A stretch of 64,000 bases of DNA from Terrimicrobiaceae bacterium (lineage in GTDB: Bacteria > Verrucomicrobiota > Verrucomicrobiia > Chthoniobacterales > Terrimicrobiaceae): contig JBAYTU010000002.1 of assembly GCA_041675465.1 (NCBI GenBank), forward strand, positions 17,821 through 81,820. Direction: 5' to 3'. Below the pieces are notes generated by a model that worked only from the letters and a program-made list of their open reading frames with translations, made no database searches and was not told the origin of the DNA. Each line of letters starts with the position of its first letter. The stretch's first letter is position 1. The position numbers were made by a program, and so were the translations under genes. Of the stretch, positions 1-64,000 are shown in pieces.

Positions 1-527
1 TCGACCTGCCGGAAGTTCTCGTCGAACCCTCCCACCTCGTCGTTCAACGACCGGCGGACCAATGCCGCTCCGGCCGTGGGAATCGGTGTCCACCAAAAAT
101 GGGCCTTCGCGGGAGCGGGCGGCACGCCGACCGCATACGGAAGCCCGTGAAGACGGGCCTCGGTGGCAAGGGCCCGGCGCTGGAGGATAAATCCATAAAC
201 CACTCCGGACGGAGACGGATCGGCTGTCGCCGACAGCGAGGCCAGCGCATCGGGCAACAACACATCGTCGGCGTCCAGAAAAAGTATCCACTCTCCGCTG
301 GTGGCAGCCACCCCGGTGTTCCTCGCCGCAGCGAGACCGCCGTTCTCGCGGGCGACATACCGGATCCCCTTCGGGAATGTCCGGCAAAGGTCGCGCGTCC
401 CGTCGGTGCTGCCGTCGTCCACAATCACGATCTCGTCGGCCGGCCGCGTCTGGGCGCACACGCTCGCCACGGCGGAGGGGAGCCACCGCGAGGCGTTGTA
501 TGCGGGAATGATGACGCTGATCGTCAT
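1..527 (-). CDS. Family 2 glycosyltransferase (GT-A); 3' end runs off the window
   Basis: Own translation from ATG 527..525: MTISVIIPAYNASRWLPSAVASVCAQTRPADEIVIVDDGSTDGT...FLDADD. The frame stays open to position 1. It is absent from the ORF track because there is no stop in the window. ATGA overlap with the stop of the upstream gene (524-527). Confidence 0.85.
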   Translation of the reverse strand, partial: MTISVIIPAYNASRWLPSAVASVCAQTRPADEIVIVDDGSTDGTRDLCRTFPKGIRYVARENGGLAAARNTGVAATSGEWILFLDADDVLLPDALASLSATADPSPSGVVYGFILQRRALATEARLHGLPYAVGVPPAPAKAHFWWTPIPTAGAALVRRSLNDEVGGFDENFRQV

Positions 528-1528
528 GCGCCCTCCCCTGACACCGTCGTGAGAAACTCCTCGTATGAGCCGGGACGGACAAGGAAGCCGCTCTCCTCCA
601 ACTGCGTCGCCCCGCGCAGGAGCAGCGAGGCCTCGTTCCAAATTCCCAAAGGACACTCCGTCTGCGAGAGCCTGTCCGCGTAGGCCTTGTATTCGACCGC
701 CCCGCACCAATGCTGCCCCCGCCGGGCCTCTTCGCGCACATGCGGTTCAAAATCCTGAAGAAATTTGAAATGGTGGAGCACCGCGCGCAACCCGGCAAAA
801 TGCCCACCCTCCAAATAATGCTGCCCGTCGGTGAGAAACATTCCCCTGTCATAGCGGAACAGCGGGAATTTGGAACAGCAGGCTGAGATGCCGAACAGTC
901 GCTTGCGAACACCGCCCTCGAACCGGAAGTCCAGCCCGGACCCCCGGTAAAAATGGCGCGGGACTTTCGCGAGGGATTCCAGCGGGTCGAAATACCAGGG
1001 CATTTCAAAATAATCGGCTCCGGGGACATACCCTGTCTCCGAAACCGGCCCTTTGGGGTAGAGATCCAAGAGGATCGCATGAAGCGCATTGGCCCCGACC
1101 CCCTCCAGATAGCGGCATAAATCCGCGAGCGGAACGCGGTCGGAAGACGGATACTCGATCAGCTCATCCGCATCCGCCACGAGGCACCACCGCCCGGCCG
1201 CGTGCTTTCCCAGCAAGTAATTCAACCAGGCCTCCTTCCCGGTGAAATGCCGGGATGTGGCATACAGGCAAACGTCATTTTGGGAGGCAAGAAACTCCCG
1301 CGTCGCATCGGTGGAATTGTTTTCCACGATGACGAACCGTCCGACCCCGAGATGGCGGTAGTGATCGAGGAACCGGGGCAGGCGGAGCATCTCGTTGCGC
1401 ATCACGGCAAAGACGGTCGGCCTCTCAAACCCGCCGCCGGGGTTGGAAATCCGCTCCAGTTCGCGGGCCGCGTTCCATCGCGCCACCACGCGCCGGAGTC
1501 CGGTCGGAAGGTGATCAATTGCCGGCAT
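524..1528 (-). CDS. GT-A fold glycosyltransferase (GT2 / Glyco_tranf_2_4-like)
   Basis: 334-aa ORF with RFVIVENNSTDATREFL and LVADADE (DxD-like) motifs. Translationally coupled to both neighbours. Confidence 0.7.
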   Translation of the reverse strand: MPAIDHLPTGLRRVVARWNAARELERISNPGGGFERPTVFAVMRNEMLRLPRFLDHYRHLGVGRFVIVENNSTDATREFLASQNDVCLYATSRHFTGKEAWLNYLLGKHAAGRWCLVADADELIEYPSSDRVPLADLCRYLEGVGANALHAILLDLYPKGPVSETGYVPGADYFEMPWYFDPLESLAKVPRHFYRGSGLDFRFEGGVRKRLFGISACCSKFPLFRYDRGMFLTDGQHYLEGGHFAGLRAVLHHFKFLQDFEPHVREEARRGQHWCGAVEYKAYADRLSQTECPLGIWNEASLLLRGATQLEESGFLVRPGSYEEFLTTVSGEGA

Positions 1529-2723
1529 GGGGAATAAGGGCGCAAAGTTTCACAAGCCCACTCACAAAGGCATCCCGGTGGAACTCCGATCTGGCCCCTG
1601 AGGAAATCGCGCGGGCCTCGGCGCTCTTTGCGCAGAACTCCGGGGGCACCGACATCAGGGCGCGGGCCAACCCCGCCGCATCACGCTCTTCCACCAGCCA
1701 TCCACCGCCCTCGCGCCCGATGCGGTCGCCAGCCCAACTGTTTCTCGAGGCGATGACCGGTTTGCCAGCGACGCGCGCCTCGCAAAAAATCCCGCTGGTC
1801 CGGAGCTCGTAGCAGTCGAGATGGTAGGGCAAAAGAACCACGTCCGAACGCCCGAGCCTTTCGAGGTATTCCTTGTCGGAAAGCGGTCGGTCGATCCACT
1901 CGATCCCGTCGCCGGATGGCAGGCCGCGCCGGAGAATGCCCGCGCACAGGGGATCGGGATCGTGGCGCTGGACCATGAAATGGAACGGGCCGGACGATCC
2001 GGAGCCCCGGAGGGTCCCGATGGCGGTCACGACTTCCGCAAACCCTTTCTCGCGACGCGCGTTCCCGGGGACAAAAACAACGAGCGGTTTTGACGCGGGC
2101 CGATCCTCCGGCGGCGGAATATCATAGGAAATGACGTGGGGCAGATAATGCACTTCGGTGCCAAGCATCCGCCCGAACGGGCCGGTCAACTTCTCGCTGT
2201 CCGTCACGGCAATGACCCTGTCCCGGATGCCTGGCGACAAACATTCCAGCGCGCGGGAAATCCCGGGAACAGCAAATCTTCCCGGACGGTATCCCAGATG
2301 CAGAAACAAAACCGGAGGGGACGGATGGCCGCCCAGCCAACTCAACCACCGCACAAAGTGCCGCGGTGCCAGCATCTGGGCAAAAATCGCATCCGATTTC
2401 GTGGCGGCGGGAAACCGCCGCAGATCGCACCCGAAGCGATGATCGCACCAATTTTCCAGAATCGTGAGCAGGCGGTGGTTGGCGGCGATCCAGGACGCGG
2501 GAGCCGCGCGGAAGTCCGTGCGAAAGATCCGGCGGCAGGAGACGCCGCCCGCCAGCGGGATGTCGAAAGCGCGGTGTGTCACCAGGCTCACCGTCATCCC
2601 CGCCCGAGCCGCCGCCTCGGCGAGCGCCAGGTTGTATCCGAGGTGATGCCCGATCCGATCACGGAGCAAATGATCCGCCAGGAAAAGCCGGACCGGGAGC
2701 TTGCACGGAACGGTCACTCTCAT
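1515..2723 (-). CDS. Group 1 (GT4-like, GT-B) glycosyltransferase
   Basis: ORF 1515..2783 trimmed to ATG 2723 (MRVTVPCK...), which makes an ATGA overlap with the upstream stop. C-terminal signature: REKGFAEVV...VVLLPY...SGIFCEARVAGKPVIAS. Confidence 0.75.
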   Translation of the reverse strand: MRVTVPCKLPVRLFLADHLLRDRIGHHLGYNLALAEAAARAGMTVSLVTHRAFDIPLAGGVSCRRIFRTDFRAAPASWIAANHRLLTILENWCDHRFGCDLRRFPAATKSDAIFAQMLAPRHFVRWLSWLGGHPSPPVLFLHLGYRPGRFAVPGISRALECLSPGIRDRVIAVTDSEKLTGPFGRMLGTEVHYLPHVISYDIPPPEDRPASKPLVVFVPGNARREKGFAEVVTAIGTLRGSGSSGPFHFMVQRHDPDPLCAGILRRGLPSGDGIEWIDRPLSDKEYLERLGRSDVVLLPYHLDCYELRTSGIFCEARVAGKPVIASRNSWAGDRIGREGGGWLVEERDAAGLARALMSVPPEFCAKSAEARAISSGARSEFHRDAFVSGLVKLCALIPHAGN

Positions 2724-3859
2724 TCGGGAGGGAGATCGAGAAACCGGGCGACGGCCGGCCATCGCGCCTGCATGCTGTGACAAATCGCGCTCAGCTCGAG
2801 CGACCGGCGGCCCATCTCCTCCCGTCGTCCGTGTTCCGAGTAAATCCAGATCAGTTCCCGCGCCATCGCCTCGGGATGAAAATCGGCGACGATCGCCCCG
2901 TTGTATCGGTGCTGGATCAGCTCCGAGGGCCCGTTGATATCAAAGCAAACCGGCACGGTCCCGCAGGCCATGGCCTCCTGCGGCGACATCGGCCCGCCCT
3001 CTCCCCAAAGCGGGCTTTTTCCAAGATTGAGCGCCAGAAATGTCCCGCAGATCTGCATCTGGCTGATAATTTCCTTTTCGATTCCCGCGAGCTGCACGAA
3101 TTCGAGATCAAGCCCTGCCGCCGCCGTCAGTTCGCGCATCCGGGCCACATACTCCATCCCGTGGTCCCCTTCATCAAAGAATCCGACGCGGTTCGGGATG
3201 CGGCGTGGAGGATCCGGCTTCCAGTGCTCCTCATCGATGAGCTGGCGCAACAGCAACGCCGGAGTTTCAAAAATCGCGCGATGCCATGCCTGGACGGCCC
3301 GGTTGACCCCCGCAGTCCGCACAATCCGGCCTTTCGCGACAAACCGCGCCAGATCCGGAAAATGGCTTCTGGAGGATGCCGAAAGCTCGTGGTCCCAAAA
3401 ATAAAACCGGGGGCAGAGCGCGAGAAACGCCTCCGCCTTGATCCACGATGTCACGCACCTCACATCGCCGACCTCCCGCCTGCGCTCCGCAAACTCGTCC
3501 AGCGAGAGAAAAGGCGCGTGCTCGGCGAGCCACCCGGCATTCTTCCCGTCATGGCTGACCATGAAGGCCTCGTGGTTGTGCCGTCGCAGAAGGAGAACCA
3601 GATTGTTCAGCAGCTTCTCCCCCCCGCAGTATTTGTGGCTCCCCTTGAGGGCGGGACCCGCGCAGTAGGAAACGAAAATGACGGGGCGCTCGTTTTTGGG
3701 GGGTGCGGCACCGGATGATTTCCGCACGGACGGGCGTTCCCCAACCCCCAGAAGCGGCCTCAGAAAATCGTTGGCCAACTCGAGCTTGAGACCGGCCAGA
3801 AACAGCCGCAGCGCCACCCGGAGCCGGGCCCAGGCAATGATGGTTTGTTTGAATTTCAT
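2720..3859 (-). CDS. GT4 glycosyltransferase
   Basis: 379 aa; GT-B C-terminal signature GEGGPMSPQEAMACGTVPVCFDINGPSELIQHRYNGAIV. Confidence 0.8.
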   Translation of the reverse strand: MKFKQTIIAWARLRVALRLFLAGLKLELANDFLRPLLGVGERPSVRKSSGAAPPKNERPVIFVSYCAGPALKGSHKYCGGEKLLNNLVLLLRRHNHEAFMVSHDGKNAGWLAEHAPFLSLDEFAERRREVGDVRCVTSWIKAEAFLALCPRFYFWDHELSASSRSHFPDLARFVAKGRIVRTAGVNRAVQAWHRAIFETPALLLRQLIDEEHWKPDPPRRIPNRVGFFDEGDHGMEYVARMRELTAAAGLDLEFVQLAGIEKEIISQMQICGTFLALNLGKSPLWGEGGPMSPQEAMACGTVPVCFDINGPSELIQHRYNGAIVADFHPEAMARELIWIYSEHGRREEMGRRSLELSAICHSMQARWPAVARFLDLPPE

Positions 3860-3904
3860 ACCGAAATCTGGCGGGGGGATTCCCCGATCCCCCTGAAGCC
3901 GTAT

Positions 3905-5152
3905 CTACGTCCGCACGGGTGCCCGCGAAAAGATTTTGTCGGCCAGGCGTTCGGGCAGGCTTTTCCCCCGCTCTGTCTGCTCGCGTCTCCGGCGCTCGAT
4001 CTGGACGCTGTTCGCGTGACGCAAGGCTTCGGCGGAGGGAAGAATCTCCCTTTCAGGCCCTGCGGCTTGCTCGATGATTTCCACACCCGCAGCAAGAGGC
4101 AGGCGCTCCCAGGCCTTGGACATCGTATCGAACCCCACGTCCGCGATGCACCACGGACGCTCGTAAGGACATGCAAAATCGCAGCCGCAACAGGTCACGG
4201 AACAGGTGGTCACGACGGCCGGCCCGCTGGAGGGAAGAAACCGGCCCCAATGCGCCCCGCCATAAACCGCCAGAACCGGACGACCTGCGGCCGACGCCAG
4301 GTGCATCACACCCGAATCTCTGCCCGCGTAGCCACAGGACATCGAAGCCAGCACGAGCGAAACCGGCACCGGCGGCGGATCCGACGCGAGGTTGACCGAG
4401 CGGAATCCGCCCGAGCGGATCCTTTCGATGGATTCCGATTCCTTCGGATTTCCCAAAAACACGACCGGGCGACCATCCTCCGGCAACACCGCCGAAAAGA
4501 ATGCCCGCCAGTTCGCCTCCCCCCAGTCTTTCATTGCCAGCCCGCTCCGGCTGCCAACGCAGGCGATCCAGTAAGCTCCCTCGGTGAGTCCGTGGAGCCG
4601 GAGGATCTCCCGTGCCGCCGCGAGGGATTCCTCTCCGGGCGCAAGGCTTGGCGAAACCGCTGACAGACCGTTTCCAAGGATTGCAGAGCCCAGAAGACGG
4701 TTCTTTTCAAGCTCCGGGAGCGTGACCGGGACCTCGACCCGGATCCGGAAATTTTCCGACAGCCCAGCCGGATCCGCAATGGTGCCGGACGGCCAGAAGG
4801 CGTCCCGAGTGGAGAACCCGGCAACCGGCAACCGCCAGCGGTCGTTTTCAAACCACACCTCGTCGAAGAAATTCAGCGCGAAGAGCGAGGCGACATAGAG
4901 GTCCGGACGAAAACTGCGGATGGCCGACTGCTCGGAGCGGAAGGGGTTCCTTTTGCGACGTGTGTCCGGGTGGTATGGATCTGCTCCGATTTCAAGCAGC
5001 CGAACCTTCGGAAATACGGCTGCCGCGAGATCCAGCGCCGGACGGCGCATGAGCAGTTGCAACTCATGCCCGGACTCTGCCAGTGCCCGGATCATCGGGG
5101 TGCGCAGGATGAAATCACCCAATCCATCCGGGCTGCTGACAGTGATTTTCAT
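3905..5152 (-). CDS. GT9 glycosyltransferase (ADP-heptose:LPS heptosyltransferase family)
   Basis: MKITVSSPDGLGDFILRTPMIRAL N-terminus and GRDSGVMHLASAAGRPVLAVYGG motif. Start set at ATG 5152; the ORF-track start 5188 is a TTG that overlaps vapC. Has a C-terminal extension of about 80 aa. Confidence 0.75.
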   Translation of the reverse strand: MKITVSSPDGLGDFILRTPMIRALAESGHELQLLMRRPALDLAAAVFPKVRLLEIGADPYHPDTRRKRNPFRSEQSAIRSFRPDLYVASLFALNFFDEVWFENDRWRLPVAGFSTRDAFWPSGTIADPAGLSENFRIRVEVPVTLPELEKNRLLGSAILGNGLSAVSPSLAPGEESLAAAREILRLHGLTEGAYWIACVGSRSGLAMKDWGEANWRAFFSAVLPEDGRPVVFLGNPKESESIERIRSGGFRSVNLASDPPPVPVSLVLASMSCGYAGRDSGVMHLASAAGRPVLAVYGGAHWGRFLPSSGPAVVTTCSVTCCGCDFACPYERPWCIADVGFDTMSKAWERLPLAAGVEIIEQAAGPEREILPSAEALRHANSVQIERRRREQTERGKSLPERLADKIFSRAPVRT

Positions 5153-5177
5153 GCGCCGATTCGAATCCGGCCTGCAA

Positions 5178-5615
5178 TTATCCGGCAAAGGGATTCACCA
5201 CTTCCAGGAATTCGAATTTCCGAAAATCCGTATCGGCGGAATAGAGGGTTTTTACCCCGTGTTGGCGGAGGATCGTTGCCAGGTGAGCGTCTGGAACCAG
5301 GTTGCCACGCACCGGAAAGGCCCCGGTGACCCCCTCATATTCCTCCTCAAAACCCGCCTGCTCGCCAATGATTCGCACCCGTGGCAGTTGAATCAATTGC
5401 CGGATGTTCTTCCACGCCTCCGCCGGGCTGAGCGGATTCTGAAAAATCCGCGCGTGGGTCGCGATCCGCTGGTAGGCCATCAGCGTCAGCCATGTCAGGC
5501 AAAGCAAGTCGGCTTCTTCCAGGCGGCGGCTGAGAAAATTCATCGCCGGGCCGTTGAGCGGCGAACTCCCGTCCGACGCATAAAGGAGAATGTTGGCGTC
5601 CAGAGAACAGCTCAC
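5178..5615 (-). CDS. vapC: PIN-domain ribonuclease toxin (VapC family)
   Basis: 145 aa. N-terminal LDANILLYA and C-terminal YSADTDFRKF acidic PIN motifs. GTGA overlap with the antitoxin stop. Confidence 0.8.
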   Translation of the reverse strand: MSCSLDANILLYASDGSSPLNGPAMNFLSRRLEEADLLCLTWLTLMAYQRIATHARIFQNPLSPAEAWKNIRQLIQLPRVRIIGEQAGFEEEYEGVTGAFPVRGNLVPDAHLATILRQHGVKTLYSADTDFRKFEFLEVVNPFAG

Positions 5616-5845
5616 TTTTCGTCAAGAATGGCAAACACCGCTTCTTTGTCTGCCAGGTCCACCCGTGCCCGCATCGGCCGAGAGATCCAATGGAATTTTC
5701 CGACCGGTTTGCCGTGCAGGTTCCTGCCGGCCAGAGCCTCCGCGAGCAGTCGCGACGCCACCTGCCCAAGCGATCTCCCATCGCGTTTCCCCAAAATCTT
5801 CAACTCCTCCAGCACCGGGCCTTCAATATCCAAAGTCGTTCTCAT
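5612..5845 (-). CDS. vapB: Type II antitoxin, VapB-like (MRTTLDI... class)
   Basis: 77 aa, MRTTLDIEGPVLEELKILGKRDGRSLGQVASRLLAEAL. Lies immediately upstream of, and overlapping, the PIN toxin. Confidence 0.75.
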   Translation of the reverse strand: MRTTLDIEGPVLEELKILGKRDGRSLGQVASRLLAEALAGRNLHGKPVGKFHWISRPMRARVDLADKEAVFAILDEK

Positions 5846-5854
5846 GATGAACTG

Positions 5855-5883
5855 ATGTTAATATATGAAACATCTGATGTCAA
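5855..5883 (-). promoter_or_regulatory. Candidate sigma70-type promoter/operator of vapBC-1
   Basis: Minus strand reads TTGACA (5883..5878), 17 nt, TAACAT (5860..5855), then 9 nt to the ATG at 5845. The inverted repeat GATGTT/AACATC and direct repeat CTGATGT x2 (5852-5880) overlap it. Confidence 0.4.
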
Positions 5884-5918
5884 TGCCGCTCCGACAGAAC
5901 CCGGATCATCGGATTGAC

Positions 5919-6446
5919 TCAGCCCCCGGCGGCTTCGGCGAGCTTGCCGCCGGCGCGGAACATCTCCTTTTCTCCGAGCGGCATCGCATGGAGTCGTTCC
6001 CGGAGTTTTTCCAAAGAGATTTTTCCAAGTCCGATGAGCCCGCGCACGAGGGCCACGTCTTTTTCTCTGCCCACGACCAGCTTGACGGTGGCGAGATCAT
6101 ACGGGTCGAGCGCGAAGACGTTCTCGAATCCCTCCATGCGGACCAGCCGGTCTTCCCATCCCGGGGGCAGACTCTCGACGATGGACGGGTGGAGGATGTC
6201 GGCATGGTAGCCTTTTTGGGTGCGGAACAGGCTTCCTTGGCCGAGGGATTCCGTCAGATACGATGCGATTTCATTGCTGATCGGATCGAGCAAAAGATCT
6301 CCGTCGTAGGTGTTGTCAAGCAACCCCTGCTCTCCGATCTCCGGGAACGAGGCCAGAACAGAAGATGATCCCAAAACGATGACTTTCCGGCTCTCGCCCA
6401 GGGCGCGGGCAGATTCCACCAGATGATTCAGTGCGTGAATGCGCAT
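5919..6446 (-). CDS. Minimal nucleotidyltransferase-fold protein (MNT/DUF6036-like)
   Basis: 175 aa. VIVLGSSSV...TYDGDLLLD fits the G-S...DxD pattern of polymerase-beta-type nucleotidyltransferases. The family assignment is from memory. Confidence 0.55.
   Translation of the reverse strand: MRIHALNHLVESARALGESRKVIVLGSSSVLASFPEIGEQGLLDNTYDGDLLLDPISNEIASYLTESLGQGSLFRTQKGYHADILHPSIVESLPPGWEDRLVRMEGFENVFALDPYDLATVKLVVGREKDVALVRGLIGLGKISLEKLRERLHAMPLGEKEMFRAGGKLAEAAGG
6320..6347 (+). repeat. Copy 1 of a perfect 28-nt direct repeat (inside the NTase-fold CDS)
   Basis: gcaacccctgctctccgatctccgggaa read directly; identical to 8851..8878. The flanks diverge immediately on both sides. Confidence 0.95.
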
Positions 6447-6838
6447 TGCAAAATGAACGGGCGTCTTTCCATCGTTGTCAGCACTCCGTCAAAAGGGCAA
6501 AAGTCCCTCAGGTGTTCCGCCCGTTCGGAGTCCTCGCGCAGCGCGGCGAGCAGCACGGCCATCCCCTCCGGCGAGGATCGGGCGGCGAGGATCATCTCCT
6601 CCCACTGCCGGAGCCGGTGCTGCTGGTCCGCGCCGTTGGCGATCCAGCGGGCGATGTTGTCCAATCCGACCTGCAAGAGCGACGGCTCCCGCTCGATCTT
6701 CTCCGCAATCAGCCGGAACATCCCGAGCTTGTCGAATCGCTCCGCCTTCCCGGAAATCATATTTTTTGGAATAGCTGGCAACTCCTCACAATTGTTCCTG
6801 AACCCGATCTGCACCGGCCTCATCTCTGTGATGTGCAA
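6428..6838 (-). CDS. Hypothetical helical protein, upstream partner of the NTase-fold gene
   Basis: 136-aa ORF overlapping the NTase gene by 19 nt. The ORF-track start is TTG; ATG alternatives are at 6823 and 6760. No motif recognised. Confidence 0.4.
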   Translation of the reverse strand: MHITEMRPVQIGFRNNCEELPAIPKNMISGKAERFDKLGMFRLIAEKIEREPSLLQVGLDNIARWIANGADQQHRLRQWEEMILAARSSPEGMAVLLAALREDSERAEHLRDFCPFDGVLTTMERRPFILQCAFTH

Positions 6839-6865
6839 GCAGCGCAGACGTATCCAAAAGGTATC

Positions 6866-7104
6866 TCATTCCTCTTCACGCTCGGCAACAAGCTCGGCCA
6901 TCGCGTCGCGATCGGGCGAATGCTTTTTCCCAGCTCCTTTGAGCCGAAGCGAAAGCGCTTTCCTGTCAGGTATCACACGCACAGAAATTTTTTCAGGACT
7001 TTCTCCGGGACTCCAGTCAAAGGTGAAACCGGGCTTGATGCATAACTCTTGGCGAGCTCAACCGGAATCGAAACCATATTCTTTGTTGTGACCGTAGAAA
7101 TCAT
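6866..7104 (-). pseudogene. AbrB/MazE/SpoVT-type antitoxin-like gene carrying a 1-nt frameshift
   Basis: Own translation. ATG 7104 gives MISTVTTKNMVSIPVELAKS, then stops after 44 codons. An adjacent reading frame continues as LCIKPGFTFDWSPGESPEKISVRVIPDRKALSLRLKGAGKKHSPDRDAMAELVAEREEE, with the stop at 6868..6866. Total length is 239 nt, which is not a multiple of 3. Confidence 0.5.
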
Positions 7105-7176
7105 GCTTTTAGAATACATCATGAAATTCCAGAAATCCATGATTTTTCCTTTTAGGAGCCGTCAGGCGCCCTAACC

Positions 7177-8109
7177 TCAGCTTCTTCCAGCCATCCGAGC
7201 CTCCCATATCCGCTTGAGCCCATCGCCAAGTGAAACGGCAGGCGACCACCCGGACTTCTCCCGCAGTTTTCGGGTGTCCAGGATGTTGGCCTCGACATCG
7301 AACCTGCGCGGCGGAAGCGTTTTGCAAAGCAGCGGAATTCCCCGCTCGCGCGCAAGCCCGCCGAGCATTTTGACGATTCCAGCATTCGAGGTCCCGACGC
7401 CGGTGCCAATATTGTAAATCTCCCCGTCGGCCCCGCAGTCGAGCGCCGCGACGATCCCCGCAGCGACATCAGAGACATGGATGTAATCGCGGATCGTCCC
7501 TTCGGGGCCGTAAATCTCGACCTCGCGACCGGCGAGAACCGCCGCCACGGCCGTCGCGATGAACCCCTGGCCCGTGTCGGCCCGCTGATCCTCCGCGTAG
7601 GCGTTCGCGGGACGCACGACGACGACCGGCAGCCCGGCCGTGCGATGAAACATCATCGCGTATCGGTCGGTGGTGAGCTTGGTGATCCCATACGGGCTCA
7701 CCGGCACGGTCGGATGATCCTCGGGGATGGGAAGCTGCCCGGCCGGCCCATACACGGTTCCGCCGGAAGACACGATGAGGACGCGGCTCACCCCCACGTT
7801 GAGCGCCTCCTGGAAGAGCCCCACGCTGGCTGGGAGGTTGGACAACAAGTCAAAAACCGGATCCTCGAAGCTCGTCTTCGGCACGGTGGAGTAGGCCAGA
7901 TCAATGACCTCGCATCCGGTTTTCAGGAGCCTGCGCAAGACCGCACGGTCGCTGTAATCTCCGGTCACATACCGACAGGCCGGGGGAAGTTCGCAACCGG
8001 GGTTTGCGCGGCGACCGAGGACGACGACCTCGCGCCCGGACTCACAAAGCCGACGGGTGACATGCCTCCCGATGAAGCCGGCTCCGCCGATGACCAGACA
8101 GGATTTCAT
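7177..8109 (-). CDS. NAD-dependent nucleotide-sugar epimerase/dehydratase (extended SDR)
   Basis: MKSCLVIGGAGFIGRHV Rossmann motif and SPYGITKLTTD (YxxxK). Start set at ATG 8109; the ORF-track start 8130 is TTG. Confidence 0.85.
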   Translation of the reverse strand: MKSCLVIGGAGFIGRHVTRRLCESGREVVVLGRRANPGCELPPACRYVTGDYSDRAVLRRLLKTGCEVIDLAYSTVPKTSFEDPVFDLLSNLPASVGLFQEALNVGVSRVLIVSSGGTVYGPAGQLPIPEDHPTVPVSPYGITKLTTDRYAMMFHRTAGLPVVVVRPANAYAEDQRADTGQGFIATAVAAVLAGREVEIYGPEGTIRDYIHVSDVAAGIVAALDCGADGEIYNIGTGVGTSNAGIVKMLGGLARERGIPLLCKTLPPRRFDVEANILDTRKLREKSGWSPAVSLGDGLKRIWEARMAGRS

Positions 8110-8122
8110 TTCGGAGGTTTCT

Positions 8123-8524
8123 CTAAACAAGCTCGTAACTGATCACCTGGAGATGCGGGACGTTTTTGAAGTGTTTGGGATTTCTGGTGACGAGCGCCGC
8201 CCCCCTGGCACAGGCGCAGGCCGCGATCCACAGGTCCGGATAGTCAGGGGCATTTCCTTTCCCGGACATTTCCACCCAAAGTTCGCAATAGCGGTCCATC
8301 GATTTCTGGTCCAGCGACTGGTGCAGGAAGCCGTTATAAAATGTCGCCAGATCCGCCAGAGGAACTCCCTTGAAAAGCGCGCCCCTGGAAAACTCGGCCT
8401 GCGTGATCCAGGGAACGACAAGTGACGCCTGCCCGACTTTTTCCACAAGATCCGCAATGCGCTGGCGCTTCTTCCGGAAACGCCAGAGGTCGACCAGCAC
8501 CGTCGTGTCGGCAATCAGTTCCAT
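8123..8524 (-). CDS. vapC: PIN-domain toxin (VapC family)
   Basis: 133 aa. MELIADTTVLVDLW and LVTRNPKHFKNV motifs. Overlaps the antitoxin by 10 nt. Confidence 0.8.
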   Translation of the reverse strand: MELIADTTVLVDLWRFRKKRQRIADLVEKVGQASLVVPWITQAEFSRGALFKGVPLADLATFYNGFLHQSLDQKSMDRYCELWVEMSGKGNAPDYPDLWIAACACARGAALVTRNPKHFKNVPHLQVISYELV

Positions 8525-8739
8525 GCCGCAGGAAGCCTTTTGCGCGTCAAATGAATCGCGCGTTCCAAATCCTCAAAATCGGCATCTGAAAACGCCGGAA
8601 GAGATTGCGCCGCTTCCACCACCGCCCCGATGGTCCCCTTGCAGGGAACCATCCGCTCGACCACATCCGAAAAGGTTCCGCCACTTTTCCAGGAGAGCAG
8701 CCGCTGGTAGGCCGATTCCGTCAATGAAATCGTTTTCAT
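8515..8739 (-). CDS. vapB: Small VapB-type antitoxin (MKTISL...SAYQRL class)
   Basis: Trimmed to ATG 8739: MKTISLTESAYQRLLSWKSGGTFSDVVERMV. This is a typical antitoxin N-terminus paired with PIN toxins. Confidence 0.65.
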   Translation of the reverse strand: MKTISLTESAYQRLLSWKSGGTFSDVVERMVPCKGTIGAVVEAAQSLPAFSDADFEDLERAIHLTRKRLPAAWN

Positions 8740-8746
8740 TGGGAAA

Positions 8747-8775
8747 CATGTAACACAGAGCGCAGTCTGCGTCAA
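8747..8775 (-). promoter_or_regulatory. Possible promoter of vapBC-2
   Basis: Minus strand reads TTGACG (8775..8770), 17 nt, TACATG (8752..8747), then 7 nt to the ATG at 8739. Same architecture as the vapBC-1 candidate, but the -10 element is weak. Confidence 0.25.
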
Positions 8776-8850
8776 ACAGCACGCAAGCGGTTCTTCGGGA
8801 ACTCAAAAATATGCGCCGGCAGGCCGTTTGCCTCCGCATCCCCGAACCCC

Positions 8851-8878
8851 GCAACCCCTGCTCTCCGATCTCCGGGAA
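8851..8878 (+). repeat. Copy 2 of the 28-nt direct repeat (intergenic, upstream of vapBC-2)
   Basis: Same 28-mer, same orientation, starting 2531 bp from copy 1. Confidence 0.95.
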
Positions 8879-8945
8879 TCATGGTATCGAGGATAGCCCG
8901 GGCTGCGGACTGTTGCCAGAAAAAGGCAGGGGCCGTCTGCTTGGG

Positions 8946-9398
8946 TTAAGACTTGGCAGCACCCGGATCCTCATACCGGAGGACGCGCGCGATGAGCCTG
9001 CAGACGGGGCTTGTCCGGAGATTTTCGTTGTCGTCAAGGGTCAGCGAGCGGATCTTCTGCGATGCTTCACGGATTGGCCCACCCCGAACATCGGCAGCGG
9101 CACAAAGCGGCAAGATCAACTCCGCTGCCTCGTCAAGCTTCTTGAGGCTTTCGCTGCTCAACGGCTCCGAGACCGCCTGATGGGAGAGCATCTCGGCCCC
9201 CAGCAGGATCTCCGGATCGCTTTGGGAAGTTCGCCGCAGTTCTTCGCACTGGAGCCTGAGGGCAAAGTCCATCTGGAGCATTTCAGTGGCGATCTTGCGC
9301 CGCAGCGACACAAGCTGGTTGAATTTTCCGATGACGAAAAGCACGGTGGCGGCCGTCAAAACGGCTGACGCGCAAACGATGAGCGAAACCATCATCAT
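8946..9398 (-). CDS. Single-pass membrane protein, weakly LemA-like
   Basis: 150 aa. N-terminal TM helix followed by KFNQLVSLRRKIATEMLQMDFAL, which resembles the LemA N-terminal region. 4-nt overlap with the upstream gene. Confidence 0.35.
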   Translation of the reverse strand: MMMVSLIVCASAVLTAATVLFVIGKFNQLVSLRRKIATEMLQMDFALRLQCEELRRTSQSDPEILLGAEMLSHQAVSEPLSSESLKKLDEAAELILPLCAAADVRGGPIREASQKIRSLTLDDNENLRTSPVCRLIARVLRYEDPGAAKS

Positions 9399-10051
9399 CG
9401 CCGCCAGAATTGCAGAAGCCGAAGCAAGTCGGACAATGGCGACAAGGACTCCCCGATGATCGGAAGCCGGATCAACCGCTCCACGACGCCGACCCCGTTC
9501 CGGCGGGCCCAGCGGTTGTATTGCCGGATATTGTGCTGGAAATACGGGTCGTTGCGCTTTTTCGATGCGGAGGATTCGGGGTGCGACACATGGTCAATGA
9601 ACCCGAAGTGCGAGGAGTAACGGCCAGCCAGGACGGCCGCGCGGGTCAGCCACCAATCCACATGGGTGGCTCCGCACCAGAGATCGGGCAGGTCTTTCGA
9701 CAAGATATCGTCCCAGAACGCATCGGGGATCAGATACATGTCCACCCCGCCGCAGAATTCGCCGGAGGGAATCTCCCGCCGGTGAAATCCCCTCACGGTG
9801 AACCCGTCGTCGATCGAATAAGGATCCGCAGTGAGGACGACATCGGAATTGCACCATACGAAACTTCCACCGCGGGATCGCTCCCTGGCATGGCGGAGAA
9901 CATCCGCGAATTTCACAAGCTTCGGGCCCGCCGGAAAAAGCGCCGCTTCCAACCCGAGAGCATGGACGCTGTCTCTCAGCCGCGCCTGGGATTCGGCAAG
10001 GCGGGCATTCGGGCAGGGATCAATCCACTGAAAGGTAATTTGAGGGATCAT
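9395..10051 (-). CDS. Hypothetical protein, possibly a small GT-A-like domain
   Basis: Trimmed to ATG 10051 (MIPQITFQWID...), giving an ATGA overlap with the upstream stop. FVWCNSDVVL and GGVDMYLIP hint at a DxD-type fold. No family recognised. Confidence 0.4.
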   Translation of the reverse strand: MIPQITFQWIDPCPNARLAESQARLRDSVHALGLEAALFPAGPKLVKFADVLRHARERSRGGSFVWCNSDVVLTADPYSIDDGFTVRGFHRREIPSGEFCGGVDMYLIPDAFWDDILSKDLPDLWCGATHVDWWLTRAAVLAGRYSSHFGFIDHVSHPESSASKKRNDPYFQHNIRQYNRWARRNGVGVVERLIRLPIIGESLSPLSDLLRLLQFWRR

Positions 10052-10884
10052 GTCACATCCTGCGGGACCGTTTCCCAAAACGCACGGTCATGTTTTGCCC
10101 ATGCATGACATCCAAAAGGCAGGAGCCCCTGAGTTCTTTCAAAGCAAAGCCGCGGCTCGACTTCGAATGCAAAGCGCAGGGCCTCATCAACGGGTGGCTT
10201 GGCATATTCCTTTGCGATGCGCAGCACATCCAACGCCCAAAAGCGGTCCTCGTTTTCCCCGTAATTGTCGAGTTCCTCCGCGACAGTCCAGAGGCCCAGG
10301 TGTTGCTTGATCCGCTTCCGGCAGTTCGTGATCAGCCACCCGGAAAAGTCCGGTCCGGGCAGGTGAATCGGGGGAATGGGAAAGAGGGAGCCCCGCTTGA
10401 CCCGCTTTGCCAGGACGGCCCTTGCGGTGGAAACTTTGCGCAGTGAAAACCCGCCATTGCCGACTTTCCATTCCCGACCGTCCCCCGGCTTCCCGGCCGC
10501 GTTCTCCAGCCATGGAGCACCGATATAGTCATAGTTTCTGGAACACCAGAGATCCAGTTCGTCGCGAAAAACAAGGCAGTCCAACTGATAAACAAGCATG
10601 TGCGAAAACCGGCGGAAGCCGTTGTAAAAACAGGCACTCATCAGGAGCCGGTTGTATCCGTAGGGATAGGTGAAATACCTGGCGGGAAAACGGACGACCG
10701 ATTCCCCCTGCAAAAATTCCGCAGGCACGGCCATCCCCGAAGGAACAACGAAAAAGCGGGGGTGCTTTCCGAGCACCTTCCGCAACACCCGCAGCGAAAC
10801 TTCCTCGTCTTCCGTGAGGGGAAGGCGGTGCAAGGGAACGACAACGGCGGCGCTTTTCACCTGGCTTGGAGATTCGCTTGCCAT
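10048..10884 (-). CDS. DUF5672-like protein (putative glycan-modifying enzyme)
   Basis: 278 aa. YDYIGAPW...GNGGFSLRK...PFGCHAW pattern as remembered for DUF5672. Confidence 0.55.
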   Translation of the reverse strand: MASESPSQVKSAAVVVPLHRLPLTEDEEVSLRVLRKVLGKHPRFFVVPSGMAVPAEFLQGESVVRFPARYFTYPYGYNRLLMSACFYNGFRRFSHMLVYQLDCLVFRDELDLWCSRNYDYIGAPWLENAAGKPGDGREWKVGNGGFSLRKVSTARAVLAKRVKRGSLFPIPPIHLPGPDFSGWLITNCRKRIKQHLGLWTVAEELDNYGENEDRFWALDVLRIAKEYAKPPVDEALRFAFEVEPRLCFERTQGLLPFGCHAWAKHDRAFWETVPQDVT

Positions 10885-10893
10885 AACAGGCCC

Positions 10894-13308
10894 TCAGAAA
10901 TAACGGTGCGCCACAGCCAGCCATGCGGTGCACTGGATCACCATGCATGCCAGACAGACTCCCGCGTTCACTGGCGCGGGCCCGATCTGCGGCCATTCGA
11001 TCCTTTCGAACAGGCGGCGGAACCCCTCGTAGGCGAGGGTCAGGATCAGCAAATACGCACCGATCAAATAGCGTCCCGTGATGCCGTTGAGCGCGGAGTA
11101 GTAGCCGGCGGCAACGCACACAACAAACGCTGACAAGGCAACGATGTTGGCCGCCAAAAACCCGGCTCCTTCAGGATATCCGTTGGATTTGAGCGACAAA
11201 TAAAAAAGGATCACCAGTCCGGCGGACGCCGTGTATTTGATCGCCCCGATCAACACTTCCGGGAGCGGCGTGTCCAACCATCCGAAAACGCCCCAGAACG
11301 ACTGCGAAACCAACCAGTCGGATTTGCCGGGACCGAACCCCTCAAAAAACGAATACAGCACCTTCAAAACATACGCGAAAATCCCCGCCGCGTGGTCTTC
11401 CGGGATCCGGGAACTTGCCGCGAAAACCACGAACAAAATTAGGCCGACCCCAAAAACGCCAACAGCCGGTTTTGCAAATCGCGCGACTCCCGAACGACCG
11501 GCCAGGAACCCCGCGCGGAGCATGACAAACGAAAAGACGGTCACGGCGGTCACAAAACCGATGCCCATTAATGTTTTCACCCCCAACCAGGGAAGCCCGA
11601 CGCCGGAGAGAACCGCTTTGAGAAAGGAAGGCAGCAGGATCGGGATGATATCGAAATCCGAGGCGCTCAACCCCGTGAGGAACCAGCAAACGGTCATGGC
11701 TCCGATGAACGCGAAAACAAACGCCCGCCAGCACCCGATTTCGGCCGGGCGTTCCGCAGCCCGCGCCCCCCTGGCATACCAGTAAAGCGGGATCAGCAGC
11801 GCCCAGAACGACATGCAAAAAACACCGTTGTCGCCTGCTCCAACCGCCAGGGCAATTCCCGTCCCGCACAAACCGCCTGCCGCCGCCTGAACCCCGGGCT
11901 TTTTCTCCGTTTCCGCGGACTGTGCCCACTGCACCGCGAGGGCGACGGCCTGGATCAGATACCCCCCGATGAGAAACGGATAATTGGAAAGCCCCACCGA
12001 AAAAAAACTGATGCACGGGGTCAGGATGGCGGGTGCCGCCATGAAGACCGAGCCCCCCCCGGGTTGCAGTGCCCGGGCCGCAACCGTCAGGGAGGCCAGG
12101 AGGCAGAGCGTGACAAAAAGCACGTTGGCGAAGCGGAGCCCCAGCAACATGGCCCCCGGCTGATCCGTTTGGAAAAGCGGGCTGAGAAGCGACCAGATCC
12201 GGCGTGCGAGCGGCGACCGCCGCGTATCGGTCGCCTCGATATGGGCCGCCCAGCCTCCTTGCATGGGCTCGCCGATATCCAGGGCGGAATACTTTTCATC
12301 CGTGCGGAATTTCAGGCGCTCAAAATGGGCCGCATTGGCCAATCGAAGCGCATCCGAAGCCAGCCCGGGCCTGCCGTTCAGCGCCGAGTAGGCCAGGAAA
12401 TGATCCGGTTCATCCGGGGTTTGGAACGGCGGCACCAGAATGAGGAAGACGAGCCCGATGCTGAAAAAAAGAAGGCTGGAACCCACGGCGGCCCATACCC
12501 CCTGCAGTGCAGTGTCGGCTCCCGGAACGGCCCGGGTCAACGCGATGAGGCCGAGCAGCCAGACAACGGCGGCGGCGGCCACAAGGCCATGTACGATCCA
12601 TGCGCCGCCGGTGCCACCCCCCCATGTGCAGGCAAGGAGCCCGGCTTTGGAACAGGCCCCGCCCTTCCGCCCGCTCTCGTAAACCCCGCACACGCTTGCC
12701 ACACCGGCCTTCCCCTGCAACGAAGTCGTCGGCATCCAGAGAAACGCCGATTTCGGGATCCCTTCCGAAAATTGCCCGATCACCGCCAGATTGGGGGAAC
12801 CGCGACTGACAACATGGACGGCGACACTTTGCTTTCCCGGCACCGGTCCCGCCGCCACCGGGCCCCGTTCGAATTCAAGCAGCCGGTTCTCCCGGATCAC
12901 CGCCCCCTTTTTTGCCGCAAATCTTCCAGTCACTTTGCCGGAGGACTTTTCCGACAGGACGATTTCTGCGGAGACGACCTCTGCAGGCGTCCAATCGCAC
13001 ACCATCAGAAGCCCGATTTCCGGCGAATTCAACAAACGGTCCGCCGCATCACTTTCCATGAAGATGGCGTGATGATGGAGCCCTGCCGGAGATTCGAGCC
13101 GTTGGAAGGGAATCGTCACCCTGTTCGGATCCCCATAAGGAACGAGGAGGAAGTCCTCGGCCCTGCCCTGAAGACCCGCGCGTCCCAGGGAAACGAAAAG
13201 AATCACAAAGCCAAGAAGCGAAAGCATCGCCGCCCGCCTGCTCCATGTCGCAAGAAATCCGGCCTCCCCGCCCACAAAAAATCTGGCGACGCTCTTTAGG
13301 GAAATCAT
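10894..13308 (-). CDS. Polytopic membrane protein, DUF2142/GT-C-like, with a large N-terminal extracytoplasmic domain
   Basis: Many TM helices. PPFQTPDEPDHFLAY motif after TM2. About 220 aa of non-membrane sequence lies between TM1 and TM2. Start uncertain: ATG 13308, or TTG 13395 as in the ORF track. Confidence 0.6.
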   Translation of the reverse strand: MISLKSVARFFVGGEAGFLATWSRRAAMLSLLGFVILFVSLGRAGLQGRAEDFLLVPYGDPNRVTIPFQRLESPAGLHHHAIFMESDAADRLLNSPEIGLLMVCDWTPAEVVSAEIVLSEKSSGKVTGRFAAKKGAVIRENRLLEFERGPVAAGPVPGKQSVAVHVVSRGSPNLAVIGQFSEGIPKSAFLWMPTTSLQGKAGVASVCGVYESGRKGGACSKAGLLACTWGGGTGGAWIVHGLVAAAAVVWLLGLIALTRAVPGADTALQGVWAAVGSSLLFFSIGLVFLILVPPFQTPDEPDHFLAYSALNGRPGLASDALRLANAAHFERLKFRTDEKYSALDIGEPMQGGWAAHIEATDTRRSPLARRIWSLLSPLFQTDQPGAMLLGLRFANVLFVTLCLLASLTVAARALQPGGGSVFMAAPAILTPCISFFSVGLSNYPFLIGGYLIQAVALAVQWAQSAETEKKPGVQAAAGGLCGTGIALAVGAGDNGVFCMSFWALLIPLYWYARGARAAERPAEIGCWRAFVFAFIGAMTVCWFLTGLSASDFDIIPILLPSFLKAVLSGVGLPWLGVKTLMGIGFVTAVTVFSFVMLRAGFLAGRSGVARFAKPAVGVFGVGLILFVVFAASSRIPEDHAAGIFAYVLKVLYSFFEGFGPGKSDWLVSQSFWGVFGWLDTPLPEVLIGAIKYTASAGLVILFYLSLKSNGYPEGAGFLAANIVALSAFVVCVAAGYYSALNGITGRYLIGAYLLILTLAYEGFRRLFERIEWPQIGPAPVNAGVCLACMVIQCTAWLAVAHRYF

Positions 13309-13396
13309 TTCGTGAGAAAACCGTTGGTTTTCGGTGCGCGGTCCGGAGAAGCGGGCGTTCGGGGAGGGATCGCGCGCGAACTGCCGTCGGCCCAAC

Positions 13397-15304
13397 TCAG
13401 TTCACCTGCACGGCATATTCCGGCACCAGGCGGTTGATCCATGCCTTCACTTCCGCGGGATCCATTTTGACAATTTCCTGCTCGACTTTCGCCCATTCCG
13501 CGTCGAGATCCGGGAAGTCCGCCGACGGGACGGACAGCTTCCGAATCTTCGGATGGTGGGTCGGGGAGAGGATCTCGTTTTCGTAGGTGACTTCCTCGGA
13601 CATCTTCTCCCCGGGCCGCAGTCCCGTGAAATGGATTTTTATGTCTTCTTCGGGGCGCAGACCGGAAAGCTCTATGAGCTGCCGGGCGACATCCACGATG
13701 CGCATGGGGTGGCCCATATCCAAGACAAAGACATCGCCCGCCCCCCCTTCGGCGGCGCACTGGAGAACCAGACCAACGGCTTCCGGAATCGTCATAAAAT
13801 ACCTCATCACCTCCGGATGCGTGACGGTCACCGGACCGCCCTTCGCAATCTGGCTCTGAAAAATCGGGATCACGCTGCCGGACGATCCGAGAACATTCCC
13901 GAAGCGGACCGCCAGGAATCTCGTCTCCGCACCCGGTTCGCGCTGGAGCGCCTGAAGGTAAATTTCGGCGAGCCTCTTCGTGGCCCCCATCACATTCGTG
14001 GGGCGCACCGCCTTGTCGCTCGAAATCAGGACAAAGCGCTCCGTGCCGTGCCTGGCGGCAAGCCGGGCGATCGTGCGTGTCCCGATCAGGTTGTTGGTGA
14101 CGGCTTCAGCGGGGTGGGACTCCATCATCGGCACATGCTTGTGCGCGGCCGCGTGGAAAATCACGGACGGGCGGTGCTTCGAGATCACGGCTTCCACCCT
14201 CGCGGCATCGTTGATGTCTGCCGGAAAGGCCATGATTTTTTCCGCAGGAAAGGTTTTGAGGAGCTCCTGCTCTATCAGGAAAAGCGCCGCTTCCGAGCGC
14301 TCGAGAAGGATCACTTTCCCCGGGTCATACAATGAGATCTGTCGACAGATTTCACTGCCGATGCTCCCCCCAGCACCCGTGACAAGCAAGGTTTTGCCCT
14401 CGACCATCGCCCGGATATTTCCGGCATTCAGATCCACGGCATCTCTTCCGAGAAGGTCTTCGATCTGGACATGCCTGAGGCTGAGAACCGCCGCGCCTGA
14501 CTTCAGGGACTGCGCCAACGTCGGGAGAATATCGTGTTCGAGATCGACCGCGTTCAGCAGCGCAACAACCTCCCGGATTCTCGCAGCCGGGGCATTCGGC
14601 ATCGCGATAATCGCCTTGCTGATCTGCAAATCCCGCCTGACCCGGCCGATGTCGTCCGGCTTTCCGACAACCGGAACCCCGTGAAGAAGAGTCCCGCTCT
14701 TGCGGGGATCATCATCGAGGTAGCACACCACTTTCAAATTCAGCCCGGGACGCGCACGGATCTCGCTGTGGAGCCTGGCCCCGCTGTTTCCGGCCCCGAG
14801 GATCGCCACCCGTTTCATGTGCGCACCATCGTTGCCTCCTTCGGAGAGCTTCTCGCGGATGACGCGGAACCCCGTCCTCATGCCGGCGATGCCCACGAAA
14901 CAGACGATGGCATCGAGGATAATGATGCTCCGGGGCGGAAAGAACCTCACGTATGGCGTGTAGCGCAGGGCCAGCATCAAAACCGCCGGAACCGCCACCG
15001 CAAAGAAAAGCCGCTTCAAATCCGGGAGGCTGAAATAGGTCAGGAGGCTGCGGAACTGGCCGAAAAAAAACAGGGACACCAACTGAAGCGGAAGCAGGAT
15101 GCCGAGCAACTTCGGCCACCTTGCGGCCTGGTCCGCCGGGACGTCGAAATCAAACCGGACCAGATACCCGAGAAGGAACGAGCCCGCGAGGATGGCCGCG
15201 TATATCAAAAAGAGCATCGCCGCCCGTGCCGGGGGGGTAAGCGGTGTCAGCCTGTCGGTCAGTTTTGCCATGAATTTCCGTTCGTTTGATTTGCTGGATG
15301 TCAC
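13397..15304 (-). CDS. Membrane-anchored UDP-HexNAc 4,6-dehydratase (CapD/PglF/WbpM family)
   Basis: 635 aa. Four N-terminal TM helices, then LLVTGAGGSIGSEICRQI and MGATKRLAE. GTGA overlap start; alternative ATG at 15271. Confidence 0.9.
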   Translation of the reverse strand: MTSSKSNERKFMAKLTDRLTPLTPPARAAMLFLIYAAILAGSFLLGYLVRFDFDVPADQAARWPKLLGILLPLQLVSLFFFGQFRSLLTYFSLPDLKRLFFAVAVPAVLMLALRYTPYVRFFPPRSIIILDAIVCFVGIAGMRTGFRVIREKLSEGGNDGAHMKRVAILGAGNSGARLHSEIRARPGLNLKVVCYLDDDPRKSGTLLHGVPVVGKPDDIGRVRRDLQISKAIIAMPNAPAARIREVVALLNAVDLEHDILPTLAQSLKSGAAVLSLRHVQIEDLLGRDAVDLNAGNIRAMVEGKTLLVTGAGGSIGSEICRQISLYDPGKVILLERSEAALFLIEQELLKTFPAEKIMAFPADINDAARVEAVISKHRPSVIFHAAAHKHVPMMESHPAEAVTNNLIGTRTIARLAARHGTERFVLISSDKAVRPTNVMGATKRLAEIYLQALQREPGAETRFLAVRFGNVLGSSGSVIPIFQSQIAKGGPVTVTHPEVMRYFMTIPEAVGLVLQCAAEGGAGDVFVLDMGHPMRIVDVARQLIELSGLRPEEDIKIHFTGLRPGEKMSEEVTYENEILSPTHHPKIRKLSVPSADFPDLDAEWAKVEQEIVKMDPAEVKAWINRLVPEYAVQVN

Positions 15305-16263
15305 CTCGCAACTGTGCGCCGGAGACCTTCATCGACCCCGATGAGCGGCTTCCAGCCAACCCGCTCGAATGTCCGGGCGGAATCCACAAACAAGTTGCCG
15401 CACAATTTGCGGAAAACATCCATCCCGAACATGAAGTCCATCGAGAGCAGAAGGGATTTCGGGAAAGGGATCAGACGGCAGGGCGACTGCGTGACTTTGG
15501 CGATCCTGCGGATGAGCTCCGGTGTGGACAGATCCTCTCCATCGCTGATCAGCAGCGGAAGGCCGACCGCTCCCGGCGCATGGATGCAATTCAAAATCAG
15601 GGAAACGAGATTGTCGATGCTCACAAGGCTCCGCTTGTTGCGGATCGACTTCAATGGGATCGGCGCCCCGGATTCCACCCAACGGATCAGCCGGAACATG
15701 TTCGCGACATTCCGCGGGCCGTAGACAAGGGGCGGGCGGATGATGACCAGCTCGATGTCCGACTGGTCGAGTTCCTCCCGCAGCACCAGCTCGGCCATCA
15801 GCTTGCTGCGCCCGTAGTCGGTATCGGGAAACGGGACGGTGGATTCGCTGATGGCGACCGGGCTGTGGCTGGCAACAGCCCCGATGCTGCTCACGAAGAT
15901 CATTCTCCTCACGCCGACCCGGCGGGCCTCCGATGCCAGCAGTCGCGCGTTCGTGATATTCGCGGTCTCAAGTGCCAGAGCGATATCGGACTTTTTGATC
16001 CGTCCGATCACCCCGATCCCCTCGGCCTTCCAATGAAAATGGGCCAGCCCTGCAAGATGGACAATGGTGTCGATGCCGTCCGCTGTCCCGCGCCAGTCGC
16101 AAAGCATTCCGCTGCTCGGCAGCGTAACCCACTCCACCCCGGAAATGTCGCCGGGCCCCCGGCTGGCCGCCCGCACGGCGTATCGGGCCTCCCGCAGCGC
16201 CGGAATCAGCGCCGAGGCGATGAAACCGGTGGCACCTGTGACGAGGATTTTTGAGGAAGGCAC
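15301..16263 (-). CDS. NAD-dependent epimerase/dehydratase (extended SDR)
   Basis: KILVTGATGFIASAL and DYGRSKLMAE (YxxxK). GTG start. Confidence 0.85.
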   Translation of the reverse strand: MPSSKILVTGATGFIASALIPALREARYAVRAASRGPGDISGVEWVTLPSSGMLCDWRGTADGIDTIVHLAGLAHFHWKAEGIGVIGRIKKSDIALALETANITNARLLASEARRVGVRRMIFVSSIGAVASHSPVAISESTVPFPDTDYGRSKLMAELVLREELDQSDIELVIIRPPLVYGPRNVANMFRLIRWVESGAPIPLKSIRNKRSLVSIDNLVSLILNCIHAPGAVGLPLLISDGEDLSTPELIRRIAKVTQSPCRLIPFPKSLLLSMDFMFGMDVFRKLCGNLFVDSARTFERVGWKPLIGVDEGLRRTVAR

Positions 16264-16284
16264 GGTGAGGAAATCCGCTATCGC

Positions 16285-17118
16285 TCAGAGCGGAAGCCCT
16301 TTTTTGAGCCGGAGCCGCTCGGCGATTTTTACGGCAATCATGAATTCATAAAAAGCGTAAAGGAGGCAAAAGACGAGCGATTCTTTTCCCTCCAGCCAGC
16401 CTCCGCGCAGGAAATACATGTGGGCGAAACGGGCCGGCGGCCTCAGCGGCCAGAGGTGCGCCGCCGCGACGCGGAGCCGGAGTTTTCGGGAAGTGGCCAG
16501 CGACGACGCATTGCCGGATTCGAGGAACCGCACAACCCTTTCCGCATCCCAGTCGGAATACCGCTCGTGGCGGGCCAGCCAGTCGGAAAACCCTTTCGAA
16601 TTGGCATGGTGGTCGTATGGGACGGCGATTTTCCCGATGCGGCCGCCACCGCTGAAATGCTCCCAGACCCCCCCCTCGAACCTTGTGTCACCGGCCCTCA
16701 CCAGGCGGGGATGCCAGTTCGGAAAGCCCTGGGTCCGCTTGAGCCACCGCCCCCAGAAGAGATACCTGGGAGTCATCTCGTAGGCGTCAAACCCGGCGTC
16801 GGAAGCTGCTGCCTTGCGAATTTCCGGAGCGAGATCGTCGGGGATCGTCTCGTCCGCATCAATGAAAAGCACCCAATCCCCACGCGAAAACCCGCAGTGG
16901 TCCAGGCACCAGTTCCGCTGCTCGCTGATCAGAAATTTCCCCTCCTGCCGACGGGTAAAAACCTCGGCCCCCAAAACGGCCGCCGCTTCCGGAGTGCCGT
17001 CGGAACTCCCGGAATCCACCACGCAAATCCGGTCGCACCAACGGAGCGAGGCAAGGCATCTCCGGATGTTGGCGCATTCGTCGAGCGTCAGGACAACCGC
17101 ATGGATCAATGTGCTCAC
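16285..17118 (-). CDS. GT2 glycosyltransferase
   Basis: ORF 16285..17286 trimmed to GTG 17118 (GTGA overlap with the upstream stop). VVLTLDECANIRRCLASLRWCDRICVVDSGSSDGT and FIDADE motifs. Confidence 0.8.
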   Translation of the reverse strand: MSTLIHAVVLTLDECANIRRCLASLRWCDRICVVDSGSSDGTPEAAAVLGAEVFTRRQEGKFLISEQRNWCLDHCGFSRGDWVLFIDADETIPDDLAPEIRKAAASDAGFDAYEMTPRYLFWGRWLKRTQGFPNWHPRLVRAGDTRFEGGVWEHFSGGGRIGKIAVPYDHHANSKGFSDWLARHERYSDWDAERVVRFLESGNASSLATSRKLRLRVAAAHLWPLRPPARFAHMYFLRGGWLEGKESLVFCLLYAFYEFMIAVKIAERLRLKKGLPL

Positions 17119-18278
17119 GTGTTCCCTTTCCCCGCCATTGTCGCCACCGCTTGCATCATGGCCAGCTCGAATGCCTGCGCCACCTTCGCCGATCCCAGCA
17201 AACCGCTTACAACGTCCGACCGCGACCGCCTCGCGGCGGGATCCTCCCGGCCTGCTCCCACAAAACGCCGGATCTCCCTCCTCCACAGACCGATCTCACG
17301 GGGGAGGGCGACCCCTTCCATCCACGCCGCCGCACCCACCTGATCAGAAACCAAGGCCCGGCACCCGCACGCGGCGGCCTCCACCGCGACATTCCCGAAA
17401 TTCTCGTGCAGGCTGGGCATCAACAGGCAATCGCTTCCCGCGTAGGCGGCACGGACTTCCCCGGGGGGGGACGAATCCAACCACACGGCACGGCCCTCGA
17501 GGCGAAACGCCCGGAGCCGCGCCTGCAACTCGCCGCGAACGCCGTTGCGGTCATCCCCGATGAGAATCCACTTCCACTTCCCTTCCACTCGCGCGAGAAC
17601 CTCGGGCAGCAATTCCAGTCCTTTTTTGTGGTGCAGCCTCCCGCAGCTCAACAGGACAAACTCATCTTCGCCAACCCCCAACCGCCGCCGCCAGGCATTC
17701 CCCTCTTCGGGATTCCACACCCAAAAATCCGTATCCAAAGGATTGGGGACGACCCGGACATTTTTCCTCCATCCCAGAAGCTTCATCTCCTCTTCCTCCA
17801 GGGGGGCGGTCGCGTGAATCCACGCGGCACGGGAAAGATGCCCCTTCTCCCGGAAGTGATAATACCCCCACTTCATAAGGCGGTTCCTGGTCCAGGCGTA
17901 GGGCCCGAGCGCCCCGTGCGGGGAAATTCCGTAGGGCACTTTCATGTCTCTGGCGACGCGTGCCGCCACGTTGCCGGCAGGCTGCCAAACGCCGGCGATA
18001 TGGACGATATCCGCGCGGGAAAAATGTTCCCTGCAAGCCGCCTCGTATCCCGGGGATCGGACCCTGCCGCTGCTCCCGAGAATCTCCCCCTCCGTGCGGA
18101 CGACCAGAACCCCTTGCATCTCCTCTTCGGGCAGCCGGTCGGCTCCCACGCGCGTCGTTACGACTGTGACTTGGTGCCGTCTCCGCGCGAGCGCTGGAAA
18201 TAGCTGCGCGGCCCACGTGACAACCCCTCCCCACTCCCAGTCCGGCGCATACAGCGGCGTGGCCAGAACAACCCTCAT
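17115..18278 (-). CDS. GT4 glycosyltransferase
   Basis: Trimmed to ATG 18278 (MRVVLATPLYAPDWEWGG), ATGA overlap. PSLHENFGNVAVEAAACGCRALVS. Confidence 0.85.
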   Translation of the reverse strand: MRVVLATPLYAPDWEWGGVVTWAAQLFPALARRRHQVTVVTTRVGADRLPEEEMQGVLVVRTEGEILGSSGRVRSPGYEAACREHFSRADIVHIAGVWQPAGNVAARVARDMKVPYGISPHGALGPYAWTRNRLMKWGYYHFREKGHLSRAAWIHATAPLEEEEMKLLGWRKNVRVVPNPLDTDFWVWNPEEGNAWRRRLGVGEDEFVLLSCGRLHHKKGLELLPEVLARVEGKWKWILIGDDRNGVRGELQARLRAFRLEGRAVWLDSSPPGEVRAAYAGSDCLLMPSLHENFGNVAVEAAACGCRALVSDQVGAAAWMEGVALPREIGLWRREIRRFVGAGREDPAARRSRSDVVSGLLGSAKVAQAFELAMMQAVATMAGKGNT

Positions 18279-19369
18279 TCCGCCCCCTCGCCAAAACATT
18301 CGCCCATCGAGGCGGCCAGGCGATGACAAACGGCCTCCCGCGTAAACAACTGTCGGTATCTGCGCCAACCCGCCATTCCCATGCGCCCCCGCAACCGCTC
18401 GTCCTCGAGCAACCGGACGATGGCATTCCCGATCGCTTCCGGAGAGTCCGGATCCACCGCGAAACCCGTGACATGGTCCTCGACGACCTCCCGCGAGGCA
18501 TCCCGGTTGCCGCAGACGCAGGCCAATCCCCTCGCCATGGCCTCAACGAAAACAAGCCCGAACCCCTCCTGCTTCGAGGGCATGGCAAAAACATCGGTTT
18601 GCGCGTAAATCCCGGCCAGTTGATCGTCCGGGATCCGGCCCAAAAAATTAACCTTCGCCGCCGGCGCCCGAGTTGCCGCGAACCGCTCCAAGTCGGCACG
18701 GTCATCCCCGTCTCCCACGACGGTCAACGTGGCGGCAGGAACCCGCGCGACGACCTGCCGCATCGCCAAAATCAACTCGCGCGCGTTCTTCGCCATGCAG
18801 TGCTTGGTCAATCGCGTCACCAGCAAAACCCGCCCCCCGGACATCCGCGCCCCCTCCGGTTCGGGCGGCGGAACTCCCCCTCCCATGAGCCCGAGGGGCA
18901 GCACTTCGCGGGGCACAAGACGCAAATCGGGATTACTTTTCACGCATTGCCCCAAAGTAAACCCCGAGACAGACACGATGCGATCAGCCCCGCGAATGCC
19001 CCAGCGCGTCCGGGCTTTCAGCCGTCCCCAGACATCGACACCGTGGAAAAAAACGATGTACCGGCATCTCGAACGGAAGGCCAGCAGACGCGCGACAGGC
19101 GACAATCCGGCATGCATGCAGACAACGGCTCCCACATCCCGGGCCGGTCCCTTCAACGCGTGAAACATCATCCGGGGATAATTCCGGCCAAACCGCCGCC
19201 CAACCGGCCCGCAGGGCCCTCCCGTTTCATTGGCCGACCAGACATCGAGGCGGAAACCCAGGTCCTCCAATGTTCTTCCCGCCATCTCCGAAACGCGGCC
19301 GATCCCGTTGAGCCTCCCGTCAAAATACTCGGGGCACAGCATCACGCATCGATCACCGGCTTTTTTCAT
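18275..19369 (-). CDS. GT4 glycosyltransferase
   Basis: ORF 18275..19966 trimmed to ATG 19369 (MKKAGDRCVML...), because the upstream 199 codons overlap the next gene and are Arg/Gly-rich. PSKQEGFGLVFVEAMARGLACV. Confidence 0.85.
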   Translation of the reverse strand: MKKAGDRCVMLCPEYFDGRLNGIGRVSEMAGRTLEDLGFRLDVWSANETGGPCGPVGRRFGRNYPRMMFHALKGPARDVGAVVCMHAGLSPVARLLAFRSRCRYIVFFHGVDVWGRLKARTRWGIRGADRIVSVSGFTLGQCVKSNPDLRLVPREVLPLGLMGGGVPPPEPEGARMSGGRVLLVTRLTKHCMAKNARELILAMRQVVARVPAATLTVVGDGDDRADLERFAATRAPAAKVNFLGRIPDDQLAGIYAQTDVFAMPSKQEGFGLVFVEAMARGLACVCGNRDASREVVEDHVTGFAVDPDSPEAIGNAIVRLLEDERLRGRMGMAGWRRYRQLFTREAVCHRLAASMGECFGEGAE

Positions 19370-19407
19370 CGTGCCCGAATGGTCTGTTCGCAGGGAACCA
19401 CAAAGAT

Positions 19408-20166
19408 CTATCCCCGTCTCGCGCACTGGAGATACCCGAGATTCCCGTGCGTCCGCTGGCTCACCTGGAACCCGTGCCCCTCCAGGATTTTTCCCAGCTC
19501 CGCACCTTCGGCCCAGCCGCCATGATATTCCAGGCTGATCCGCTTCACCCGGCGCAGCCAGGTGGCGGAGGGCGTGATCAGATGATACTCGGCTCCCTCG
19601 ATGTCGCATTTCATGAAATCGCACTCCCCCGCCTGAGCGATATAGGCTTCCGGGGAAAACCGGCTGACATGAGGATCTCCGCCCACCAGCTCGCGGATGA
19701 ACGCGTTCTCTTCTCCCGCGTAGGCATTGAGGAATACGGCGCGCGACGCGAATCCGGCCTGTTCGACATTTGCTTTGGCGACGGCGACAAGGTCCGGCTG
19801 CGCCTCGACGGCGACCACCCGGGCCGCCGGAGCGTTGGCCAGGCCAAAGACCGCAAACACCCCGCAATTGGAACCCAAATCCAGAATGGTGCGGCATCCG
19901 CGGAGATCCTTGGCACCGGCGTAGCATTCGTTGCCGATAATTTCCCGCACGAGCCCCAACGAGCACCCGGCGAACGAGAAGACCCTGCCCGCCGTGCGAA
20001 ACCTGACGGGAGATCCGAAAGCTTCATCGACAACCCCCAGGCTCCCCGCGCGCATCGCCCGTGGCGACAGAACGAGGAGGAGCCACAGCCACTTGAAAAA
20101 TGACCGCGCTTCCAACACGCGGAACACATTCCAGATTTCCCGGGGCAATTTGAGAAGCCTTGGCAT
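19408..20166 (-). CDS. FkbM-family SAM-dependent methyltransferase
   Basis: ILDLGSNCGVFAV and FMKCDIEGAEYHLI motifs. Trimmed to ATG 20166. Confidence 0.8.
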   Translation of the reverse strand: MPRLLKLPREIWNVFRVLEARSFFKWLWLLLVLSPRAMRAGSLGVVDEAFGSPVRFRTAGRVFSFAGCSLGLVREIIGNECYAGAKDLRGCRTILDLGSNCGVFAVFGLANAPAARVVAVEAQPDLVAVAKANVEQAGFASRAVFLNAYAGEENAFIRELVGGDPHVSRFSPEAYIAQAGECDFMKCDIEGAEYHLITPSATWLRRVKRISLEYHGGWAEGAELGKILEGHGFQVSQRTHGNLGYLQCARRG

Positions 20167-20185
20167 AACCCTGGGGAAAACAACC

Positions 20186-21268
20186 TTAACGTCCGACGGG
20201 CGCGGCGGAGTCCTCCGGCAGCGGACCGACAAAATATTCCGGATACCTGCCCATGATGGCCCCGGCAACAACCCGGTGTGCCGCCGCAGTGAAGTGGATG
20301 TCTTTTTTGAAAAAGAGGGTGGAATTTCCATGTGCCTTCCGGCTCGCCAGAAACGGTCCCTCCAAATCGATATAATCGACATGGTTCTCCCGGCACCATG
20401 CACCTGCGCGCGAAGCGAACGGGACCGGGCCGTCGGGGGGATCGCCCAGGATGTCCGCCCGGCGTGAAGGAACGGCAAGCAAGGTCAGTTGGGATCCGTT
20501 GTCCTCCACTTCCTTCTTCAGCCCGAGAATCATCCTTGCAGTCAGCGGAGAGATGTCCGGGCTCACTTCCTGATATTGTCCCGCGTCGGCCACCCTCGGA
20601 TTGTTTTTCGCCGCGAACCCCGCCCGGATTTTGACAGTGGCGAAGCGGAGGGCGCGGAAAAGCGAACTCCTCCGGATCCAGGCCAGAACGGGAGGTTCAG
20701 GCTTGCCGACCACACACAGGGGAAGACCGTCCGCCCCGAATTTCGCCTTCGTGGAATAGACGGAGTCATCATTGACATCGTTCTCGTAGAGCAGGAGGAA
20801 AACATGGGTCGGACGGGTCCCGAGAATGCGGTTCCTCCAGAGGGGAACGTAGACCATCGGACTGTAGCTCGAGACACCCCAGTTGGAAAAAAACACGTCC
20901 GGTGCGGCGGCCCGGTTCAGCATCCCGGCAAAGCTTTTCGAGTAAGGCACCTGGGAGGCCTCGACAAACGAATCTCCAACCAGGGCAACATTGCGGGTGT
21001 GCCGCGCGGGATTCCACGCGATCTTTTTTTCGGGATCGGCCACGCGGCCCTCCGGATCCCAATAGACGACAAACGGGGCGAATTCGTTGTCCGGGCTGTA
21101 GCTCTTGAACGCGAAATCCCGCAACTTGACATGATCCAAAACCGGGTCCGGGATCAGCGGCTCCGAAGCGGGTGGAGGACCGAGAAAACGCAGGCCGACC
21201 TCCAGCAGGCAGATCGCGAAAATCGTGCTCCCGGCAACCAAAAGGATCCTCGCAGCGACCCCCTTCAT
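20186..21268 (-). CDS. Membrane-anchored SGNH/AlgJ-like hydrolase or O-acyltransferase
   Basis: Trimmed to ATG 21268 (MKGVAARILLVAGSTIFAICLL TM anchor). VALVGDSFVE (block I) and KKDIHFTAAAH (D-x-H block). Confidence 0.6.
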   Translation of the reverse strand: MKGVAARILLVAGSTIFAICLLEVGLRFLGPPPASEPLIPDPVLDHVKLRDFAFKSYSPDNEFAPFVVYWDPEGRVADPEKKIAWNPARHTRNVALVGDSFVEASQVPYSKSFAGMLNRAAAPDVFFSNWGVSSYSPMVYVPLWRNRILGTRPTHVFLLLYENDVNDDSVYSTKAKFGADGLPLCVVGKPEPPVLAWIRRSSLFRALRFATVKIRAGFAAKNNPRVADAGQYQEVSPDISPLTARMILGLKKEVEDNGSQLTLLAVPSRRADILGDPPDGPVPFASRAGAWCRENHVDYIDLEGPFLASRKAHGNSTLFFKKDIHFTAAAHRVVAGAIMGRYPEYFVGPLPEDSAAPVGR

Positions 21269-21279
21269 GGAAATCGCAT

Positions 21280-21705
21280 TCAATACTGTCGCTCGTAACC
21301 TGCGGGCTCTCCCTCCTGCTCCAATGGGACCCAATACGTGCCTTCCCCGCGACGCCTGATCTGCAAGGGGTCATGCCCGGACAGCCGCATCGCCACCCCA
21401 ATCGGGAAAAAGGCCAAATAATAGAACGCGGAAAAAAGGAGCGGGAACATGATCTTGCTCCCGGCCCACGCCAACCCCATCCATGCCCAATACGCCGGGA
21501 GAACGATTCGCCAGCCGAGGATGGCGGGAACCCCGATCAGGATCGCTCCCGCGAGCGTTCCGAGCCCGGCATGAAGATGCGGCGTGAACCCCCACGCAAA
21601 CGGCCAAAAGGCCTTGGACAGGCCGATGAGCCCAAAACCGATCAGGATGACAAACCCGAAACCGCGCAGGTCTTTGGCGGTGGGATTCCAGCGGATTTCA
21701 ACCAT
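21280..21705 (-). CDS. SxtJ-like small membrane protein
   Basis: ORF 21280..22017 trimmed to ATG 21705 (MVEIRWNPTAKDLRGFGFVILIGFGLIG...). 141 aa with about 4 TM helices. Sits in the position typical of SxtJ, next to a carbamoyltransferase. Confidence 0.6.
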   Translation of the reverse strand: MVEIRWNPTAKDLRGFGFVILIGFGLIGLSKAFWPFAWGFTPHLHAGLGTLAGAILIGVPAILGWRIVLPAYWAWMGLAWAGSKIMFPLLFSAFYYLAFFPIGVAMRLSGHDPLQIRRRGEGTYWVPLEQEGEPAGYERQY

Positions 21706-21706
21706 A

Positions 21707-21871
21707 TCAGAACAGCGTGTAGATGAAAGGTGCCGCCGCCGGGCTGATCGCCGCCAGCGCAATGAGCGCGGCGAAAATGACCGCGATGACAAGGATCGGG
21801 ACAAGCCAATACGCTTTGTGTTTGGCGAGGAATCCCAGGAGTTCGTTATGCAGCTTTTGACGTTTGGCCAT
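21707..21871 (-). CDS. SxtK/DUF5989-like 54-aa membrane peptide
   Basis: Own translation, below the ORF-track size cutoff: MAKRQKLHNELLGFLAKHKAYWLVPILVIAVIFAALIALAAISPAAAPFIYTLF. The stop is 1 nt before the SxtJ-like ATG. Confidence 0.65.
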   Translation of the reverse strand: MAKRQKLHNELLGFLAKHKAYWLVPILVIAVIFAALIALAAISPAAAPFIYTLF

Positions 21872-21899
21872 ACGGGTTGTGCGGGGTTGAGAGATGGGG

Positions 21900-23726
21900 C
21901 TAATCCAGGTGGAACTGCGCTTTGTATTCTTCGGCTCCCGGCATGTGGGGCTGTTCCTCTTTGAGGAAAATCCGGCTTTCGATCACGAGCGCGTCCATGT
22001 GCGTGAGCATGAAGCACCGGTAGGCATCGGAGGGGGTTCCGACGATCGGCTCGCCGCGGATGTTGAAGCTGGTGTTGACCAGAACGGCGTAGCCCGTCTG
22101 CTTTTGGAATTCTTTGATGAGCCGGTAAAACCGCGGATTGCGGGCTTCGTCGACCGTCTGCACGCGGGCGGAATAATCCACATGCGTGACGGAGGGAATA
22201 TCCGACCGGATGTCGTTCAACTGGTCGATCCCGAATTTTTCCTTGCCGACATCCGAACCGACAACACGCCGCGCCTTGTTCACCGGTGCAACGAGGAGCA
22301 TATACGGGCTCTCCTCATCGAGATCAAAATAATCCGAGACGCATTCCCGGAGCACGGCCGGCGCAAACGGGCGGAACGATTCGCGGAACTTGATTTTCAG
22401 GTTCAAAATCGACTGCATTTTCGTGTTGCGCGGATCCCCGAGAATGCTGCGCCCGCCGAGCGCCCTCGGGCCGAATTCCGCCCGGCCCTGGAACATCCCG
22501 ACCACTTTGCCTTCCGCCAAGAGGGCCGCCACTTTTGTGCAGAGATCGGATTCGGTCGGGCACAGGTGCGACACGGAAGGATGTTTGGCGAGGTCGGCCA
22601 CGATTTGCCCGTCCCCAAACGCCGGCCCCAAAAACGAGCCTTTCATGCTGTCCGTCGAGCCGGTTTTGCGCGGGTTCCCGGCAATCTGGTGCCACCCGAA
22701 AAGCGCCGCGCCCAAGGCACCGCCCGCATCGCCCGCAGCCGGCTGGATCCAGATCGATTCGAAGGGGCCTTCCCGGAGCAGCTTCCCGTTCGCCACGCAA
22801 TTGAGCGCCACCCCTCCGGCCAGGCAAAGGTTTTTCAGCCCGGTTTGCGCATGCACGTGTCTCCCGCACCGCAGCATCACCTCCTCGGCCACCGCCTGGA
22901 TGCTGGCGGCAAGATCCATTTCCCGCTGGGTGAGCCGACTCTCCTGGCGGCGGGGCCCGCCCCCGAACAGCCGGTGGAACTTCCCGTTCGTCATCGTGAG
23001 CCCCTGGCAATAGTTGAAATAGCTTTGGTCGAGCCAAAACGACCCGTCTTCCTTCAAGTCGATCAGGTGGTCGTAGATCGCCCGCGTATACTTCGGCTCC
23101 CCGTAGGGTGCCAGGCCCATCACCTTGTATTCGCCGGAATTGACCTTGAACCCCGTGTAGTAGGTGAACGCGCTGTAGAGCAGGCCCAGGGAATGCGGAA
23201 ATCGGATTTCGTTGCGGAGGCGGATCCGGTTCCCCTTTCCCTCTCCCCACGTCGCCGTGCTCCACTCCCCCACCCCGTCGAGCGTGAGGATCGCCGCCTC
23301 CTCATACGGGGAGGGAAAAAACGCGCTCGCCGCATGGCTCTCGTGATGGGAGGTGAAGTAAATCGGCCCCCGGAACTCGTCGTGAAACCCCCGGTCGATC
23401 TCTTTTGGCAAAAACAGCTTTTGCTTGAGCCAGAGCGGCATGGCCAGAAAGAATGATCTCAATCCCCGTGGGGCAAACGCCAGATACGTCTCCAGAATCC
23501 GCGCGAATTTCAGGATCGGCTTGTCATAAAACACCACCGCGTCGAGCGAGGAAGCCGTCAGCCCCGCCTCGCGAAGACAGAACTCGATCGCGTGCGCCGG
23601 AAAACGGAAATCATGCTTCACGCGCGAAAACCGCTCCTCCTGCGCGGCGGCGACAATTTCGCCGTCGACGACCAGCGCGGCCGCGCTGTCGTGGTAAAAG
23701 GCTGAGATCCCGAGGAATGACTTCAT
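21900..23726 (-). CDS. Carbamoyltransferase (NodU/CmcH/SxtI family)
   Basis: 608 aa. LGISAFYHDSAAALVVDGEIVAAAQEERFSRVKHD N-terminus and NTSFNIRGEPIV C-terminal motif. Confidence 0.92.
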   Translation of the reverse strand: MKSFLGISAFYHDSAAALVVDGEIVAAAQEERFSRVKHDFRFPAHAIEFCLREAGLTASSLDAVVFYDKPILKFARILETYLAFAPRGLRSFFLAMPLWLKQKLFLPKEIDRGFHDEFRGPIYFTSHHESHAASAFFPSPYEEAAILTLDGVGEWSTATWGEGKGNRIRLRNEIRFPHSLGLLYSAFTYYTGFKVNSGEYKVMGLAPYGEPKYTRAIYDHLIDLKEDGSFWLDQSYFNYCQGLTMTNGKFHRLFGGGPRRQESRLTQREMDLAASIQAVAEEVMLRCGRHVHAQTGLKNLCLAGGVALNCVANGKLLREGPFESIWIQPAAGDAGGALGAALFGWHQIAGNPRKTGSTDSMKGSFLGPAFGDGQIVADLAKHPSVSHLCPTESDLCTKVAALLAEGKVVGMFQGRAEFGPRALGGRSILGDPRNTKMQSILNLKIKFRESFRPFAPAVLRECVSDYFDLDEESPYMLLVAPVNKARRVVGSDVGKEKFGIDQLNDIRSDIPSVTHVDYSARVQTVDEARNPRFYRLIKEFQKQTGYAVLVNTSFNIRGEPIVGTPSDAYRCFMLTHMDALVIESRIFLKEEQPHMPGAEEYKAQFHLD

Positions 23727-23741
23727 GAAATTGGCAGGTTC

Positions 23742-24977
23742 TTATCGGCGATCCGAGGGGGGCTGGCAACAAGTTTCAAAGCGGTCCAATGCCTGGGCAA
23801 GGGTGTATTTTTTGAGATAAGCCTCCCTCGCCCGCCTCCCCATTTCATGCGCCCGGGCTGGATCGTCTGCCAAGGCCACGATGGCGCGGGCAAGCATCAT
23901 CGCATCCCCGGGCCGCACTAGAAGACCGCAATCCTCTTCGAGCACGACACGGGCGATTTCCGAGTCCCCGGGCACCGCCGCGATCACCGGACGCCCGGAA
24001 GCGAGGATGCCGTAGAGTTTGCAAGGCACAGCCAACCCCTCCAGCCCGTTCCGCTGCGAAATCAAGGCGGCATGGCAGGCGGAAAGGGAATCCGCCAGAC
24101 GGTCCTTTGGCTGAAATGGCAGCCACCGGATGTTGGACAAATCGTGTTCGGACGCCAGGCATTCGGCGGAAGCTCTCCGTCTCCCGCCCCCGACCATCAG
24201 AAAACAAATGTCTTCCCTGCCGCGCAAAAAAACCGCGGCCTCCACGATTTGCTCCAAATCGTGCCAGAGGCCCATGTTGCCGGAATATTGGACGACAAAC
24301 CGATGCTCCAGCCCGAGCTCCCGAAAAAGCGCTGTCGCCCCCGCAAGGGTTCCGTCCGCCGGTTCGACCGGGCTCCAGTGGGGAATCACATGGGTTTTTT
24401 CGGAGTCCAGTCCGTAAATGGATCGCAGGCGTCCGGCCATGTCGCGTCCGAGCGCGACAGTGAACTCCGCATTCCGAAACGCCCACCCGTTCAGGGATCT
24501 CCAGAATTTCACGATCATCCCCTCCCGCATCACCCCGAGGGCAACCAGTCCATCCGGATAAAGATCCTGGATTTCCAGAGCATAACGCCCGCGGCAAAGC
24601 TTCCGGAAAAACGATGCCCAAACCGGCAGGAAGGGAGGATTGGTAACAACCAGCGCCAGCCTGTCGGGATCCTTGAGAAGCTCCAGCGCGGCTCCTCCCA
24701 TATACGCGGCGTAGTGGATCGCGCGGAACCCCAGCGAGCGCTTGAAATCCAGCCGCACCCCGACCCGCCGGATTTCGACTCCCCGCCAGCGCTCCCGCGC
24801 GGGCACCCGCCCAACACCATCACCCGGCGGAAAACCGCAGATGACACGGATATCCCAGCCCCGGGCAGCCAGCCCGGACGTCCAGTCGGCAAAAAGCTGC
24901 GCCGTGGATTGCCCGTCGGGGTGGAAGACCTGGCAATACAGCGTCAGGGCTTTCCCGCTGGAAACAGGTTCCGGCAT
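23742..24977 (-). CDS. GT4 glycosyltransferase (WcaI-like)
   Basis: 411 aa. LTLYCQVFHPDGQSTAQLFADW N-terminus and VPCKLYGILASGRPVIAAV motif. Confidence 0.8.
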   Translation of the reverse strand: MPEPVSSGKALTLYCQVFHPDGQSTAQLFADWTSGLAARGWDIRVICGFPPGDGVGRVPARERWRGVEIRRVGVRLDFKRSLGFRAIHYAAYMGGAALELLKDPDRLALVVTNPPFLPVWASFFRKLCRGRYALEIQDLYPDGLVALGVMREGMIVKFWRSLNGWAFRNAEFTVALGRDMAGRLRSIYGLDSEKTHVIPHWSPVEPADGTLAGATALFRELGLEHRFVVQYSGNMGLWHDLEQIVEAAVFLRGREDICFLMVGGGRRRASAECLASEHDLSNIRWLPFQPKDRLADSLSACHAALISQRNGLEGLAVPCKLYGILASGRPVIAAVPGDSEIARVVLEEDCGLLVRPGDAMMLARAIVALADDPARAHEMGRRAREAYLKKYTLAQALDRFETCCQPPSDRR

Positions 24978-24979
24978 GC

Positions 24980-25540
24980 TCAGTGCGCAACCCCCTCGCC
25001 GCAGAGAGCCTTCACAAATGTCATGGCAAGGATTTTCAAATCGAAAGCCAGGGACATGCGCCGCATATACTCCGCGTCAAACCCGACCTTGACCGGTATG
25101 GGCAACTCGTCCCGGCCGTTCACCTGCGCCCATCCCGTCAGCCCGGGAAGCAGAACATCGACCCCCGCCTCGGCGCGCAGGGCGATCAAATCAGCCTGGT
25201 TGAACAGGGCGGGACGCGGGCCGACAAAACTCATCTCCCCCTTCAGGATGCTCCAAAGCTGGGGAAGCTCATCCAAACTCGTCTTGCGCAAAAACCTTCC
25301 CACCGGGGTGATGAAAACCTCTGCGGAGGCGAGCAGGTGGGTTGCCACCTGCGGGGTATCGACACGCATCGTCCGGAATTTCGGCATCGAAAATATCTTG
25401 TTGTGGCGGCCGACACGCTTCGACCAGTGGAGTGCCTGCCCGGGAGAAGAAAGCCGGATGGCGGCCCACAGAAACGCAAGAACCGGCAGCAAGGCCAGCA
25501 GGAGGGCCAGGGAGAAAAATAGATCAAACAGTCGTTTCAT
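24980..25540 (-). CDS. Initiating polyprenyl-phosphate sugar-phosphate transferase (small monotopic PGT, PglC/WbaP C-domain type)
   Basis: Trimmed to ATG 25540 (MKRLFDLFFSLALLLALLP). PKFRTM and DELPQLWSILKGEMSFVGPRP motifs. Confidence 0.9.
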   Translation of the reverse strand: MKRLFDLFFSLALLLALLPVLAFLWAAIRLSSPGQALHWSKRVGRHNKIFSMPKFRTMRVDTPQVATHLLASAEVFITPVGRFLRKTSLDELPQLWSILKGEMSFVGPRPALFNQADLIALRAEAGVDVLLPGLTGWAQVNGRDELPIPVKVGFDAEYMRRMSLAFDLKILAMTFVKALCGEGVAH

Positions 25541-25550
25541 CCGCCCCCCT

Positions 25551-27077
25551 TCAGGCCGCCCGTCGGGCGATGAGCCCCAAAACCCGCTTCCTGACATCTT
25601 TGTCGAGCGATTTCCATTGAAAGAATGCCAGGATCAGAATACCCGAACCCGCGAAAAATACCGACCAGATGGCGAGGGAAGGAAAACGCGCGCAGACAAA
25701 CAGCCCGAGACCCATCGCCCCGATTTGGGCGAGGGAAAGGAAAACCGGCACCAGCGGAATATCGCCTCCCAAATCTCTAAGGCAACGGCGGGCCGCAAAA
25801 AAACAGACCGCCGCAGCCAATCCCTCCCCGGCCAACAGACTCAACCCCGCAACGGATATTCCGCCCTTTTGCAAAAACAGCCAAGCCAGGGGCAAAGTCG
25901 CGAGGGCCCTCGCGAAAACCGCCATCGTCTGGGGCGGAAGGAGGTTCACCCCATGCAAATACGTCTGGAGCGGGGTCGCCCATTGACGGAAACAAACCGA
26001 CACCACCACCAGTGCAAACAGGAGCGGGTCGAAAGGCAGGACTCCGCGCGTCCAAAGTGTGTAGAGCGGTTCGAGAACGGGGGCCCCGGCGCTGAACCCC
26101 AGGCAGACGAGGGTCCCCGCAGCGCACCACGCAAACCCGAACACCGCAGCAAGCTTCGACGGCTCACGCTGAAAATGGTATCGCACCACGTCGGGCAGCA
26201 CCGGATACAAAATCACGGACACCCCCTGGAGGGCGGTGTTGGCGACCGTGCGGATTGTCGTGAATACGGCCACTTCGACCGGAGCGAGGATCGCCATCAC
26301 CAGCAGGACGAGCCCGCTCGATGCCAGTTGCTCCACAAGGCCGTTGACCGTCAAAACCAGCGAGGCCCGAAAGTTCTTCCAAGCCAGCGGCAGGTCCCCT
26401 CCCCTCCACCACGGATACAGCTCCGGCCACAGCCTCCGGACATCCCAAAACATATAGAGGTTGCAGATTCCCCATGCCACGATTTGGGCCAGCATCGCTC
26501 CCGCGATGGAAGCGCCCAGAGCCGCAGCTCCCACCAGCGCCAAAAACCCCGCGAGGTAGTAGCAGATGGAGATCGCCTGCGCGCGGGCAAAAAGGCCTGC
26601 CGGCTGATACAGCCTTGCCAGAACACCTCCGACCGAACCCTGGGCAACCCAAAAAAGCAGGTAGGCAAAAAATGCGATCCGGAACCCCTCCCTGCCCGCC
26701 CCATCCGGCACCGGCCCGCTCAACCATTCCACCCTCCCGAAAAAAAACAGGAGAACGCCCGCCAGAAGCTCGACCATCGCGATGGCGAACGCACACAACA
26801 CCCCCGATGCGAATACCGACCTCAGCCGCCGCCGGTCGACAACCCAATACCTGTTGAACAGGTTGCCCACGAAGCTCTGATGCCCGATGTCGAGCCTGGT
26901 CACGAGCGAAGTCGCCGCGATGACCGCCATCCACATCCCGTATTCCGACGGGCTCCAAAACCTCAGCAGGATGGGGACCTGCACAAGCGTCTGCAGCATG
27001 GACAGGAAAAACGAGACGCCGGCCAGGAGGGAACCCGACGCCACACGCCGCTCGACCGGAAGGGATTTCTGGATCAA
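25551..27077 (-). CDS. wzx: Wzx-like oligosaccharide flippase (MOP superfamily)
   Basis: 508 aa with about 12-14 TM helices and no soluble domain. Located next to the PGT. TTG start in a TTGA overlap. Confidence 0.65.
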   Translation of the reverse strand: MIQKSLPVERRVASGSLLAGVSFFLSMLQTLVQVPILLRFWSPSEYGMWMAVIAATSLVTRLDIGHQSFVGNLFNRYWVVDRRRLRSVFASGVLCAFAIAMVELLAGVLLFFFGRVEWLSGPVPDGAGREGFRIAFFAYLLFWVAQGSVGGVLARLYQPAGLFARAQAISICYYLAGFLALVGAAALGASIAGAMLAQIVAWGICNLYMFWDVRRLWPELYPWWRGGDLPLAWKNFRASLVLTVNGLVEQLASSGLVLLVMAILAPVEVAVFTTIRTVANTALQGVSVILYPVLPDVVRYHFQREPSKLAAVFGFAWCAAGTLVCLGFSAGAPVLEPLYTLWTRGVLPFDPLLFALVVVSVCFRQWATPLQTYLHGVNLLPPQTMAVFARALATLPLAWLFLQKGGISVAGLSLLAGEGLAAAVCFFAARRCLRDLGGDIPLVPVFLSLAQIGAMGLGLFVCARFPSLAIWSVFFAGSGILILAFFQWKSLDKDVRKRVLGLIARRAA

Positions 27078-27769
27078 ATTCCCGTGCTTTCCTGCTGGGG
27101 CCGCGCCGTGAAAACCATCTGGTATCCGAACAGCCCGGGAAAGGCGGAGGATGCCCAGGCATCGACCGGCCTGGTCAGCGCCCGGGAAAAAAGGCTCCGC
27201 CGGAACGGGATCGGAAACGAACCCTCCGCCTCCGCGGTCACCACCTCAAAACCGGATGAAGCCAGCAGCCTCTGCGCGCTCGCGAAGGTATACCACCGGA
27301 AATGCGTGTTGTCCATCAGCCCGGACTCCTCGTATTCGAATCGCCCGGCCAACAATTTCCACCTGTTCTTGTAAAAGAGCATGTTCGGCAGCGCCACGAC
27401 AAGCAGACCTCCCGGCACCAGCCGGTCGCGGATGTCGTGCAGCAGCTTGTTCGGCCAGCAGATGTGTTCGAGCACGTGCGAGCACAAAACGAGATCGTAG
27501 GAACCGGAAAGGCCCGCAGGAAGGCCCTGCTCCAAATTATGGATCACAACGCCGCGACAAAACTTCGATGCCTCGTCGCGCTCTGATGCGCTCAACGTAA
27601 TCCCGTCCACAACTTTTCCCGCAGCCTTCAGAATCCTCGCGTTGTCTCCCGCCCCGCACCCCACATCCAAAACCGTTCCGACTGTCGCGGGAACGCGCCT
27701 GAGAACGGCGGCGTTGCCATCGTTCTTGTAGGATTTCTTGTCCGCCGATCCCATCGTCGTTGGCGTCAT
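27074..27769 (-). CDS. Class I SAM-dependent methyltransferase
   Basis: ORF 27074..28177 trimmed to ATG 27769 (ATGA overlap). VLDVGCGAGDNARIL motif I. Confidence 0.8.
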   Translation of the reverse strand: MTPTTMGSADKKSYKNDGNAAVLRRVPATVGTVLDVGCGAGDNARILKAAGKVVDGITLSASERDEASKFCRGVVIHNLEQGLPAGLSGSYDLVLCSHVLEHICWPNKLLHDIRDRLVPGGLLVVALPNMLFYKNRWKLLAGRFEYEESGLMDNTHFRWYTFASAQRLLASSGFEVVTAEAEGSFPIPFRRSLFSRALTRPVDAWASSAFPGLFGYQMVFTARPQQESTGI

Positions 27770-28536
27770 GGCTTGAGCCGGTAATACAGGCGCCCGTAAA
27801 ATTCGCGGATCGCCGTCTCTGACACCTCCAGAGCCCCGGAGTTTGGAACCAGATCCATCAGGCTCACTGACGTCGGATGCGAACTCCTGAAATCGACGGG
27901 AAACGGGATGACTTCCATGCCGACCTTCTCGAAAAGGCGCTTGGCTCTCGGCATGTGGTAAGCCGATGTGACGAGCAAAACCCGGGGATTCCGGGACGGG
28001 ACGTTTTCGGCTGGATGGAAGCGCTCGCGAAGCACTTGCGAGACGCCGACGGCCTCGTCCGCAGTGTTCAAGACTTTTCGGGTCGTCGCCAGCGCCGCCG
28101 CCGGAACCCCGAGCAATCGGGCCTGCTCGACGAGGACCGCCCCTTCGGGTTGTGCCGCCGCATCCCACGGAAGCCATCCCCCGGTAAAAATCAGCAAAGG
28201 GGCCTTCCCCGCATTGTATAACTGCACACCGCCAAAAAAGCGATCCGGGTCATTCCACTCGATCACCTTGGATTTCCCCTGTTCGTTCACCCCGGCCCCA
28301 CTCAATACCACTATGGCATCCGCAGACAACGCTTCATCCGCCGTGAGCCGCTCCAGATTTCCTTCGAGGGAAGCGAACAGGTGTTTTGCGACAAGCGGCA
28401 CGCTGAAAAAACACAACACGCACAAGCCGACGAAAACGACGGCCCTCCTTTTGAGAAGCAGGCCCGCCGCCAGCAGAAGAACTGCCAGCGTGAACGGCAT
28501 GAAAAAAAGGGGAAGGATTTTGTGCAGGTAAATCAT
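27766..28536 (-). CDS. DUF218 / YdcF-ElyC family protein
   Basis: ORF trimmed to ATG 28536 (MIYLHKILPLFFMPF..., ATGA overlap). AIVVLSGAG and LLVTSAYHMPRA motifs. Confidence 0.75.
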   Translation of the reverse strand: MIYLHKILPLFFMPFTLAVLLLAAGLLLKRRAVVFVGLCVLCFFSVPLVAKHLFASLEGNLERLTADEALSADAIVVLSGAGVNEQGKSKVIEWNDPDRFFGGVQLYNAGKAPLLIFTGGWLPWDAAAQPEGAVLVEQARLLGVPAAALATTRKVLNTADEAVGVSQVLRERFHPAENVPSRNPRVLLVTSAYHMPRAKRLFEKVGMEVIPFPVDFRSSHPTSVSLMDLVPNSGALEVSETAIREFYGRLYYRLKP

Positions 28537-29447
28537 GGCTCCATGCCGGGACGGGCCCTGGGAACAACGGCATTGAAAAGAACGCCGGGGAAATGGGCGA
28601 CCCCCAGTTTCAGTCTCGTGCCGTCCTGCTCCCTCAAGCCGCTGGCCATGTGACGGGTCCAGCGCAGGAGCAGGTTGAAATACTGCCTGAGCAGATAGTG
28701 CCGGGCACTCTGGCCGGTTCGCCTGCAATACAGACGGATCGCACTCTCCATCATCCTGTGCTGGATGAACACCTTCCCCCAGTCGAACCCGCGAAGCGGC
28801 GTGTCCCCTTCGTCCGTCCTGATCAAAGGGAGGTCCACATACGCCATGTCATGGCTCAGCGAAATTCGCATCCACATGTCCACATCCGCCCAGTTCCGGA
28901 ATTCCTCGCGAAACGGCAGCAGATTTTCATACACGGACTTTCTCACCATGACGGTGCCCCAGATCGGCGAACTCCACTTGCCCAAAAAATGATTTTCAAA
29001 GAAGACGACCCCATCGCTGAGCGGTGGAATTTCCGTGTTGAGCCAGAATTGTGGCGGGGCATTCCCGGGGCGCGGCGACTCGAGCCCGCAGTAGACCATG
29101 CCAGCCGACGGGTTCCTGGCGAGTGCCTCCGCCCAAAGCTCGATGAGCCGGGGATCAAATTCGTCCGCGTCGTGCAGGTTGGCGATATAATCGCCTGTGG
29201 CCTGCGAGATCACCGCGTTGAGGTTGCCCGGCATGTTCAGGTTGCGCTCGTTCCGGTGGTAGACGAAATGCGGAAAAGCATCCTTCCATTTCATCGCAAC
29301 CGCCGTGGGGTCGTTTGGCGAGCAGTCGTCCCAGAGAAAAACCTCGTCGGGCACCCGCGTCTGACGCGCCAGAGACTCCAGTGTCACGCCCAGCTTCTCG
29401 GGACGGTTGAAGTGCGTCATGCAGACGCTGATCCGTGGAGCGGTCAT
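28533..29447 (-). CDS. GT2 glycosyltransferase
   Basis: ISVCMTHFNRPEKLGVTLESLARQTRVPDEVFLWDDCS and NLHDADE motifs. Confidence 0.8.
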   Translation of the reverse strand: MTAPRISVCMTHFNRPEKLGVTLESLARQTRVPDEVFLWDDCSPNDPTAVAMKWKDAFPHFVYHRNERNLNMPGNLNAVISQATGDYIANLHDADEFDPRLIELWAEALARNPSAGMVYCGLESPRPGNAPPQFWLNTEIPPLSDGVVFFENHFLGKWSSPIWGTVMVRKSVYENLLPFREEFRNWADVDMWMRISLSHDMAYVDLPLIRTDEGDTPLRGFDWGKVFIQHRMMESAIRLYCRRTGQSARHYLLRQYFNLLLRWTRHMASGLREQDGTRLKLGVAHFPGVLFNAVVPRARPGMEP

Positions 29448-30478
29448 GGCCTGTCCGCTCCGACGCGCTCCAGGATCGAAGCCATCACCTCGTCATTGGA
29501 GAGCTTCAGCCCGACCACCCGCTTCTTTGCGCGGACGGCCATCCGCGCACACTCCGCAGGGTCGGCCAGCAGCCTGCGGCAAGCCTCCGCACATTCATCC
29601 GGAGTATTCCAGAAAACCGCCTCGACCCCCTCCCGATACATCTCCATGTGCTCCGTCGTTCGCTCAGCGCAAAATGCCGCCGAGCCGATGAATGGGATTT
29701 CCACGGATCGCTGGGTGTGCAGGTCCTGGTTTCCCTTGGACAGCAGGCCGATGGCGATCCGCGCAGATTCAATCGCTTCGACATATGCCCTCCCGTAAAC
29801 CGACCCTCCCAGCCAGCGGCCTTTCAAGTCCGGCCACTCCGGCGAACGCCGCCAGCCATTGCCGAGAATGGAAAGCGACAAACCCCGCTGTAAAACTGCC
29901 CGCGCAAACGGGCCGCGTTCCGGCATCCAGCTCCCCACAAAAATCACGTCATGCACCTTCTTCGCTTCCGCCGCCCCGGGAGAAGGGGCATGCGCGACGG
30001 GATCGTAGGAAAAATAGACGCGCATCACGTCCTTTGCTCCGGCCCGACGTGCTTCGGACACATTCCCAACACGGGGAACAACCGTCAGATCGTGAAGGGG
30101 AAGGCATTGGCGGTAAAGGTCCCATTTTTTGTGGTCGCGGCTTTGAAACGCATTGTCGGTCATATAGTTGACCACCGGTGCGCGGGACTTTCTCAACCAG
30201 CGATAAAACGCGGGCGAAAGCTGCGCGCCGCAATCCACCCAAACCAAATCCCACGATTCATGCAGAAGCCGTGCGCGTAGCCGGGACGCCACAATGCCAG
30301 CAACGAGCCGGTATCCTGTCCGCACATTGAAGGAATCGAAAAACGGGATCCGCCCCTGCCCGGGAATAAGCCTGCCCGGATTCCATGCCGTCACCTCATG
30401 CCCCAGACGCCGCAATGCTTCGCGCCTCTGCGCGCATGTGCCGTCGGGCCAACTGTCTCCCAAATAAAGAATTTTCAT
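29444..30478 (-). CDS. CgeB-like / Glyco_trans_1_2-type glycosyltransferase
   Basis: Start at ATG 30478 (MKILYLGD, ATGA overlap with the ATPase stop). C-terminal FVGSW...EIPFIGSAAFCAERTTEHMEMYREGVEAVFW. Confidence 0.6.
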   Translation of the reverse strand: MKILYLGDSWPDGTCAQRREALRRLGHEVTAWNPGRLIPGQGRIPFFDSFNVRTGYRLVAGIVASRLRARLLHESWDLVWVDCGAQLSPAFYRWLRKSRAPVVNYMTDNAFQSRDHKKWDLYRQCLPLHDLTVVPRVGNVSEARRAGAKDVMRVYFSYDPVAHAPSPGAAEAKKVHDVIFVGSWMPERGPFARAVLQRGLSLSILGNGWRRSPEWPDLKGRWLGGSVYGRAYVEAIESARIAIGLLSKGNQDLHTQRSVEIPFIGSAAFCAERTTEHMEMYREGVEAVFWNTPDECAEACRRLLADPAECARMAVRAKKRVVGLKLSNDEVMASILERVGADRP

Positions 30479-31692
30479 TCCCAAAGCGACTGCACGGGCA
30501 GAAGGGTGAGCCGTTCGCCGAAGGAAACCACCTCCTCACCCGTGTAGAGCAGAACGCCCGCACGGAGCCGCTCGCCGAATTCTTCTGCCAACGACCGCAA
30601 GCCTCGAAAATCCTTGCTGGTGATCGTCGCACCGGCTTTTACCTCAACTGCGACAAGCCCCCCCCCGGGGCCTTCCATCAAGAAATCCACCTCTGTTCCG
30701 GCTGCGGTGCGGTAATGGTATAGCCCGGTTCTGAATGTTGCCGCCGCCCCGAGCTTCAGCAGCTCCATCCCCACGAAATTCTCCAGCAAGGCACCGAATC
30801 GGGAGCGATCCCGCATGAACGCACCGGCATCCAGACCGGCAAGGTGGGCGCACAACCCGGAGTCCGACAAAAGATATTTCGGTGACTTCACGAGTCGTTT
30901 CCCGCGATTTTCCGACCATGCCGGCAGGCGAACCAATAAAAAAAGAAGCTCCAGGAGCCCCATGTAGCGCACCAGCGTGGTGTGAGGAACTCCCAGAGCA
31001 CGTGAAAGCTCCGCCTGGTTGACCATCCCTCCCGTCCTGCTCGCCAAAAGCGATAACAGGCGCGGCATGTCGGTAAGCCCGGCAATTTGCGACAAATCCC
31101 GGATATCGCGCTGAAGGATTGCGCTCACGTAGGCGGCAAACCAAGCCGCCCGCCGCCCCGGGTCTTTCCTTGAAAATGCCTCGGGAAATCCTCCTGCCAG
31201 CACCCGCTCCTCGATCGTCATTCCGGCAGCCTCCATGCGCCCGCTCGAAAACGGTTTCCCTTGAAACAGCTTTTCAACCAAATTCCCGCCCGCCCCCACG
31301 ATTTCCGCCTGCGCCAACGGCCACAGCGTCAGAACCTCCATGCGACCGGCCAAGGACTCAGAAACGGAGGGCAGCAGCAGAATATTCGCGGAACCAGTCA
31401 GCAAAAACCTCCCGGGCCTCCTGTCCCGATCCACCTCCGCCTTCAAGGCGGGAAACATCGTCGGCACACGCTGGACCTCGTCAATAATCAGCCGCCCGCC
31501 CGATTTCAGCACTGCAACAGGATCCGCTGCAACCGCCCCCATCACCGCAGCGTCATCCATCGTGAAATACGCCCCGCCACCAAACTCCCGCACCATCGTC
31601 GTCTTGCCCGCCTGACGCGGCCCGTTAACGAAAATAACAGGCGTATCCGCCAAAGTTTCCTCCAAACGATTTCTTATTAATCTTCGATACAT
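30475..31692 (-). CDS. AAA-type ATPase with DUF4143-like C-terminal domain
   Basis: 405 aa. Walker A GPRQAGKTT and Walker B RLIIDEVQ. The C-terminal half resembles the restriction-endonuclease-like DUF4143 region. Confidence 0.8.
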   Translation of the reverse strand: MYRRLIRNRLEETLADTPVIFVNGPRQAGKTTMVREFGGGAYFTMDDAAVMGAVAADPVAVLKSGGRLIIDEVQRVPTMFPALKAEVDRDRRPGRFLLTGSANILLLPSVSESLAGRMEVLTLWPLAQAEIVGAGGNLVEKLFQGKPFSSGRMEAAGMTIEERVLAGGFPEAFSRKDPGRRAAWFAAYVSAILQRDIRDLSQIAGLTDMPRLLSLLASRTGGMVNQAELSRALGVPHTTLVRYMGLLELLFLLVRLPAWSENRGKRLVKSPKYLLSDSGLCAHLAGLDAGAFMRDRSRFGALLENFVGMELLKLGAAATFRTGLYHYRTAAGTEVDFLMEGPGGGLVAVEVKAGATITSKDFRGLRSLAEEFGERLRAGVLLYTGEEVVSFGERLTLLPVQSLWE

Positions 31693-31727
31693 GGTTTAAT
31701 TTTCACCACTTCGCGGTCAAAACCAAG

Positions 31728-32999
31728 TCAAATCGGCTTCGCGGGACGTCCGCATGCGGCAAGAATCGCCTCTCTCATTCCTGCGGCAGCCGCATCCAAC
31801 GAATACTGCGCCGCACGCGCGCGGCAGGCCCCCGCATAACGCGCTTGGCCGCCTGGAAATTCGGCCATCAGAGAACCCAGGGCACAGGCCAGGCCCCCGG
31901 CATCCCCGGCACGAAAAACCCGTCCCGTCCCGGTGTCAGGAACGAGATCATCGTGGCATCCCACCGCATCGGAGACGACGGCTGGCAGGCCAAACTGCAT
32001 CGCCTCGTTGACAACGAGCCCCCAGGTTTCCCGGGCTCGCGAAGGCAGGACGAATACGTCCCCGACAGCATAGGCCCGACCGATTTCTGCCTGATTCAAA
32101 AACCCGAGCATGTGGAGCCGGTCTCCCAGAACAGATCTCCCGGCATCCTCGACCTCCGTCCCGAGCGGGCCGCTTCCGGCCACCACAAGGTGCAGCGACG
32201 CCCGGTCCGGAAGGCGGCGGATGGCCTCGATAAGAACCAGCGGGTCTTTCTTCTCGATCAACTTTCCGCAAAACAAGAGCGCCACATCGTCTTTTCCGAT
32301 CCCGAGGGCTTCCCGGAGATCGGCCCGCCGACCCATCCACTCCACCCTCTGTGATTCCACCCAGTCGGAATTCACGCAGAATGGCGACCAGGACATCCTC
32401 GATTCTCCGACGCCGAATTTCCGGAGATGCCTCTTCGCCCGCTCTCCGACAACCGCAAAGTGCGAAACCGAGCGGTAGAGCGACCGCAGGATCACCGCCC
32501 GGACAGCGCGTTTGATGCCACGGCTCCCATAGGCTTCATCCGAAGCATCGTGACGCATCACCACCCGCGAACCGACAACGGCAGCCGCTGCAGCAATCCC
32601 ATACCAGAAGGCCGCATGGTAGGCGGTCATCACCACCGCATCCGGCCGCCCGGCCAGCAACGCTTTCACGGCCGACCTGGGCCCGGGCCGAAAAAAACTG
32701 GACCCGTCGACCTTCCCAAACCCATCGAGATACCGGAAGTCATACCCCTCGAGCAGAGGGACATCCCAGACAACGTCTTCCTCAAATTCCTTGTCGCGGT
32801 ATCCCCGCACGCTGAAATCGCTCCCGTAATAAACCGTCACGCCCATGTCCCCGAACCCCGCCAGCTTGCGCCAAAGCGGAGCGTAATACTGGATCGGGTG
32901 GGTGTTGAAGACAGCCACCCGGATTCTTCCCGGGGCCGTCCCGGTGGACACGTGGCTTTTCAAGGGCGGATCAACGGCGGATTTTGCGCCGGATGGCAC
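31728..32999 (-). CDS. GT4 glycosyltransferase
   Basis: IRVAVFNTHPIQYYAPLWRKLA and PSRARETWGLVVNEAMQFGLPAVVS. The ORF-track start is a GTG overlapping the upstream gene by 29 nt; a GTG at 32951 is an alternative. Confidence 0.85.
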   Translation of the reverse strand: MPSGAKSAVDPPLKSHVSTGTAPGRIRVAVFNTHPIQYYAPLWRKLAGFGDMGVTVYYGSDFSVRGYRDKEFEEDVVWDVPLLEGYDFRYLDGFGKVDGSSFFRPGPRSAVKALLAGRPDAVVMTAYHAAFWYGIAAAAAVVGSRVVMRHDASDEAYGSRGIKRAVRAVILRSLYRSVSHFAVVGERAKRHLRKFGVGESRMSWSPFCVNSDWVESQRVEWMGRRADLREALGIGKDDVALLFCGKLIEKKDPLVLIEAIRRLPDRASLHLVVAGSGPLGTEVEDAGRSVLGDRLHMLGFLNQAEIGRAYAVGDVFVLPSRARETWGLVVNEAMQFGLPAVVSDAVGCHDDLVPDTGTGRVFRAGDAGGLACALGSLMAEFPGGQARYAGACRARAAQYSLDAAAAGMREAILAACGRPAKPI

Positions 33000-33657
33000 T
33001 CATCAAACATCGGGCGGAAAGCTTGATCCCCAGACCGCCGGTGAGGACATGCTCGAAAAAGTCCGCGCGCATGGCCGGGACGGCAATCAGGCCGGGACGG
33101 GCATAAAGCATCGTATTAAAGCGATACCAAGGCGGCAGGTCGGAATGGTCGAGCAGCCTGGGACGGATCGCGTCGAGGGGCTCGTATCCATGCCTCCGAA
33201 ACTGTGCCGCCCACCAGTTCGCCCATTGCTCGTTCAGATGGTTTTGCCCGCCTTGTCCGGGAAATGCCGCGGAAAAAAGAACGGCGTCGCCGTGGCGGAC
33301 CAGACAATCCACGAACTGCCCGGCACAGGAGAAGGGGAGGTGTTCCGCCACTTCCAGGCTCACGACGAGATCGAACCTGCGCCCAAAATCAAACGGCCTC
33401 GTGAGATCCGCAGCCCGGAAGCGGTCGCGCGGGATGCAAAGCCGGTCCGTTGTGAGGTAGTCCCCGTCCACCGCGAGGACATCCTCGACCCCGGCATCGA
33501 AAAACTTCCGCGAGAAGTGACCGAGCCCGCAACCGACATCCAGCACGCTTTTCGGACGGAACATTTCCATCAAACACCCGACGACAATCTCTGCGGAGCG
33601 CAGATCGTTGCCCAGCTCCTCGCTGGAATGCAGATAGGCAGGCGGGGATTGTGTCAT
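32971..33657 (-). CDS. Class I SAM-dependent methyltransferase
   Basis: VLDVGCGLGHFSRKFFDAGVEDVLAVDGD motif I/II. Confidence 0.85.
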   Translation of the reverse strand: MTQSPPAYLHSSEELGNDLRSAEIVVGCLMEMFRPKSVLDVGCGLGHFSRKFFDAGVEDVLAVDGDYLTTDRLCIPRDRFRAADLTRPFDFGRRFDLVVSLEVAEHLPFSCAGQFVDCLVRHGDAVLFSAAFPGQGGQNHLNEQWANWWAAQFRRHGYEPLDAIRPRLLDHSDLPPWYRFNTMLYARPGLIAVPAMRADFFEHVLTGGLGIKLSARCLMSAIRRKIRR

Positions 33658-33684
33658 GATGAGAACCAGCAGGCAGGCAAAATG

Positions 33685-34323
33685 CTAAGGATGCGCTACC
33701 AGGTGGGCCAAGCTGTCAACCAGTTTGTGCAAAACCACTTTTTTTGCGGCGTGATACTCGCAAATGGCATCCGTCACCCCCCGATGAATTCCAAAATCAT
33801 GACACAGAATCTGAGTGTCCTTGCTGGCGACAGAAAGCGCCAGGTCGAGATCGCTTTTGCAGGCATGATACGAATGGTCCCCGTCTATGAAAAAAATCCC
33901 GATGTTTTTCGGAAGGTCGCGCGATGAAAGCTTGGCACTGTCCATTCGGATTGTTGTGAGACGGCCCGCCAGGCGTGCGGTGTTTTTTTGGAATTCTTCA
34001 AATGTGCTAAGTTTCTCCCCCATGTGAGGGGCCTTTCTGTCCTGAAAGTTGCTGGAGGGATCTTCGCACATCCCCTCGTTCATCCAAGTATCGATGCAAA
34101 TAAGGGGCGTGGCGAAATTCTCCGTCGCGGCCGCCATAACCGAGATCGAGGCACCGATCCAACTCCCGATTTCCACGATCGAAGAACCCTTCGCCAGAAG
34201 CCGGGCTGTCCGGAACAGGCTGATTCGTTCCCTGTAGGACATGTGGGTGGGAATGCGAAGTGGCCCGAACCCGATAATCCGGGCGGCGTAGAGATGTTGC
34301 AAGATTTTGTCCGGCGGGATCAT
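33685..34323 (-). CDS. Class I SAM-dependent methyltransferase (Methyltransf_24-like)
   Basis: SIVEIGSWIGASISVMA and IFFIDGDHSYHACKSDL motifs. Confidence 0.75.
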   Translation of the reverse strand: MIPPDKILQHLYAARIIGFGPLRIPTHMSYRERISLFRTARLLAKGSSIVEIGSWIGASISVMAAATENFATPLICIDTWMNEGMCEDPSSNFQDRKAPHMGEKLSTFEEFQKNTARLAGRLTTIRMDSAKLSSRDLPKNIGIFFIDGDHSYHACKSDLDLALSVASKDTQILCHDFGIHRGVTDAICEYHAAKKVVLHKLVDSLAHLVAHP

Positions 34324-34374
34324 ACCCGTATTTGTCTGTTCTTGTTGTTCATGTGATGTCGAAATCAGGCGATA

Positions 34375-35949
34375 TCAAACGCTTTCTCTGTCATCGTAAC
34401 GCGCCCGGTTCCGGGACCATGTGAAATCGAGATATTTTGAAACGAGCAAGCATAAAACCGCCGTGGCCAGCAGTTGCTTCGGCGTGTCGTAAAAAAACGT
34501 CCACCAGGTTCCGAGGACAGTCCCAAACGGCCTACTCCAAAAAAAAGTCAGCGTGAAGAGAAGCAAGACCCAACCCCAGAGGGTCCCGCGCCGCCACCAG
34601 GTCAACATCCACCGTACGAGTGCCCCGTAGATGCCATAGGCGGCCAGAACAACGAGGGGAATGCCCGCCCATCCAAACCTCCTGTAAGCATCGGCTGTCA
34701 GCGAAATGCTCATGCCGACCACCTGTGTCGGAGGAGTCCCGTAGGTAAGGATGATCGCCTCCGCATCCAGCAGCCTCGGTTTGTTCCTCGCGAGTGTCGT
34801 GGGGATCCACGTGAGTGGGATGGCCCCGAAGCCGGAAAAGCCGGCGTGGGCCACCGGCACCGGTGTCTTGGCGAACACCAATGCGTCTTCGACCCCCAAA
34901 AACGAATACCCGAAATCGAAAACCGTTTCGGGCCTCCACTTCGAGCTGTCCCAGTGGATGACGGAGCTGCCGAATGCCCGATACCTCGCCGAGACATCGC
35001 TTGCCCTGGACCGGTTGTATTCGTCCGACTGGCGATAAACATAAACCGCAAAAACAACGACAAACCCGGCTGCGGCGAGCGACGCGAGAACCATCTCGGT
35101 TTTCCACGTGCTGGAGGATCTGAAAAAGTAATATCCGGCCAACATGAAACAGCACGGGTAGAGGAGGTATCCCCTGGATCCGGTCACGAGCGCGGCGCAG
35201 AAATACGCGCCCACGAGAATGGCGACAACCGTTCTCCCCGCCCGTTTTTTGGCCCACAGCCGCGGCACGAAAACAAAACCGAGCATCCCCCATTTGGGCG
35301 CGATGGCGAACAGCAACCGCACGCAGGTCTGCAAGGCGTCAGGCTCGTGGAGAGCCGCGTTGAACTGGCCTTTGTCTTCGAGCCCGACACCGATCCGGAT
35401 CAGGACCATTCCCGCGCTGATCAGAAGGAGCACCCAGCCCATCACGTCGATTTCGCGTCGCAAATTTGGCCGCATGCCTCCGAACAACGAATCGCCCGTC
35501 AGCCGCGGGACCATCCTGAAGCCGCCGTAATAATACCCGATCCACGTCAACGGAAAGGACGCGAGAAAAACAAACTGGATCGTCCTCAGGGAGGGGTGCC
35601 AGTCCGCCACGCCGTAAATCGTCATCCTCAGCGCGTTGGGCACCTGCCAGTCCATGATCGGGATGCCGATCCCGACACCGAGCGCAGCCCAGCATGTCAC
35701 GGCCGTGAACGGAGGAAACAACATCCGGTCGATGAGCCGCCGTTCCAAAAAAAATGCGACGAATGCGGTGGAAATGCAGAGCGGGGCAAGCGCGACGACC
35801 GGCGAGAGCGGCCAGAGCGAAATCCCGGCGCAGACTGCGGCCAATACCGTCATCTGCGGCCGCATGATGATCCAGGAAAGAACAGGAAAACTCCTTTCGA
35901 ATTCTTTCGCTTCGCCAAGTGGTCGAAGGAGATGGAGGATGCGGTTCAT
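34375..35949 (-). CDS. Polytopic membrane protein, candidate repeat-unit polymerase (Wzy-like)
   Basis: 524 aa with at least 12 predicted TM helices. No recognisable transporter or GT motif. Assignment rests on context with Wzx and the PGT. Confidence 0.35.
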   Translation of the reverse strand: MNRILHLLRPLGEAKEFERSFPVLSWIIMRPQMTVLAAVCAGISLWPLSPVVALAPLCISTAFVAFFLERRLIDRMLFPPFTAVTCWAALGVGIGIPIMDWQVPNALRMTIYGVADWHPSLRTIQFVFLASFPLTWIGYYYGGFRMVPRLTGDSLFGGMRPNLRREIDVMGWVLLLISAGMVLIRIGVGLEDKGQFNAALHEPDALQTCVRLLFAIAPKWGMLGFVFVPRLWAKKRAGRTVVAILVGAYFCAALVTGSRGYLLYPCCFMLAGYYFFRSSSTWKTEMVLASLAAAGFVVVFAVYVYRQSDEYNRSRASDVSARYRAFGSSVIHWDSSKWRPETVFDFGYSFLGVEDALVFAKTPVPVAHAGFSGFGAIPLTWIPTTLARNKPRLLDAEAIILTYGTPPTQVVGMSISLTADAYRRFGWAGIPLVVLAAYGIYGALVRWMLTWWRRGTLWGWVLLLFTLTFFWSRPFGTVLGTWWTFFYDTPKQLLATAVLCLLVSKYLDFTWSRNRARYDDRESV

Positions 35950-35992
35950 TAGTCTGTTTGCAGGCTTCCAGCGCGTGCTTTTCTATCAATGC

Positions 35993-37135
35993 TTATGCGG
36001 GATTCCCGCAGTGGCCTCCCATGCATTTGTGCAAATAGTCCGCCAGCAGGGTTTCCAGCCTTGCCGAGGCAAAATCCCCGATGGCTCGCCGTCTTCCCGC
36101 CTGCCCCATTTTTCTGCACAAGCCCGGGTCTTCAAGCAGTTGGACGAGGCATTTTCTGATTTCTTCCGCATCGCCGGGAGCGTGAAGAAGGCCGGTCTCG
36201 CCATCCAGAACCGCATCGGTGATGCCATAGATCCGCGATGCGACGGACGGTAATCCCGCCGCTGCAGCTTCGATGAGAACAGACCCGAATCCCTCGCGAT
36301 AACTCGGAAGGCAAAAAATGTCGGCGGCGGCCATGTAATGCTCCACGTGGTTGGAATAGCCCACCGCATGGATGCCCGGGGATTTGTGATCGGCCAGGAG
36401 GTTTTCTTCATCCGGCCCCACTAAAATCATTTGGAGCCCGCGATAGCCGGATTGGAGGGAAGAAAACGCTTCGAGCAAATCGAGGACGCCTTTTTCCCGC
36501 TTCATGCGACCCGCATATAAAAGGCAGGGGCGGTCCGGGTCGATTCCCAGTCCCGCGCGAATGTTCTTCCGCGCATCGGAATCCGGGCGAAACTTTTCCA
36601 CGTCCACCCCCGAAATCGAGCCATGCCCGAGAACCTCGATGCAACCTGTTTTCGCGATCCCCTCCGCGACAAGGAAATCCCTTTGCGAGGGACTGTCGGC
36701 GAGCACATGCGTCGCGCAGCTGGCGATCACCCGATCAACCGCTTTGAGGACCGTCCGGGGGAGCCCTTTTTTGTTTGCCCAGACCTGCCCGGTAAAACAA
36801 TGAACTCTCACGGGGACGCCAGCTGCAAGCGCGGCCGCCATGCCCAGCAACCCGCCTTTTGGCGTGACGGTCAATACGACTTCGAATCGCCGGTTCACGT
36901 AGATTCTCCAAAGCCTCCAACACGCCAGCATGTCATGGCAGGGGGAAATCGCGCGGCGGATTTCCACGCCGAGCAATTCCACATCGTCCGGGAGCGAGAT
37001 GGAAATGTCCGACTCTTTCCTGTTCACGCAGACGACCACGCGCATGTCCCGGGCGAGCCGCTTGATATGCCCGAGCAAAAATGCGTTCAAGACGAACGGG
37101 CTCGTCAGCGTGATGCACAGGGACTTCACCGGCAT
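35993..37135 (-). CDS. GT4 glycosyltransferase
   Basis: PSYREGFGSVLIEAAAAGLPSVASRIYGITDAVLDGETGLL. Confidence 0.88.
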   Translation of the reverse strand: MPVKSLCITLTSPFVLNAFLLGHIKRLARDMRVVVCVNRKESDISISLPDDVELLGVEIRRAISPCHDMLACWRLWRIYVNRRFEVVLTVTPKGGLLGMAAALAAGVPVRVHCFTGQVWANKKGLPRTVLKAVDRVIASCATHVLADSPSQRDFLVAEGIAKTGCIEVLGHGSISGVDVEKFRPDSDARKNIRAGLGIDPDRPCLLYAGRMKREKGVLDLLEAFSSLQSGYRGLQMILVGPDEENLLADHKSPGIHAVGYSNHVEHYMAAADIFCLPSYREGFGSVLIEAAAAGLPSVASRIYGITDAVLDGETGLLHAPGDAEEIRKCLVQLLEDPGLCRKMGQAGRRRAIGDFASARLETLLADYLHKCMGGHCGNPA

Positions 37136-37138
37136 CTT

Positions 37139-37999
37139 TCAGCGGCCCGCTGGCAGGGCATCGAGTTTGGCGGTGTCCGCGCAGATCGCGGGAATATCAG
37201 GCTTCGCGTCTTCATCCCCGGGCAGGATTTCGACATGGCTCATGGAGAGTCCGGATGGCACGAGCAGGTCCTGCATGAGATCGGAGAGCACCACGCCGCT
37301 TCCGCTCCCCACATTGTAGACCTCCCCCCTTTTCCCGTGCTCCATGATCCGGACGTAAGCCTTCACGGCATCGCTGACGTGAAGGTAGTCCCTGAGCGAC
37401 GCCAAGGAACGCACGCGGATGGTTTCCTGCAGGCCCTGCCGGACACGCTCGATCTGTTGGGAGACGCGGCCTGGAAAGAGCGAAGGCGGGCATCCGGGCC
37501 CAAACAGATTGAAGGTCCTCGCCATCACGATGTCCACACCGTGATTCCTGACATAATAGTCCATGAGCACGGACTGCATGACCTTTGTCAGGCCGTAGAT
37601 GGAAGCCGGTCGAAGCGGGCAGGTTTCAGAGACCGGCCCGCCAGGAGCAAACCCGTATTCCGCAGCGCTCCCGACGAGCAAAACGCGGCATTCAATCCCC
37701 AGCGCACGGAGTGAGTCGAGCAGGCTGCGGGTGGTGGTGACATTCGAATGAAAGTCCGTTTCCCAAGAATTCGTAAAGCTGCCGATGCAGTGAAAAATCC
37801 CCGTCGGCAGAACCTTTTTGAGCAGGCCTCCGACCATGTTGGGATCGGAAAAATCGCAATCCACGATCCCCGGCCCCCGTCCTGCCGCAACCACATCGCA
37901 TCCACCCCGCTCGCGGAGGAGCCCGCAAAGGTGACGTCCGGTAAACCCGGCTGCTCCGGCGACAAGAAATCTGTGTCTCCGGTTCCCCGTGCCGCGCAT
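37139..37999 (-). CDS. NAD(P)-dependent nucleotide-sugar reductase/epimerase (extended SDR)
   Basis: FLVAGAAGFTGRHL and SIYGLTKVMQS (YxxxK). Start set to ATG 37999. Confidence 0.8.
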   Translation of the reverse strand: MRGTGNRRHRFLVAGAAGFTGRHLCGLLRERGGCDVVAAGRGPGIVDCDFSDPNMVGGLLKKVLPTGIFHCIGSFTNSWETDFHSNVTTTRSLLDSLRALGIECRVLLVGSAAEYGFAPGGPVSETCPLRPASIYGLTKVMQSVLMDYYVRNHGVDIVMARTFNLFGPGCPPSLFPGRVSQQIERVRQGLQETIRVRSLASLRDYLHVSDAVKAYVRIMEHGKRGEVYNVGSGSGVVLSDLMQDLLVPSGLSMSHVEILPGDEDAKPDIPAICADTAKLDALPAGR

Positions 38000-38007
38000 T
38001 TCCGGCG

Positions 38008-38715
38008 TCACAGCTTCCACAACTCTTTGAGACGGGCGAATTCCTGGTTCGCGAGATCGTAATCCTCCGGGCGCCCGATATCGAGCCAGTAGCCGCTGAA
38101 CGGGACCGCCTCGATCCGCATGCCATCGCGGATGCCGTCCAGCATGAGGTTGTCGAAACCGTAAGGCACCCCGCGCTCGAGTGCTGAAATCACGGAACGG
38201 TTGATGCAGTAAACCCCCATGCTGACGTCAAAGTGAAAAACCGGCTTTTCCTCAAAGCCCGACACAGCACCATTTCCGTCGATATGCAGAACCCCGAAAT
38301 CACTGTTCACCGAACGCTTGTATGCGGCGACCGTGACCATGTTTCCGTTCTTTATGTGGTGCTCGAGCAGCGCCCGGCAGTCCAGATCGCACAGCAGGTC
38401 GCCATTCATCACGAGAAAGTTTTCCGGCAGATCCTCGATCAGGGTCAGCGGGCCGATTGTGCTCAGCGGGGTCTCTTCGAAAGAATAGTCAATTTTCAGC
38501 CCCCACTGCGACCCGTCTCCACAGTAGGCCCGAATCAGATTGGCCTTGTGATTGACAGCGAAGGTCAGTCGCGAAAAACCGGCTTTCGCCAACTGGCGGA
38601 TGATCACTTCAATGATCGGCATCTCGCCGCCAACCGGCACGAGCGGCTTCGGGAGTGTGATGGTGTATGGCCGGAGGCGGGTTCCCTTGCCGCCCGCAAG
38701 AATGATGGCTCTCAT
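38008..38715 (-). CDS. Sugar-1-phosphate nucleotidyltransferase (HddC/PtmE-like; nucleotide specificity unknown)
   Basis: MRAIILAGGKGTRLRPYTITLPKPLVPV signature; 235 aa. Confidence 0.85.
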   Translation of the reverse strand: MRAIILAGGKGTRLRPYTITLPKPLVPVGGEMPIIEVIIRQLAKAGFSRLTFAVNHKANLIRAYCGDGSQWGLKIDYSFEETPLSTIGPLTLIEDLPENFLVMNGDLLCDLDCRALLEHHIKNGNMVTVAAYKRSVNSDFGVLHIDGNGAVSGFEEKPVFHFDVSMGVYCINRSVISALERGVPYGFDNLMLDGIRDGMRIEAVPFSGYWLDIGRPEDYDLANQEFARLKELWKL

Positions 38716-38730
38716 GGTGAAACTATCGGA

Positions 38731-39729
38731 TCACAAATTATAAATCCCGGCTTTGTAGCGGGCGAGGTTCTCCGGGACCCGGAACCAGGCAACCGTCTCT
38801 TCGAGCCCCTGCCGGAGCGAAACCCGGGGAGCCCATCCGGTGAGCTCACGGATCTTTTTATTGCATCCAAGAAGCCGCTCGACTTCCGACTTTTCGGGGC
38901 GCAACCGGCTGGGTTCCGTGATGATCCGGGCCCGGGGATTGATCTGGGAAACCAGCTCGCGCGCGACGTCCCCGACCGAGTGCTCCTCGCCGCTGGCCAG
39001 GTTGATTTCTTCGCCGACCGTGGCATCGGACTCCATCGCGGCAATGAACCCGGCGGCCGTGTCCTTGACATAATTCAGGTCCCTTGTCGGCGAAAGGTTC
39101 CCCAGGCGGATCTCGGATTGCCCGGAAAGAAGCTGGGTGATGACCGTCGGGATGAACGCTCTCGCGGACTGTCTTGGGCCATAGGTGTTGAACGGACGGA
39201 AGATCGTGACGGGCAGGTCGAACGACCTGAAAAATGACTCGGCCAGGCGGTCCGCCGCAATTTTTGTCGCGCTGTAAGGGCTCTGCCCCTGAAAGGGGTG
39301 GCTTTCATCGATCGGGACGTATCGGGCGGTCCCATAAACCTCCGAGGTGGACGTAACGACCAGCTTTTCGGCCCCGTGGTTTCGCACCGCTTGAAGGACG
39401 TTCAGCGTCCCTTTGATGTTCGTATCCACATACGAATCGGGCGAGTGGTACGAAAAGGGAATGGCAATCAAGGCGGCCAAATGAAAAACCACATCGCACC
39501 CCTTCATGGCTTCCGCCACACCGTGCGGATCCCGGATGTCCCCCGAAAAAACATCGAGCTTGGAAGCAATCCCGCCTGGCAGGTGCTCCAACCAGCCCCA
39601 GGAGTTGAACGAATTGTAGAAGACGAACGGACGCACGTCCGCACCGTGCGCCAAAAGCGCCTCCACAAGGTGGCTTCCGATAAACCCATCCGCTCCAGTA
39701 ACCAAAACTTTTTTTCCTGAGATTCGCAT
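38731..39729 (-). CDS. NDP-sugar 4,6-dehydratase-type extended SDR (RfbB/LegB-like)
   Basis: KVLVTGADGFIGSHLVEAL, FYNSFNSWGWLE and SPYSATKIAAD motifs. Confidence 0.8.
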   Translation of the reverse strand: MRISGKKVLVTGADGFIGSHLVEALLAHGADVRPFVFYNSFNSWGWLEHLPGGIASKLDVFSGDIRDPHGVAEAMKGCDVVFHLAALIAIPFSYHSPDSYVDTNIKGTLNVLQAVRNHGAEKLVVTSTSEVYGTARYVPIDESHPFQGQSPYSATKIAADRLAESFFRSFDLPVTIFRPFNTYGPRQSARAFIPTVITQLLSGQSEIRLGNLSPTRDLNYVKDTAAGFIAAMESDATVGEEINLASGEEHSVGDVARELVSQINPRARIITEPSRLRPEKSEVERLLGCNKKIRELTGWAPRVSLRQGLEETVAWFRVPENLARYKAGIYNL

Positions 39730-39824
39730 GTGTCGGATTCTTGAAGTTGGCGGACCTTTCCTCGAAGTCTGCGCGGTCCCGGGTCAAATGCAAGAGAGAG
39801 CGTGCCGGGCCGGTCGCGCGCTTT

Positions 39825-40736
39825 TCAAAGGCCCGGAACATCCCTCCGGGCCGGACGACGTTGGAGAACGTCCCGCATCCCATCACAAACCCCCAGAAAT
39901 GCGCCGCCGCTCCGGCTCGTCAAGGAATGGAGGACAAACCCGAAATTCAGCCAGACGTAGGCGGCCCGGGACAGGGCCGTCCGGGCGATATTTTTGCGGT
40001 AGTGATAATTGTAGAAAGCCACCTTTCCCGCGAAGTTTCGGCGGACGCTTTGACGCTCCGCCGGAGAGGGGTAGTGGAAAACTTTTGCTGACGGCTCGAT
40101 CACCATTTGCCAGCGCTTCCCGAGCCTGTAGGAAAAATCAACATCCTCGCCAACACACGGGCCGGTGAGGTTTTCGTCAAAATGGAAGGACCCGAAGACT
40201 TCCCGCCGGTAGGCGCTGACCCCCGGCAATGTGTTGGTGCGCCTTAAACCGACCCCGGGGCGAAGGAATGCCTCCTCGCGGATTTGCCGGAACGGCCCAA
40301 GATAGAAAAACCGGAAAAAGACCCGCTTGAGCGCGCTGACCCTCCTCGTCGGCTCAATGACCAGACCGGATGCCCCCCCCACGTCCGGCGAATGAAAAAC
40401 CGGCAGCAGGTGCTCGAAATAATCCGGCGCGAGCACGGCATCATCGTCCAAAAACTGGATCAGTTCCCCGCTCGAAATGCGGACACTGCGGTTGCGCGCC
40501 GCAGTGAGCCCTCTGTCTTCCGGGGCGTGGCGGTAGATCAGATGCGGTTTATTGGGGCAACCCTCGAACGCTTTCTCCAGCAAGCCGACGTCCGAGCGTT
40601 GCGCCGAACCATCGACAACGACGACCTCCCGGACTTTCACCGTCTGGGAACCGACGGATCTCAGGGCGTCCCCAATAGCCTCCGCCCGACCTTTGGTTGG
40701 AATGACCACCGAAATGGCAACACCGGTTTCGCTCAT
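39825..40736 (-). CDS. GT2 glycosyltransferase
   Basis: Trimmed to ATG 40736 (MSETGVAISVVIPTKGRAEAIGDALRSV...VVVVDGS). FLDDDA motif. Confidence 0.85.
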   Translation of the reverse strand: MSETGVAISVVIPTKGRAEAIGDALRSVGSQTVKVREVVVVDGSAQRSDVGLLEKAFEGCPNKPHLIYRHAPEDRGLTAARNRSVRISSGELIQFLDDDAVLAPDYFEHLLPVFHSPDVGGASGLVIEPTRRVSALKRVFFRFFYLGPFRQIREEAFLRPGVGLRRTNTLPGVSAYRREVFGSFHFDENLTGPCVGEDVDFSYRLGKRWQMVIEPSAKVFHYPSPAERQSVRRNFAGKVAFYNYHYRKNIARTALSRAAYVWLNFGFVLHSLTSRSGGAFLGVCDGMRDVLQRRPARRDVPGL

Positions 40737-40764
40737 TCGAAAATCCCCCTGAGGTCTTGCCGCA

Positions 40765-41658
40765 TCAACTTCTGTCGCGTGAACCGGGGTTCTGCTTCCT
40801 CGCCGGGTCCGGATGGCACCACCGCCTCCAATCCCAGTCGCCCGCAAGTTTTTCCGAAAAAACGGATCCCAAATCGCCGGACCAAATGTCCGTGCGGCTC
40901 AACAGCAGCGGATCACGGCCAAACGTGTTAATGTCGAAGCGGCTGGTCGCGCCAATCCGGAACCCGGCCTCCGCCGCCGCATCCCGGACGCTCCTGTTGA
41001 CGCTGCCGTGGGGATACGACAGCGAATCGACCTCGTGCCCCAGGAGATCCTCCAGGCAGGATTTGCTTCCCGTCAATTCTTCCTTCAGCCGCCGTGCCCC
41101 GCATTCGGCCAGCGGAACATGCGTGACTCCATGCGCGCCGATGGTCACCCCGTCCAAGCTGTCGAGATCACGGAGATCCTTTTCGCTCAAGTATCCGGCC
41201 TCCTTCCGCACGACCGGCCCGGTCGTCACAAAAACTGTGAACGGGATGCCCAACCGGGCAAGAACGGGCTGCGCACAGGTGAGGTTGTCCCTGTATCCAT
41301 CATCGAACGTCAGCATAATCCCCGGTTTCGTGCCGTGGAGCGCGTCCTCGTCGAGCGGCATGATGTGTTCGCGGTATTTCGCAGCGAGGATGCGCATGTG
41401 AGATTCAAAGAGGGCCGGCGCGATATTGTATAAACCGCGCAGATCACCCGGGACAGGAGTTCCAACCGCGTGATACATGAGGATTCTGTGACCGGTTCCT
41501 CCACTCACCAGAGGGCGGGCTGCCCTGTAGCAGGTGGTCAGGCAGCGGTTTGCCATTGCGGAAAAAATGGCGGGTCCCTTTCTCACATCGAACGGATCCG
41601 CCACTTCACGGCAAAATTCGCGAACCTCCGGAGAAGCGGGAAGCTCGCTGTATCCCAT
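40765..41658 (-). CDS. Polysaccharide deacetylase (NodB/CE4 homology domain)
   Basis: ILMYHAVG, MLTFDDGYRDN and IGAHGVTHVPL motifs. The start may be the internal ATG 41556 (MANRCL...), which avoids a 76-nt overlap. Confidence 0.85.
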   Translation of the reverse strand: MGYSELPASPEVREFCREVADPFDVRKGPAIFSAMANRCLTTCYRAARPLVSGGTGHRILMYHAVGTPVPGDLRGLYNIAPALFESHMRILAAKYREHIMPLDEDALHGTKPGIMLTFDDGYRDNLTCAQPVLARLGIPFTVFVTTGPVVRKEAGYLSEKDLRDLDSLDGVTIGAHGVTHVPLAECGARRLKEELTGSKSCLEDLLGHEVDSLSYPHGSVNRSVRDAAAEAGFRIGATSRFDINTFGRDPLLLSRTDIWSGDLGSVFSEKLAGDWDWRRWCHPDPARKQNPGSRDRS

Positions 41659-42572
41659 TCGCCGAGAAATTTCAGATCCTCCGCGCCGGTTCCTTTTTTG
41701 AAATCGTAAACCCCCTTGCCCCGCTCGGGATCGACCCCGCTCATGTCATACCATTTCACGCCGAGGCCGATGCAGCGGTTCATTAATTCCCAGAACGCCG
41801 CGTGGGACGCATAAACTTTGCGGCCGACAGTCGATGTCGCGGCGAAAATGTCCCACCCCCGGTCGCCGAAAAGAAGCGCCCCCCGAAACGCCAGTAAATT
41901 CCCGTCGCCGTCGTCGCAGCGAACGACCACACATTGTTTTCCAAATCTGTTCAGGATCGAAGCCAGGGCTTCCCGCGAAAATTGCTCCCCGAGCGATTTG
42001 TATTCCTGCATCTCGAGATAGACGCGATGCATTGTCTCCGGCTCCGGGGATTCCCAGAGCCGCACGGTATTTCCCTGCTTCTGGGCGCGCCGCAGGTTTC
42101 TTCCCCAATTCTTGCTCGTCCGCCCGACCCGCTCGGCCTCGCTGCCTGCCGGGATGTATGCCGCGGAGAGACCCGTGTGCAGGCAGGATTCCGGCCTGCG
42201 CCAATACGCGGACATTTCCTGCACTTCAAGCGGATCATCGGGTCGCATGTTGTTGGCGCGGCAATACAGCAACCGGCAGCCAAGAGCTGCCTGCAGGGCT
42301 TTCGGGAATTCGCCCGCCCAAATCGCCGGCGCTCCGACCGGCCCGCCGGGGATCCACGCAAATTTGATTCCGAGCGGGAGGTGGCGGACGAGCACCTGAG
42401 CCGCGCAGACCACGCTGCCATTTTCCTCGCCGACCATGCGGACCGGGCACCATCCGAACGCCCCCCGGTGTTCACCCCAGGAGAAGCTTTGATAGACGGT
42501 GTAGTCTGGAAACTTCAGCAGGTTTTCGTCCCACTCGTCCCCGATCCCATCCCATGTTTTCCAAGTCAGCAT
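41583..42572 (-). CDS. FemAB/CelD-like GNAT-fold acyl- or aminoacyl-transferase
   Basis: Trimmed to ATG 42572 (MLTWKTWDGIGDEWD...). TVYQSFSWGEH...KFAWIPGGPVG and C-terminal YDFKKGTGAE, typical of the FemAB-like Acetyltransf_6 group. Confidence 0.65.
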   Translation of the reverse strand: MLTWKTWDGIGDEWDENLLKFPDYTVYQSFSWGEHRGAFGWCPVRMVGEENGSVVCAAQVLVRHLPLGIKFAWIPGGPVGAPAIWAGEFPKALQAALGCRLLYCRANNMRPDDPLEVQEMSAYWRRPESCLHTGLSAAYIPAGSEAERVGRTSKNWGRNLRRAQKQGNTVRLWESPEPETMHRVYLEMQEYKSLGEQFSREALASILNRFGKQCVVVRCDDGDGNLLAFRGALLFGDRGWDIFAATSTVGRKVYASHAAFWELMNRCIGLGVKWYDMSGVDPERGKGVYDFKKGTGAEDLKFLGEWDTASFPLLRRFANFAVKWRIRSM

Positions 42573-43564
42573 AAAAAATTCACCCAATGAACATCCCGGT
42601 AATGCCGGGGAGCATCCGCAGCGACCGCCTCGGGTAATTCGGGCCAGAACGCGCAATCGAAACCCATCCTACGCATGCGCGCTGCCACAATGCTTGCCGT
42701 GTGGCTCTCCGCGCGAAACGGAAACCCGTAGGGAACGGTTCCATCGGGAAGTTCGGAAAATACCGGGCTGATGTCCGTTCCCTTGAGGCATTCCGCCACC
42801 TCGAAATAGAGTCGTTTGCGCCTTTCCTCTTCGCCGGTCCTGTCCTGCCTGCAGAGTTGCCGGAATGATTCCCGGTGCATCCCCGGCGGCCCGGGGATCA
42901 CCCGCTCGCAATCCGGCCCGGTCTCGGGAAACGGGCTTCCCGTGCGAAATGTTCTGACCGCACGGGCCGCCGTCTCGCCAAATGTTTTCAGCGGGACTCC
43001 GGTTGTTTTTTGGATGCGGCGGAAGGCTGCTTTGATCCTGTATCCCAGCGGCAGCGGGTCATCCCGAAAATCGGGCGACGGACTGTGATCATCCTGAAGT
43101 CCGTCCCGATTCAGGACGAGGGCCCCTCCATCCGGCAACGGGAATGTTTTTCGGAGGCTCAGGATTCCCATGTCTCCCCGGCGACCGAGAAGTTCTCCTT
43201 GCGCATCCCGGCTCAGGAACCCGTGCGCGTTGTCTTCGATCAAGACGGCGTGACACGCGTCGCAATACTCGTGGAATGGTGCGAGATCCTGCGGGAACCC
43301 GAAATAGTCCACAGCCAGAACGGCCTTGACGTTGGCTGCGGCCGGAAACGAAACCGGCTCCAACTGCTCGTCCACAGGATAAAAGACCGGGTGCGCCCCC
43401 GCGAGGTGGACCGGCGCGAGCAGCTCCCGGCAGATGAACTCCGGCAACATCACGGCATCGCCCGGACGCACGCCCGCCAGCTTCAACCCGCGCAGCAGCG
43501 CGTGGCGCGCCAGGCCGAACACGAACACGTTCTCCCCCCATTCGGCTCCCAGCGGGTATTCCAT
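42566..43564 (-). CDS. DegT/DnrJ/EryC1-type PLP-dependent sugar aminotransferase-like protein (short form)
   Basis: Trimmed to ATG 43564. RPGDAVMLPEFICRELLAPVHLAGAHPVFYPVD...LIEDNAHGF...GILSLRKTFPLPDGGALV is collinear with DegT-family motifs and includes a Lys at the PLP position. Confidence 0.65.
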   Translation of the reverse strand: MEYPLGAEWGENVFVFGLARHALLRGLKLAGVRPGDAVMLPEFICRELLAPVHLAGAHPVFYPVDEQLEPVSFPAAANVKAVLAVDYFGFPQDLAPFHEYCDACHAVLIEDNAHGFLSRDAQGELLGRRGDMGILSLRKTFPLPDGGALVLNRDGLQDDHSPSPDFRDDPLPLGYRIKAAFRRIQKTTGVPLKTFGETAARAVRTFRTGSPFPETGPDCERVIPGPPGMHRESFRQLCRQDRTGEEERRKRLYFEVAECLKGTDISPVFSELPDGTVPYGFPFRAESHTASIVAARMRRMGFDCAFWPELPEAVAADAPRHYRDVHWVNFLC

Positions 43565-44469
43565 CAGCTCACGAGAATTTTTTTCCTGAAGAGATTCATC
43601 AGGATGGCCGCATAGGTCCTGGCGAAGAACGGCCAGGTGGAAACTGCCTTCCAGAAATACCGCCAAGCCTCACGGTGGTGGCCATCGTCCTGAAGACCCC
43701 TGGCCCCGCCGTAATATGCGATCGCCCGCCTTTTTCTGACCTGCCAACCTGCGAGGTTTTCCGGGCCGGATGAGAAGTGGCGGTCGAGCACGGCCAGCAC
43801 GGCATCGGTGTGACGGATGACCCCGCGCGTCTGGTTTCCCGAGTGGATGGCATATTCTCCAAGAATTTCGCGCACGAATCCGATCCGGGCTCCCGCCTTC
43901 GCCAGCCGGAGCCAAAAATCATAATCCTCCGCAGTCACGATTTCCGCATCCTCCGAAAACCCCCCGACCGCCCTCGCCGTTTCCGCCTTCATCACGACGG
44001 CCGAAGTGGACAGACAATTTCCGTCTAGAAGCAGGGAGCGGTAGGTCGCGCGCTGCTCCGGGCCGTAGAAAACCTGGCGGTCCCTTTCATTTCCGAGCCA
44101 CCTCTCCCCGTGGCACACGAGGTCGAACTCCTCACGAAGCAGCCCCGCGCACCGCTCCAATTTCTCGGGATACCAGCGGTCGTCGGAGTCGAGAAAGGCG
44201 ACCCACTCACCTTGGGATTCGGATATCCCGAGGTTGCGGGATGCGGCTATCACCCCGTGGTTGTTGATCTGCAACAGGCTGATTCTGGGGTCGTTGAGCC
44301 CTGCAACCACCTCCGCAGTGTTGTCGCCGGAGTGGTTGTCCACCACGAGGGCCTCCCATCTTGTGTAGGTTTGCCCGATGACGGACCGCAGCGCCTTCCC
44401 CAGAAAATGGGCGTGATTATACGTGGGGATCACGACCGAAACCAACGGTTCGTCGGAATCGTCCCTCAT
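43564..44469 (-). CDS. GT2 glycosyltransferase
   Basis: LVSVVIPTYNHAHFLGKALRSVIGQTYTRWEALVVDNHSGDNT and FLDSDD. Confidence 0.9.
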   Translation of the reverse strand: MRDDSDEPLVSVVIPTYNHAHFLGKALRSVIGQTYTRWEALVVDNHSGDNTAEVVAGLNDPRISLLQINNHGVIAASRNLGISESQGEWVAFLDSDDRWYPEKLERCAGLLREEFDLVCHGERWLGNERDRQVFYGPEQRATYRSLLLDGNCLSTSAVVMKAETARAVGGFSEDAEIVTAEDYDFWLRLAKAGARIGFVREILGEYAIHSGNQTRGVIRHTDAVLAVLDRHFSSGPENLAGWQVRKRRAIAYYGGARGLQDDGHHREAWRYFWKAVSTWPFFARTYAAILMNLFRKKILVS

Positions 44470-45434
44470 GAGCGCGAAAGAGCGGACATCTGATAGTATT
44501 CGAGGAGCCGGTCAATTTCTTCCTCCTGCCGCCGGGGCACGGCGATCCCCGCCCGGAGGAGAGCATCCGAACGAAAATCGAGAGCGGGGCTCACATCTTG
44601 AACGACCTGGCAGGGCCTCTCGATTTCAGGGCTAAACCCGAAAATCCGGTGGCAGCGTTCTTGGACCGTGACAGCGACTTCCCAGATGGTGGGGGCCCAT
44701 CCTCCCCCGAGATTGAAAACGCTACCCGAGGGAACAGGCTCCGGTAATCCGGTCAGCCGATGGATCGCCTCGACAGCACCGGAAATGGAGATGAAGTCCC
44801 GCCTCTGAGCACCGCTCGTTTTCAATACCATCTTGCGTGTTTCAACTGCCTGGCGGCAGAGGTCGTTGATGGCCAACCTCCCGCACTTGGTCTCATCGCT
44901 CGCCGGCACACCAAAACCGTTCGATAGCCGGACGACAATTCCCCGCATCTCGCGGTTCTTTGTCCCCTGGATGACTTCCTTTTCGCCGGCAGAGTTGCTG
45001 GCTGCATAAGGATGGGGGTTTCTTGGGATCGAGTCCTCGGTAACGACCCCTTCGAGCGGAGCAGAATAAACGTGCGCCGTGGAGAGAAAGACAAACATCT
45101 TGACCCGGTTCCTGCAGGCCGCTCGGACAAGCCTCGCCGTTCCGAGTCGGTTCATTTCAAAAGCGCCGCCAGGATCCGCCGCGCAGTCGGCGGCATCCAT
45201 CCCGGCCGCATGGATGACCACGTCGGTTTCCCTGCAGGCGTCGGAAAGCGAAACATCATCGTCCCAGACCGTCTTTCTCACCTCCGCCCGGGGAAGCCAT
45301 GCCGGATGCGGGCGAGCGCTCCTGGAGCCAAGGACAACCCGATGGCCTGCCTCATGCAAATAGTGGGCCATTCTCCCGCCCAAAAACCCGAACCCGCCGG
45401 TGACAAGATAGGTCATTCCATTTCGGAGAATCAC
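44466..45434 (-). CDS. Extended-SDR nucleotide-sugar reductase-like protein with an atypical YxxxN site
   Basis: YLVTGGFGFLGGRM Rossmann motif. The catalytic region reads HPYAASNSAGE (codon AAC at 44996..44994, verified in the DNA). GTGA overlap start. Confidence 0.7.
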   Translation of the reverse strand: MILRNGMTYLVTGGFGFLGGRMAHYLHEAGHRVVLGSRSARPHPAWLPRAEVRKTVWDDDVSLSDACRETDVVIHAAGMDAADCAADPGGAFEMNRLGTARLVRAACRNRVKMFVFLSTAHVYSAPLEGVVTEDSIPRNPHPYAASNSAGEKEVIQGTKNREMRGIVVRLSNGFGVPASDETKCGRLAINDLCRQAVETRKMVLKTSGAQRRDFISISGAVEAIHRLTGLPEPVPSGSVFNLGGGWAPTIWEVAVTVQERCHRIFGFSPEIERPCQVVQDVSPALDFRSDALLRAGIAVPRRQEEEIDRLLEYYQMSALSRS

Positions 45435-45889
45435 CAGGCTGCCGGAAACCGGACGCCAACGCTGTCTTCGGAAACGAGTTCCCCTTCCGCCGGATCATGC
45501 GGAAGATCCGTGCAGTTTGCCAACAGCGCCGGATCAGCACCCAGGCATTGGAAACCGTAGTGAAGCATCTGGGGAATGGTCAGGCGAAAATATCCGTCCG
45601 GACGCCCGAGATCAAAATGCTCGACCAATCCCCGCGTCGGAGAGTTTTCGCGCGAATCGAATACGGCCACCCGGATCCTCCCCGCCGGCACGACAAAGTT
45701 TTGCGTCTGGAGTTTGTGTCGTTTCCAGGCTTTCAGCACGCCGGGCAGCACTTCGGAAAAGTAAACCTCGCCGAAGCGGGAAAACCCGGGCTCGTCGCAG
45801 CGGAGCATGCGCAACAAAGTCCCCTGGTGGTTTTCAATCAGTCGGAGCGGCGTCAGGATCACCCCGTCTATCTCGGTTTCACTTTTCAT
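45431..45889 (-). CDS. RmlC-like cupin sugar-nucleotide 3,5- (or 5-/3-) epimerase
   Basis: Trimmed to ATG 45889 (MKSETEIDGV, ATGA overlap). GVLKAWKRHKLQTQNFVVPAGRIRVAVFDSRENSPTRG is collinear with the RmlC core. Confidence 0.7.
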   Translation of the reverse strand: MKSETEIDGVILTPLRLIENHQGTLLRMLRCDEPGFSRFGEVYFSEVLPGVLKAWKRHKLQTQNFVVPAGRIRVAVFDSRENSPTRGLVEHFDLGRPDGYFRLTIPQMLHYGFQCLGADPALLANCTDLPHDPAEGELVSEDSVGVRFPAAW

Positions 45890-46980
45890 GTTTTCATCCA
45901 GACGGCATCCCGATCTTTGGCCAACGCACAATATTGACGGATTTGCCCCGAGGAAAACGAAGTGTCGGAGATGCGGTTCCGCGACCACTCCCGATACCAG
46001 TCAACCGTCAGTTCGACCGTCTGGAAAAACTCCAGCACGGGTTTCCATTGGAGATAAAAGAGCGCCTTGTCGCAGTTGAGCTTCAGGAGCGTGGCCTCGT
46101 GTTCGCGCTTCCCGGTTCCCGGGGGTGCATCCCAGCGCAATTCGGGCCAGCGTTGGGCCATGGCTGCAAGCAACTCTCCAACCGAATGGTTGACTGTGGC
46201 GTCGGGCCCAAAATTAAATGCCTCTCCATGCAGATCTTTTTCGGACTCCGCCAAGCGGGCGGCCAAGTGGAGATATCCGCTGAGCGGTTCGAGCACATGT
46301 TGCCATGGACGCGTCGCGCCGGGATTACGGACGACCGCCTGTTCCCCGCGCGCCAACGCCCGCATGCAGTCGGGAACAATCCGGTCTTCGGCCCAATCTC
46401 CTCCCCCGATGACGTTTCCCGCCCGCGCGATGGCAACGCGGATGGGGCTCGTTTTGAAAAATGAGTGCCAGTAGGACTGCGCGATAAGATCTGCACAGCT
46501 TTTCGACGCGCTATACGGGTCATGCCCCGCCAACGCATCACATTCGCGATAACCCCAGCACCACTCGTCGTTGCGATAGGCCTTGTCGCTGGTGATCATC
46601 AGCGCGGAGCGCACGGATGGAGAATTGCGCAAACATTCCATCACGTTCACCATTCCCATCGCATTGACTTCGAATGTCGACGCCGGGTCATTGTAGGATT
46701 TTTTCACCAACGCCTGGGCGGCCATGTGAAAAACAAACTCCGGCTGGAATCTCTGAAAAACCTCGAACAGGCGGGTGCGATCGCGGACATCTCCGGTGAA
46801 ATGTTCCATCTGGCCTTGGAGGCCGATCAAATCGAAGTGCGAGTGGGAGCCCACGCTTCCCAGGGAATATCCCGCCACTTCGGCACCGAGCTCCCTGAGC
46901 CACAGGGAAAGCCAGGAGCCCTTGAAGCCGGTGTGGCCGGTCACCAAAACACGCTTGCCGGAGTAAATCCTATTGAACAT
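45886..46980 (-). CDS. rfbG: CDP-glucose 4,6-dehydratase
   Basis: Trimmed to ATG 46980. MFNRIYSGKRVLVTGHTGFKGSWLSLWL and DPYSASKSCADL are the canonical RfbG/DdhB pattern. Confidence 0.9.
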   Translation of the reverse strand: MFNRIYSGKRVLVTGHTGFKGSWLSLWLRELGAEVAGYSLGSVGSHSHFDLIGLQGQMEHFTGDVRDRTRLFEVFQRFQPEFVFHMAAQALVKKSYNDPASTFEVNAMGMVNVMECLRNSPSVRSALMITSDKAYRNDEWCWGYRECDALAGHDPYSASKSCADLIAQSYWHSFFKTSPIRVAIARAGNVIGGGDWAEDRIVPDCMRALARGEQAVVRNPGATRPWQHVLEPLSGYLHLAARLAESEKDLHGEAFNFGPDATVNHSVGELLAAMAQRWPELRWDAPPGTGKREHEATLLKLNCDKALFYLQWKPVLEFFQTVELTVDWYREWSRNRISDTSFSSGQIRQYCALAKDRDAVWMKT

Positions 46981-47977
46981 CGTTTTTTTCCATTGTTGGT
47001 TTCGGGGATCCGTCTGATGAAAAACCGGCTCCAGCCGACACGGATTCCAGAGCAGCATGGATCCGGGCAGCCAGATAGGCGTTTCCCTCTACAGTCAGAT
47101 GGATGGTATCGACAAAGAATCCCGGCTCTATGCCGTCCAGCGTGCAGATATAAGGGATGTGCCGTTCGCGTGCGACACGTTCCTGGATCCGGTAAAGGTC
47201 GATCTGCCTGACGGCCTCGGGCCACCTCGGGTCAGACCAGGAGATCGTCCTTTTCGCACCGTCGTAGTCCCCTTTGCCCAACAACCCCACAGTCTCCTTT
47301 TTGAATGGCCAGAGTTGCTGGACCATCAACGTGGCGGGGATGTTGCGCAGGTTTTGCTCATACAAGGACTCCCAGGGATTCACTGAGGGAAATGGATCGT
47401 GAATCTCGTGGCCGAACAGCTTGACTTGAAGAAAGCGATATTCGGCCTTCTTCAAGATCAGCCACAATTTCATGAAATCCCGGAAACCTCCCGCGTGACG
47501 TTCCGGTCCGGGGTACCGGTTGATATTGTAACCAAGCCCGTGATCGTTGCGGCCCGCGTAGTAGACAAGCACGGGCGCGGAAAGTTTTTCTCTCTCGATC
47601 AGGGCGACATGGTTTTGCGACGTCGCGCCGGATAAGCCGACATTGAGGACGCTGACGCCCCGGAGCCTGGCGAGCTGTGCGGGCCAGGTATGGTCGTCGT
47701 CAACCTCGAGACCCATTGTGGAGGATTCTCCAAGCGCGATAATATCGGGGTTGCACCCCTCTCCACGGAACCCTTCCGGCCCTATCTTGTAGGTGATGTC
47801 TCCCCGTTTGTAGGTGCCCGGTCGAAATTTGAAATACCCGTCAAATTGGGCCACGGGAAGTTCGTAGCCCGGCACCTTCTCGAAAGGCAGGACGAGATAG
47901 GAAAATCGAAAAAACACACACAGCGCAAAAAGAGCCGCGCCGAGGTTGATGAGGATGAAGACTGCTTTACGCTTCAT
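46970..47977 (-). CDS. Membrane-anchored SGNH/GDSL-type hydrolase
   Basis: Trimmed to ATG 47977 (MKRKAVFILINLGAALFALCVFF anchor). IIALGESSTMG (block I, with Glu in place of Asp), YYAGRNDH and VDTIHLT (DxxH). Confidence 0.6.
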   Translation of the reverse strand: MKRKAVFILINLGAALFALCVFFRFSYLVLPFEKVPGYELPVAQFDGYFKFRPGTYKRGDITYKIGPEGFRGEGCNPDIIALGESSTMGLEVDDDHTWPAQLARLRGVSVLNVGLSGATSQNHVALIEREKLSAPVLVYYAGRNDHGLGYNINRYPGPERHAGGFRDFMKLWLILKKAEYRFLQVKLFGHEIHDPFPSVNPWESLYEQNLRNIPATLMVQQLWPFKKETVGLLGKGDYDGAKRTISWSDPRWPEAVRQIDLYRIQERVARERHIPYICTLDGIEPGFFVDTIHLTVEGNAYLAARIHAALESVSAGAGFSSDGSPKPTMEKNDVQ

Positions 47978-48069
47978 TTTGGTGGCGGTGATGCACGGGC
48001 AATACCCGGCGAAACCGATAGAAGAGCGCCAGAGGTTGTGGGCGGGGGAAACAGCGGGACACGGGCGGG

Positions 48070-48837
48070 TTATCCGGTCCAAGGAGCGCGTCCCGAAGCC
48101 CACATTTCCTCGAGGGCATGCTTGTCCCTCAGGGTATCCATGCACTGCCAGAACCCGTCATGACAATACGCCATCAATTCGCCCCTCCTCGCGAGCCGTT
48201 CAAGCGGCTGCCGCTCCAGCATGGTGTGATCCCCTTCGATACAATCGAAGATTTGCGGTTCGAAAACAAAAAACCCGCCGTTGATCCAGCCTTCTCGCGC
48301 CTGGGGCTTTTCCTCAAAAGACAGAACCCGGTCCCCCTCTACCGCCAATTCCCCGAACCTCACGGGTGGCCGCACGGCGGTGACTGTCGCCAGCCGTCCG
48401 TGGGATTTGTGAAACTCCACGAGCCGCGAAAGATCGATGTCTGAAACACCGTCTCCGTAAGTGAGGAGAAATGTCCCCGTTGGCCGCAAAAGCTCTTTCA
48501 GCCGCAGAAGGCGCCCGCCGGTCATGGTATCGGCTCCCGTGTCCGCCATGGCCACCGTCCAGTCTTCAACCATGGGGTTCCTGTAGCTCACGGAATTCGA
48601 TGCGAGAGCGACTGTCAGGTCGCTTTTCCTCGCGTGGTAATTCAGGAAGTAATCCTTGATCACATCGCCTTTGTAGCCGAGCGCCAGCACGAAATCTCCG
48701 AACCCGAAACGCTCGTAGATTTTCATGATGTGCCAGAGGATCGGGCGATTTCCGATTTCGACCATCGGCTTCGGTTTGAGTTGTGTTTCTTCGCTCAGGC
48801 GTGTGCCGAGCCCGCCGCACAGGATAACGGTTTTCAT
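48070..48837 (-). CDS. rfbF: Glucose-1-phosphate cytidylyltransferase
   Basis: MKTVILCGGLGTRLSEETQLKPKPMVEIGNRPILWHIMKIY; 255 aa, canonical RfbF/DdhA. Confidence 0.92.
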   Translation of the reverse strand: MKTVILCGGLGTRLSEETQLKPKPMVEIGNRPILWHIMKIYERFGFGDFVLALGYKGDVIKDYFLNYHARKSDLTVALASNSVSYRNPMVEDWTVAMADTGADTMTGGRLLRLKELLRPTGTFLLTYGDGVSDIDLSRLVEFHKSHGRLATVTAVRPPVRFGELAVEGDRVLSFEEKPQAREGWINGGFFVFEPQIFDCIEGDHTMLERQPLERLARRGELMAYCHDGFWQCMDTLRDKHALEEMWASGRAPWTG

Positions 48838-50765
48838 GAATAAACTCCTGGAGATGTCGGTTTGGCGGCGGAGTCCGCCGCCGTAGGGGGCCCGTCCAAA
48901 ATATTCCGCCAGCCGCGCATTGCCGGATCGAAATGGAAATAATCCTCGCCGTCAAACTCATGCGCTCCAAACCTGACAGCATGGATCGCTTTCGAGAACT
49001 CCGTGCTGTCGGTTACGAAATGGGCACCTTTCCGGTTGCGGAGAGGACTGTAGTTCAGATCGTGGTTTGGATACAAAACGATCACCGGTAGCCGGGCCAG
49101 ATAGGCATCCAAGGCCGCAGAGGTGATATTGCTGGAATAAGCCGCGTCATGGGAAGCAAGAAGCTCCCCGATAGGCTCCGTTGTAATGTTCATTTTCAAC
49201 CCACTGTATCGGGAAAGATCCGGCAGATAGTTGGGATGAGGCTTGAGCGTGAATTCGATGTCCGGGGCCAGTGCAAGCGCGGAGGAGGCCAGGAGATCCA
49301 GCATACGGGCGGTTTCAGCAGGGAGGTAGTCTCCGAGGACCAGGACTCGAAAAACGTCGTCTTTAAGTTTTGGTTCAAATTTGCGCGATTTGCAAAATGG
49401 CTGCAGGTAACCGAATCGCAAAGCCTCGCACTCGCAAACCTCAAAGGGAATTCCGGCCCCTGCGATAGCCTCGCGCATCCCCTTGCCGTTGACGGCCACA
49501 ACATCGGGCATTGGCCTGGGATATGAGGAGGAAGGGTCGCTTCCAAATCCGAAATACCGGAGATCCCAGAATCTGATTGTGGAGTGCGCGACCCCGACCA
49601 TCTTCCCATGTCCGTGCCTGCGCCAAGCATGGACACATGCCTGTTCCCACGGTTGGTTTTCCCACAGAAAAAGTCCGAGCGATTGGTGCGGGACGACCGA
49701 GAGGGCAGCGTCGAAAAGCTCTTTCCAGAAAAGATTCATCACAGCCCGGCTGCCTCGCAGGGTCGAATTCCAATCGGTTGATATCAGTGGCCAAAGGCCA
49801 AGCGAGCCTTCGCGGGTCGTTCGCAAGGCAGGGCCGAGTCGCCAGGAAACAAGAACCAGACGGATCCAGTTTCGGAGCGTTCTCATCACGACATCCCAGG
49901 AGAGAAAGTCGTCAATGAACGCATGTCGTTCGTGGCCGACCGCCCCGGTGTTAAAATTCTCCAACAGGGTCAATGCGTCTCCCGCTCCAGGGACGGCAGG
50001 GTGCGGGTAGAAAAGATGCACCCAATTCACCGGGGTTTCGAGATTCCTGACAAGGTCCGTGACTTCTCCCCAGTAGCGGGAGCGAAACTCCCCGGTCCCG
50101 GGTTCCAAATGGAAAAAATAGGAGAAAATCGTTGTGGCCTTTTCTCCGCCTTTCCACGGCGACGAAACCCGGCTTAAAAACTTCCGGCGGATCCACACTT
50201 GGCGGATCAGAGTTGCCAACCCGTGCAATATATGCGGCAATTTATCACGAAGGCTGGTTTTGCTCTGTGACTCTCCACCCTGATTCGCCGGGGGAATCTG
50301 TTGGAATTCCAGGTGTCGTTTTTTGCAAAATCCGCCCAGGATTTTCCGGAGCCGCCCGTCGTGGCTGACGAGCACGACCTTCCGGGCTTTTTTCTCGGAA
50401 AGGATTTCCTCCAAAGCGAACAGGCGCAGGACATCTTTGATCCATGGGGATTTCCACGGGCTTTTTTCCACGAAGGGCGTCATCCACCAGTAACTGAAAC
50501 CATCTCCCAAGGACAGATGCTCGATCAGGCTCTTCCCGAAAATCACGGCCTCCCCGAAGTCTTCCGCCCACGCCAGAAACATTTGCCTGAGCCGTCCGCC
50601 GTTTTGCTCGACGTAATCCAGCAGGGAAAGTTCGCAGCTCCCGGGGTGGCGGTTCCACGTGCAGACGAAACCGTCGCCCATTGCGGGCGGGGCATCCGGC
50701 CCGTCCCAGAGGATCACTGTATCCCCGGCAGACACGATCCTTTGGTCGGGATTCAAGGGATGCAA
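48834..50765 (-). CDS. Large uncharacterised surface-carbohydrate biosynthesis protein; C-terminal half is GT-B-like with a KPHP motif
   Basis: 643 aa, no TM helices. C-terminal VLVLGDY...FTLKPHPNY...AAYSSNITSAALDAYLARLPVIVL resembles nucleotide-binding halves of CMP/CDP-dependent transferases. TTG start is uncertain. Confidence 0.45.
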   Translation of the reverse strand: MHPLNPDQRIVSAGDTVILWDGPDAPPAMGDGFVCTWNRHPGSCELSLLDYVEQNGGRLRQMFLAWAEDFGEAVIFGKSLIEHLSLGDGFSYWWMTPFVEKSPWKSPWIKDVLRLFALEEILSEKKARKVVLVSHDGRLRKILGGFCKKRHLEFQQIPPANQGGESQSKTSLRDKLPHILHGLATLIRQVWIRRKFLSRVSSPWKGGEKATTIFSYFFHLEPGTGEFRSRYWGEVTDLVRNLETPVNWVHLFYPHPAVPGAGDALTLLENFNTGAVGHERHAFIDDFLSWDVVMRTLRNWIRLVLVSWRLGPALRTTREGSLGLWPLISTDWNSTLRGSRAVMNLFWKELFDAALSVVPHQSLGLFLWENQPWEQACVHAWRRHGHGKMVGVAHSTIRFWDLRYFGFGSDPSSSYPRPMPDVVAVNGKGMREAIAGAGIPFEVCECEALRFGYLQPFCKSRKFEPKLKDDVFRVLVLGDYLPAETARMLDLLASSALALAPDIEFTLKPHPNYLPDLSRYSGLKMNITTEPIGELLASHDAAYSSNITSAALDAYLARLPVIVLYPNHDLNYSPLRNRKGAHFVTDSTEFSKAIHAVRFGAHEFDGEDYFHFDPAMRGWRNILDGPPTAADSAAKPTSPGVYS

Positions 50766-51703
50766 TTGTCGTCCAGACCACCGATGGCAGCCCGGCCCAT
50801 CGCCAGGATCGCCTCATAGGAACTTCCCCCAATGTGTGGGGTCACCAAAAAATTGGGCAATTCCAGCAACCGCAAGTCGCGGGGAGGTTCGTCTGCCAGA
50901 ACGTCGAATCCGGCACCGGCGAGTTTTCCCGTGCCGAGCATTTCTTCCAAAGCCTTTTCATCAACCAACCCTCCTCTGGCGCAGTTGATCAAGATCGCGG
51001 AAGATTTCATCAGGGCCAAACGTCGGGCATCCAGCATCCCGCGGGTTGTGTCGTCAAGCGGCACGTGGAGCGTGACGATGTCCGCCTCCCGGAGAAGCTC
51101 CTCCAGCGACGACTCCTCGACGGAGTGCTGATGATAAAAGCCGGGGAACTTCAGGATGTCGTTCGCCATTACCCGGCAATCGAAGGCCCTCAGAAGCGGC
51201 ACCAAGTCTTTGCCGATATGCCCGCATCCGACGATGCCGACGGTCTTTCCCGTCAACTGGCGTCCCACATGCTGGCGCCAAGTGCCCGAGAGAACCTCCC
51301 GGTTCGAGGCAGGGATATGCCGGAGGAGCGCGATGGCGAAAGCGATGACCAGCTCGGACACGGAGCGGCGGTTCACGCCTGGCGTCCAACCGAGAGCCTT
51401 CCCGAATTTCCGCATGGCCTCCCTGTCGATCATGTCGAGCCCGACGCCATATTTGCTGACGACCTTCAGTTGCGGCAACTGCCGGAGAACTTCCCCGCTG
51501 ATGGTTTCCAATGCCGTGATCGCCTTGTCATGTCCGCTCAAAAACCGCACGAGCGACTCGTTCTCCAGTTGTGCCCCACCGTCATTGAATGTCACCCTGG
51601 AGTATCGGGCGAGCAGCTCCGCCCGAAGCACGGGGTTCTTTGAAAACGATCGGGAGCAAACCGCGACACGGTCTTCGGTATTCACAGATTCGTCTCCAGG
51701 CAT
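50753..51703 (-). CDS. D-isomer-specific 2-hydroxyacid dehydrogenase (PGDH-like)
   Basis: ORF 50753..52138 trimmed to ATG 51703; an alternative GTG at 51685 gives a GTGA overlap. GIVGCGHIGKDL, NCARGGLVDE and TPHIGGSS motifs. Confidence 0.85.
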   Translation of the reverse strand: MPGDESVNTEDRVAVCSRSFSKNPVLRAELLARYSRVTFNDGGAQLENESLVRFLSGHDKAITALETISGEVLRQLPQLKVVSKYGVGLDMIDREAMRKFGKALGWTPGVNRRSVSELVIAFAIALLRHIPASNREVLSGTWRQHVGRQLTGKTVGIVGCGHIGKDLVPLLRAFDCRVMANDILKFPGFYHQHSVEESSLEELLREADIVTLHVPLDDTTRGMLDARRLALMKSSAILINCARGGLVDEKALEEMLGTGKLAGAGFDVLADEPPRDLRLLELPNFLVTPHIGGSSYEAILAMGRAAIGGLDDNCIP

Positions 51704-52434
51704 CCGTTGTCGGCCAGCACATCCAGGGAGCCCTCCTTTTCCCTCCAGCAAACCCGGCCGCCGGCCCCTTCGACGATCGCGATCCCCGCAGCCACATCCC
51801 ACAGCATGATGTTTTCTTCGAAATAAGCCTCCGCCCGCCCGTCGGCAACGCACGCGAGGGACGAGGCCGCAGAACCGAGCATGCGGACTTTCGCGAAAGG
51901 AGAAACCCGGTCCCGGAAGCTCCCCCACGCTTTCTCCGCCGAAAAATCGAAGCGGACCGGGAACCCGGTGCAGATGGCCGCACGGGAAACGTCGCCAATC
52001 CTGCTCACCCGGATTTCCCGCCCATCCCTCCATGCCCCCAATGGCTTTCCTCCCCAACAAAGCGATTTTTTCACGATATCGAAAATGACCCCGAAAACCG
52101 GGCGGTCCGCTTCCCATAAGGCGATGGAGACCGCACACGGCCCCAGATTCCTTAAATGGTTGAACGTCCCGTCCAGGGGATCGACAATGAACCGGTGCCC
52201 GCCCGGTCGCGCGCCCGGGACAAGCCCACGCTCCTCGCTCAAGATTTCCAAACCGGTTCCCGACAAGGCACCGAGAATGACATCTTCCAGCACGGCATCG
52301 GCCAGCGACTTGACTTCACGGGGAAACTCCTCGCTGAAGGAGAAATCTTCAAGGTGCCCCCCCTTCTCCAACCGCTCCCCGGCCCGTGCCGCCGTGGATT
52401 TTGCCAGCTCCAGCAACGCCGGAATATCAACCAT
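51682..52434 (-). CDS. Inositol-monophosphatase-fold sugar phosphatase
   Basis: FIVDPLDGTFNH and WDVAAGIAIVEGAGG motifs; 250 aa. Confidence 0.85.
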   Translation of the reverse strand: MVDIPALLELAKSTAARAGERLEKGGHLEDFSFSEEFPREVKSLADAVLEDVILGALSGTGLEILSEERGLVPGARPGGHRFIVDPLDGTFNHLRNLGPCAVSIALWEADRPVFGVIFDIVKKSLCWGGKPLGAWRDGREIRVSRIGDVSRAAICTGFPVRFDFSAEKAWGSFRDRVSPFAKVRMLGSAASSLACVADGRAEAYFEENIMLWDVAAGIAIVEGAGGRVCWREKEGSLDVLADNGCLETNL

Positions 52435-53038
52435 TTTTCACAAGACGCATCAGGTAGGCCCCGACCAGATGGTCCAGGATCAGATGAATATCCTCTGCCG
52501 GACCGTATTCCTTCTGACCCGTGGGAATATGAATCCCCGAATCGGCCATTTGCTTCAATCGCCCGCCATCGAATGCCGTGATGGCAACGGTCCGGATGCC
52601 AGCCGATGAGGAATGTTCGAATGCCCGGACCAGGTTGGGTGAGTTCCCGGAGGCGGAAATCGCGACAACGACATCGCCCTTTTTTCCCAGAACCTTCAAC
52701 TGGCGGACGAAAATTTCCTCGAACCCGTGGTCGTTTCCTATCGCCGTCATGATGGCGGCATTGTCCGCGAGACTCACAGCCCGGAACGGCTTTTCATAGT
52801 CGTTCGTGCCGATGGCGAGATCGTTCGCAAAGTGGCTCGCCGTGGCGGCACTACCCCCGTTTCCAATGAAAAACACCGTCGCTCCACACTCCCTGGCCTC
52901 CAGCAAGACCCGGATGAATCCCGCAACCTCCCCGGCATCCACTTTCCCCAGGAGCAACCGGAGATATTCGAGATAACCGTCGGCAAAGGCTTCCGGGTCG
53001 CTGGTGTAAATGGCGTCGATATTATTGCTTTTGCTCAT
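52427..53038 (-). CDS. SIS-domain sugar-phosphate isomerase (GmhA/KdsD-like)
   Basis: Trimmed to ATG 53038 (MSKSNNIDAIY). FFIGNGGSAATASHFANDL and AISASGNSPN motifs. Confidence 0.85.
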   Translation of the reverse strand: MSKSNNIDAIYTSDPEAFADGYLEYLRLLLGKVDAGEVAGFIRVLLEARECGATVFFIGNGGSAATASHFANDLAIGTNDYEKPFRAVSLADNAAIMTAIGNDHGFEEIFVRQLKVLGKKGDVVVAISASGNSPNLVRAFEHSSSAGIRTVAITAFDGGRLKQMADSGIHIPTGQKEYGPAEDIHLILDHLVGAYLMRLVKNG

Positions 53039-54071
53039 TGGGATCTGGGATGTTGTAGGCCCGCCTCCACTGCGGGTCGGCATAGTAAATCTGAAACACG
53101 AGACGCATGGTGCGGAGGGCATCGTCCGAACTGCCCTGGTTCACCGGAAGATCCTGGAGAATGCAGTCCGCGAATGCACGGATCTCGGCGTCCCATGAGG
53201 GATCGCGGTTGTAGCGGGTCACGGTCTCACGAGGGTCGCCCCTGTCGTTGTCCGGGTCCGCTTGAACAACCGTCAACGTCTCGGCCCCGTAACTTTTTGT
53301 CCCGGTGAGGATGCCGCCCAAAATCAAGCTTCCCCGCTCCAGGTTGATGTCGAGATGGAACCGGTGCCTCCACTGGGTGGCCGAAGAATTCAGCATCCCA
53401 ACGATGCCGGTTGGCGTCCGCATGAGCGCGTAGGCGTTGTCCTCCACGTCGTATCCCCAGTGGCCGTTGGAAATAAAACTATGCACCTCGGTGAAATCGC
53501 CCGCAAAAAGCCGCATGAGATCGACCATGTGAATTCCCTGGTCCAGCAGGACCCCCCCCCCGGCGACTTCCCGCCTCGTCCTCCAGTCGGGCTGGTTGAA
53601 CGTGATCAGCTTCGCTTTCCCATAGACGCCGCGGATATTGATGATGTTTCCCAATTCTCCTCCGCGAAGAATCTTCACCGCATCCACGACGGACTCGTGG
53701 TAGCGGTGGTTGAAACCATACATGAGCTTGAGCCCGGGGCTTTTCTGCTCGCAGGCGATCACATCAAGAATTTCCCGCACGCTCCGGCCCGGCGGCTTTT
53801 CGCAAAAAACATGGAGCCCCTTGTTCAAGCCGGCCATGACAACCTCCGCCGCAATATCATTGGTCAGACAAACAATCAGGGCATCGAGCGGCTGTTCGAG
53901 AAGGCGGTGGTAGTTTGTGTGATACCGGGTCCCGTCCGGCAATGTCCCCTCGCCATCGAACGTCCGGTCGCACACGGCGACGACTTTCATGCCGCCATGC
54001 CGCACGATGCACTCGTGGCGCCGCTTTCCGACTACGCCATATCCGGCAATGCCAACCATTAATGGTTTCAT
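53022..54071 (-). CDS. Gfo/Idh/MocA-family NAD(P)-dependent sugar oxidoreductase
   Basis: Trimmed to ATG 54071. MVGIAGYGVVGKRRH Rossmann start and VFCEKPPGRS (EKP motif). Confidence 0.85.
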   Translation of the reverse strand: MKPLMVGIAGYGVVGKRRHECIVRHGGMKVVAVCDRTFDGEGTLPDGTRYHTNYHRLLEQPLDALIVCLTNDIAAEVVMAGLNKGLHVFCEKPPGRSVREILDVIACEQKSPGLKLMYGFNHRYHESVVDAVKILRGGELGNIINIRGVYGKAKLITFNQPDWRTRREVAGGGVLLDQGIHMVDLMRLFAGDFTEVHSFISNGHWGYDVEDNAYALMRTPTGIVGMLNSSATQWRHRFHLDINLERGSLILGGILTGTKSYGAETLTVVQADPDNDRGDPRETVTRYNRDPSWDAEIRAFADCILQDLPVNQGSSDDALRTMRLVFQIYYADPQWRRAYNIPDPNEQKQ

Positions 54072-54122
54072 GGTCAAGGTGTTCTGATTTTCGATCCGGC
54101 TGGCTGCCATTATCCGGAGTTG

Positions 54123-54905
54123 CTACTGCACGACGGGGGAGTTGAGATAGAGGGCGAGAGTCTCGTCCCCCTGCAAGCGGCTTTCGGCGAATGCCAACTC
54201 CTCAGGCGTATCCACCCCGATCGTTTCAAATTCCGTAAGGACCATCCGGATCCGCCCCCCATTCTCAAGGATCCTGTTCATATCCACGGATTCGATCTGC
54301 TCCAATTGCGTCTCCTCCATGCGGTTGAAGCTCAGGAGCGTGTCGCGGCGGAAGGCGATGATCCCGGTCTGCATGAACATCGGCACCCCGGTGGAACCTT
54401 TCCACGGGGATGGAATTGGCTCGCGGGAAAAGTAGAGTGCGTCCCCCCACTTGTTCACGACCACCTTGACGTTGTTCACGTCGCGGAATTCCTCCAGCGT
54501 GCGCAGCCGGGACATGACATTGACAATCTCCACCGCCGGATCCTTAAAATGAAGCAGCGTCTCGGCGATGGTTTCCGGGCGGATCAGTGGCTCGTCGCCC
54601 TGCACCATCACAATGATGTCCACAGCCTCTCCGGTCTCCCGTTCGATGTGCTGAAAAGCTTCAGCAGTCCGGGTCGTGGCGCGGGTGTGGGAGGTGGCCG
54701 TCATGACCGCGCTTCCGCCGATGCTCCGGACATACTCCGCGATCGGCTCGTCGCAGGTGGCCACATAGGCGGCATCGAGTCCCCGGGCGAGGCGCGTCCG
54801 GTGATAACAGTGACCGACCATGGGCATGCCGTGAATCAGCGCCATCGGCTTGTTCGGAAAACGGGATGCGCTCAGGCGCGCGGGGATGATGCCGATCGCT
54901 TTCAT
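54123..54905 (-). CDS. KdsB-family CMP-ulosonic acid synthetase (3-deoxy-manno-octulosonate cytidylyltransferase-like)
   Basis: Trimmed to ATG 54905. Collinear with E. coli KdsB as remembered: IGIIPARLSASRFPNKP, VQGDEPLI, VKVVVNKWGDALYFSREPIP, GVDTPEEL. Confidence 0.85.
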   Translation of the reverse strand: MKAIGIIPARLSASRFPNKPMALIHGMPMVGHCYHRTRLARGLDAAYVATCDEPIAEYVRSIGGSAVMTATSHTRATTRTAEAFQHIERETGEAVDIIVMVQGDEPLIRPETIAETLLHFKDPAVEIVNVMSRLRTLEEFRDVNNVKVVVNKWGDALYFSREPIPSPWKGSTGVPMFMQTGIIAFRRDTLLSFNRMEETQLEQIESVDMNRILENGGRIRMVLTEFETIGVDTPEELAFAESRLQGDETLALYLNSPVVQ

Positions 54906-54931
54906 TGTTGGTGCAAAGAAGAAAGTAGAAC

Positions 54932-54961
54932 CACGGATGGACACGGATGAACACGGATCAT
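54932..54961 (-). repeat. Three tandem 10-bp repeats just upstream of the cytidylyltransferase start
   Basis: Plus strand reads cacggatgga / cacggatgaa / cacggatcat. Located 27-56 nt upstream of ATG 54905, in the 111-nt spacer. Confidence 0.9.
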
Positions 54962-55016
54962 AAAAGAGTTCTACACATCACTTGAATCATCGTTGGCGGG
55001 AGTTTTCCGATGGCTT

Positions 55017-55778
55017 TCACTTTTTGAGCTCCATGAATTTGGCACTTCCGGCCCTGGCGCATACATCCAGCATGCGCTGATCGACGCTGTAGGCAATGAA
55101 AGTGTATCCTTCCGAGACCGCTTTCGCCAGCGCCGACAAGCCGGGCTCGACGATGTGTGTTCCCACCGGGGTCCCATGCTCGCCGGCAATTGTCCGGATG
55201 CGTGCCATCGCGTCCAGGAATCCGGGATTTGCAAACTGGCCGGGAATTTCCATCGAGCAAGCAAGATCGTATGGGCCGATGATCACGCCATCAACTCCGG
55301 GAACGCTGATAATTTCGCCAAGATGGTCGATGGCCGAGATGTGCTCGATTTGAACAATCACGATCGGACCGTCGGACTGCCACGTCAAATACTCGGCGAA
55401 CTTCGCGCCGTAGCCCTGGGCGCGGGAAAGCCCGACCCCGCGCGTTCCCTTGGGAGCGTAGCGGGTGGCTGACACGGCGAGCCTGGCCTGCTCGGCGTTG
55501 TTGACCATCGGAACCACGATGCCGTGTGCCCCGGCATCCATCACCCTCTTGATCTGGTTTGCATCGTTCGAAGTCAGCCGGACAAGCGGAGTCACCCCGC
55601 AAAGGTCGATGATCCGGATCATCTCGCAGGCGATCTCAATACCGATTGCCGTGTGTTCCAAATCCACGACAAGCCACTCGAATCCGGCACGGGCCATGAT
55701 TTCCGCCGTGCTCGGATTCCCGATGCTAATCCAGGACCCCAGGCTCAATTCCCGGTCGCGCAGTTTGGACTTCAGCAT
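55017..55778 (-). CDS. HpcH/HpaI-family class II (metal-dependent) pyruvate aldolase
   Basis: 253 aa. GFEWLVVDLEHT, HGIVVPMVNNAEQA and IIGPYDLACSM match the 2-keto-3-deoxy-acid aldolase family. Confidence 0.88.
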   Translation of the reverse strand: MLKSKLRDRELSLGSWISIGNPSTAEIMARAGFEWLVVDLEHTAIGIEIACEMIRIIDLCGVTPLVRLTSNDANQIKRVMDAGAHGIVVPMVNNAEQARLAVSATRYAPKGTRGVGLSRAQGYGAKFAEYLTWQSDGPIVIVQIEHISAIDHLGEIISVPGVDGVIIGPYDLACSMEIPGQFANPGFLDAMARIRTIAGEHGTPVGTHIVEPGLSALAKAVSEGYTFIAYSVDQRMLDVCARAGSAKFMELKK

Positions 55779-55779
55779 G

Positions 55780-56547
55780 TTACTTCGCCCCCCTCAGCCG
55801 CTTGTTGACATAGATGACATCCACCCAATCGGTCCTGCCATTCATGGGGTTTTTTGCAATGTGGCTGATGTCGTAGAGACGGAGCCCCGCAGGGATCAGA
55901 AACCGTTCGATGTCGGAAAAGGAAAGGGATCTCTCGTAGTAGTCGTAAAACATCAATTCCGTCAGGACGACATCGACATCCCGGAGCCTGGCGCCAAAAC
56001 CTTCAAGAACCTCCGGCTCGTATCCCTGGGTGTCGATTTTCAGCAGGTTGATCCGCGCGATGTCGTGGTGGGCCAGATAATCGTCCAGCCGGAGCACGGG
56101 CACCACGCGCTCGTGATTGAGCGCCTTCTCATACTCCGGGAGCCGGTCGGCGGACTCCTCTTCAATCTCTTTTAGGCGGACAGAATCCAGGCTTCGAAGA
56201 TTGATTTTGTGAAATCCGGAAATCCCCTTGCTGATGTCGTGGGTGAAAAATAACGCGCCTTCGCTGGCGGCGTTCCCGGCCGCGCTGGGATTGATGACAA
56301 TATCACCTTCGGGAAAAGCGTTTTTGGCGGCCTCCAGATCGCTCCAGCATTCCTCCTGGGGCTCGAATGCATGGATTTTCGCCTCCGGCCAGAACCCCTT
56401 GAATTCGCGGATCGTCCCCCCAACATTGGCGCCGACATCAAAGACAACCGGCTTGGGGAAGGGAATCAGAAACTGGAGTGTTTTTTCACGAGAAAACTTT
56501 GCGAGGTATTCTGCCGTGCGCTCTTCGTTGGATGGATAGGCCTGCAT
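55780..56547 (-). CDS. FkbM-family methyltransferase
   Basis: VFDVGANVGGTIREF...IHAFEP and LLKIDTQGYEPEVLEG. Confidence 0.85.
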   Translation of the reverse strand: MQAYPSNEERTAEYLAKFSREKTLQFLIPFPKPVVFDVGANVGGTIREFKGFWPEAKIHAFEPQEECWSDLEAAKNAFPEGDIVINPSAAGNAASEGALFFTHDISKGISGFHKINLRSLDSVRLKEIEEESADRLPEYEKALNHERVVPVLRLDDYLAHHDIARINLLKIDTQGYEPEVLEGFGARLRDVDVVLTELMFYDYYERSLSFSDIERFLIPAGLRLYDISHIAKNPMNGRTDWVDVIYVNKRLRGAK

Positions 56548-56571
56548 TTTTATTTGAATACTATTCCCCTG

Positions 56572-57399
56572 TTATTTTTCCCAGATTTGATTGAAGGCGC
56601 TTGAAAAAGCGCTGTTATGAACCAGCTCGGAATGCGCCTTTTCGACAAGGCGGAAACCGGCCTGCTTTAGGGATGCGGCAGAGACCTCCGCCTGTTCCAA
56701 AAATCCATCGTTGATCTCGATGAGTATCCCCTTGACGTGGTTGAGAACATCGATCCCGCCCTGGAGAATGAGATGCTCCAGCCCATCCACATCCATCTTC
56801 ACATAGTCTGGAAGCGGAATCGCCAAATTGCTGGCGGCATCATCCATGGAAACTCCCAGTGTTTGAAACGAGAAGATTTTGTTCATCCGCTTTCCATCAT
56901 GACCAAAATCTTCCCCGAAAGTGGACAGCGCCCCCCCCCACTCCATCGATGTCATATTGAGACTTTGGACCTCCATTTTCCGGCAAAGCGGCAACGGGAA
57001 AAGAGTCACCTGGTCGGAAAGGCCGTTGAGGTTTACGTTTCTGGCCAAGATTTCCAGATTAAATACCGATGGTTCGAAGGCATATACACGGCAATCTCGT
57101 GCTTTGGCCGCATAGCAAGAATACAGGCCGACATTGGCTCCGATATCCCAAAAAGTCGAGCGGCGTGAAAGTGAATCAATCCAGCGCAGTGTTTCCGGTT
57201 CTTTTGAGGAAAACGTGGCGGCACGGGATTTGTTCAACAGATTCGGAATGGAAAACCGCAGGTCGATATTTCCGTGCCGGACTGACATATTCCGGTTCAA
57301 GCACACCTTCAGCAAAACATCGGCCACCCGTTCAATCAAATAGAACCGCAGGAAAGTCTCAAAAATACGCTGAAGAATTACGATAAGGTTTTTTTTCAT
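56572..57399 (-). CDS. FkbM-family methyltransferase
   Basis: FWDIGANVGLYSCYAA...VYAFEP and YVKMDVDGLEHLILQG. GC is lower than in the upstream genes. Confidence 0.85.
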   Translation of the reverse strand: MKKNLIVILQRIFETFLRFYLIERVADVLLKVCLNRNMSVRHGNIDLRFSIPNLLNKSRAATFSSKEPETLRWIDSLSRRSTFWDIGANVGLYSCYAAKARDCRVYAFEPSVFNLEILARNVNLNGLSDQVTLFPLPLCRKMEVQSLNMTSMEWGGALSTFGEDFGHDGKRMNKIFSFQTLGVSMDDAASNLAIPLPDYVKMDVDGLEHLILQGGIDVLNHVKGILIEINDGFLEQAEVSAASLKQAGFRLVEKAHSELVHNSAFSSAFNQIWEK

Positions 57400-57442
57400 T
57401 TATCTTGGGTTTTTCATCTTGCCTAAGTCGAACTGCTGGGCA

Positions 57443-59344
57443 TTACGCTCTAGCGTAATCCGTAAACATGATGTCTGAATTTAATGCTTTTTTGGCAATG
57501 TGAATATGCGCCCATAGAATATAGCTGGTCAAAGCAAACAGCCGCACGCTGCCGCTTTTCCCCTCGAAGAACTGTTTGTTTTTAACAATATGGTCCACCA
57601 GATCAGAGCTGATGATGTCACCGATAATTTCTTTGTTTCTTTGAATAAATCCGATAATCAGGCAGCGAATGTCACAGTCTGAAAACCAGATGTGGAGAGG
57701 CATCGTGGGTCCGCTTTTAGGGGCTGTTACCACATAATCAGGCAAAATACTCTTTGCGAGCTCACGAAGGAGTCCTTTCGGGCCGTTCTTAGTTTTTTCA
57801 AAGTGTGGAACACCCAGCATTAGCTCAACCAAACGATAATCAAGGAACGGAGACCGATTTTCAACGGACGATGCCATGCACCCCATATCTGCCTTCGTAT
57901 TCTGGTTCTTGGTTGCCGTGTAAATATTGGCATAGTTGATTTGATTCATCCAATCGCCAATTCCGAAAGTGTTGATGTGTGAGAAATAGTCGTTCGCCAA
58001 GCTGGTCAAATCGCAAACTACTTTGCGCTCTACGTCGCGCATCACATCAAAAAATGCACCCCCGACCGAGGAGGCATGACTCATGTAAGGATTGAAATAT
58101 AAATCCCCGGTCATTTTCAGCCTTCTGGAAACGCGTCCATGCGGCATTTGGTTTGAGAGAAAATAGATGAGATCCTCACCCCACGAAGTGAATCGGCTTT
58201 GCTTACATTGCAAAATGCCGGGGATTCGGTTGAAGGTTTTTTGCCAGGGGTAACCACCAAAAGATTCATCGCCTCCCACTCCCGTGTAAATAACTTTGAT
58301 CCCCTCTGCGGCAGCTCGTTGGGCTAGTGCATAAAACACCAGGTTTCCAGAATCAACACAGATCTCTTCAAAATTATTGGCAATGCCCAGAATGTTAGCA
58401 TTCCAATAGTCAAAATCCACGACCACAGCAGAATTGATCATTCCACGCTCTCGGGAGAATCTTGGTGGAATTGCTACATCGGTAGAGTTATTTTCAAAGC
58501 TTTCCTTGCCGACGATGTTTGCGGTTATGGCAAAAATGTCGTTGTTGGATTTCAATGCATAATGAGCAATAAGAACAGAGTCTAGTCCTCCGCTCAGGAA
58601 TACTCCAACTGGCACATCGCTCCGCAATCGTTTATTGATCGCATCGCTAAATGTTTGATCGATGCGGCTAATCAAGCTTTGGGAGTCCGTTTGAACAAAA
58701 GTTGGAGTGTACCAGCGCTGCTCCTTAATCTCCATCTCTTGATTTATATGAATATAAGAACCCGGCTTAATGCTGAATATCCCTTCAAACAACGTAATGG
58801 GATCAACCAGCAACCAAGCATACAGGTTGATAGCTAGACTCGTGTGATTTGCCCGGCATTCAATTAGCCTCTCAAGCGCTTTGATTTCTGAGGCAAAAAC
58901 AATCTCTTTCGATGCCTTGTGATAGAAGAGAGGCTTTTTTCCGTACCGATCACGAATCAGATATTTTTGCGATGTTCTCTCATCAATAATTACCATCGAG
59001 AACATCCCGTTGATACGGGATAGGAAGGCAATGCCGTATTTTTTATATAAAAACGGGAGAATTTCAACATCGCAAGTTGTCTTCGGAATAAACTCGTTTT
59101 GGTGCTCTATAATTAATTCAATATAGTTATAGATTTCGCCATTTAAATATATGGTGACCTTGTCGTCGCGAAACGGTTGCATGCCGGCTAGACTCAAGTC
59201 GAGAATGGAAAGGCGACTAAACCCAACACCCCACCCAGGTTCATGAGTTATTCCACGCATATCGGGCCCACGATGCTCTATCGACCCCAGTGCCTCCACT
59301 AGATCACGTTTACTTTCACAAAAATATCCAACAAATCCACACAT
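57443..59344 (-). CDS. Glutamine-dependent asparagine synthase-type amidotransferase (AsnB/WbpS-like)
   Basis: MCGFVGYF Ntn-Cys start and VFLSGGLDSVLIAHY PP-loop; 633 aa; about 42% GC. Confidence 0.9.
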   Translation of the reverse strand: MCGFVGYFCESKRDLVEALGSIEHRGPDMRGITHEPGWGVGFSRLSILDLSLAGMQPFRDDKVTIYLNGEIYNYIELIIEHQNEFIPKTTCDVEILPFLYKKYGIAFLSRINGMFSMVIIDERTSQKYLIRDRYGKKPLFYHKASKEIVFASEIKALERLIECRANHTSLAINLYAWLLVDPITLFEGIFSIKPGSYIHINQEMEIKEQRWYTPTFVQTDSQSLISRIDQTFSDAINKRLRSDVPVGVFLSGGLDSVLIAHYALKSNNDIFAITANIVGKESFENNSTDVAIPPRFSRERGMINSAVVVDFDYWNANILGIANNFEEICVDSGNLVFYALAQRAAAEGIKVIYTGVGGDESFGGYPWQKTFNRIPGILQCKQSRFTSWGEDLIYFLSNQMPHGRVSRRLKMTGDLYFNPYMSHASSVGGAFFDVMRDVERKVVCDLTSLANDYFSHINTFGIGDWMNQINYANIYTATKNQNTKADMGCMASSVENRSPFLDYRLVELMLGVPHFEKTKNGPKGLLRELAKSILPDYVVTAPKSGPTMPLHIWFSDCDIRCLIIGFIQRNKEIIGDIISSDLVDHIVKNKQFFEGKSGSVRLFALTSYILWAHIHIAKKALNSDIMFTDYARA

Positions 59345-59460
59345 AATAAGTTTGTTACTGTTGTTTTTATTCTGCCCTCACTCCCACACGAATGCATCCC
59401 CTGATTTGACACACAGCTTTTCCGGCGCAGATTTCATCAGCGACATTCATTTTCTTTCAC

Positions 59461-60186
59461 TCAACTCAACGAGGAACTCTTTTTCCTTATATATGCTGGA
59501 ATATGGGAGATTGGCAGCTTTTCGATGAGAACATCTTTTCCTTCAAAAAACTCATCTACCGCCTTCGTTTCGCCAGCAACTGTCCCGTAATCATCGAAGA
59601 CGATCAACCCGCCGGCCACTACCCTTTCATATAGGTTACTTAGAATAGAAATTGATGGTTGGTAGACATCAACATCAATATGAAGCAAAGAAATCTTAAC
59701 CTCCGGATATTCAGAGAGATACTTCGGAATTGTCTCACAGACATCACCCTGGATCAGTTCAACGTTCACAAAAGATTTGTGTCGGAGAACCTTTTTCATT
59801 TCTTTGACAGAGATGCCGTATCCACCCTCGCCTTCAAAGCTTTCGATAAATTTCTTATCCAGAGCATTTGATTGTTCTGGAAATTTTCCAAATGCATCAA
59901 ACCCGATAATTTTTCTCGAGTATGGGCTTTCGAGAATTTCCCGAAAAGTACTGAACCTGACAAGTGACGCTCCTTTGTAAACCCCACATTCAACAATATG
60001 GCCTGGCAGATGAATTATCGATTTGTAAAGCTCAAATTGAGCCAGAAGCTTCCCGAGTCTTGTAGTATGACTTGTCAGATAAAAACCATTCTCGTAATCC
60101 CACTGCTGATCGGCATTAAAGCCGAACAGTTGACCGTTAACGGATTTCTGTGGTTTGTTAGGTATATTTGCTTTTCTTTTTGGCAT
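59461..60186 (-). CDS. TylF/MycF-family sugar O-methyltransferase
   Basis: GHIVECGVYKGASLVRF and LLHIDVDVYQPSISIL...IVFDDYG motifs. Confidence 0.85.
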   Translation of the reverse strand: MPKRKANIPNKPQKSVNGQLFGFNADQQWDYENGFYLTSHTTRLGKLLAQFELYKSIIHLPGHIVECGVYKGASLVRFSTFREILESPYSRKIIGFDAFGKFPEQSNALDKKFIESFEGEGGYGISVKEMKKVLRHKSFVNVELIQGDVCETIPKYLSEYPEVKISLLHIDVDVYQPSISILSNLYERVVAGGLIVFDDYGTVAGETKAVDEFFEGKDVLIEKLPISHIPAYIRKKSSSLS

Positions 60187-60355
60187 ATGTGTTTTTGATT
60201 GCGGCTTACCCTATCAGCCTTCGTTTAGTTGAGTCTGGTAGCGTTTCGCTACTTGTCACTGTTAATATGATACTCGCATCGTGGTGGGGGAGTGCGGCGA
60301 TTCAACGATCTGTCGCCTATGTGAAAATCCTGCTTAGGGTCAGGAATCATTTCAT

Positions 60356-62035
60356 CTATTTCAGTAGTTTTTTTGCCCAACCAAACTCAACTGTGGAGGG
60401 TGGTGTATGGACGGGTATTTTTTCGACTCTCTCCAAGAGGAGGACGCTTGGCTCGTTCATGACAACTCGGTGCGTCTTTTTTTCCACGACGAGATCGCGC
60501 ATGATCGCCCGCGCCGAATCCTCATATACCAAAGCATCGTCGGCGCCTGCATTCTTGCCTGCGGACAGTGCCTCTTTGAGACTCTGGTGCCCATCCATTG
60601 AAAATGAGAAGAACGACTGCTTGGCATTTGGCTGGATGATCAGGAAGTCTGCTGCGTCATAGTAGTCGGGAAACTTCCAAAGATCCGAACGCCCAGCGAT
60701 AAATCCCTCGAGACTGCTATTGGTCAGAAAGACGAGGCTGCCTTCTTTGGGAAGGCGGTCTACAACCTCGAGGATTCGACGGTTGTTGGCCTGCTCGGAT
60801 GCCCCCAACGCGATGGCCTCCGCTTTCTTCTGTTTTCCAACAAGCCGATAGACCGGTTCGAGCAGATGATCCGGCAGGTTGCTGGCCATGATCCGGAGAC
60901 TTCCAGACAGAAACATGGCTGAAACCCCGAAGAGGAGAAAAGCTTTTTTCTTAGGGAAGGTTGCTCCCGCCAACTGGACATCTGGGGTTCGACCCAATAC
61001 CAATACTAGGGCGGCGAATACAAACACGATTGGCGGCATCATGTGGTGTGAGGCACCAACGACTGCGCTCTGCCCCCAGTGCGGGAGAGGAGCAAGGAAC
61101 ATGAGGCCCGCCACCTGAGGCCAAAAAACGTCGGGTTTTCCAAAAAGCAGCCAAACGATGCCAAATGAGGGGAAAAAGAATAGCGCTGGAGCAAAACCGA
61201 TCACCAACTGCGGAATGTTCGCAGGGAAGAACTGCAAAATCTCAGCGAGAACGAATTGCGTCGTAGAAGAGGTTGATAAAACAAGCTCGCTTCTTGCTGC
61301 AGGTTGGACAACCAACAGCACGAGAGCAAGATACGCCAGCGCAAAGGATCCTGCTATAACAGCATAGGATTTTGCCTTCTGCTCAAAGAGTATGATATAA
61401 ACAGAAAAGGTCAGCATTACCATGGCGAGATCCTCGGATGTCAGGCAGACGAGGACCGTCGAGGCAAAGAACAGCAGCTTCCGTTTTGTCAGCAGGAAGT
61501 AGTACGCCGCCATGATGAACGGGCCACCAAATAGCATGAGCTGAGCATTTTGCTGAAACGTGAAAAGAAATCCACTGGCGAACAACAAGCCCAATGCCGC
61601 CACCGTCTTAACCGGAAACGTCTTCGGCGAAAGAAAGGCCAAAGCCTTCCAGGCAAACACCCCCATCGCAATATAGTTCACAACAAAGACCAGCCCATAA
61701 AGCCAGTAAAGATTGGGCCACAAATTCCACAATGGAGCAAAGAGAAAAGGGGTCAAATACACATGGATCACATACGTGTGTATGTAGGCGTGGGGATTGG
61801 AACTGAACCCCACCGATGCGCCCGCCAGTTTTGAGGCGTAGAGCGAGGTCTGGAACACCCGCCCGTGCAGGAAGTTGTAAAAGAACTGGTGCGGTGCGGC
61901 GACGCCTCCCACCGAGTATTCCGAAGTGGTCGTGGCAAGGTCGTAAAAGAAAAACGACAGCATCACCGCAAAGAACAGGCCGGAGAATACCGCCAATCCT
62001 GCAACATACCGTTTGGTGAAAAGCCGCGTTGACAT
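60356..62035 (-). CDS. Polytopic membrane protein with C-terminal soluble domain (DUF2079/GT-C-like candidate)
   Basis: Trimmed to ATG 62035 (MSTRLFTKRYVAGLAVFSGLFF). About 12 TM helices, then a hydrophilic tail of about 170 aa. Confidence 0.5.
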   Translation of the reverse strand: MSTRLFTKRYVAGLAVFSGLFFAVMLSFFFYDLATTTSEYSVGGVAAPHQFFYNFLHGRVFQTSLYASKLAGASVGFSSNPHAYIHTYVIHVYLTPFLFAPLWNLWPNLYWLYGLVFVVNYIAMGVFAWKALAFLSPKTFPVKTVAALGLLFASGFLFTFQQNAQLMLFGGPFIMAAYYFLLTKRKLLFFASTVLVCLTSEDLAMVMLTFSVYIILFEQKAKSYAVIAGSFALAYLALVLLVVQPAARSELVLSTSSTTQFVLAEILQFFPANIPQLVIGFAPALFFFPSFGIVWLLFGKPDVFWPQVAGLMFLAPLPHWGQSAVVGASHHMMPPIVFVFAALVLVLGRTPDVQLAGATFPKKKAFLLFGVSAMFLSGSLRIMASNLPDHLLEPVYRLVGKQKKAEAIALGASEQANNRRILEVVDRLPKEGSLVFLTNSSLEGFIAGRSDLWKFPDYYDAADFLIIQPNAKQSFFSFSMDGHQSLKEALSAGKNAGADDALVYEDSARAIMRDLVVEKKTHRVVMNEPSVLLLERVEKIPVHTPPSTVEFGWAKKLLK

Positions 62036-62039
62036 TTTG

Positions 62040-63065
62040 TCAAATCGAATAGAGGGCTTCAAAAAACATCCGCTGAATCGGATGCTTCCTGTGATACAGG
62101 CATTTCCAGGATGCGGGAATGGGATACTCCCGTTCCCGGATGACAAAGCCGTTGGTTTTCGCGCGAGACACCCTCCATTGCTTGGTATAGAACTTGCCGC
62201 GGCAAATCCTGTCGATCTGCTTCAGGTAGTTCGTGATCTGCCCAAGGGTCATCTCATGCAGGGAGCTGATGTTGAGGATGCGGTCAAAGCACTTGGCGGG
62301 GAGCAGCTCGATCTGGTGCGCAGCAACGAATCTGATGCGCGCCGACTCGAACTCCTCCCTCACGTCCTCGAACCTCTCGAAGCGGCGGAACTGGAAAACT
62401 TTTTCCTCCGGGAAAACCGCGCTCAGATACTCCTGCGCCAGATTGAGCGCCGGGGGAATATCTATGATGGTGTATGTGCATGCCGGCAGGGCCTTCAAAA
62501 AGACATACCCGACCCGTCCGTATCCAGCTCCCAGCTCCGCAACGTTCCAGGGACGCCCGTCGGCTGCGGCGTGGCCGTCAGCCATGTAAAACTCATGGAT
62601 GGAATTGCACACATCCTGCGATATTTTGATCCCTTTGTAATCAATGGCGAAGGGGTTTCCGATGACCGGCTCCTCAAGCTTCTTGAGAAGCCCCATCGAG
62701 TCCTCCCCGGAGACGTAATGCCAGAGCATGGCGACATACACCCGGTAAATGAATGCGGACAGGGGATTGAAACTCTTGATCCCCTCGTGAAGCGGGTCAT
62801 GAGGCTTTGGAAACCCGGCACCGAACACGGACCAATCCCTCACTTTGAGCCAGTAACGGAACACGGGCAGCAATTGATGCCTGACGATGCCCAGGATATT
62901 CCAATTGAAATACTTCATGTTCACCGTGCGCTTGAAGTTCTCAAACCCGCCCTCCCGGAGCTGCGCGATGTTGGTCGCGGCCAGCGACTCCCAGAACGGG
63001 GACGGAAGATAGATTTCCGGCGCGTCCCGAAAAATTTCCGCCGTGGGTGTCTCGTCGATTTTCAT
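62040..63065 (-). CDS. Putative sugar O-methyltransferase (PSPFW...NFKRT...YFNW family)
   Basis: 341 aa. LPSPFWESLA...ENFKRTVNMKYFNW N-terminus and VAELGAGYGRVGYVF SAM motif I. Confidence 0.7.
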   Translation of the reverse strand: MKIDETPTAEIFRDAPEIYLPSPFWESLAATNIAQLREGGFENFKRTVNMKYFNWNILGIVRHQLLPVFRYWLKVRDWSVFGAGFPKPHDPLHEGIKSFNPLSAFIYRVYVAMLWHYVSGEDSMGLLKKLEEPVIGNPFAIDYKGIKISQDVCNSIHEFYMADGHAAADGRPWNVAELGAGYGRVGYVFLKALPACTYTIIDIPPALNLAQEYLSAVFPEEKVFQFRRFERFEDVREEFESARIRFVAAHQIELLPAKCFDRILNISSLHEMTLGQITNYLKQIDRICRGKFYTKQWRVSRAKTNGFVIREREYPIPASWKCLYHRKHPIQRMFFEALYSI

Positions 63066-63688
63066 TTGTTATGTATTTCCGTAATCCGCGCGGGATGGCC
63101 GACCGCCAGGCACCGTGCGGGCAAATCCTTGGTGAGAACCGCGTGCGCGGCCACCACGGCATTTTCCCCGATGGACAGGCCCCGTTGTCCCAGAATGATC
63201 GCTCCCGCACCGATCCATGCCCCCGCGCCGACCGTGATGCTGCCTTCCTGCGTGATGCCCTGCTCTTTGACCGGTTGCGCAGGGTCCGCATAGCGGTGGC
63301 TGTGGTCCACGATCGTCACGTGGGGGCCGAGCAGGACATCGTCCGAAAGGATGACCCGGTTGCTTGCCCCGATAAAACAATTTCGTCCGATCTGCACCCG
63401 CTTCCCGATCGAGAGATACGCCCGATCTTCCGTCCGTCGCATATCAATCAGCGGAACGGTGAGCCATGTGTGACGCTGGATCCATGTGTCCTCGCCGATT
63501 TCTATAAAGCGCGCCCCCGCGATATCGACGGTGTAATCAATGCAGGCGCGCGCGCCCCGGCGGCGCAGCGGATATTTCAGGCGCGTCCACAGCCACGAAA
63601 CGATTTTCAGCCGGACAAAGGCGAACCCGAGCTCCGGGAGGCTGTAGTCGGCCCGGAGAAACGCCTTGTAGTCGTTCGGACTCAGCAT
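63062..63688 (-). CDS. Left-handed beta-helix (hexapeptide repeat) acyltransferase
   Basis: IGKRVQIGRNCFIGASNRVILSDDVLLGPHVTIVDHSH...ITVGAGAWIGAGAIILGQRGLSIGENAVVAAHAVL. Confidence 0.88.
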   Translation of the reverse strand: MLSPNDYKAFLRADYSLPELGFAFVRLKIVSWLWTRLKYPLRRRGARACIDYTVDIAGARFIEIGEDTWIQRHTWLTVPLIDMRRTEDRAYLSIGKRVQIGRNCFIGASNRVILSDDVLLGPHVTIVDHSHRYADPAQPVKEQGITQEGSITVGAGAWIGAGAIILGQRGLSIGENAVVAAHAVLTKDLPARCLAVGHPARITEIHNK

Positions 63689-64000
63689 GATGTCCGCACC
63701 TGCAACTTTGAACGGCTCGTGAAGCTCAGGCTCCAGTCGATGATGAAGACGGGGCGCCCGATATCGTTTTTGTAGATCCTCGCAAGATACAGCCCGTGCG
63801 TCGTCAGGAGGGTGATGCCATAAAGCAGATCCATGACCACAAGAATATTGAAGCAGCTGGATGACGCACCGAGCAGATCACAGGCCAGCAGCACAAAATT
63901 GGCGAGGGCCACCAGCGGAAGGGCATAAAGAGCGATCCGTATGGGAAACGTCGAGACGCTGAGGATCCCGGCCGCAGCGAAGAGGGTCATTCCCCACAGG
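63682..64000 (-). CDS. C-terminal part of a membrane-anchored GT2 (GtrB/ArnC-like polyprenyl-phosphate glycosyltransferase); 5' end lies outside the window
   Basis: The frame is open to the window edge (…LWGMTLFAAAGILSV…). Two TM helices are followed by GLYLARIYKNDIGRPVFIID, the usual tail of this GT2 subgroup. Confidence 0.55.
   Translation of the reverse strand, partial: LWGMTLFAAAGILSVSTFPIRIALYALPLVALANFVLLACDLLGASSSCFNILVVMDLLYGITLLTTHGLYLARIYKNDIGRPVFIIDWSLSFTSRSKLQVRTSC

Follow-up and report, generated by a model that had tools for sequence, protein, structure and literature searches.

How might a surface-glycan locus make a CMP-activated sugar acid with a class II aldolase at the position where KdsA or NeuB would be expected? 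This question is raised by seven co-directional minus-strand genes (48834–55778) within the window, the whole 64-kb stretch of DNA analysed here, which is in its entirety one surface-glycan locus from a Terrimicrobiaceae (Verrucomicrobiota) MAG. A first-pass annotation had viewed these genes as a look-alike of the Kdo pathway and had not recognised the combination as a described ulosonic-acid route. Our literature search likewise found no published description of an aldolase-based pathway to a CMP-activated sugar acid; parts of the cassette are already known only as unnamed TIGRFAM families and from genome annotations, for example in Leptospira. We consider it fairly likely that the seven genes are a variant of a widespread uncharacterised cassette that yields, via the class II aldolase, a CMP-activated Kdo-related ulosonic acid for a surface polysaccharide. 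If true, this would be an undescribed way to make and activate a Kdo-like acidic sugar, with a core common to more than 12 phyla.

Organization of the locus

Checking of the ORFs and a second, independent gene caller run on the source contig gave the same seven consecutive genes as originally reported, with start codons shifted by 3–6 codons for the Gfo/Idh/MocA oxidoreductase (345 aa), the 2-hydroxyacid dehydrogenase (310 aa) and the 643-aa protein (640 aa). The description of the genes as mostly overlapping also holds. Four junctions overlap (Gfo/SIS isomerase, SIS/IMPase-fold phosphatase, phosphatase/dehydrogenase and dehydrogenase/643-aa protein), and two are gapped, by 111 nt between the aldolase and cytidylyltransferase genes and by 51 nt between the cytidylyltransferase and Gfo genes. 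Pfam and NCBIfam profile searches agree with the families first assigned. The exception is the 643-aa protein, which is present as described but is not without a family, since it matches TIGR04326.

The earlier statement that the window lacks a PEP-dependent synthase was borne out. Pfam annotation of all called window genes revealed no NeuB or DAHP_synth_1 domain, and when a verified NeuB encoded in a related locus was used as tblastn query, the window gave no match. Nor is there a KdsA or NeuB gene in the approximately 1.8 kb past the high-coordinate end of the window, where a co-transcribed synthase would have spoken against the initial proposal.

Sequence and structural features of the encoded proteins

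The gene at 55017–55778 (minus strand) encodes a 253-aa class II (HpcH/HpaI-type) metal-dependent 2-keto-acid aldolase (PF03328, E 2e-30), which we propose to be the C–C bond-forming enzyme of the cassette. It matches the HpaI, GarL and RhmA models over their full length, but none of its scores reaches half of the respective equivalog cutoff. E. coli HpaI (PDB 4b5s) also aligns over the full length (E 2.5e-39), with H42, R67, E145 and D171 at the positions of HpaI H45, R70, E149 and D175. These catalytic residues are invariant in 12 homologues. In a neighbour-joining tree, cytidylyltransferase-linked aldolases, including that of the window, form one clade, outside which fall E. coli HpaI, one unlinked homologue and a Salipiger aldolase set among sugar-acid catabolic genes. 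Thus, on the relationship to catabolic enzymes, a point raised in the first-pass annotation, the aldolase groups apart from the unlinked catabolic ones. Identity to the catabolic-context aldolase is 42%, within the range also found inside the cassette clade. In the nearest families, HpaI, GarL and RhmA/YfaU, the characterised members work in catabolism on aldehydes that carry no phosphate, which is a counterpoint to our preferred reading.

The adjacent gene (54123–54905, minus strand) encodes a 260-aa KdsB-like cytidylyltransferase (PF02348, CTP_transf_3, E 6e-39), the only CTP_transf_3 protein in the window, for which we propose a role in CMP-activation of the sugar acid. It passes two KdsB subfamily cutoffs (for example NF009905, with 273.5 bits where 255 are required) and misses the kdsB equivalog cutoffs (TIGR00466, 143.7 against 155.2). 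Among solved structures the E. coli capsule enzyme KpsU (1gq9) comes closest, and K19, D104 and D232 match KpsU K19, D98 and D225, so that the catalytic lysine and the two aspartates are kept; residue roles in KpsU were taken from PMC3149649. Judged by these similarities, the protein is a true homologue of KdsB/KpsU. The cassette is also found in Actinomycetota and Dehalococcoidaceae, lineages generally held to be without LPS and Kdo. In addition, kdsB occurs twice in L. interrogans Lai but once in most Leptospira (PMC4758666). Both observations speak against the cytidylyltransferase being a housekeeping KdsB.

Next in order, a Gfo/Idh/MocA NAD(P) oxidoreductase of 345–349 aa (53022–54071, minus strand; PF01408, PF22725, PF02894) has inositol 2-dehydrogenase, glucose-fructose oxidoreductase and aldose-aldose oxidoreductase as its closest solved relatives; we propose that it performs an accessory tailoring or precursor-forming step. 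The 203-aa single-domain SIS protein (52427–53038, minus strand; SIS_2/SIS) is a GmhA-like sugar-phosphate isomerase. Its best NCBIfam model is gmhA (114.7 bits, under the cutoff of 209) and its closest solved relative is B. pseudomallei GmhA. In all 27 cassette orthologues Glu68 is replaced by Asp and Gln175 by Glu, and His183 is kept. The IMPase-fold phosphatase of 250 aa (51682–52434, minus strand; PF00459, Inositol_P, E 5e-37) is proposed to be the phosphate-removal module in this variant of the cassette.

The sixth gene (50753–51703, minus strand) encodes a PGDH-like D-2-hydroxyacid dehydrogenase of 310–316 aa (PF02826, 2-Hacid_dh_C, E 2e-55). PGDH is its best NCBIfam model, and its best models and solved relatives overall fall among phosphoglycerate dehydrogenases and glyoxylate reductases, with every model score under its equivalog cutoff. 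This enzyme is as conserved as the aldolase yet has no necessary role in a Kdo-type scheme, a further counterpoint to the reading that we prefer.

The last gene (48834–50765, minus strand) encodes the TIGR04326-family protein of 640–643 aa (469 bits, cutoff 250), for which a Pfam profile search gave no match. The protein models as a GT-B glycosyltransferase fold: the AlphaFold model (pLDDT 87.7, pTM 0.88) has Foldseek matches to GT-B enzymes including NeuC, OtsA, a CMP-dependent polysialyltransferase and PglA, and a K-P-H-P motif shows little or no variation. We propose that it is the glycosyltransferase for the CMP-activated sugar acid, a donor specificity that we infer.

Recurrence of the cassette across genomes

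We considered 56 loci informative, each having a related aldolase of at least 37% identity and at least 900 nt of downstream sequence. In 49 of them a KdsB-like gene is no more than 3.2 kb from the aldolase, and in 31 it follows immediately downstream, so the synteny, whose recurrence had been left as a question, is widespread. The linked loci come from more than 12 phyla, including Verrucomicrobiota, Gemmatimonadota, Acidobacteriota, Elusimicrobiota, Omnitrophota, Nitrospinota, Thermodesulfobacteriota, Bdellovibrionota, Actinomycetota, Dehalococcoidia, Cyanobacteria (Prochlorococcus) and Pseudomonadota (among others Polynucleobacter, Pelagibacteraceae and SAR86). The linkage of aldolase and cytidylyltransferase is not accidental.

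Gene content was compared in 38 full loci, those with at least 7 kb on either side of the aldolase. The cytidylyltransferase is present in 36, the dehydrogenase in 35, the Gfo enzyme in 28 and the SIS isomerase in 21. Phosphate removal is represented by an IMPase only (7 loci), a HAD only (8) or an AroB-like module only (19), the latter consisting of a TIGR04425 protein, annotated as a cyclising phospholyase, and an SDR; one locus has two modules and three have none. The three modules are thus almost mutually exclusive. Because this swap is a non-orthologous displacement at a single phosphate-removal step, it argues that a phosphorylated sugar intermediate exists. The recurrent core consists of the aldolase, the cytidylyltransferase, the 2-hydroxyacid dehydrogenase and a phosphate-removing module, and an Acuticoccus plasmid carries exactly such a clean four-gene operon, with a HAD. 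The Gfo enzyme and the GmhA-like isomerase are common accessories. The original interpretation is partly supported: the proposed checks that were run spoke for it, but its Kdo look-alike logic has to be revised, in that the isomerase is an accessory and the dehydrogenase, to which the analogy gives no role, belongs to the core.

Two points count against the donor proposed for the TIGR04326 protein: its gene occurs in only about 6 of the 38 full loci, which were retrieved via the aldolase, and CDP-hexose genes follow it as well. When distant TIGR04326 homologues (38–39% identity) were sampled, all three adjoined the aldolase/cytidylyltransferase cassette, two directly after the cytidylyltransferase, and 13 pairs of a TIGR04326 homologue and an aldolase homologue were found on contigs of matching size.

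The original picture also has to be widened, since the seven genes belong to a larger conserved module. Directly upstream of the aldolase cassette lie two FkbM-family methyltransferase genes (55780–56547 and 56572–57399, together 55780–57399, minus strand; PF05050/TIGR01444), with orthologues at the same position in loci L002, L004, L008 and L009. In 20 of the 38 full loci a class I methyltransferase gene is found between the cytidylyltransferase and Gfo genes. The FkbM enzymes probably methylate the sugar acid. The CDP-hexose genes after the TIGR04326 gene form a co-conserved CDP-6-deoxyhexose block (43564–48837, minus strand) of a glucose-1-phosphate cytidylyltransferase (48070–48837; TIGR02623, 379 bits) and, by Pfam annotation, a GDSL-like protein (46970–48145), a CDP-glucose 4,6-dehydratase-like protein (45886–47058), an RfbC-like epimerase (45431–45988), an epimerase/reductase (44466–45434) and a GT2 (43564–44469). 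L074 and L075 show the same order after their TIGR04326 gene, and L004, L008 and L058 show part of it.

Proposed pathway and alternatives

In the scheme that follows, we infer which way the aldolase runs, what the substrates are and in which order the steps occur. The GmhA-like isomerase would convert a ketose phosphate to an aldose phosphate, which the Gfo oxidoreductase would then tailor. The aldolase would join the aldehyde to the enolate of a 2-keto acid, either pyruvate or hydroxypyruvate, the latter coming from the PGDH-like dehydrogenase, and the IMPase-fold enzyme would take off the phosphate before or after this condensation. The KdsB-like enzyme may then couple CMP to the hemiketal hydroxyl of the product, the TIGR04326 GT-B protein may transfer the sugar acid to the growing glycan, and the adjoining FkbM enzymes may methylate it, so that it is probably O-methylated.

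The choice of donor bears on the nature of the product. With hydroxypyruvate, made by the dehydrogenase from D-glycerate or, together with a phosphatase, from 3-phosphoglycerate, the product would be a 3-hydroxy (Ko-like) rather than a 3-deoxy 2-ulosonic acid. This would give a job to every universal gene, including the dehydrogenase with its phosphoglycerate dehydrogenase-like and glyoxylate/hydroxypyruvate reductase-like affinities, and would account for the variable phosphate-removal module; moreover, a solved HpcH-type "hydroxyketoacid aldolase" (6r62) matches the window aldolase (E 4e-33). However, tailoring of the acceptor or of the product would be just as good a role for the dehydrogenase, none of the sequence features examined separates pyruvate from hydroxypyruvate donors, and NAD-dependent oxidation of glycerate is thermodynamically uphill. 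We regard this version as rather unlikely. It is distinctly unlikely that the cassette is a locus-dedicated supply of ordinary CMP-Kdo or another known ulosonic acid, comparable to kpsF/kpsU of E. coli capsule loci, with a Kdo-aldolase-type reaction (arabinose plus pyruvate) bypassing KdsA. The kinship with capsule-specific KpsU, the KdsB subfamily scores and the presence of both a sugar-phosphate isomerase and a phosphatase would fit, but the isomerase is a single SIS domain with altered metal ligands and not the SIS+CBS KdsD/KpsF type, the kdsB equivalog cutoffs are missed, the cassette extends to lineages without LPS, and the Gfo enzyme, dehydrogenase and methyltransferases would be superfluous.

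Could the product be something other than an ulosonic-type glycosyl donor, such as a carbocyclic or unusual acid, or a keto-acid-derived substituent on another sugar? The AroB-like module that replaces the phosphatase in half of the related loci invites this idea: the normal reaction of DHQ synthase is cyclisation of a 3-deoxy-2-ulosonate phosphate, and these loci could make a product other than a normal sugar acid. The cassette also often lies beside NeuB-type genes, whose products bear diverse acyl groups. We find this improbable, as the window relies on an ordinary phosphatase and lacks an AroB-like gene, and a dedicated GT-B protein follows the cassette; to our knowledge, every KdsB/NeuA-family enzyme characterised so far activates a 2-ulosonic acid at its anomeric hydroxyl. 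Finally, the catabolic nature of the nearest named aldolase families, and the overlap in identity between a truly catabolic aldolase and the cassette clade, might suggest that a catabolic aldolase and a housekeeping KdsB met by chance in a glycan locus. The synteny data contradict this extremely improbable explanation, given the adjacency kept across phyla, the separate clade of linked aldolases, the overlapping gene ends and the co-varying neighbours.

Comparison with known systems

Like the canonical CMP-Kdo pathway (KdsD, KdsA, KdsC, KdsB), the proposed route comprises an isomerase, a three-carbon extension, dephosphorylation and CMP activation by a CTP_transf_3 enzyme. It differs in that a class II aldolase of the HpcH fold takes the place of PEP-dependent KdsA in making the C–C bond, the isomerase is GmhA-like instead of SIS+CBS, the phosphatase is IMPase-fold instead of KdsC (other cassette loci use a phosphoglycolate-phosphatase-type HAD or the AroB-like enzyme), and two oxidoreductases and methyltransferases are added. 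E. coli group 2 capsule loci (kpsF/kpsU) similarly have their own isomerase and KdsB paralogue, but they depend on housekeeping KdsA and KdsC, and we know of no aldolase, Gfo or 2-hydroxyacid dehydrogenase in them.

Nonulosonic-acid pathways (NeuB/PseI/LegI with NeuA/PseF/LegF) also supply surface glycans with a CMP-activated 2-keto acid sugar from the same kind of locus. Unlike them, the window has no NeuB-family synthase, and its cytidylyltransferase is far under the PseF cutoff (28.9 against 205.7 bits). Complete NeuB-type pathways lie within 9 kb of the cassette in 6 of the 38 full loci, and in about 15 of 67 related loci when full flanks are counted. Since both coexist, the aldolase route is an additional pathway and not a NeuB substitute, a further point on which the look-alike logic has to be revised.

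Three families defined in the Leptospira O-antigen region are related to the cassette: TIGR04326 (LIC13510), to which the 643-aa protein belongs, and TIGR04331 (LIC12162 transferase) and TIGR04425 (AroB-related putative sugar phosphate phospholyase), members of which lie beside the cassette in related loci. They exist as definitions only, with neither pathway nor product assigned, and our literature search found no paper tying any of them to an aldolase-based route. As for the catabolic enzymes HpaI, GarL and RhmA/YfaU, the window aldolase shares their fold and catalytic residues, but its context is biosynthetic, and it is tied to a cytidylyltransferase instead of dehydratases and transporters.

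The seven-gene cassette and its genomic setting

In the ORF listing, seven consecutive minus-strand genes occupy positions 48834–55778 of the window. Gene prediction carried out independently on the source contig recovered all seven, three of them with somewhat shifted starts. Neighbouring genes overlap at four of the six junctions and are separated by 111 and 51 nt at the others, in agreement with the first-pass annotation, which had described consecutive, mostly overlapping genes. Profile searches also confirmed the families it had named: HpcH_HpaI, CTP_transf_3 (KdsB subfamily), GFO_IDH_MocA (hereafter Gfo), SIS (GmhA-like), Inositol_P (the IMPase fold) and 2-Hacid_dh (PGDH-like). The seventh product, a 643-aa protein, had been left as unknown. 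It does lack any Pfam domain, but it clearly belongs to the NCBIfam family TIGR04326, annotated as "surface carbohydrate biosynthesis protein", whose model it matches over residues 36–623 with 469.1 bits (cutoff 250).

The sequence comes from a metagenome-assembled genome of Terrimicrobiaceae (Verrucomicrobiota), and the entire 64-kb window is one surface-polysaccharide locus on the minus strand. It encodes a Wzy-like polymerase, about 12 glycosyltransferases, many methyltransferases, a carbamoyltransferase, an initiating Bac_transf enzyme and nucleotide-sugar enzymes, with a single aldolase gene and a single CTP_transf_3 gene. By Pfam annotation, no called gene of the window carries a NeuB (PF03102) or DAHP_synth_1 (KdsA) domain. 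Moreover, tblastn of the window with a verified NeuB gave no match, so that the earlier statement that the window holds no PEP-dependent synthase stands on both counts. The same search with three proteins of related loci (a cassette HAD, an AroB-like protein and a LIC12162-family protein) was equally negative. An Rfam search of the window found nothing, and promoter and terminator scans gave no signal above shuffled controls.

Several other features of the locus were apparent. GC content drops to 0.43–0.51 at 56001–62000, compared with 0.57–0.63 elsewhere. This patch encodes the second FkbM methyltransferase of the window, an asparagine-synthase-like protein (57443–59344), a TylF-like methyltransferase (59461–60186) and a DUF2079 membrane protein, and probably entered the glycan locus later by horizontal transfer. 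Small DUF6036 and PIN-domain genes, possibly toxin–antitoxin-like, lie between glycan genes at about 5919–6446 and 8123–8524, and an AAA_14/DUF4143 ATPase gene (30475–31653) sits amid glycosyltransferase genes.

Enzymes of the cassette

The aldolase belongs to the HpcH/HpaI superfamily (PF03328, 106 bits). Its residues H42, R67, E145 and D171 match the metal-binding and catalytic His, Arg, Glu and Asp of HpaI and are invariant across 12 homologues. On the other hand, its scores fall far below the equivalog cutoffs for HpaI (173.8 against 368.8), GarL (161.4 against 406.75) and RhmA (139.1 against 441). In a neighbour-joining tree, which is indicative only because it has no bootstrap support, all cassette-linked aldolases fall into one clade that leaves out E. 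coli HpaI, one unlinked homologue and an aldolase encoded on a Salipiger plasmid, where it is flanked by L-arabinonate dehydratase and another dehydratase. The possibility that the protein would group with catabolic orthologues lacking conserved linkage is thus not what the tree displays, and scores, clade and context all speak against an ordinary HpaI, GarL or RhmA. A phage search with the aldolase returned only distant Staphylococcus matches.

The cytidylyltransferase exceeds the cutoffs of two KdsB subfamily models (NF009905, 273.5 against 255; NF003952, 257 against 193) but not those of the KdsB equivalogs (TIGR00466, 143.7 against 155.2; NF003948, 172.9 against 281). In the alignment with KpsU/KdsB, its K19, D104 and D232 coincide with the catalytic Lys and the Mg-binding Asp pair, the roles of which have been described (PMC3149649). 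A nonulosonic-acid CMP-synthetase was also considered and rejected, the score on the PseF model being negligible (28.9 bits against a cutoff of 205.7).

The 203-aa isomerase (52427–53038) contains only SIS_2/SIS domains; it lacks the CBS domains of KdsD and was therefore not assigned to that family. Its best models are GmhA, yet it reaches only 114.7 bits on the GmhA equivalog, compared with a cutoff of 209.45. We inspected the positions of the metal and catalytic residues His64, Glu68, Gln175 and His183 of GmhA (B. pseudomallei numbering). All 27 cassette orthologues have Asp in place of Glu68 and Glu in place of Gln175, whereas His183 is kept. This shared Asp68/Glu175 signature marks the predicted isomerases as GmhA-like yet a distinct subfamily.

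Linkage and distribution

A scan with an aldolase alignment against one genome per species (GTDB) yielded 67 loci, onto which the window proteins and recurrent neighbours were mapped. Linkage was assessed in the 56 loci with an aldolase of at least 37% identity and at least 900 nt of downstream sequence. A KdsB-like gene lies within 3.2 kb of the aldolase in 49 of these and immediately downstream in 31. Carriers include many Pseudomonadota (Polynucleobacter, Gallionella, Pelagibacteraceae, SAR86, Magnetococcales, an Olavius symbiont) as well as Verrucomicrobiota, Prochlorococcus, Gemmatimonadota, Acidobacteriota, Elusimicrobiota, Omnitrophota, Nitrospinota, Thermodesulfobacteriota, Bdellovibrionota, Actinomycetota and Dehalococcoidia. 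The check for recurrent synteny that the first-pass annotation had proposed thus returned an aldolase/KdsB-like pairing across many phyla, and the putative pathway is broad and conserved across bacteria.

To define the composition of the cassette, we used the 38 full loci, which have 7 kb or more to either side of the aldolase. The cytidylyltransferase is present in 36, the 2-hydroxyacid dehydrogenase in 35, Gfo in 28, SIS in 21 and a class I methyltransferase in 20. Gfo and SIS are an optional extension and travel together: 21 loci have both, seven have Gfo alone and ten have neither. The phosphatase slot is filled by modules that are almost mutually exclusive, with IMPase as the only module in seven loci, HAD in eight and the AroB-like/SDR combination in 19; a single locus combines two modules, and three lack any. 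The AroB-like protein falls into TIGR04425 (468 bits), a family named 'sugar phosphate phospholyase (cyclizing)'; together with the SDR it takes the place of the phosphatase at 14156–15962 of the related locus L004 and in 18 other related loci. Three unrelated solutions to phosphate removal at one slot argue for a phosphorylated sugar or sugar-acid intermediate in the pathway.

The minimal recurrent set is the aldolase, the cytidylyltransferase, the PGDH-like dehydrogenase and a phosphatase. It forms a clean, overlapping four-gene operon (with HAD as the phosphatase) at 40686–43847 of NZ_CP094833, a 97-kb plasmid of the cultured marine alphaproteobacterium Acuticoccus sp. I52.16.1, and occurs likewise in SAR86 and Prochlorococcus loci. 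In several of the AroB-like variants (L007, L014, L032, L046, L047 and L068), a DegT aminotransferase and a sulfotransferase are encoded downstream of the cassette, which suggests that the product may occur in aminated or sulfated form.

A NeuB-type pathway lies beside the cassette, within 9 kb, in six of the 38 full loci, and in about 15 of the 67 loci over full flanks. Since the two coexist, the putative aldolase route is additional to NeuB rather than a replacement for it. A protein of the LIC12162 family (about 600 aa; TIGR04331/PF27859, 'transferase') is often encoded just upstream of the aldolase cassette, frequently with NeuB-type genes. Examples are found at 7242–9095 of L004, 1–1410 of L074 and 1–1046 of L075; by tblastn, the window has none.

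The TIGR04326 protein and the larger module

An AlphaFold model of the 643-aa protein, built on 52 homologues, was confident (pLDDT 87.7, pTM 0.88). Its Foldseek matches are GT-B enzymes, including NeuC, OtsA, LmbT, PglA and a CMP-dependent polysialyltransferase (E-values 4e-8 to 1e-5), with the polysialyltransferase 5wcn at rank 13; the predicted structure thus supports a GT-B fold. The C-terminal Rossmann domain of TIGR04326 proteins contains an invariant or nearly invariant K-P-H-P motif. In sialyltransferases and beta-Kdo transferases, the histidine of an "HP" motif protonates the CMP phosphate (PMC9587256), and the K-P-H-P motif may be a counterpart of it. A search of PDB sequences with the TIGR04326 profile gave a chance match only, revealing no solved protein or transferase similar in sequence. 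Similarly, hhalign of TIGR04326 against a LIC12162-family protein (probability 0.3) left homology of the two putative transferases unsupported.

Viewed from the TIGR04326 side, the association with the cassette is strong. All three sampled homologues at 38–39% identity adjoin an aldolase/cytidylyltransferase pair, in two cases with the TIGR04326 gene immediately behind that for the cytidylyltransferase, and 13 TIGR04326 homologues are on contigs equal in size to those of aldolase homologues. Moreover, the neuABC genes of Herbaspirillum AU14040 are followed by those for a "surface carbohydrate biosynthesis protein" and for a transferase of the LIC12162 family (PMC6679464), which again ties these families to CMP-sugar-acid pathways.

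The conservation extends beyond the cassette. Directly behind the TIGR04326 gene, both L074 and L075 encode a glucose-1-phosphate cytidylyltransferase, a 4,6-dehydratase, an RfbC-like epimerase, a reductase and a GT2. This series for a CDP-glucose-derived 6-deoxyhexose has the same order at 39825–48837 of the window, 10893–19039 of L074 and 10945–15143 of L075. L074 additionally encodes a deacetylase and a FemAB/DegT-like protein, both also found in the window, and FkbM methyltransferases are encoded upstream of the aldolase in the window and its closest relatives. Given the same series in distant genomes and the FkbM genes, the seven genes form the middle part of a larger conserved module, about 17 kb long, which probably specifies a methylated sugar acid and a CDP-derived 6-deoxyhexose.

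A proposed route to CMP-activated sugar acids

The tight and ancient coupling of the aldolase with the KdsB homologue is best explained if the former makes the substrate of the latter. This shared intermediate would be a 4-hydroxy-2-keto acid that can close a hemiketal ring. Heptose phosphate is one candidate acceptor, since the isomerase is GmhA-like; in the minimal cassette the acceptor would have to be a central metabolite. The first-pass annotation had proposed that a class II aldolase makes the substrate of the KdsB homologue, and we regard this as probable. Its pathway interpretation holds in part: comparative genomics strengthens the coupling of the two enzymes, but the aldolase route does not take the place of NeuB. 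Chance clustering, set beside a pairing seen in so many phyla, is extremely improbable.

Within this reading, the dehydrogenase could supply hydroxypyruvate as the donor, leading to a 3-hydroxy, Ko-like acid. Such a scheme would give each core gene a job, and HpcH-type hydroxyketoacid aldolases exist (6r62); nonetheless, we consider it unlikely. It is quite unlikely that the cassette is a dedicated alternative route to ordinary Kdo; its cytidylyltransferase passes KdsB subfamily models and fails the equivalog ones. A non-glycosyl or carbocyclic product, as the AroB-like variant might suggest, we hold to be improbable.

Returning to the aldolase–cytidylyltransferase route, we tentatively propose a wider picture, in which we have somewhat less confidence than doubt. 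The cassette would represent a hitherto unrecognised and phylogenetically very broad pathway in which a class II aldolase builds CMP-activated sugar acids of a new class (possibly acting on hydroxypyruvate to give 3-hydroxy, Ko-like acids), with terminally deoxy or even carbocyclic variants made through the AroB-like phospholyase. TIGR04326 and LIC12162 would then be new families of CMP-sugar-acid glycosyltransferases, and novel acidic sugars would be displayed on the surfaces of Leptospira and of environmental bacteria as abundant as SAR11, SAR86, Prochlorococcus and Polynucleobacter.

To our knowledge, every ulosonic acid of known biosynthesis (Kdo, sialic, pseudaminic and legionaminic acids, Kdn) is the product of a PEP-dependent synthase. 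These synthases serve as genomic markers and drug targets. If an aldolase-based route exists, genome surveys that look for NeuB or KdsA would overlook an entire group of acidic surface sugars, with consequences for how phages and grazers recognise marine and freshwater bacteria and for the serovar-determining LPS regions of Leptospira. The cassette would also provide a compact enzyme set, four genes in its minimal form, for chemoenzymatic synthesis of CMP-activated keto-sugar acids, and a concrete genetic target for untargeted nucleotide-sugar mass spectrometry. The operon on the Acuticoccus plasmid would be a convenient experimental entry point; Polynucleobacter and L. interrogans serovar Hardjo (at its "sru" locus) are further culturable carriers, and LT606947.1 and CP064976.1 are complete genomes with the cassette.

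Comparison with known systems

In open-access full text we found no paper proposing or testing the pathway and no description of the gene combination as an ulosonic-acid pathway, as the first-pass annotation had supposed. Mentions there are at the annotation level only, in Leptospira and Herbaspirillum. TIGR04326, TIGR04331 and TIGR04425 were delimited by database curators from Leptospira O-antigen regions, and a preprint on Leptospira (10.1101/771931) gives the contents of the serovar-linked "sru" locus as including a KdsB, a phosphoheptose isomerase, an IMPase and an HpaI-like aldolase. The SugarBase preprint reports unassigned CMP-linked alpha-keto acids, which it does not tie to the genes of the cassette, and new CMP-linked acids in Magnetospirillum (bioRxiv 10.64898/2026.04.20.719630). 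As the latter are N-acetylated, C10 Pse/Leg-like and not tied to an aldolase, we claim no link between them and the cassette.

Unlike catabolic HpaI, GarL and RhmA, which combine equivalog-level similarity with a catabolic setting, the window aldolase has neither and belongs to a separate clade in a biosynthetic context. The CMP-Kdo pathway employs the PEP-dependent synthase KdsA (DAHP_synth_1), a family present on no called gene of the window. Its isomerase, KdsD/KpsF, has a SIS domain with tandem CBS domains, whereas that of the cassette is SIS-only and GmhA-like; its phosphatase is of the KdsC HAD type, whereas that of the cassette has the IMPase fold; and its KdsB is matched at subfamily but not equivalog level. 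The nonulosonic-acid pathway relies on a NeuB synthase and a NeuA/PseF-type CMP-synthetase, neither of which is found in the window. Judged by its predicted enzymes, the cassette resembles both pathways in its workings without their defining members, and we classify it as putative CMP-ulosonic-acid biosynthesis with a non-orthologous chain-forming enzyme.
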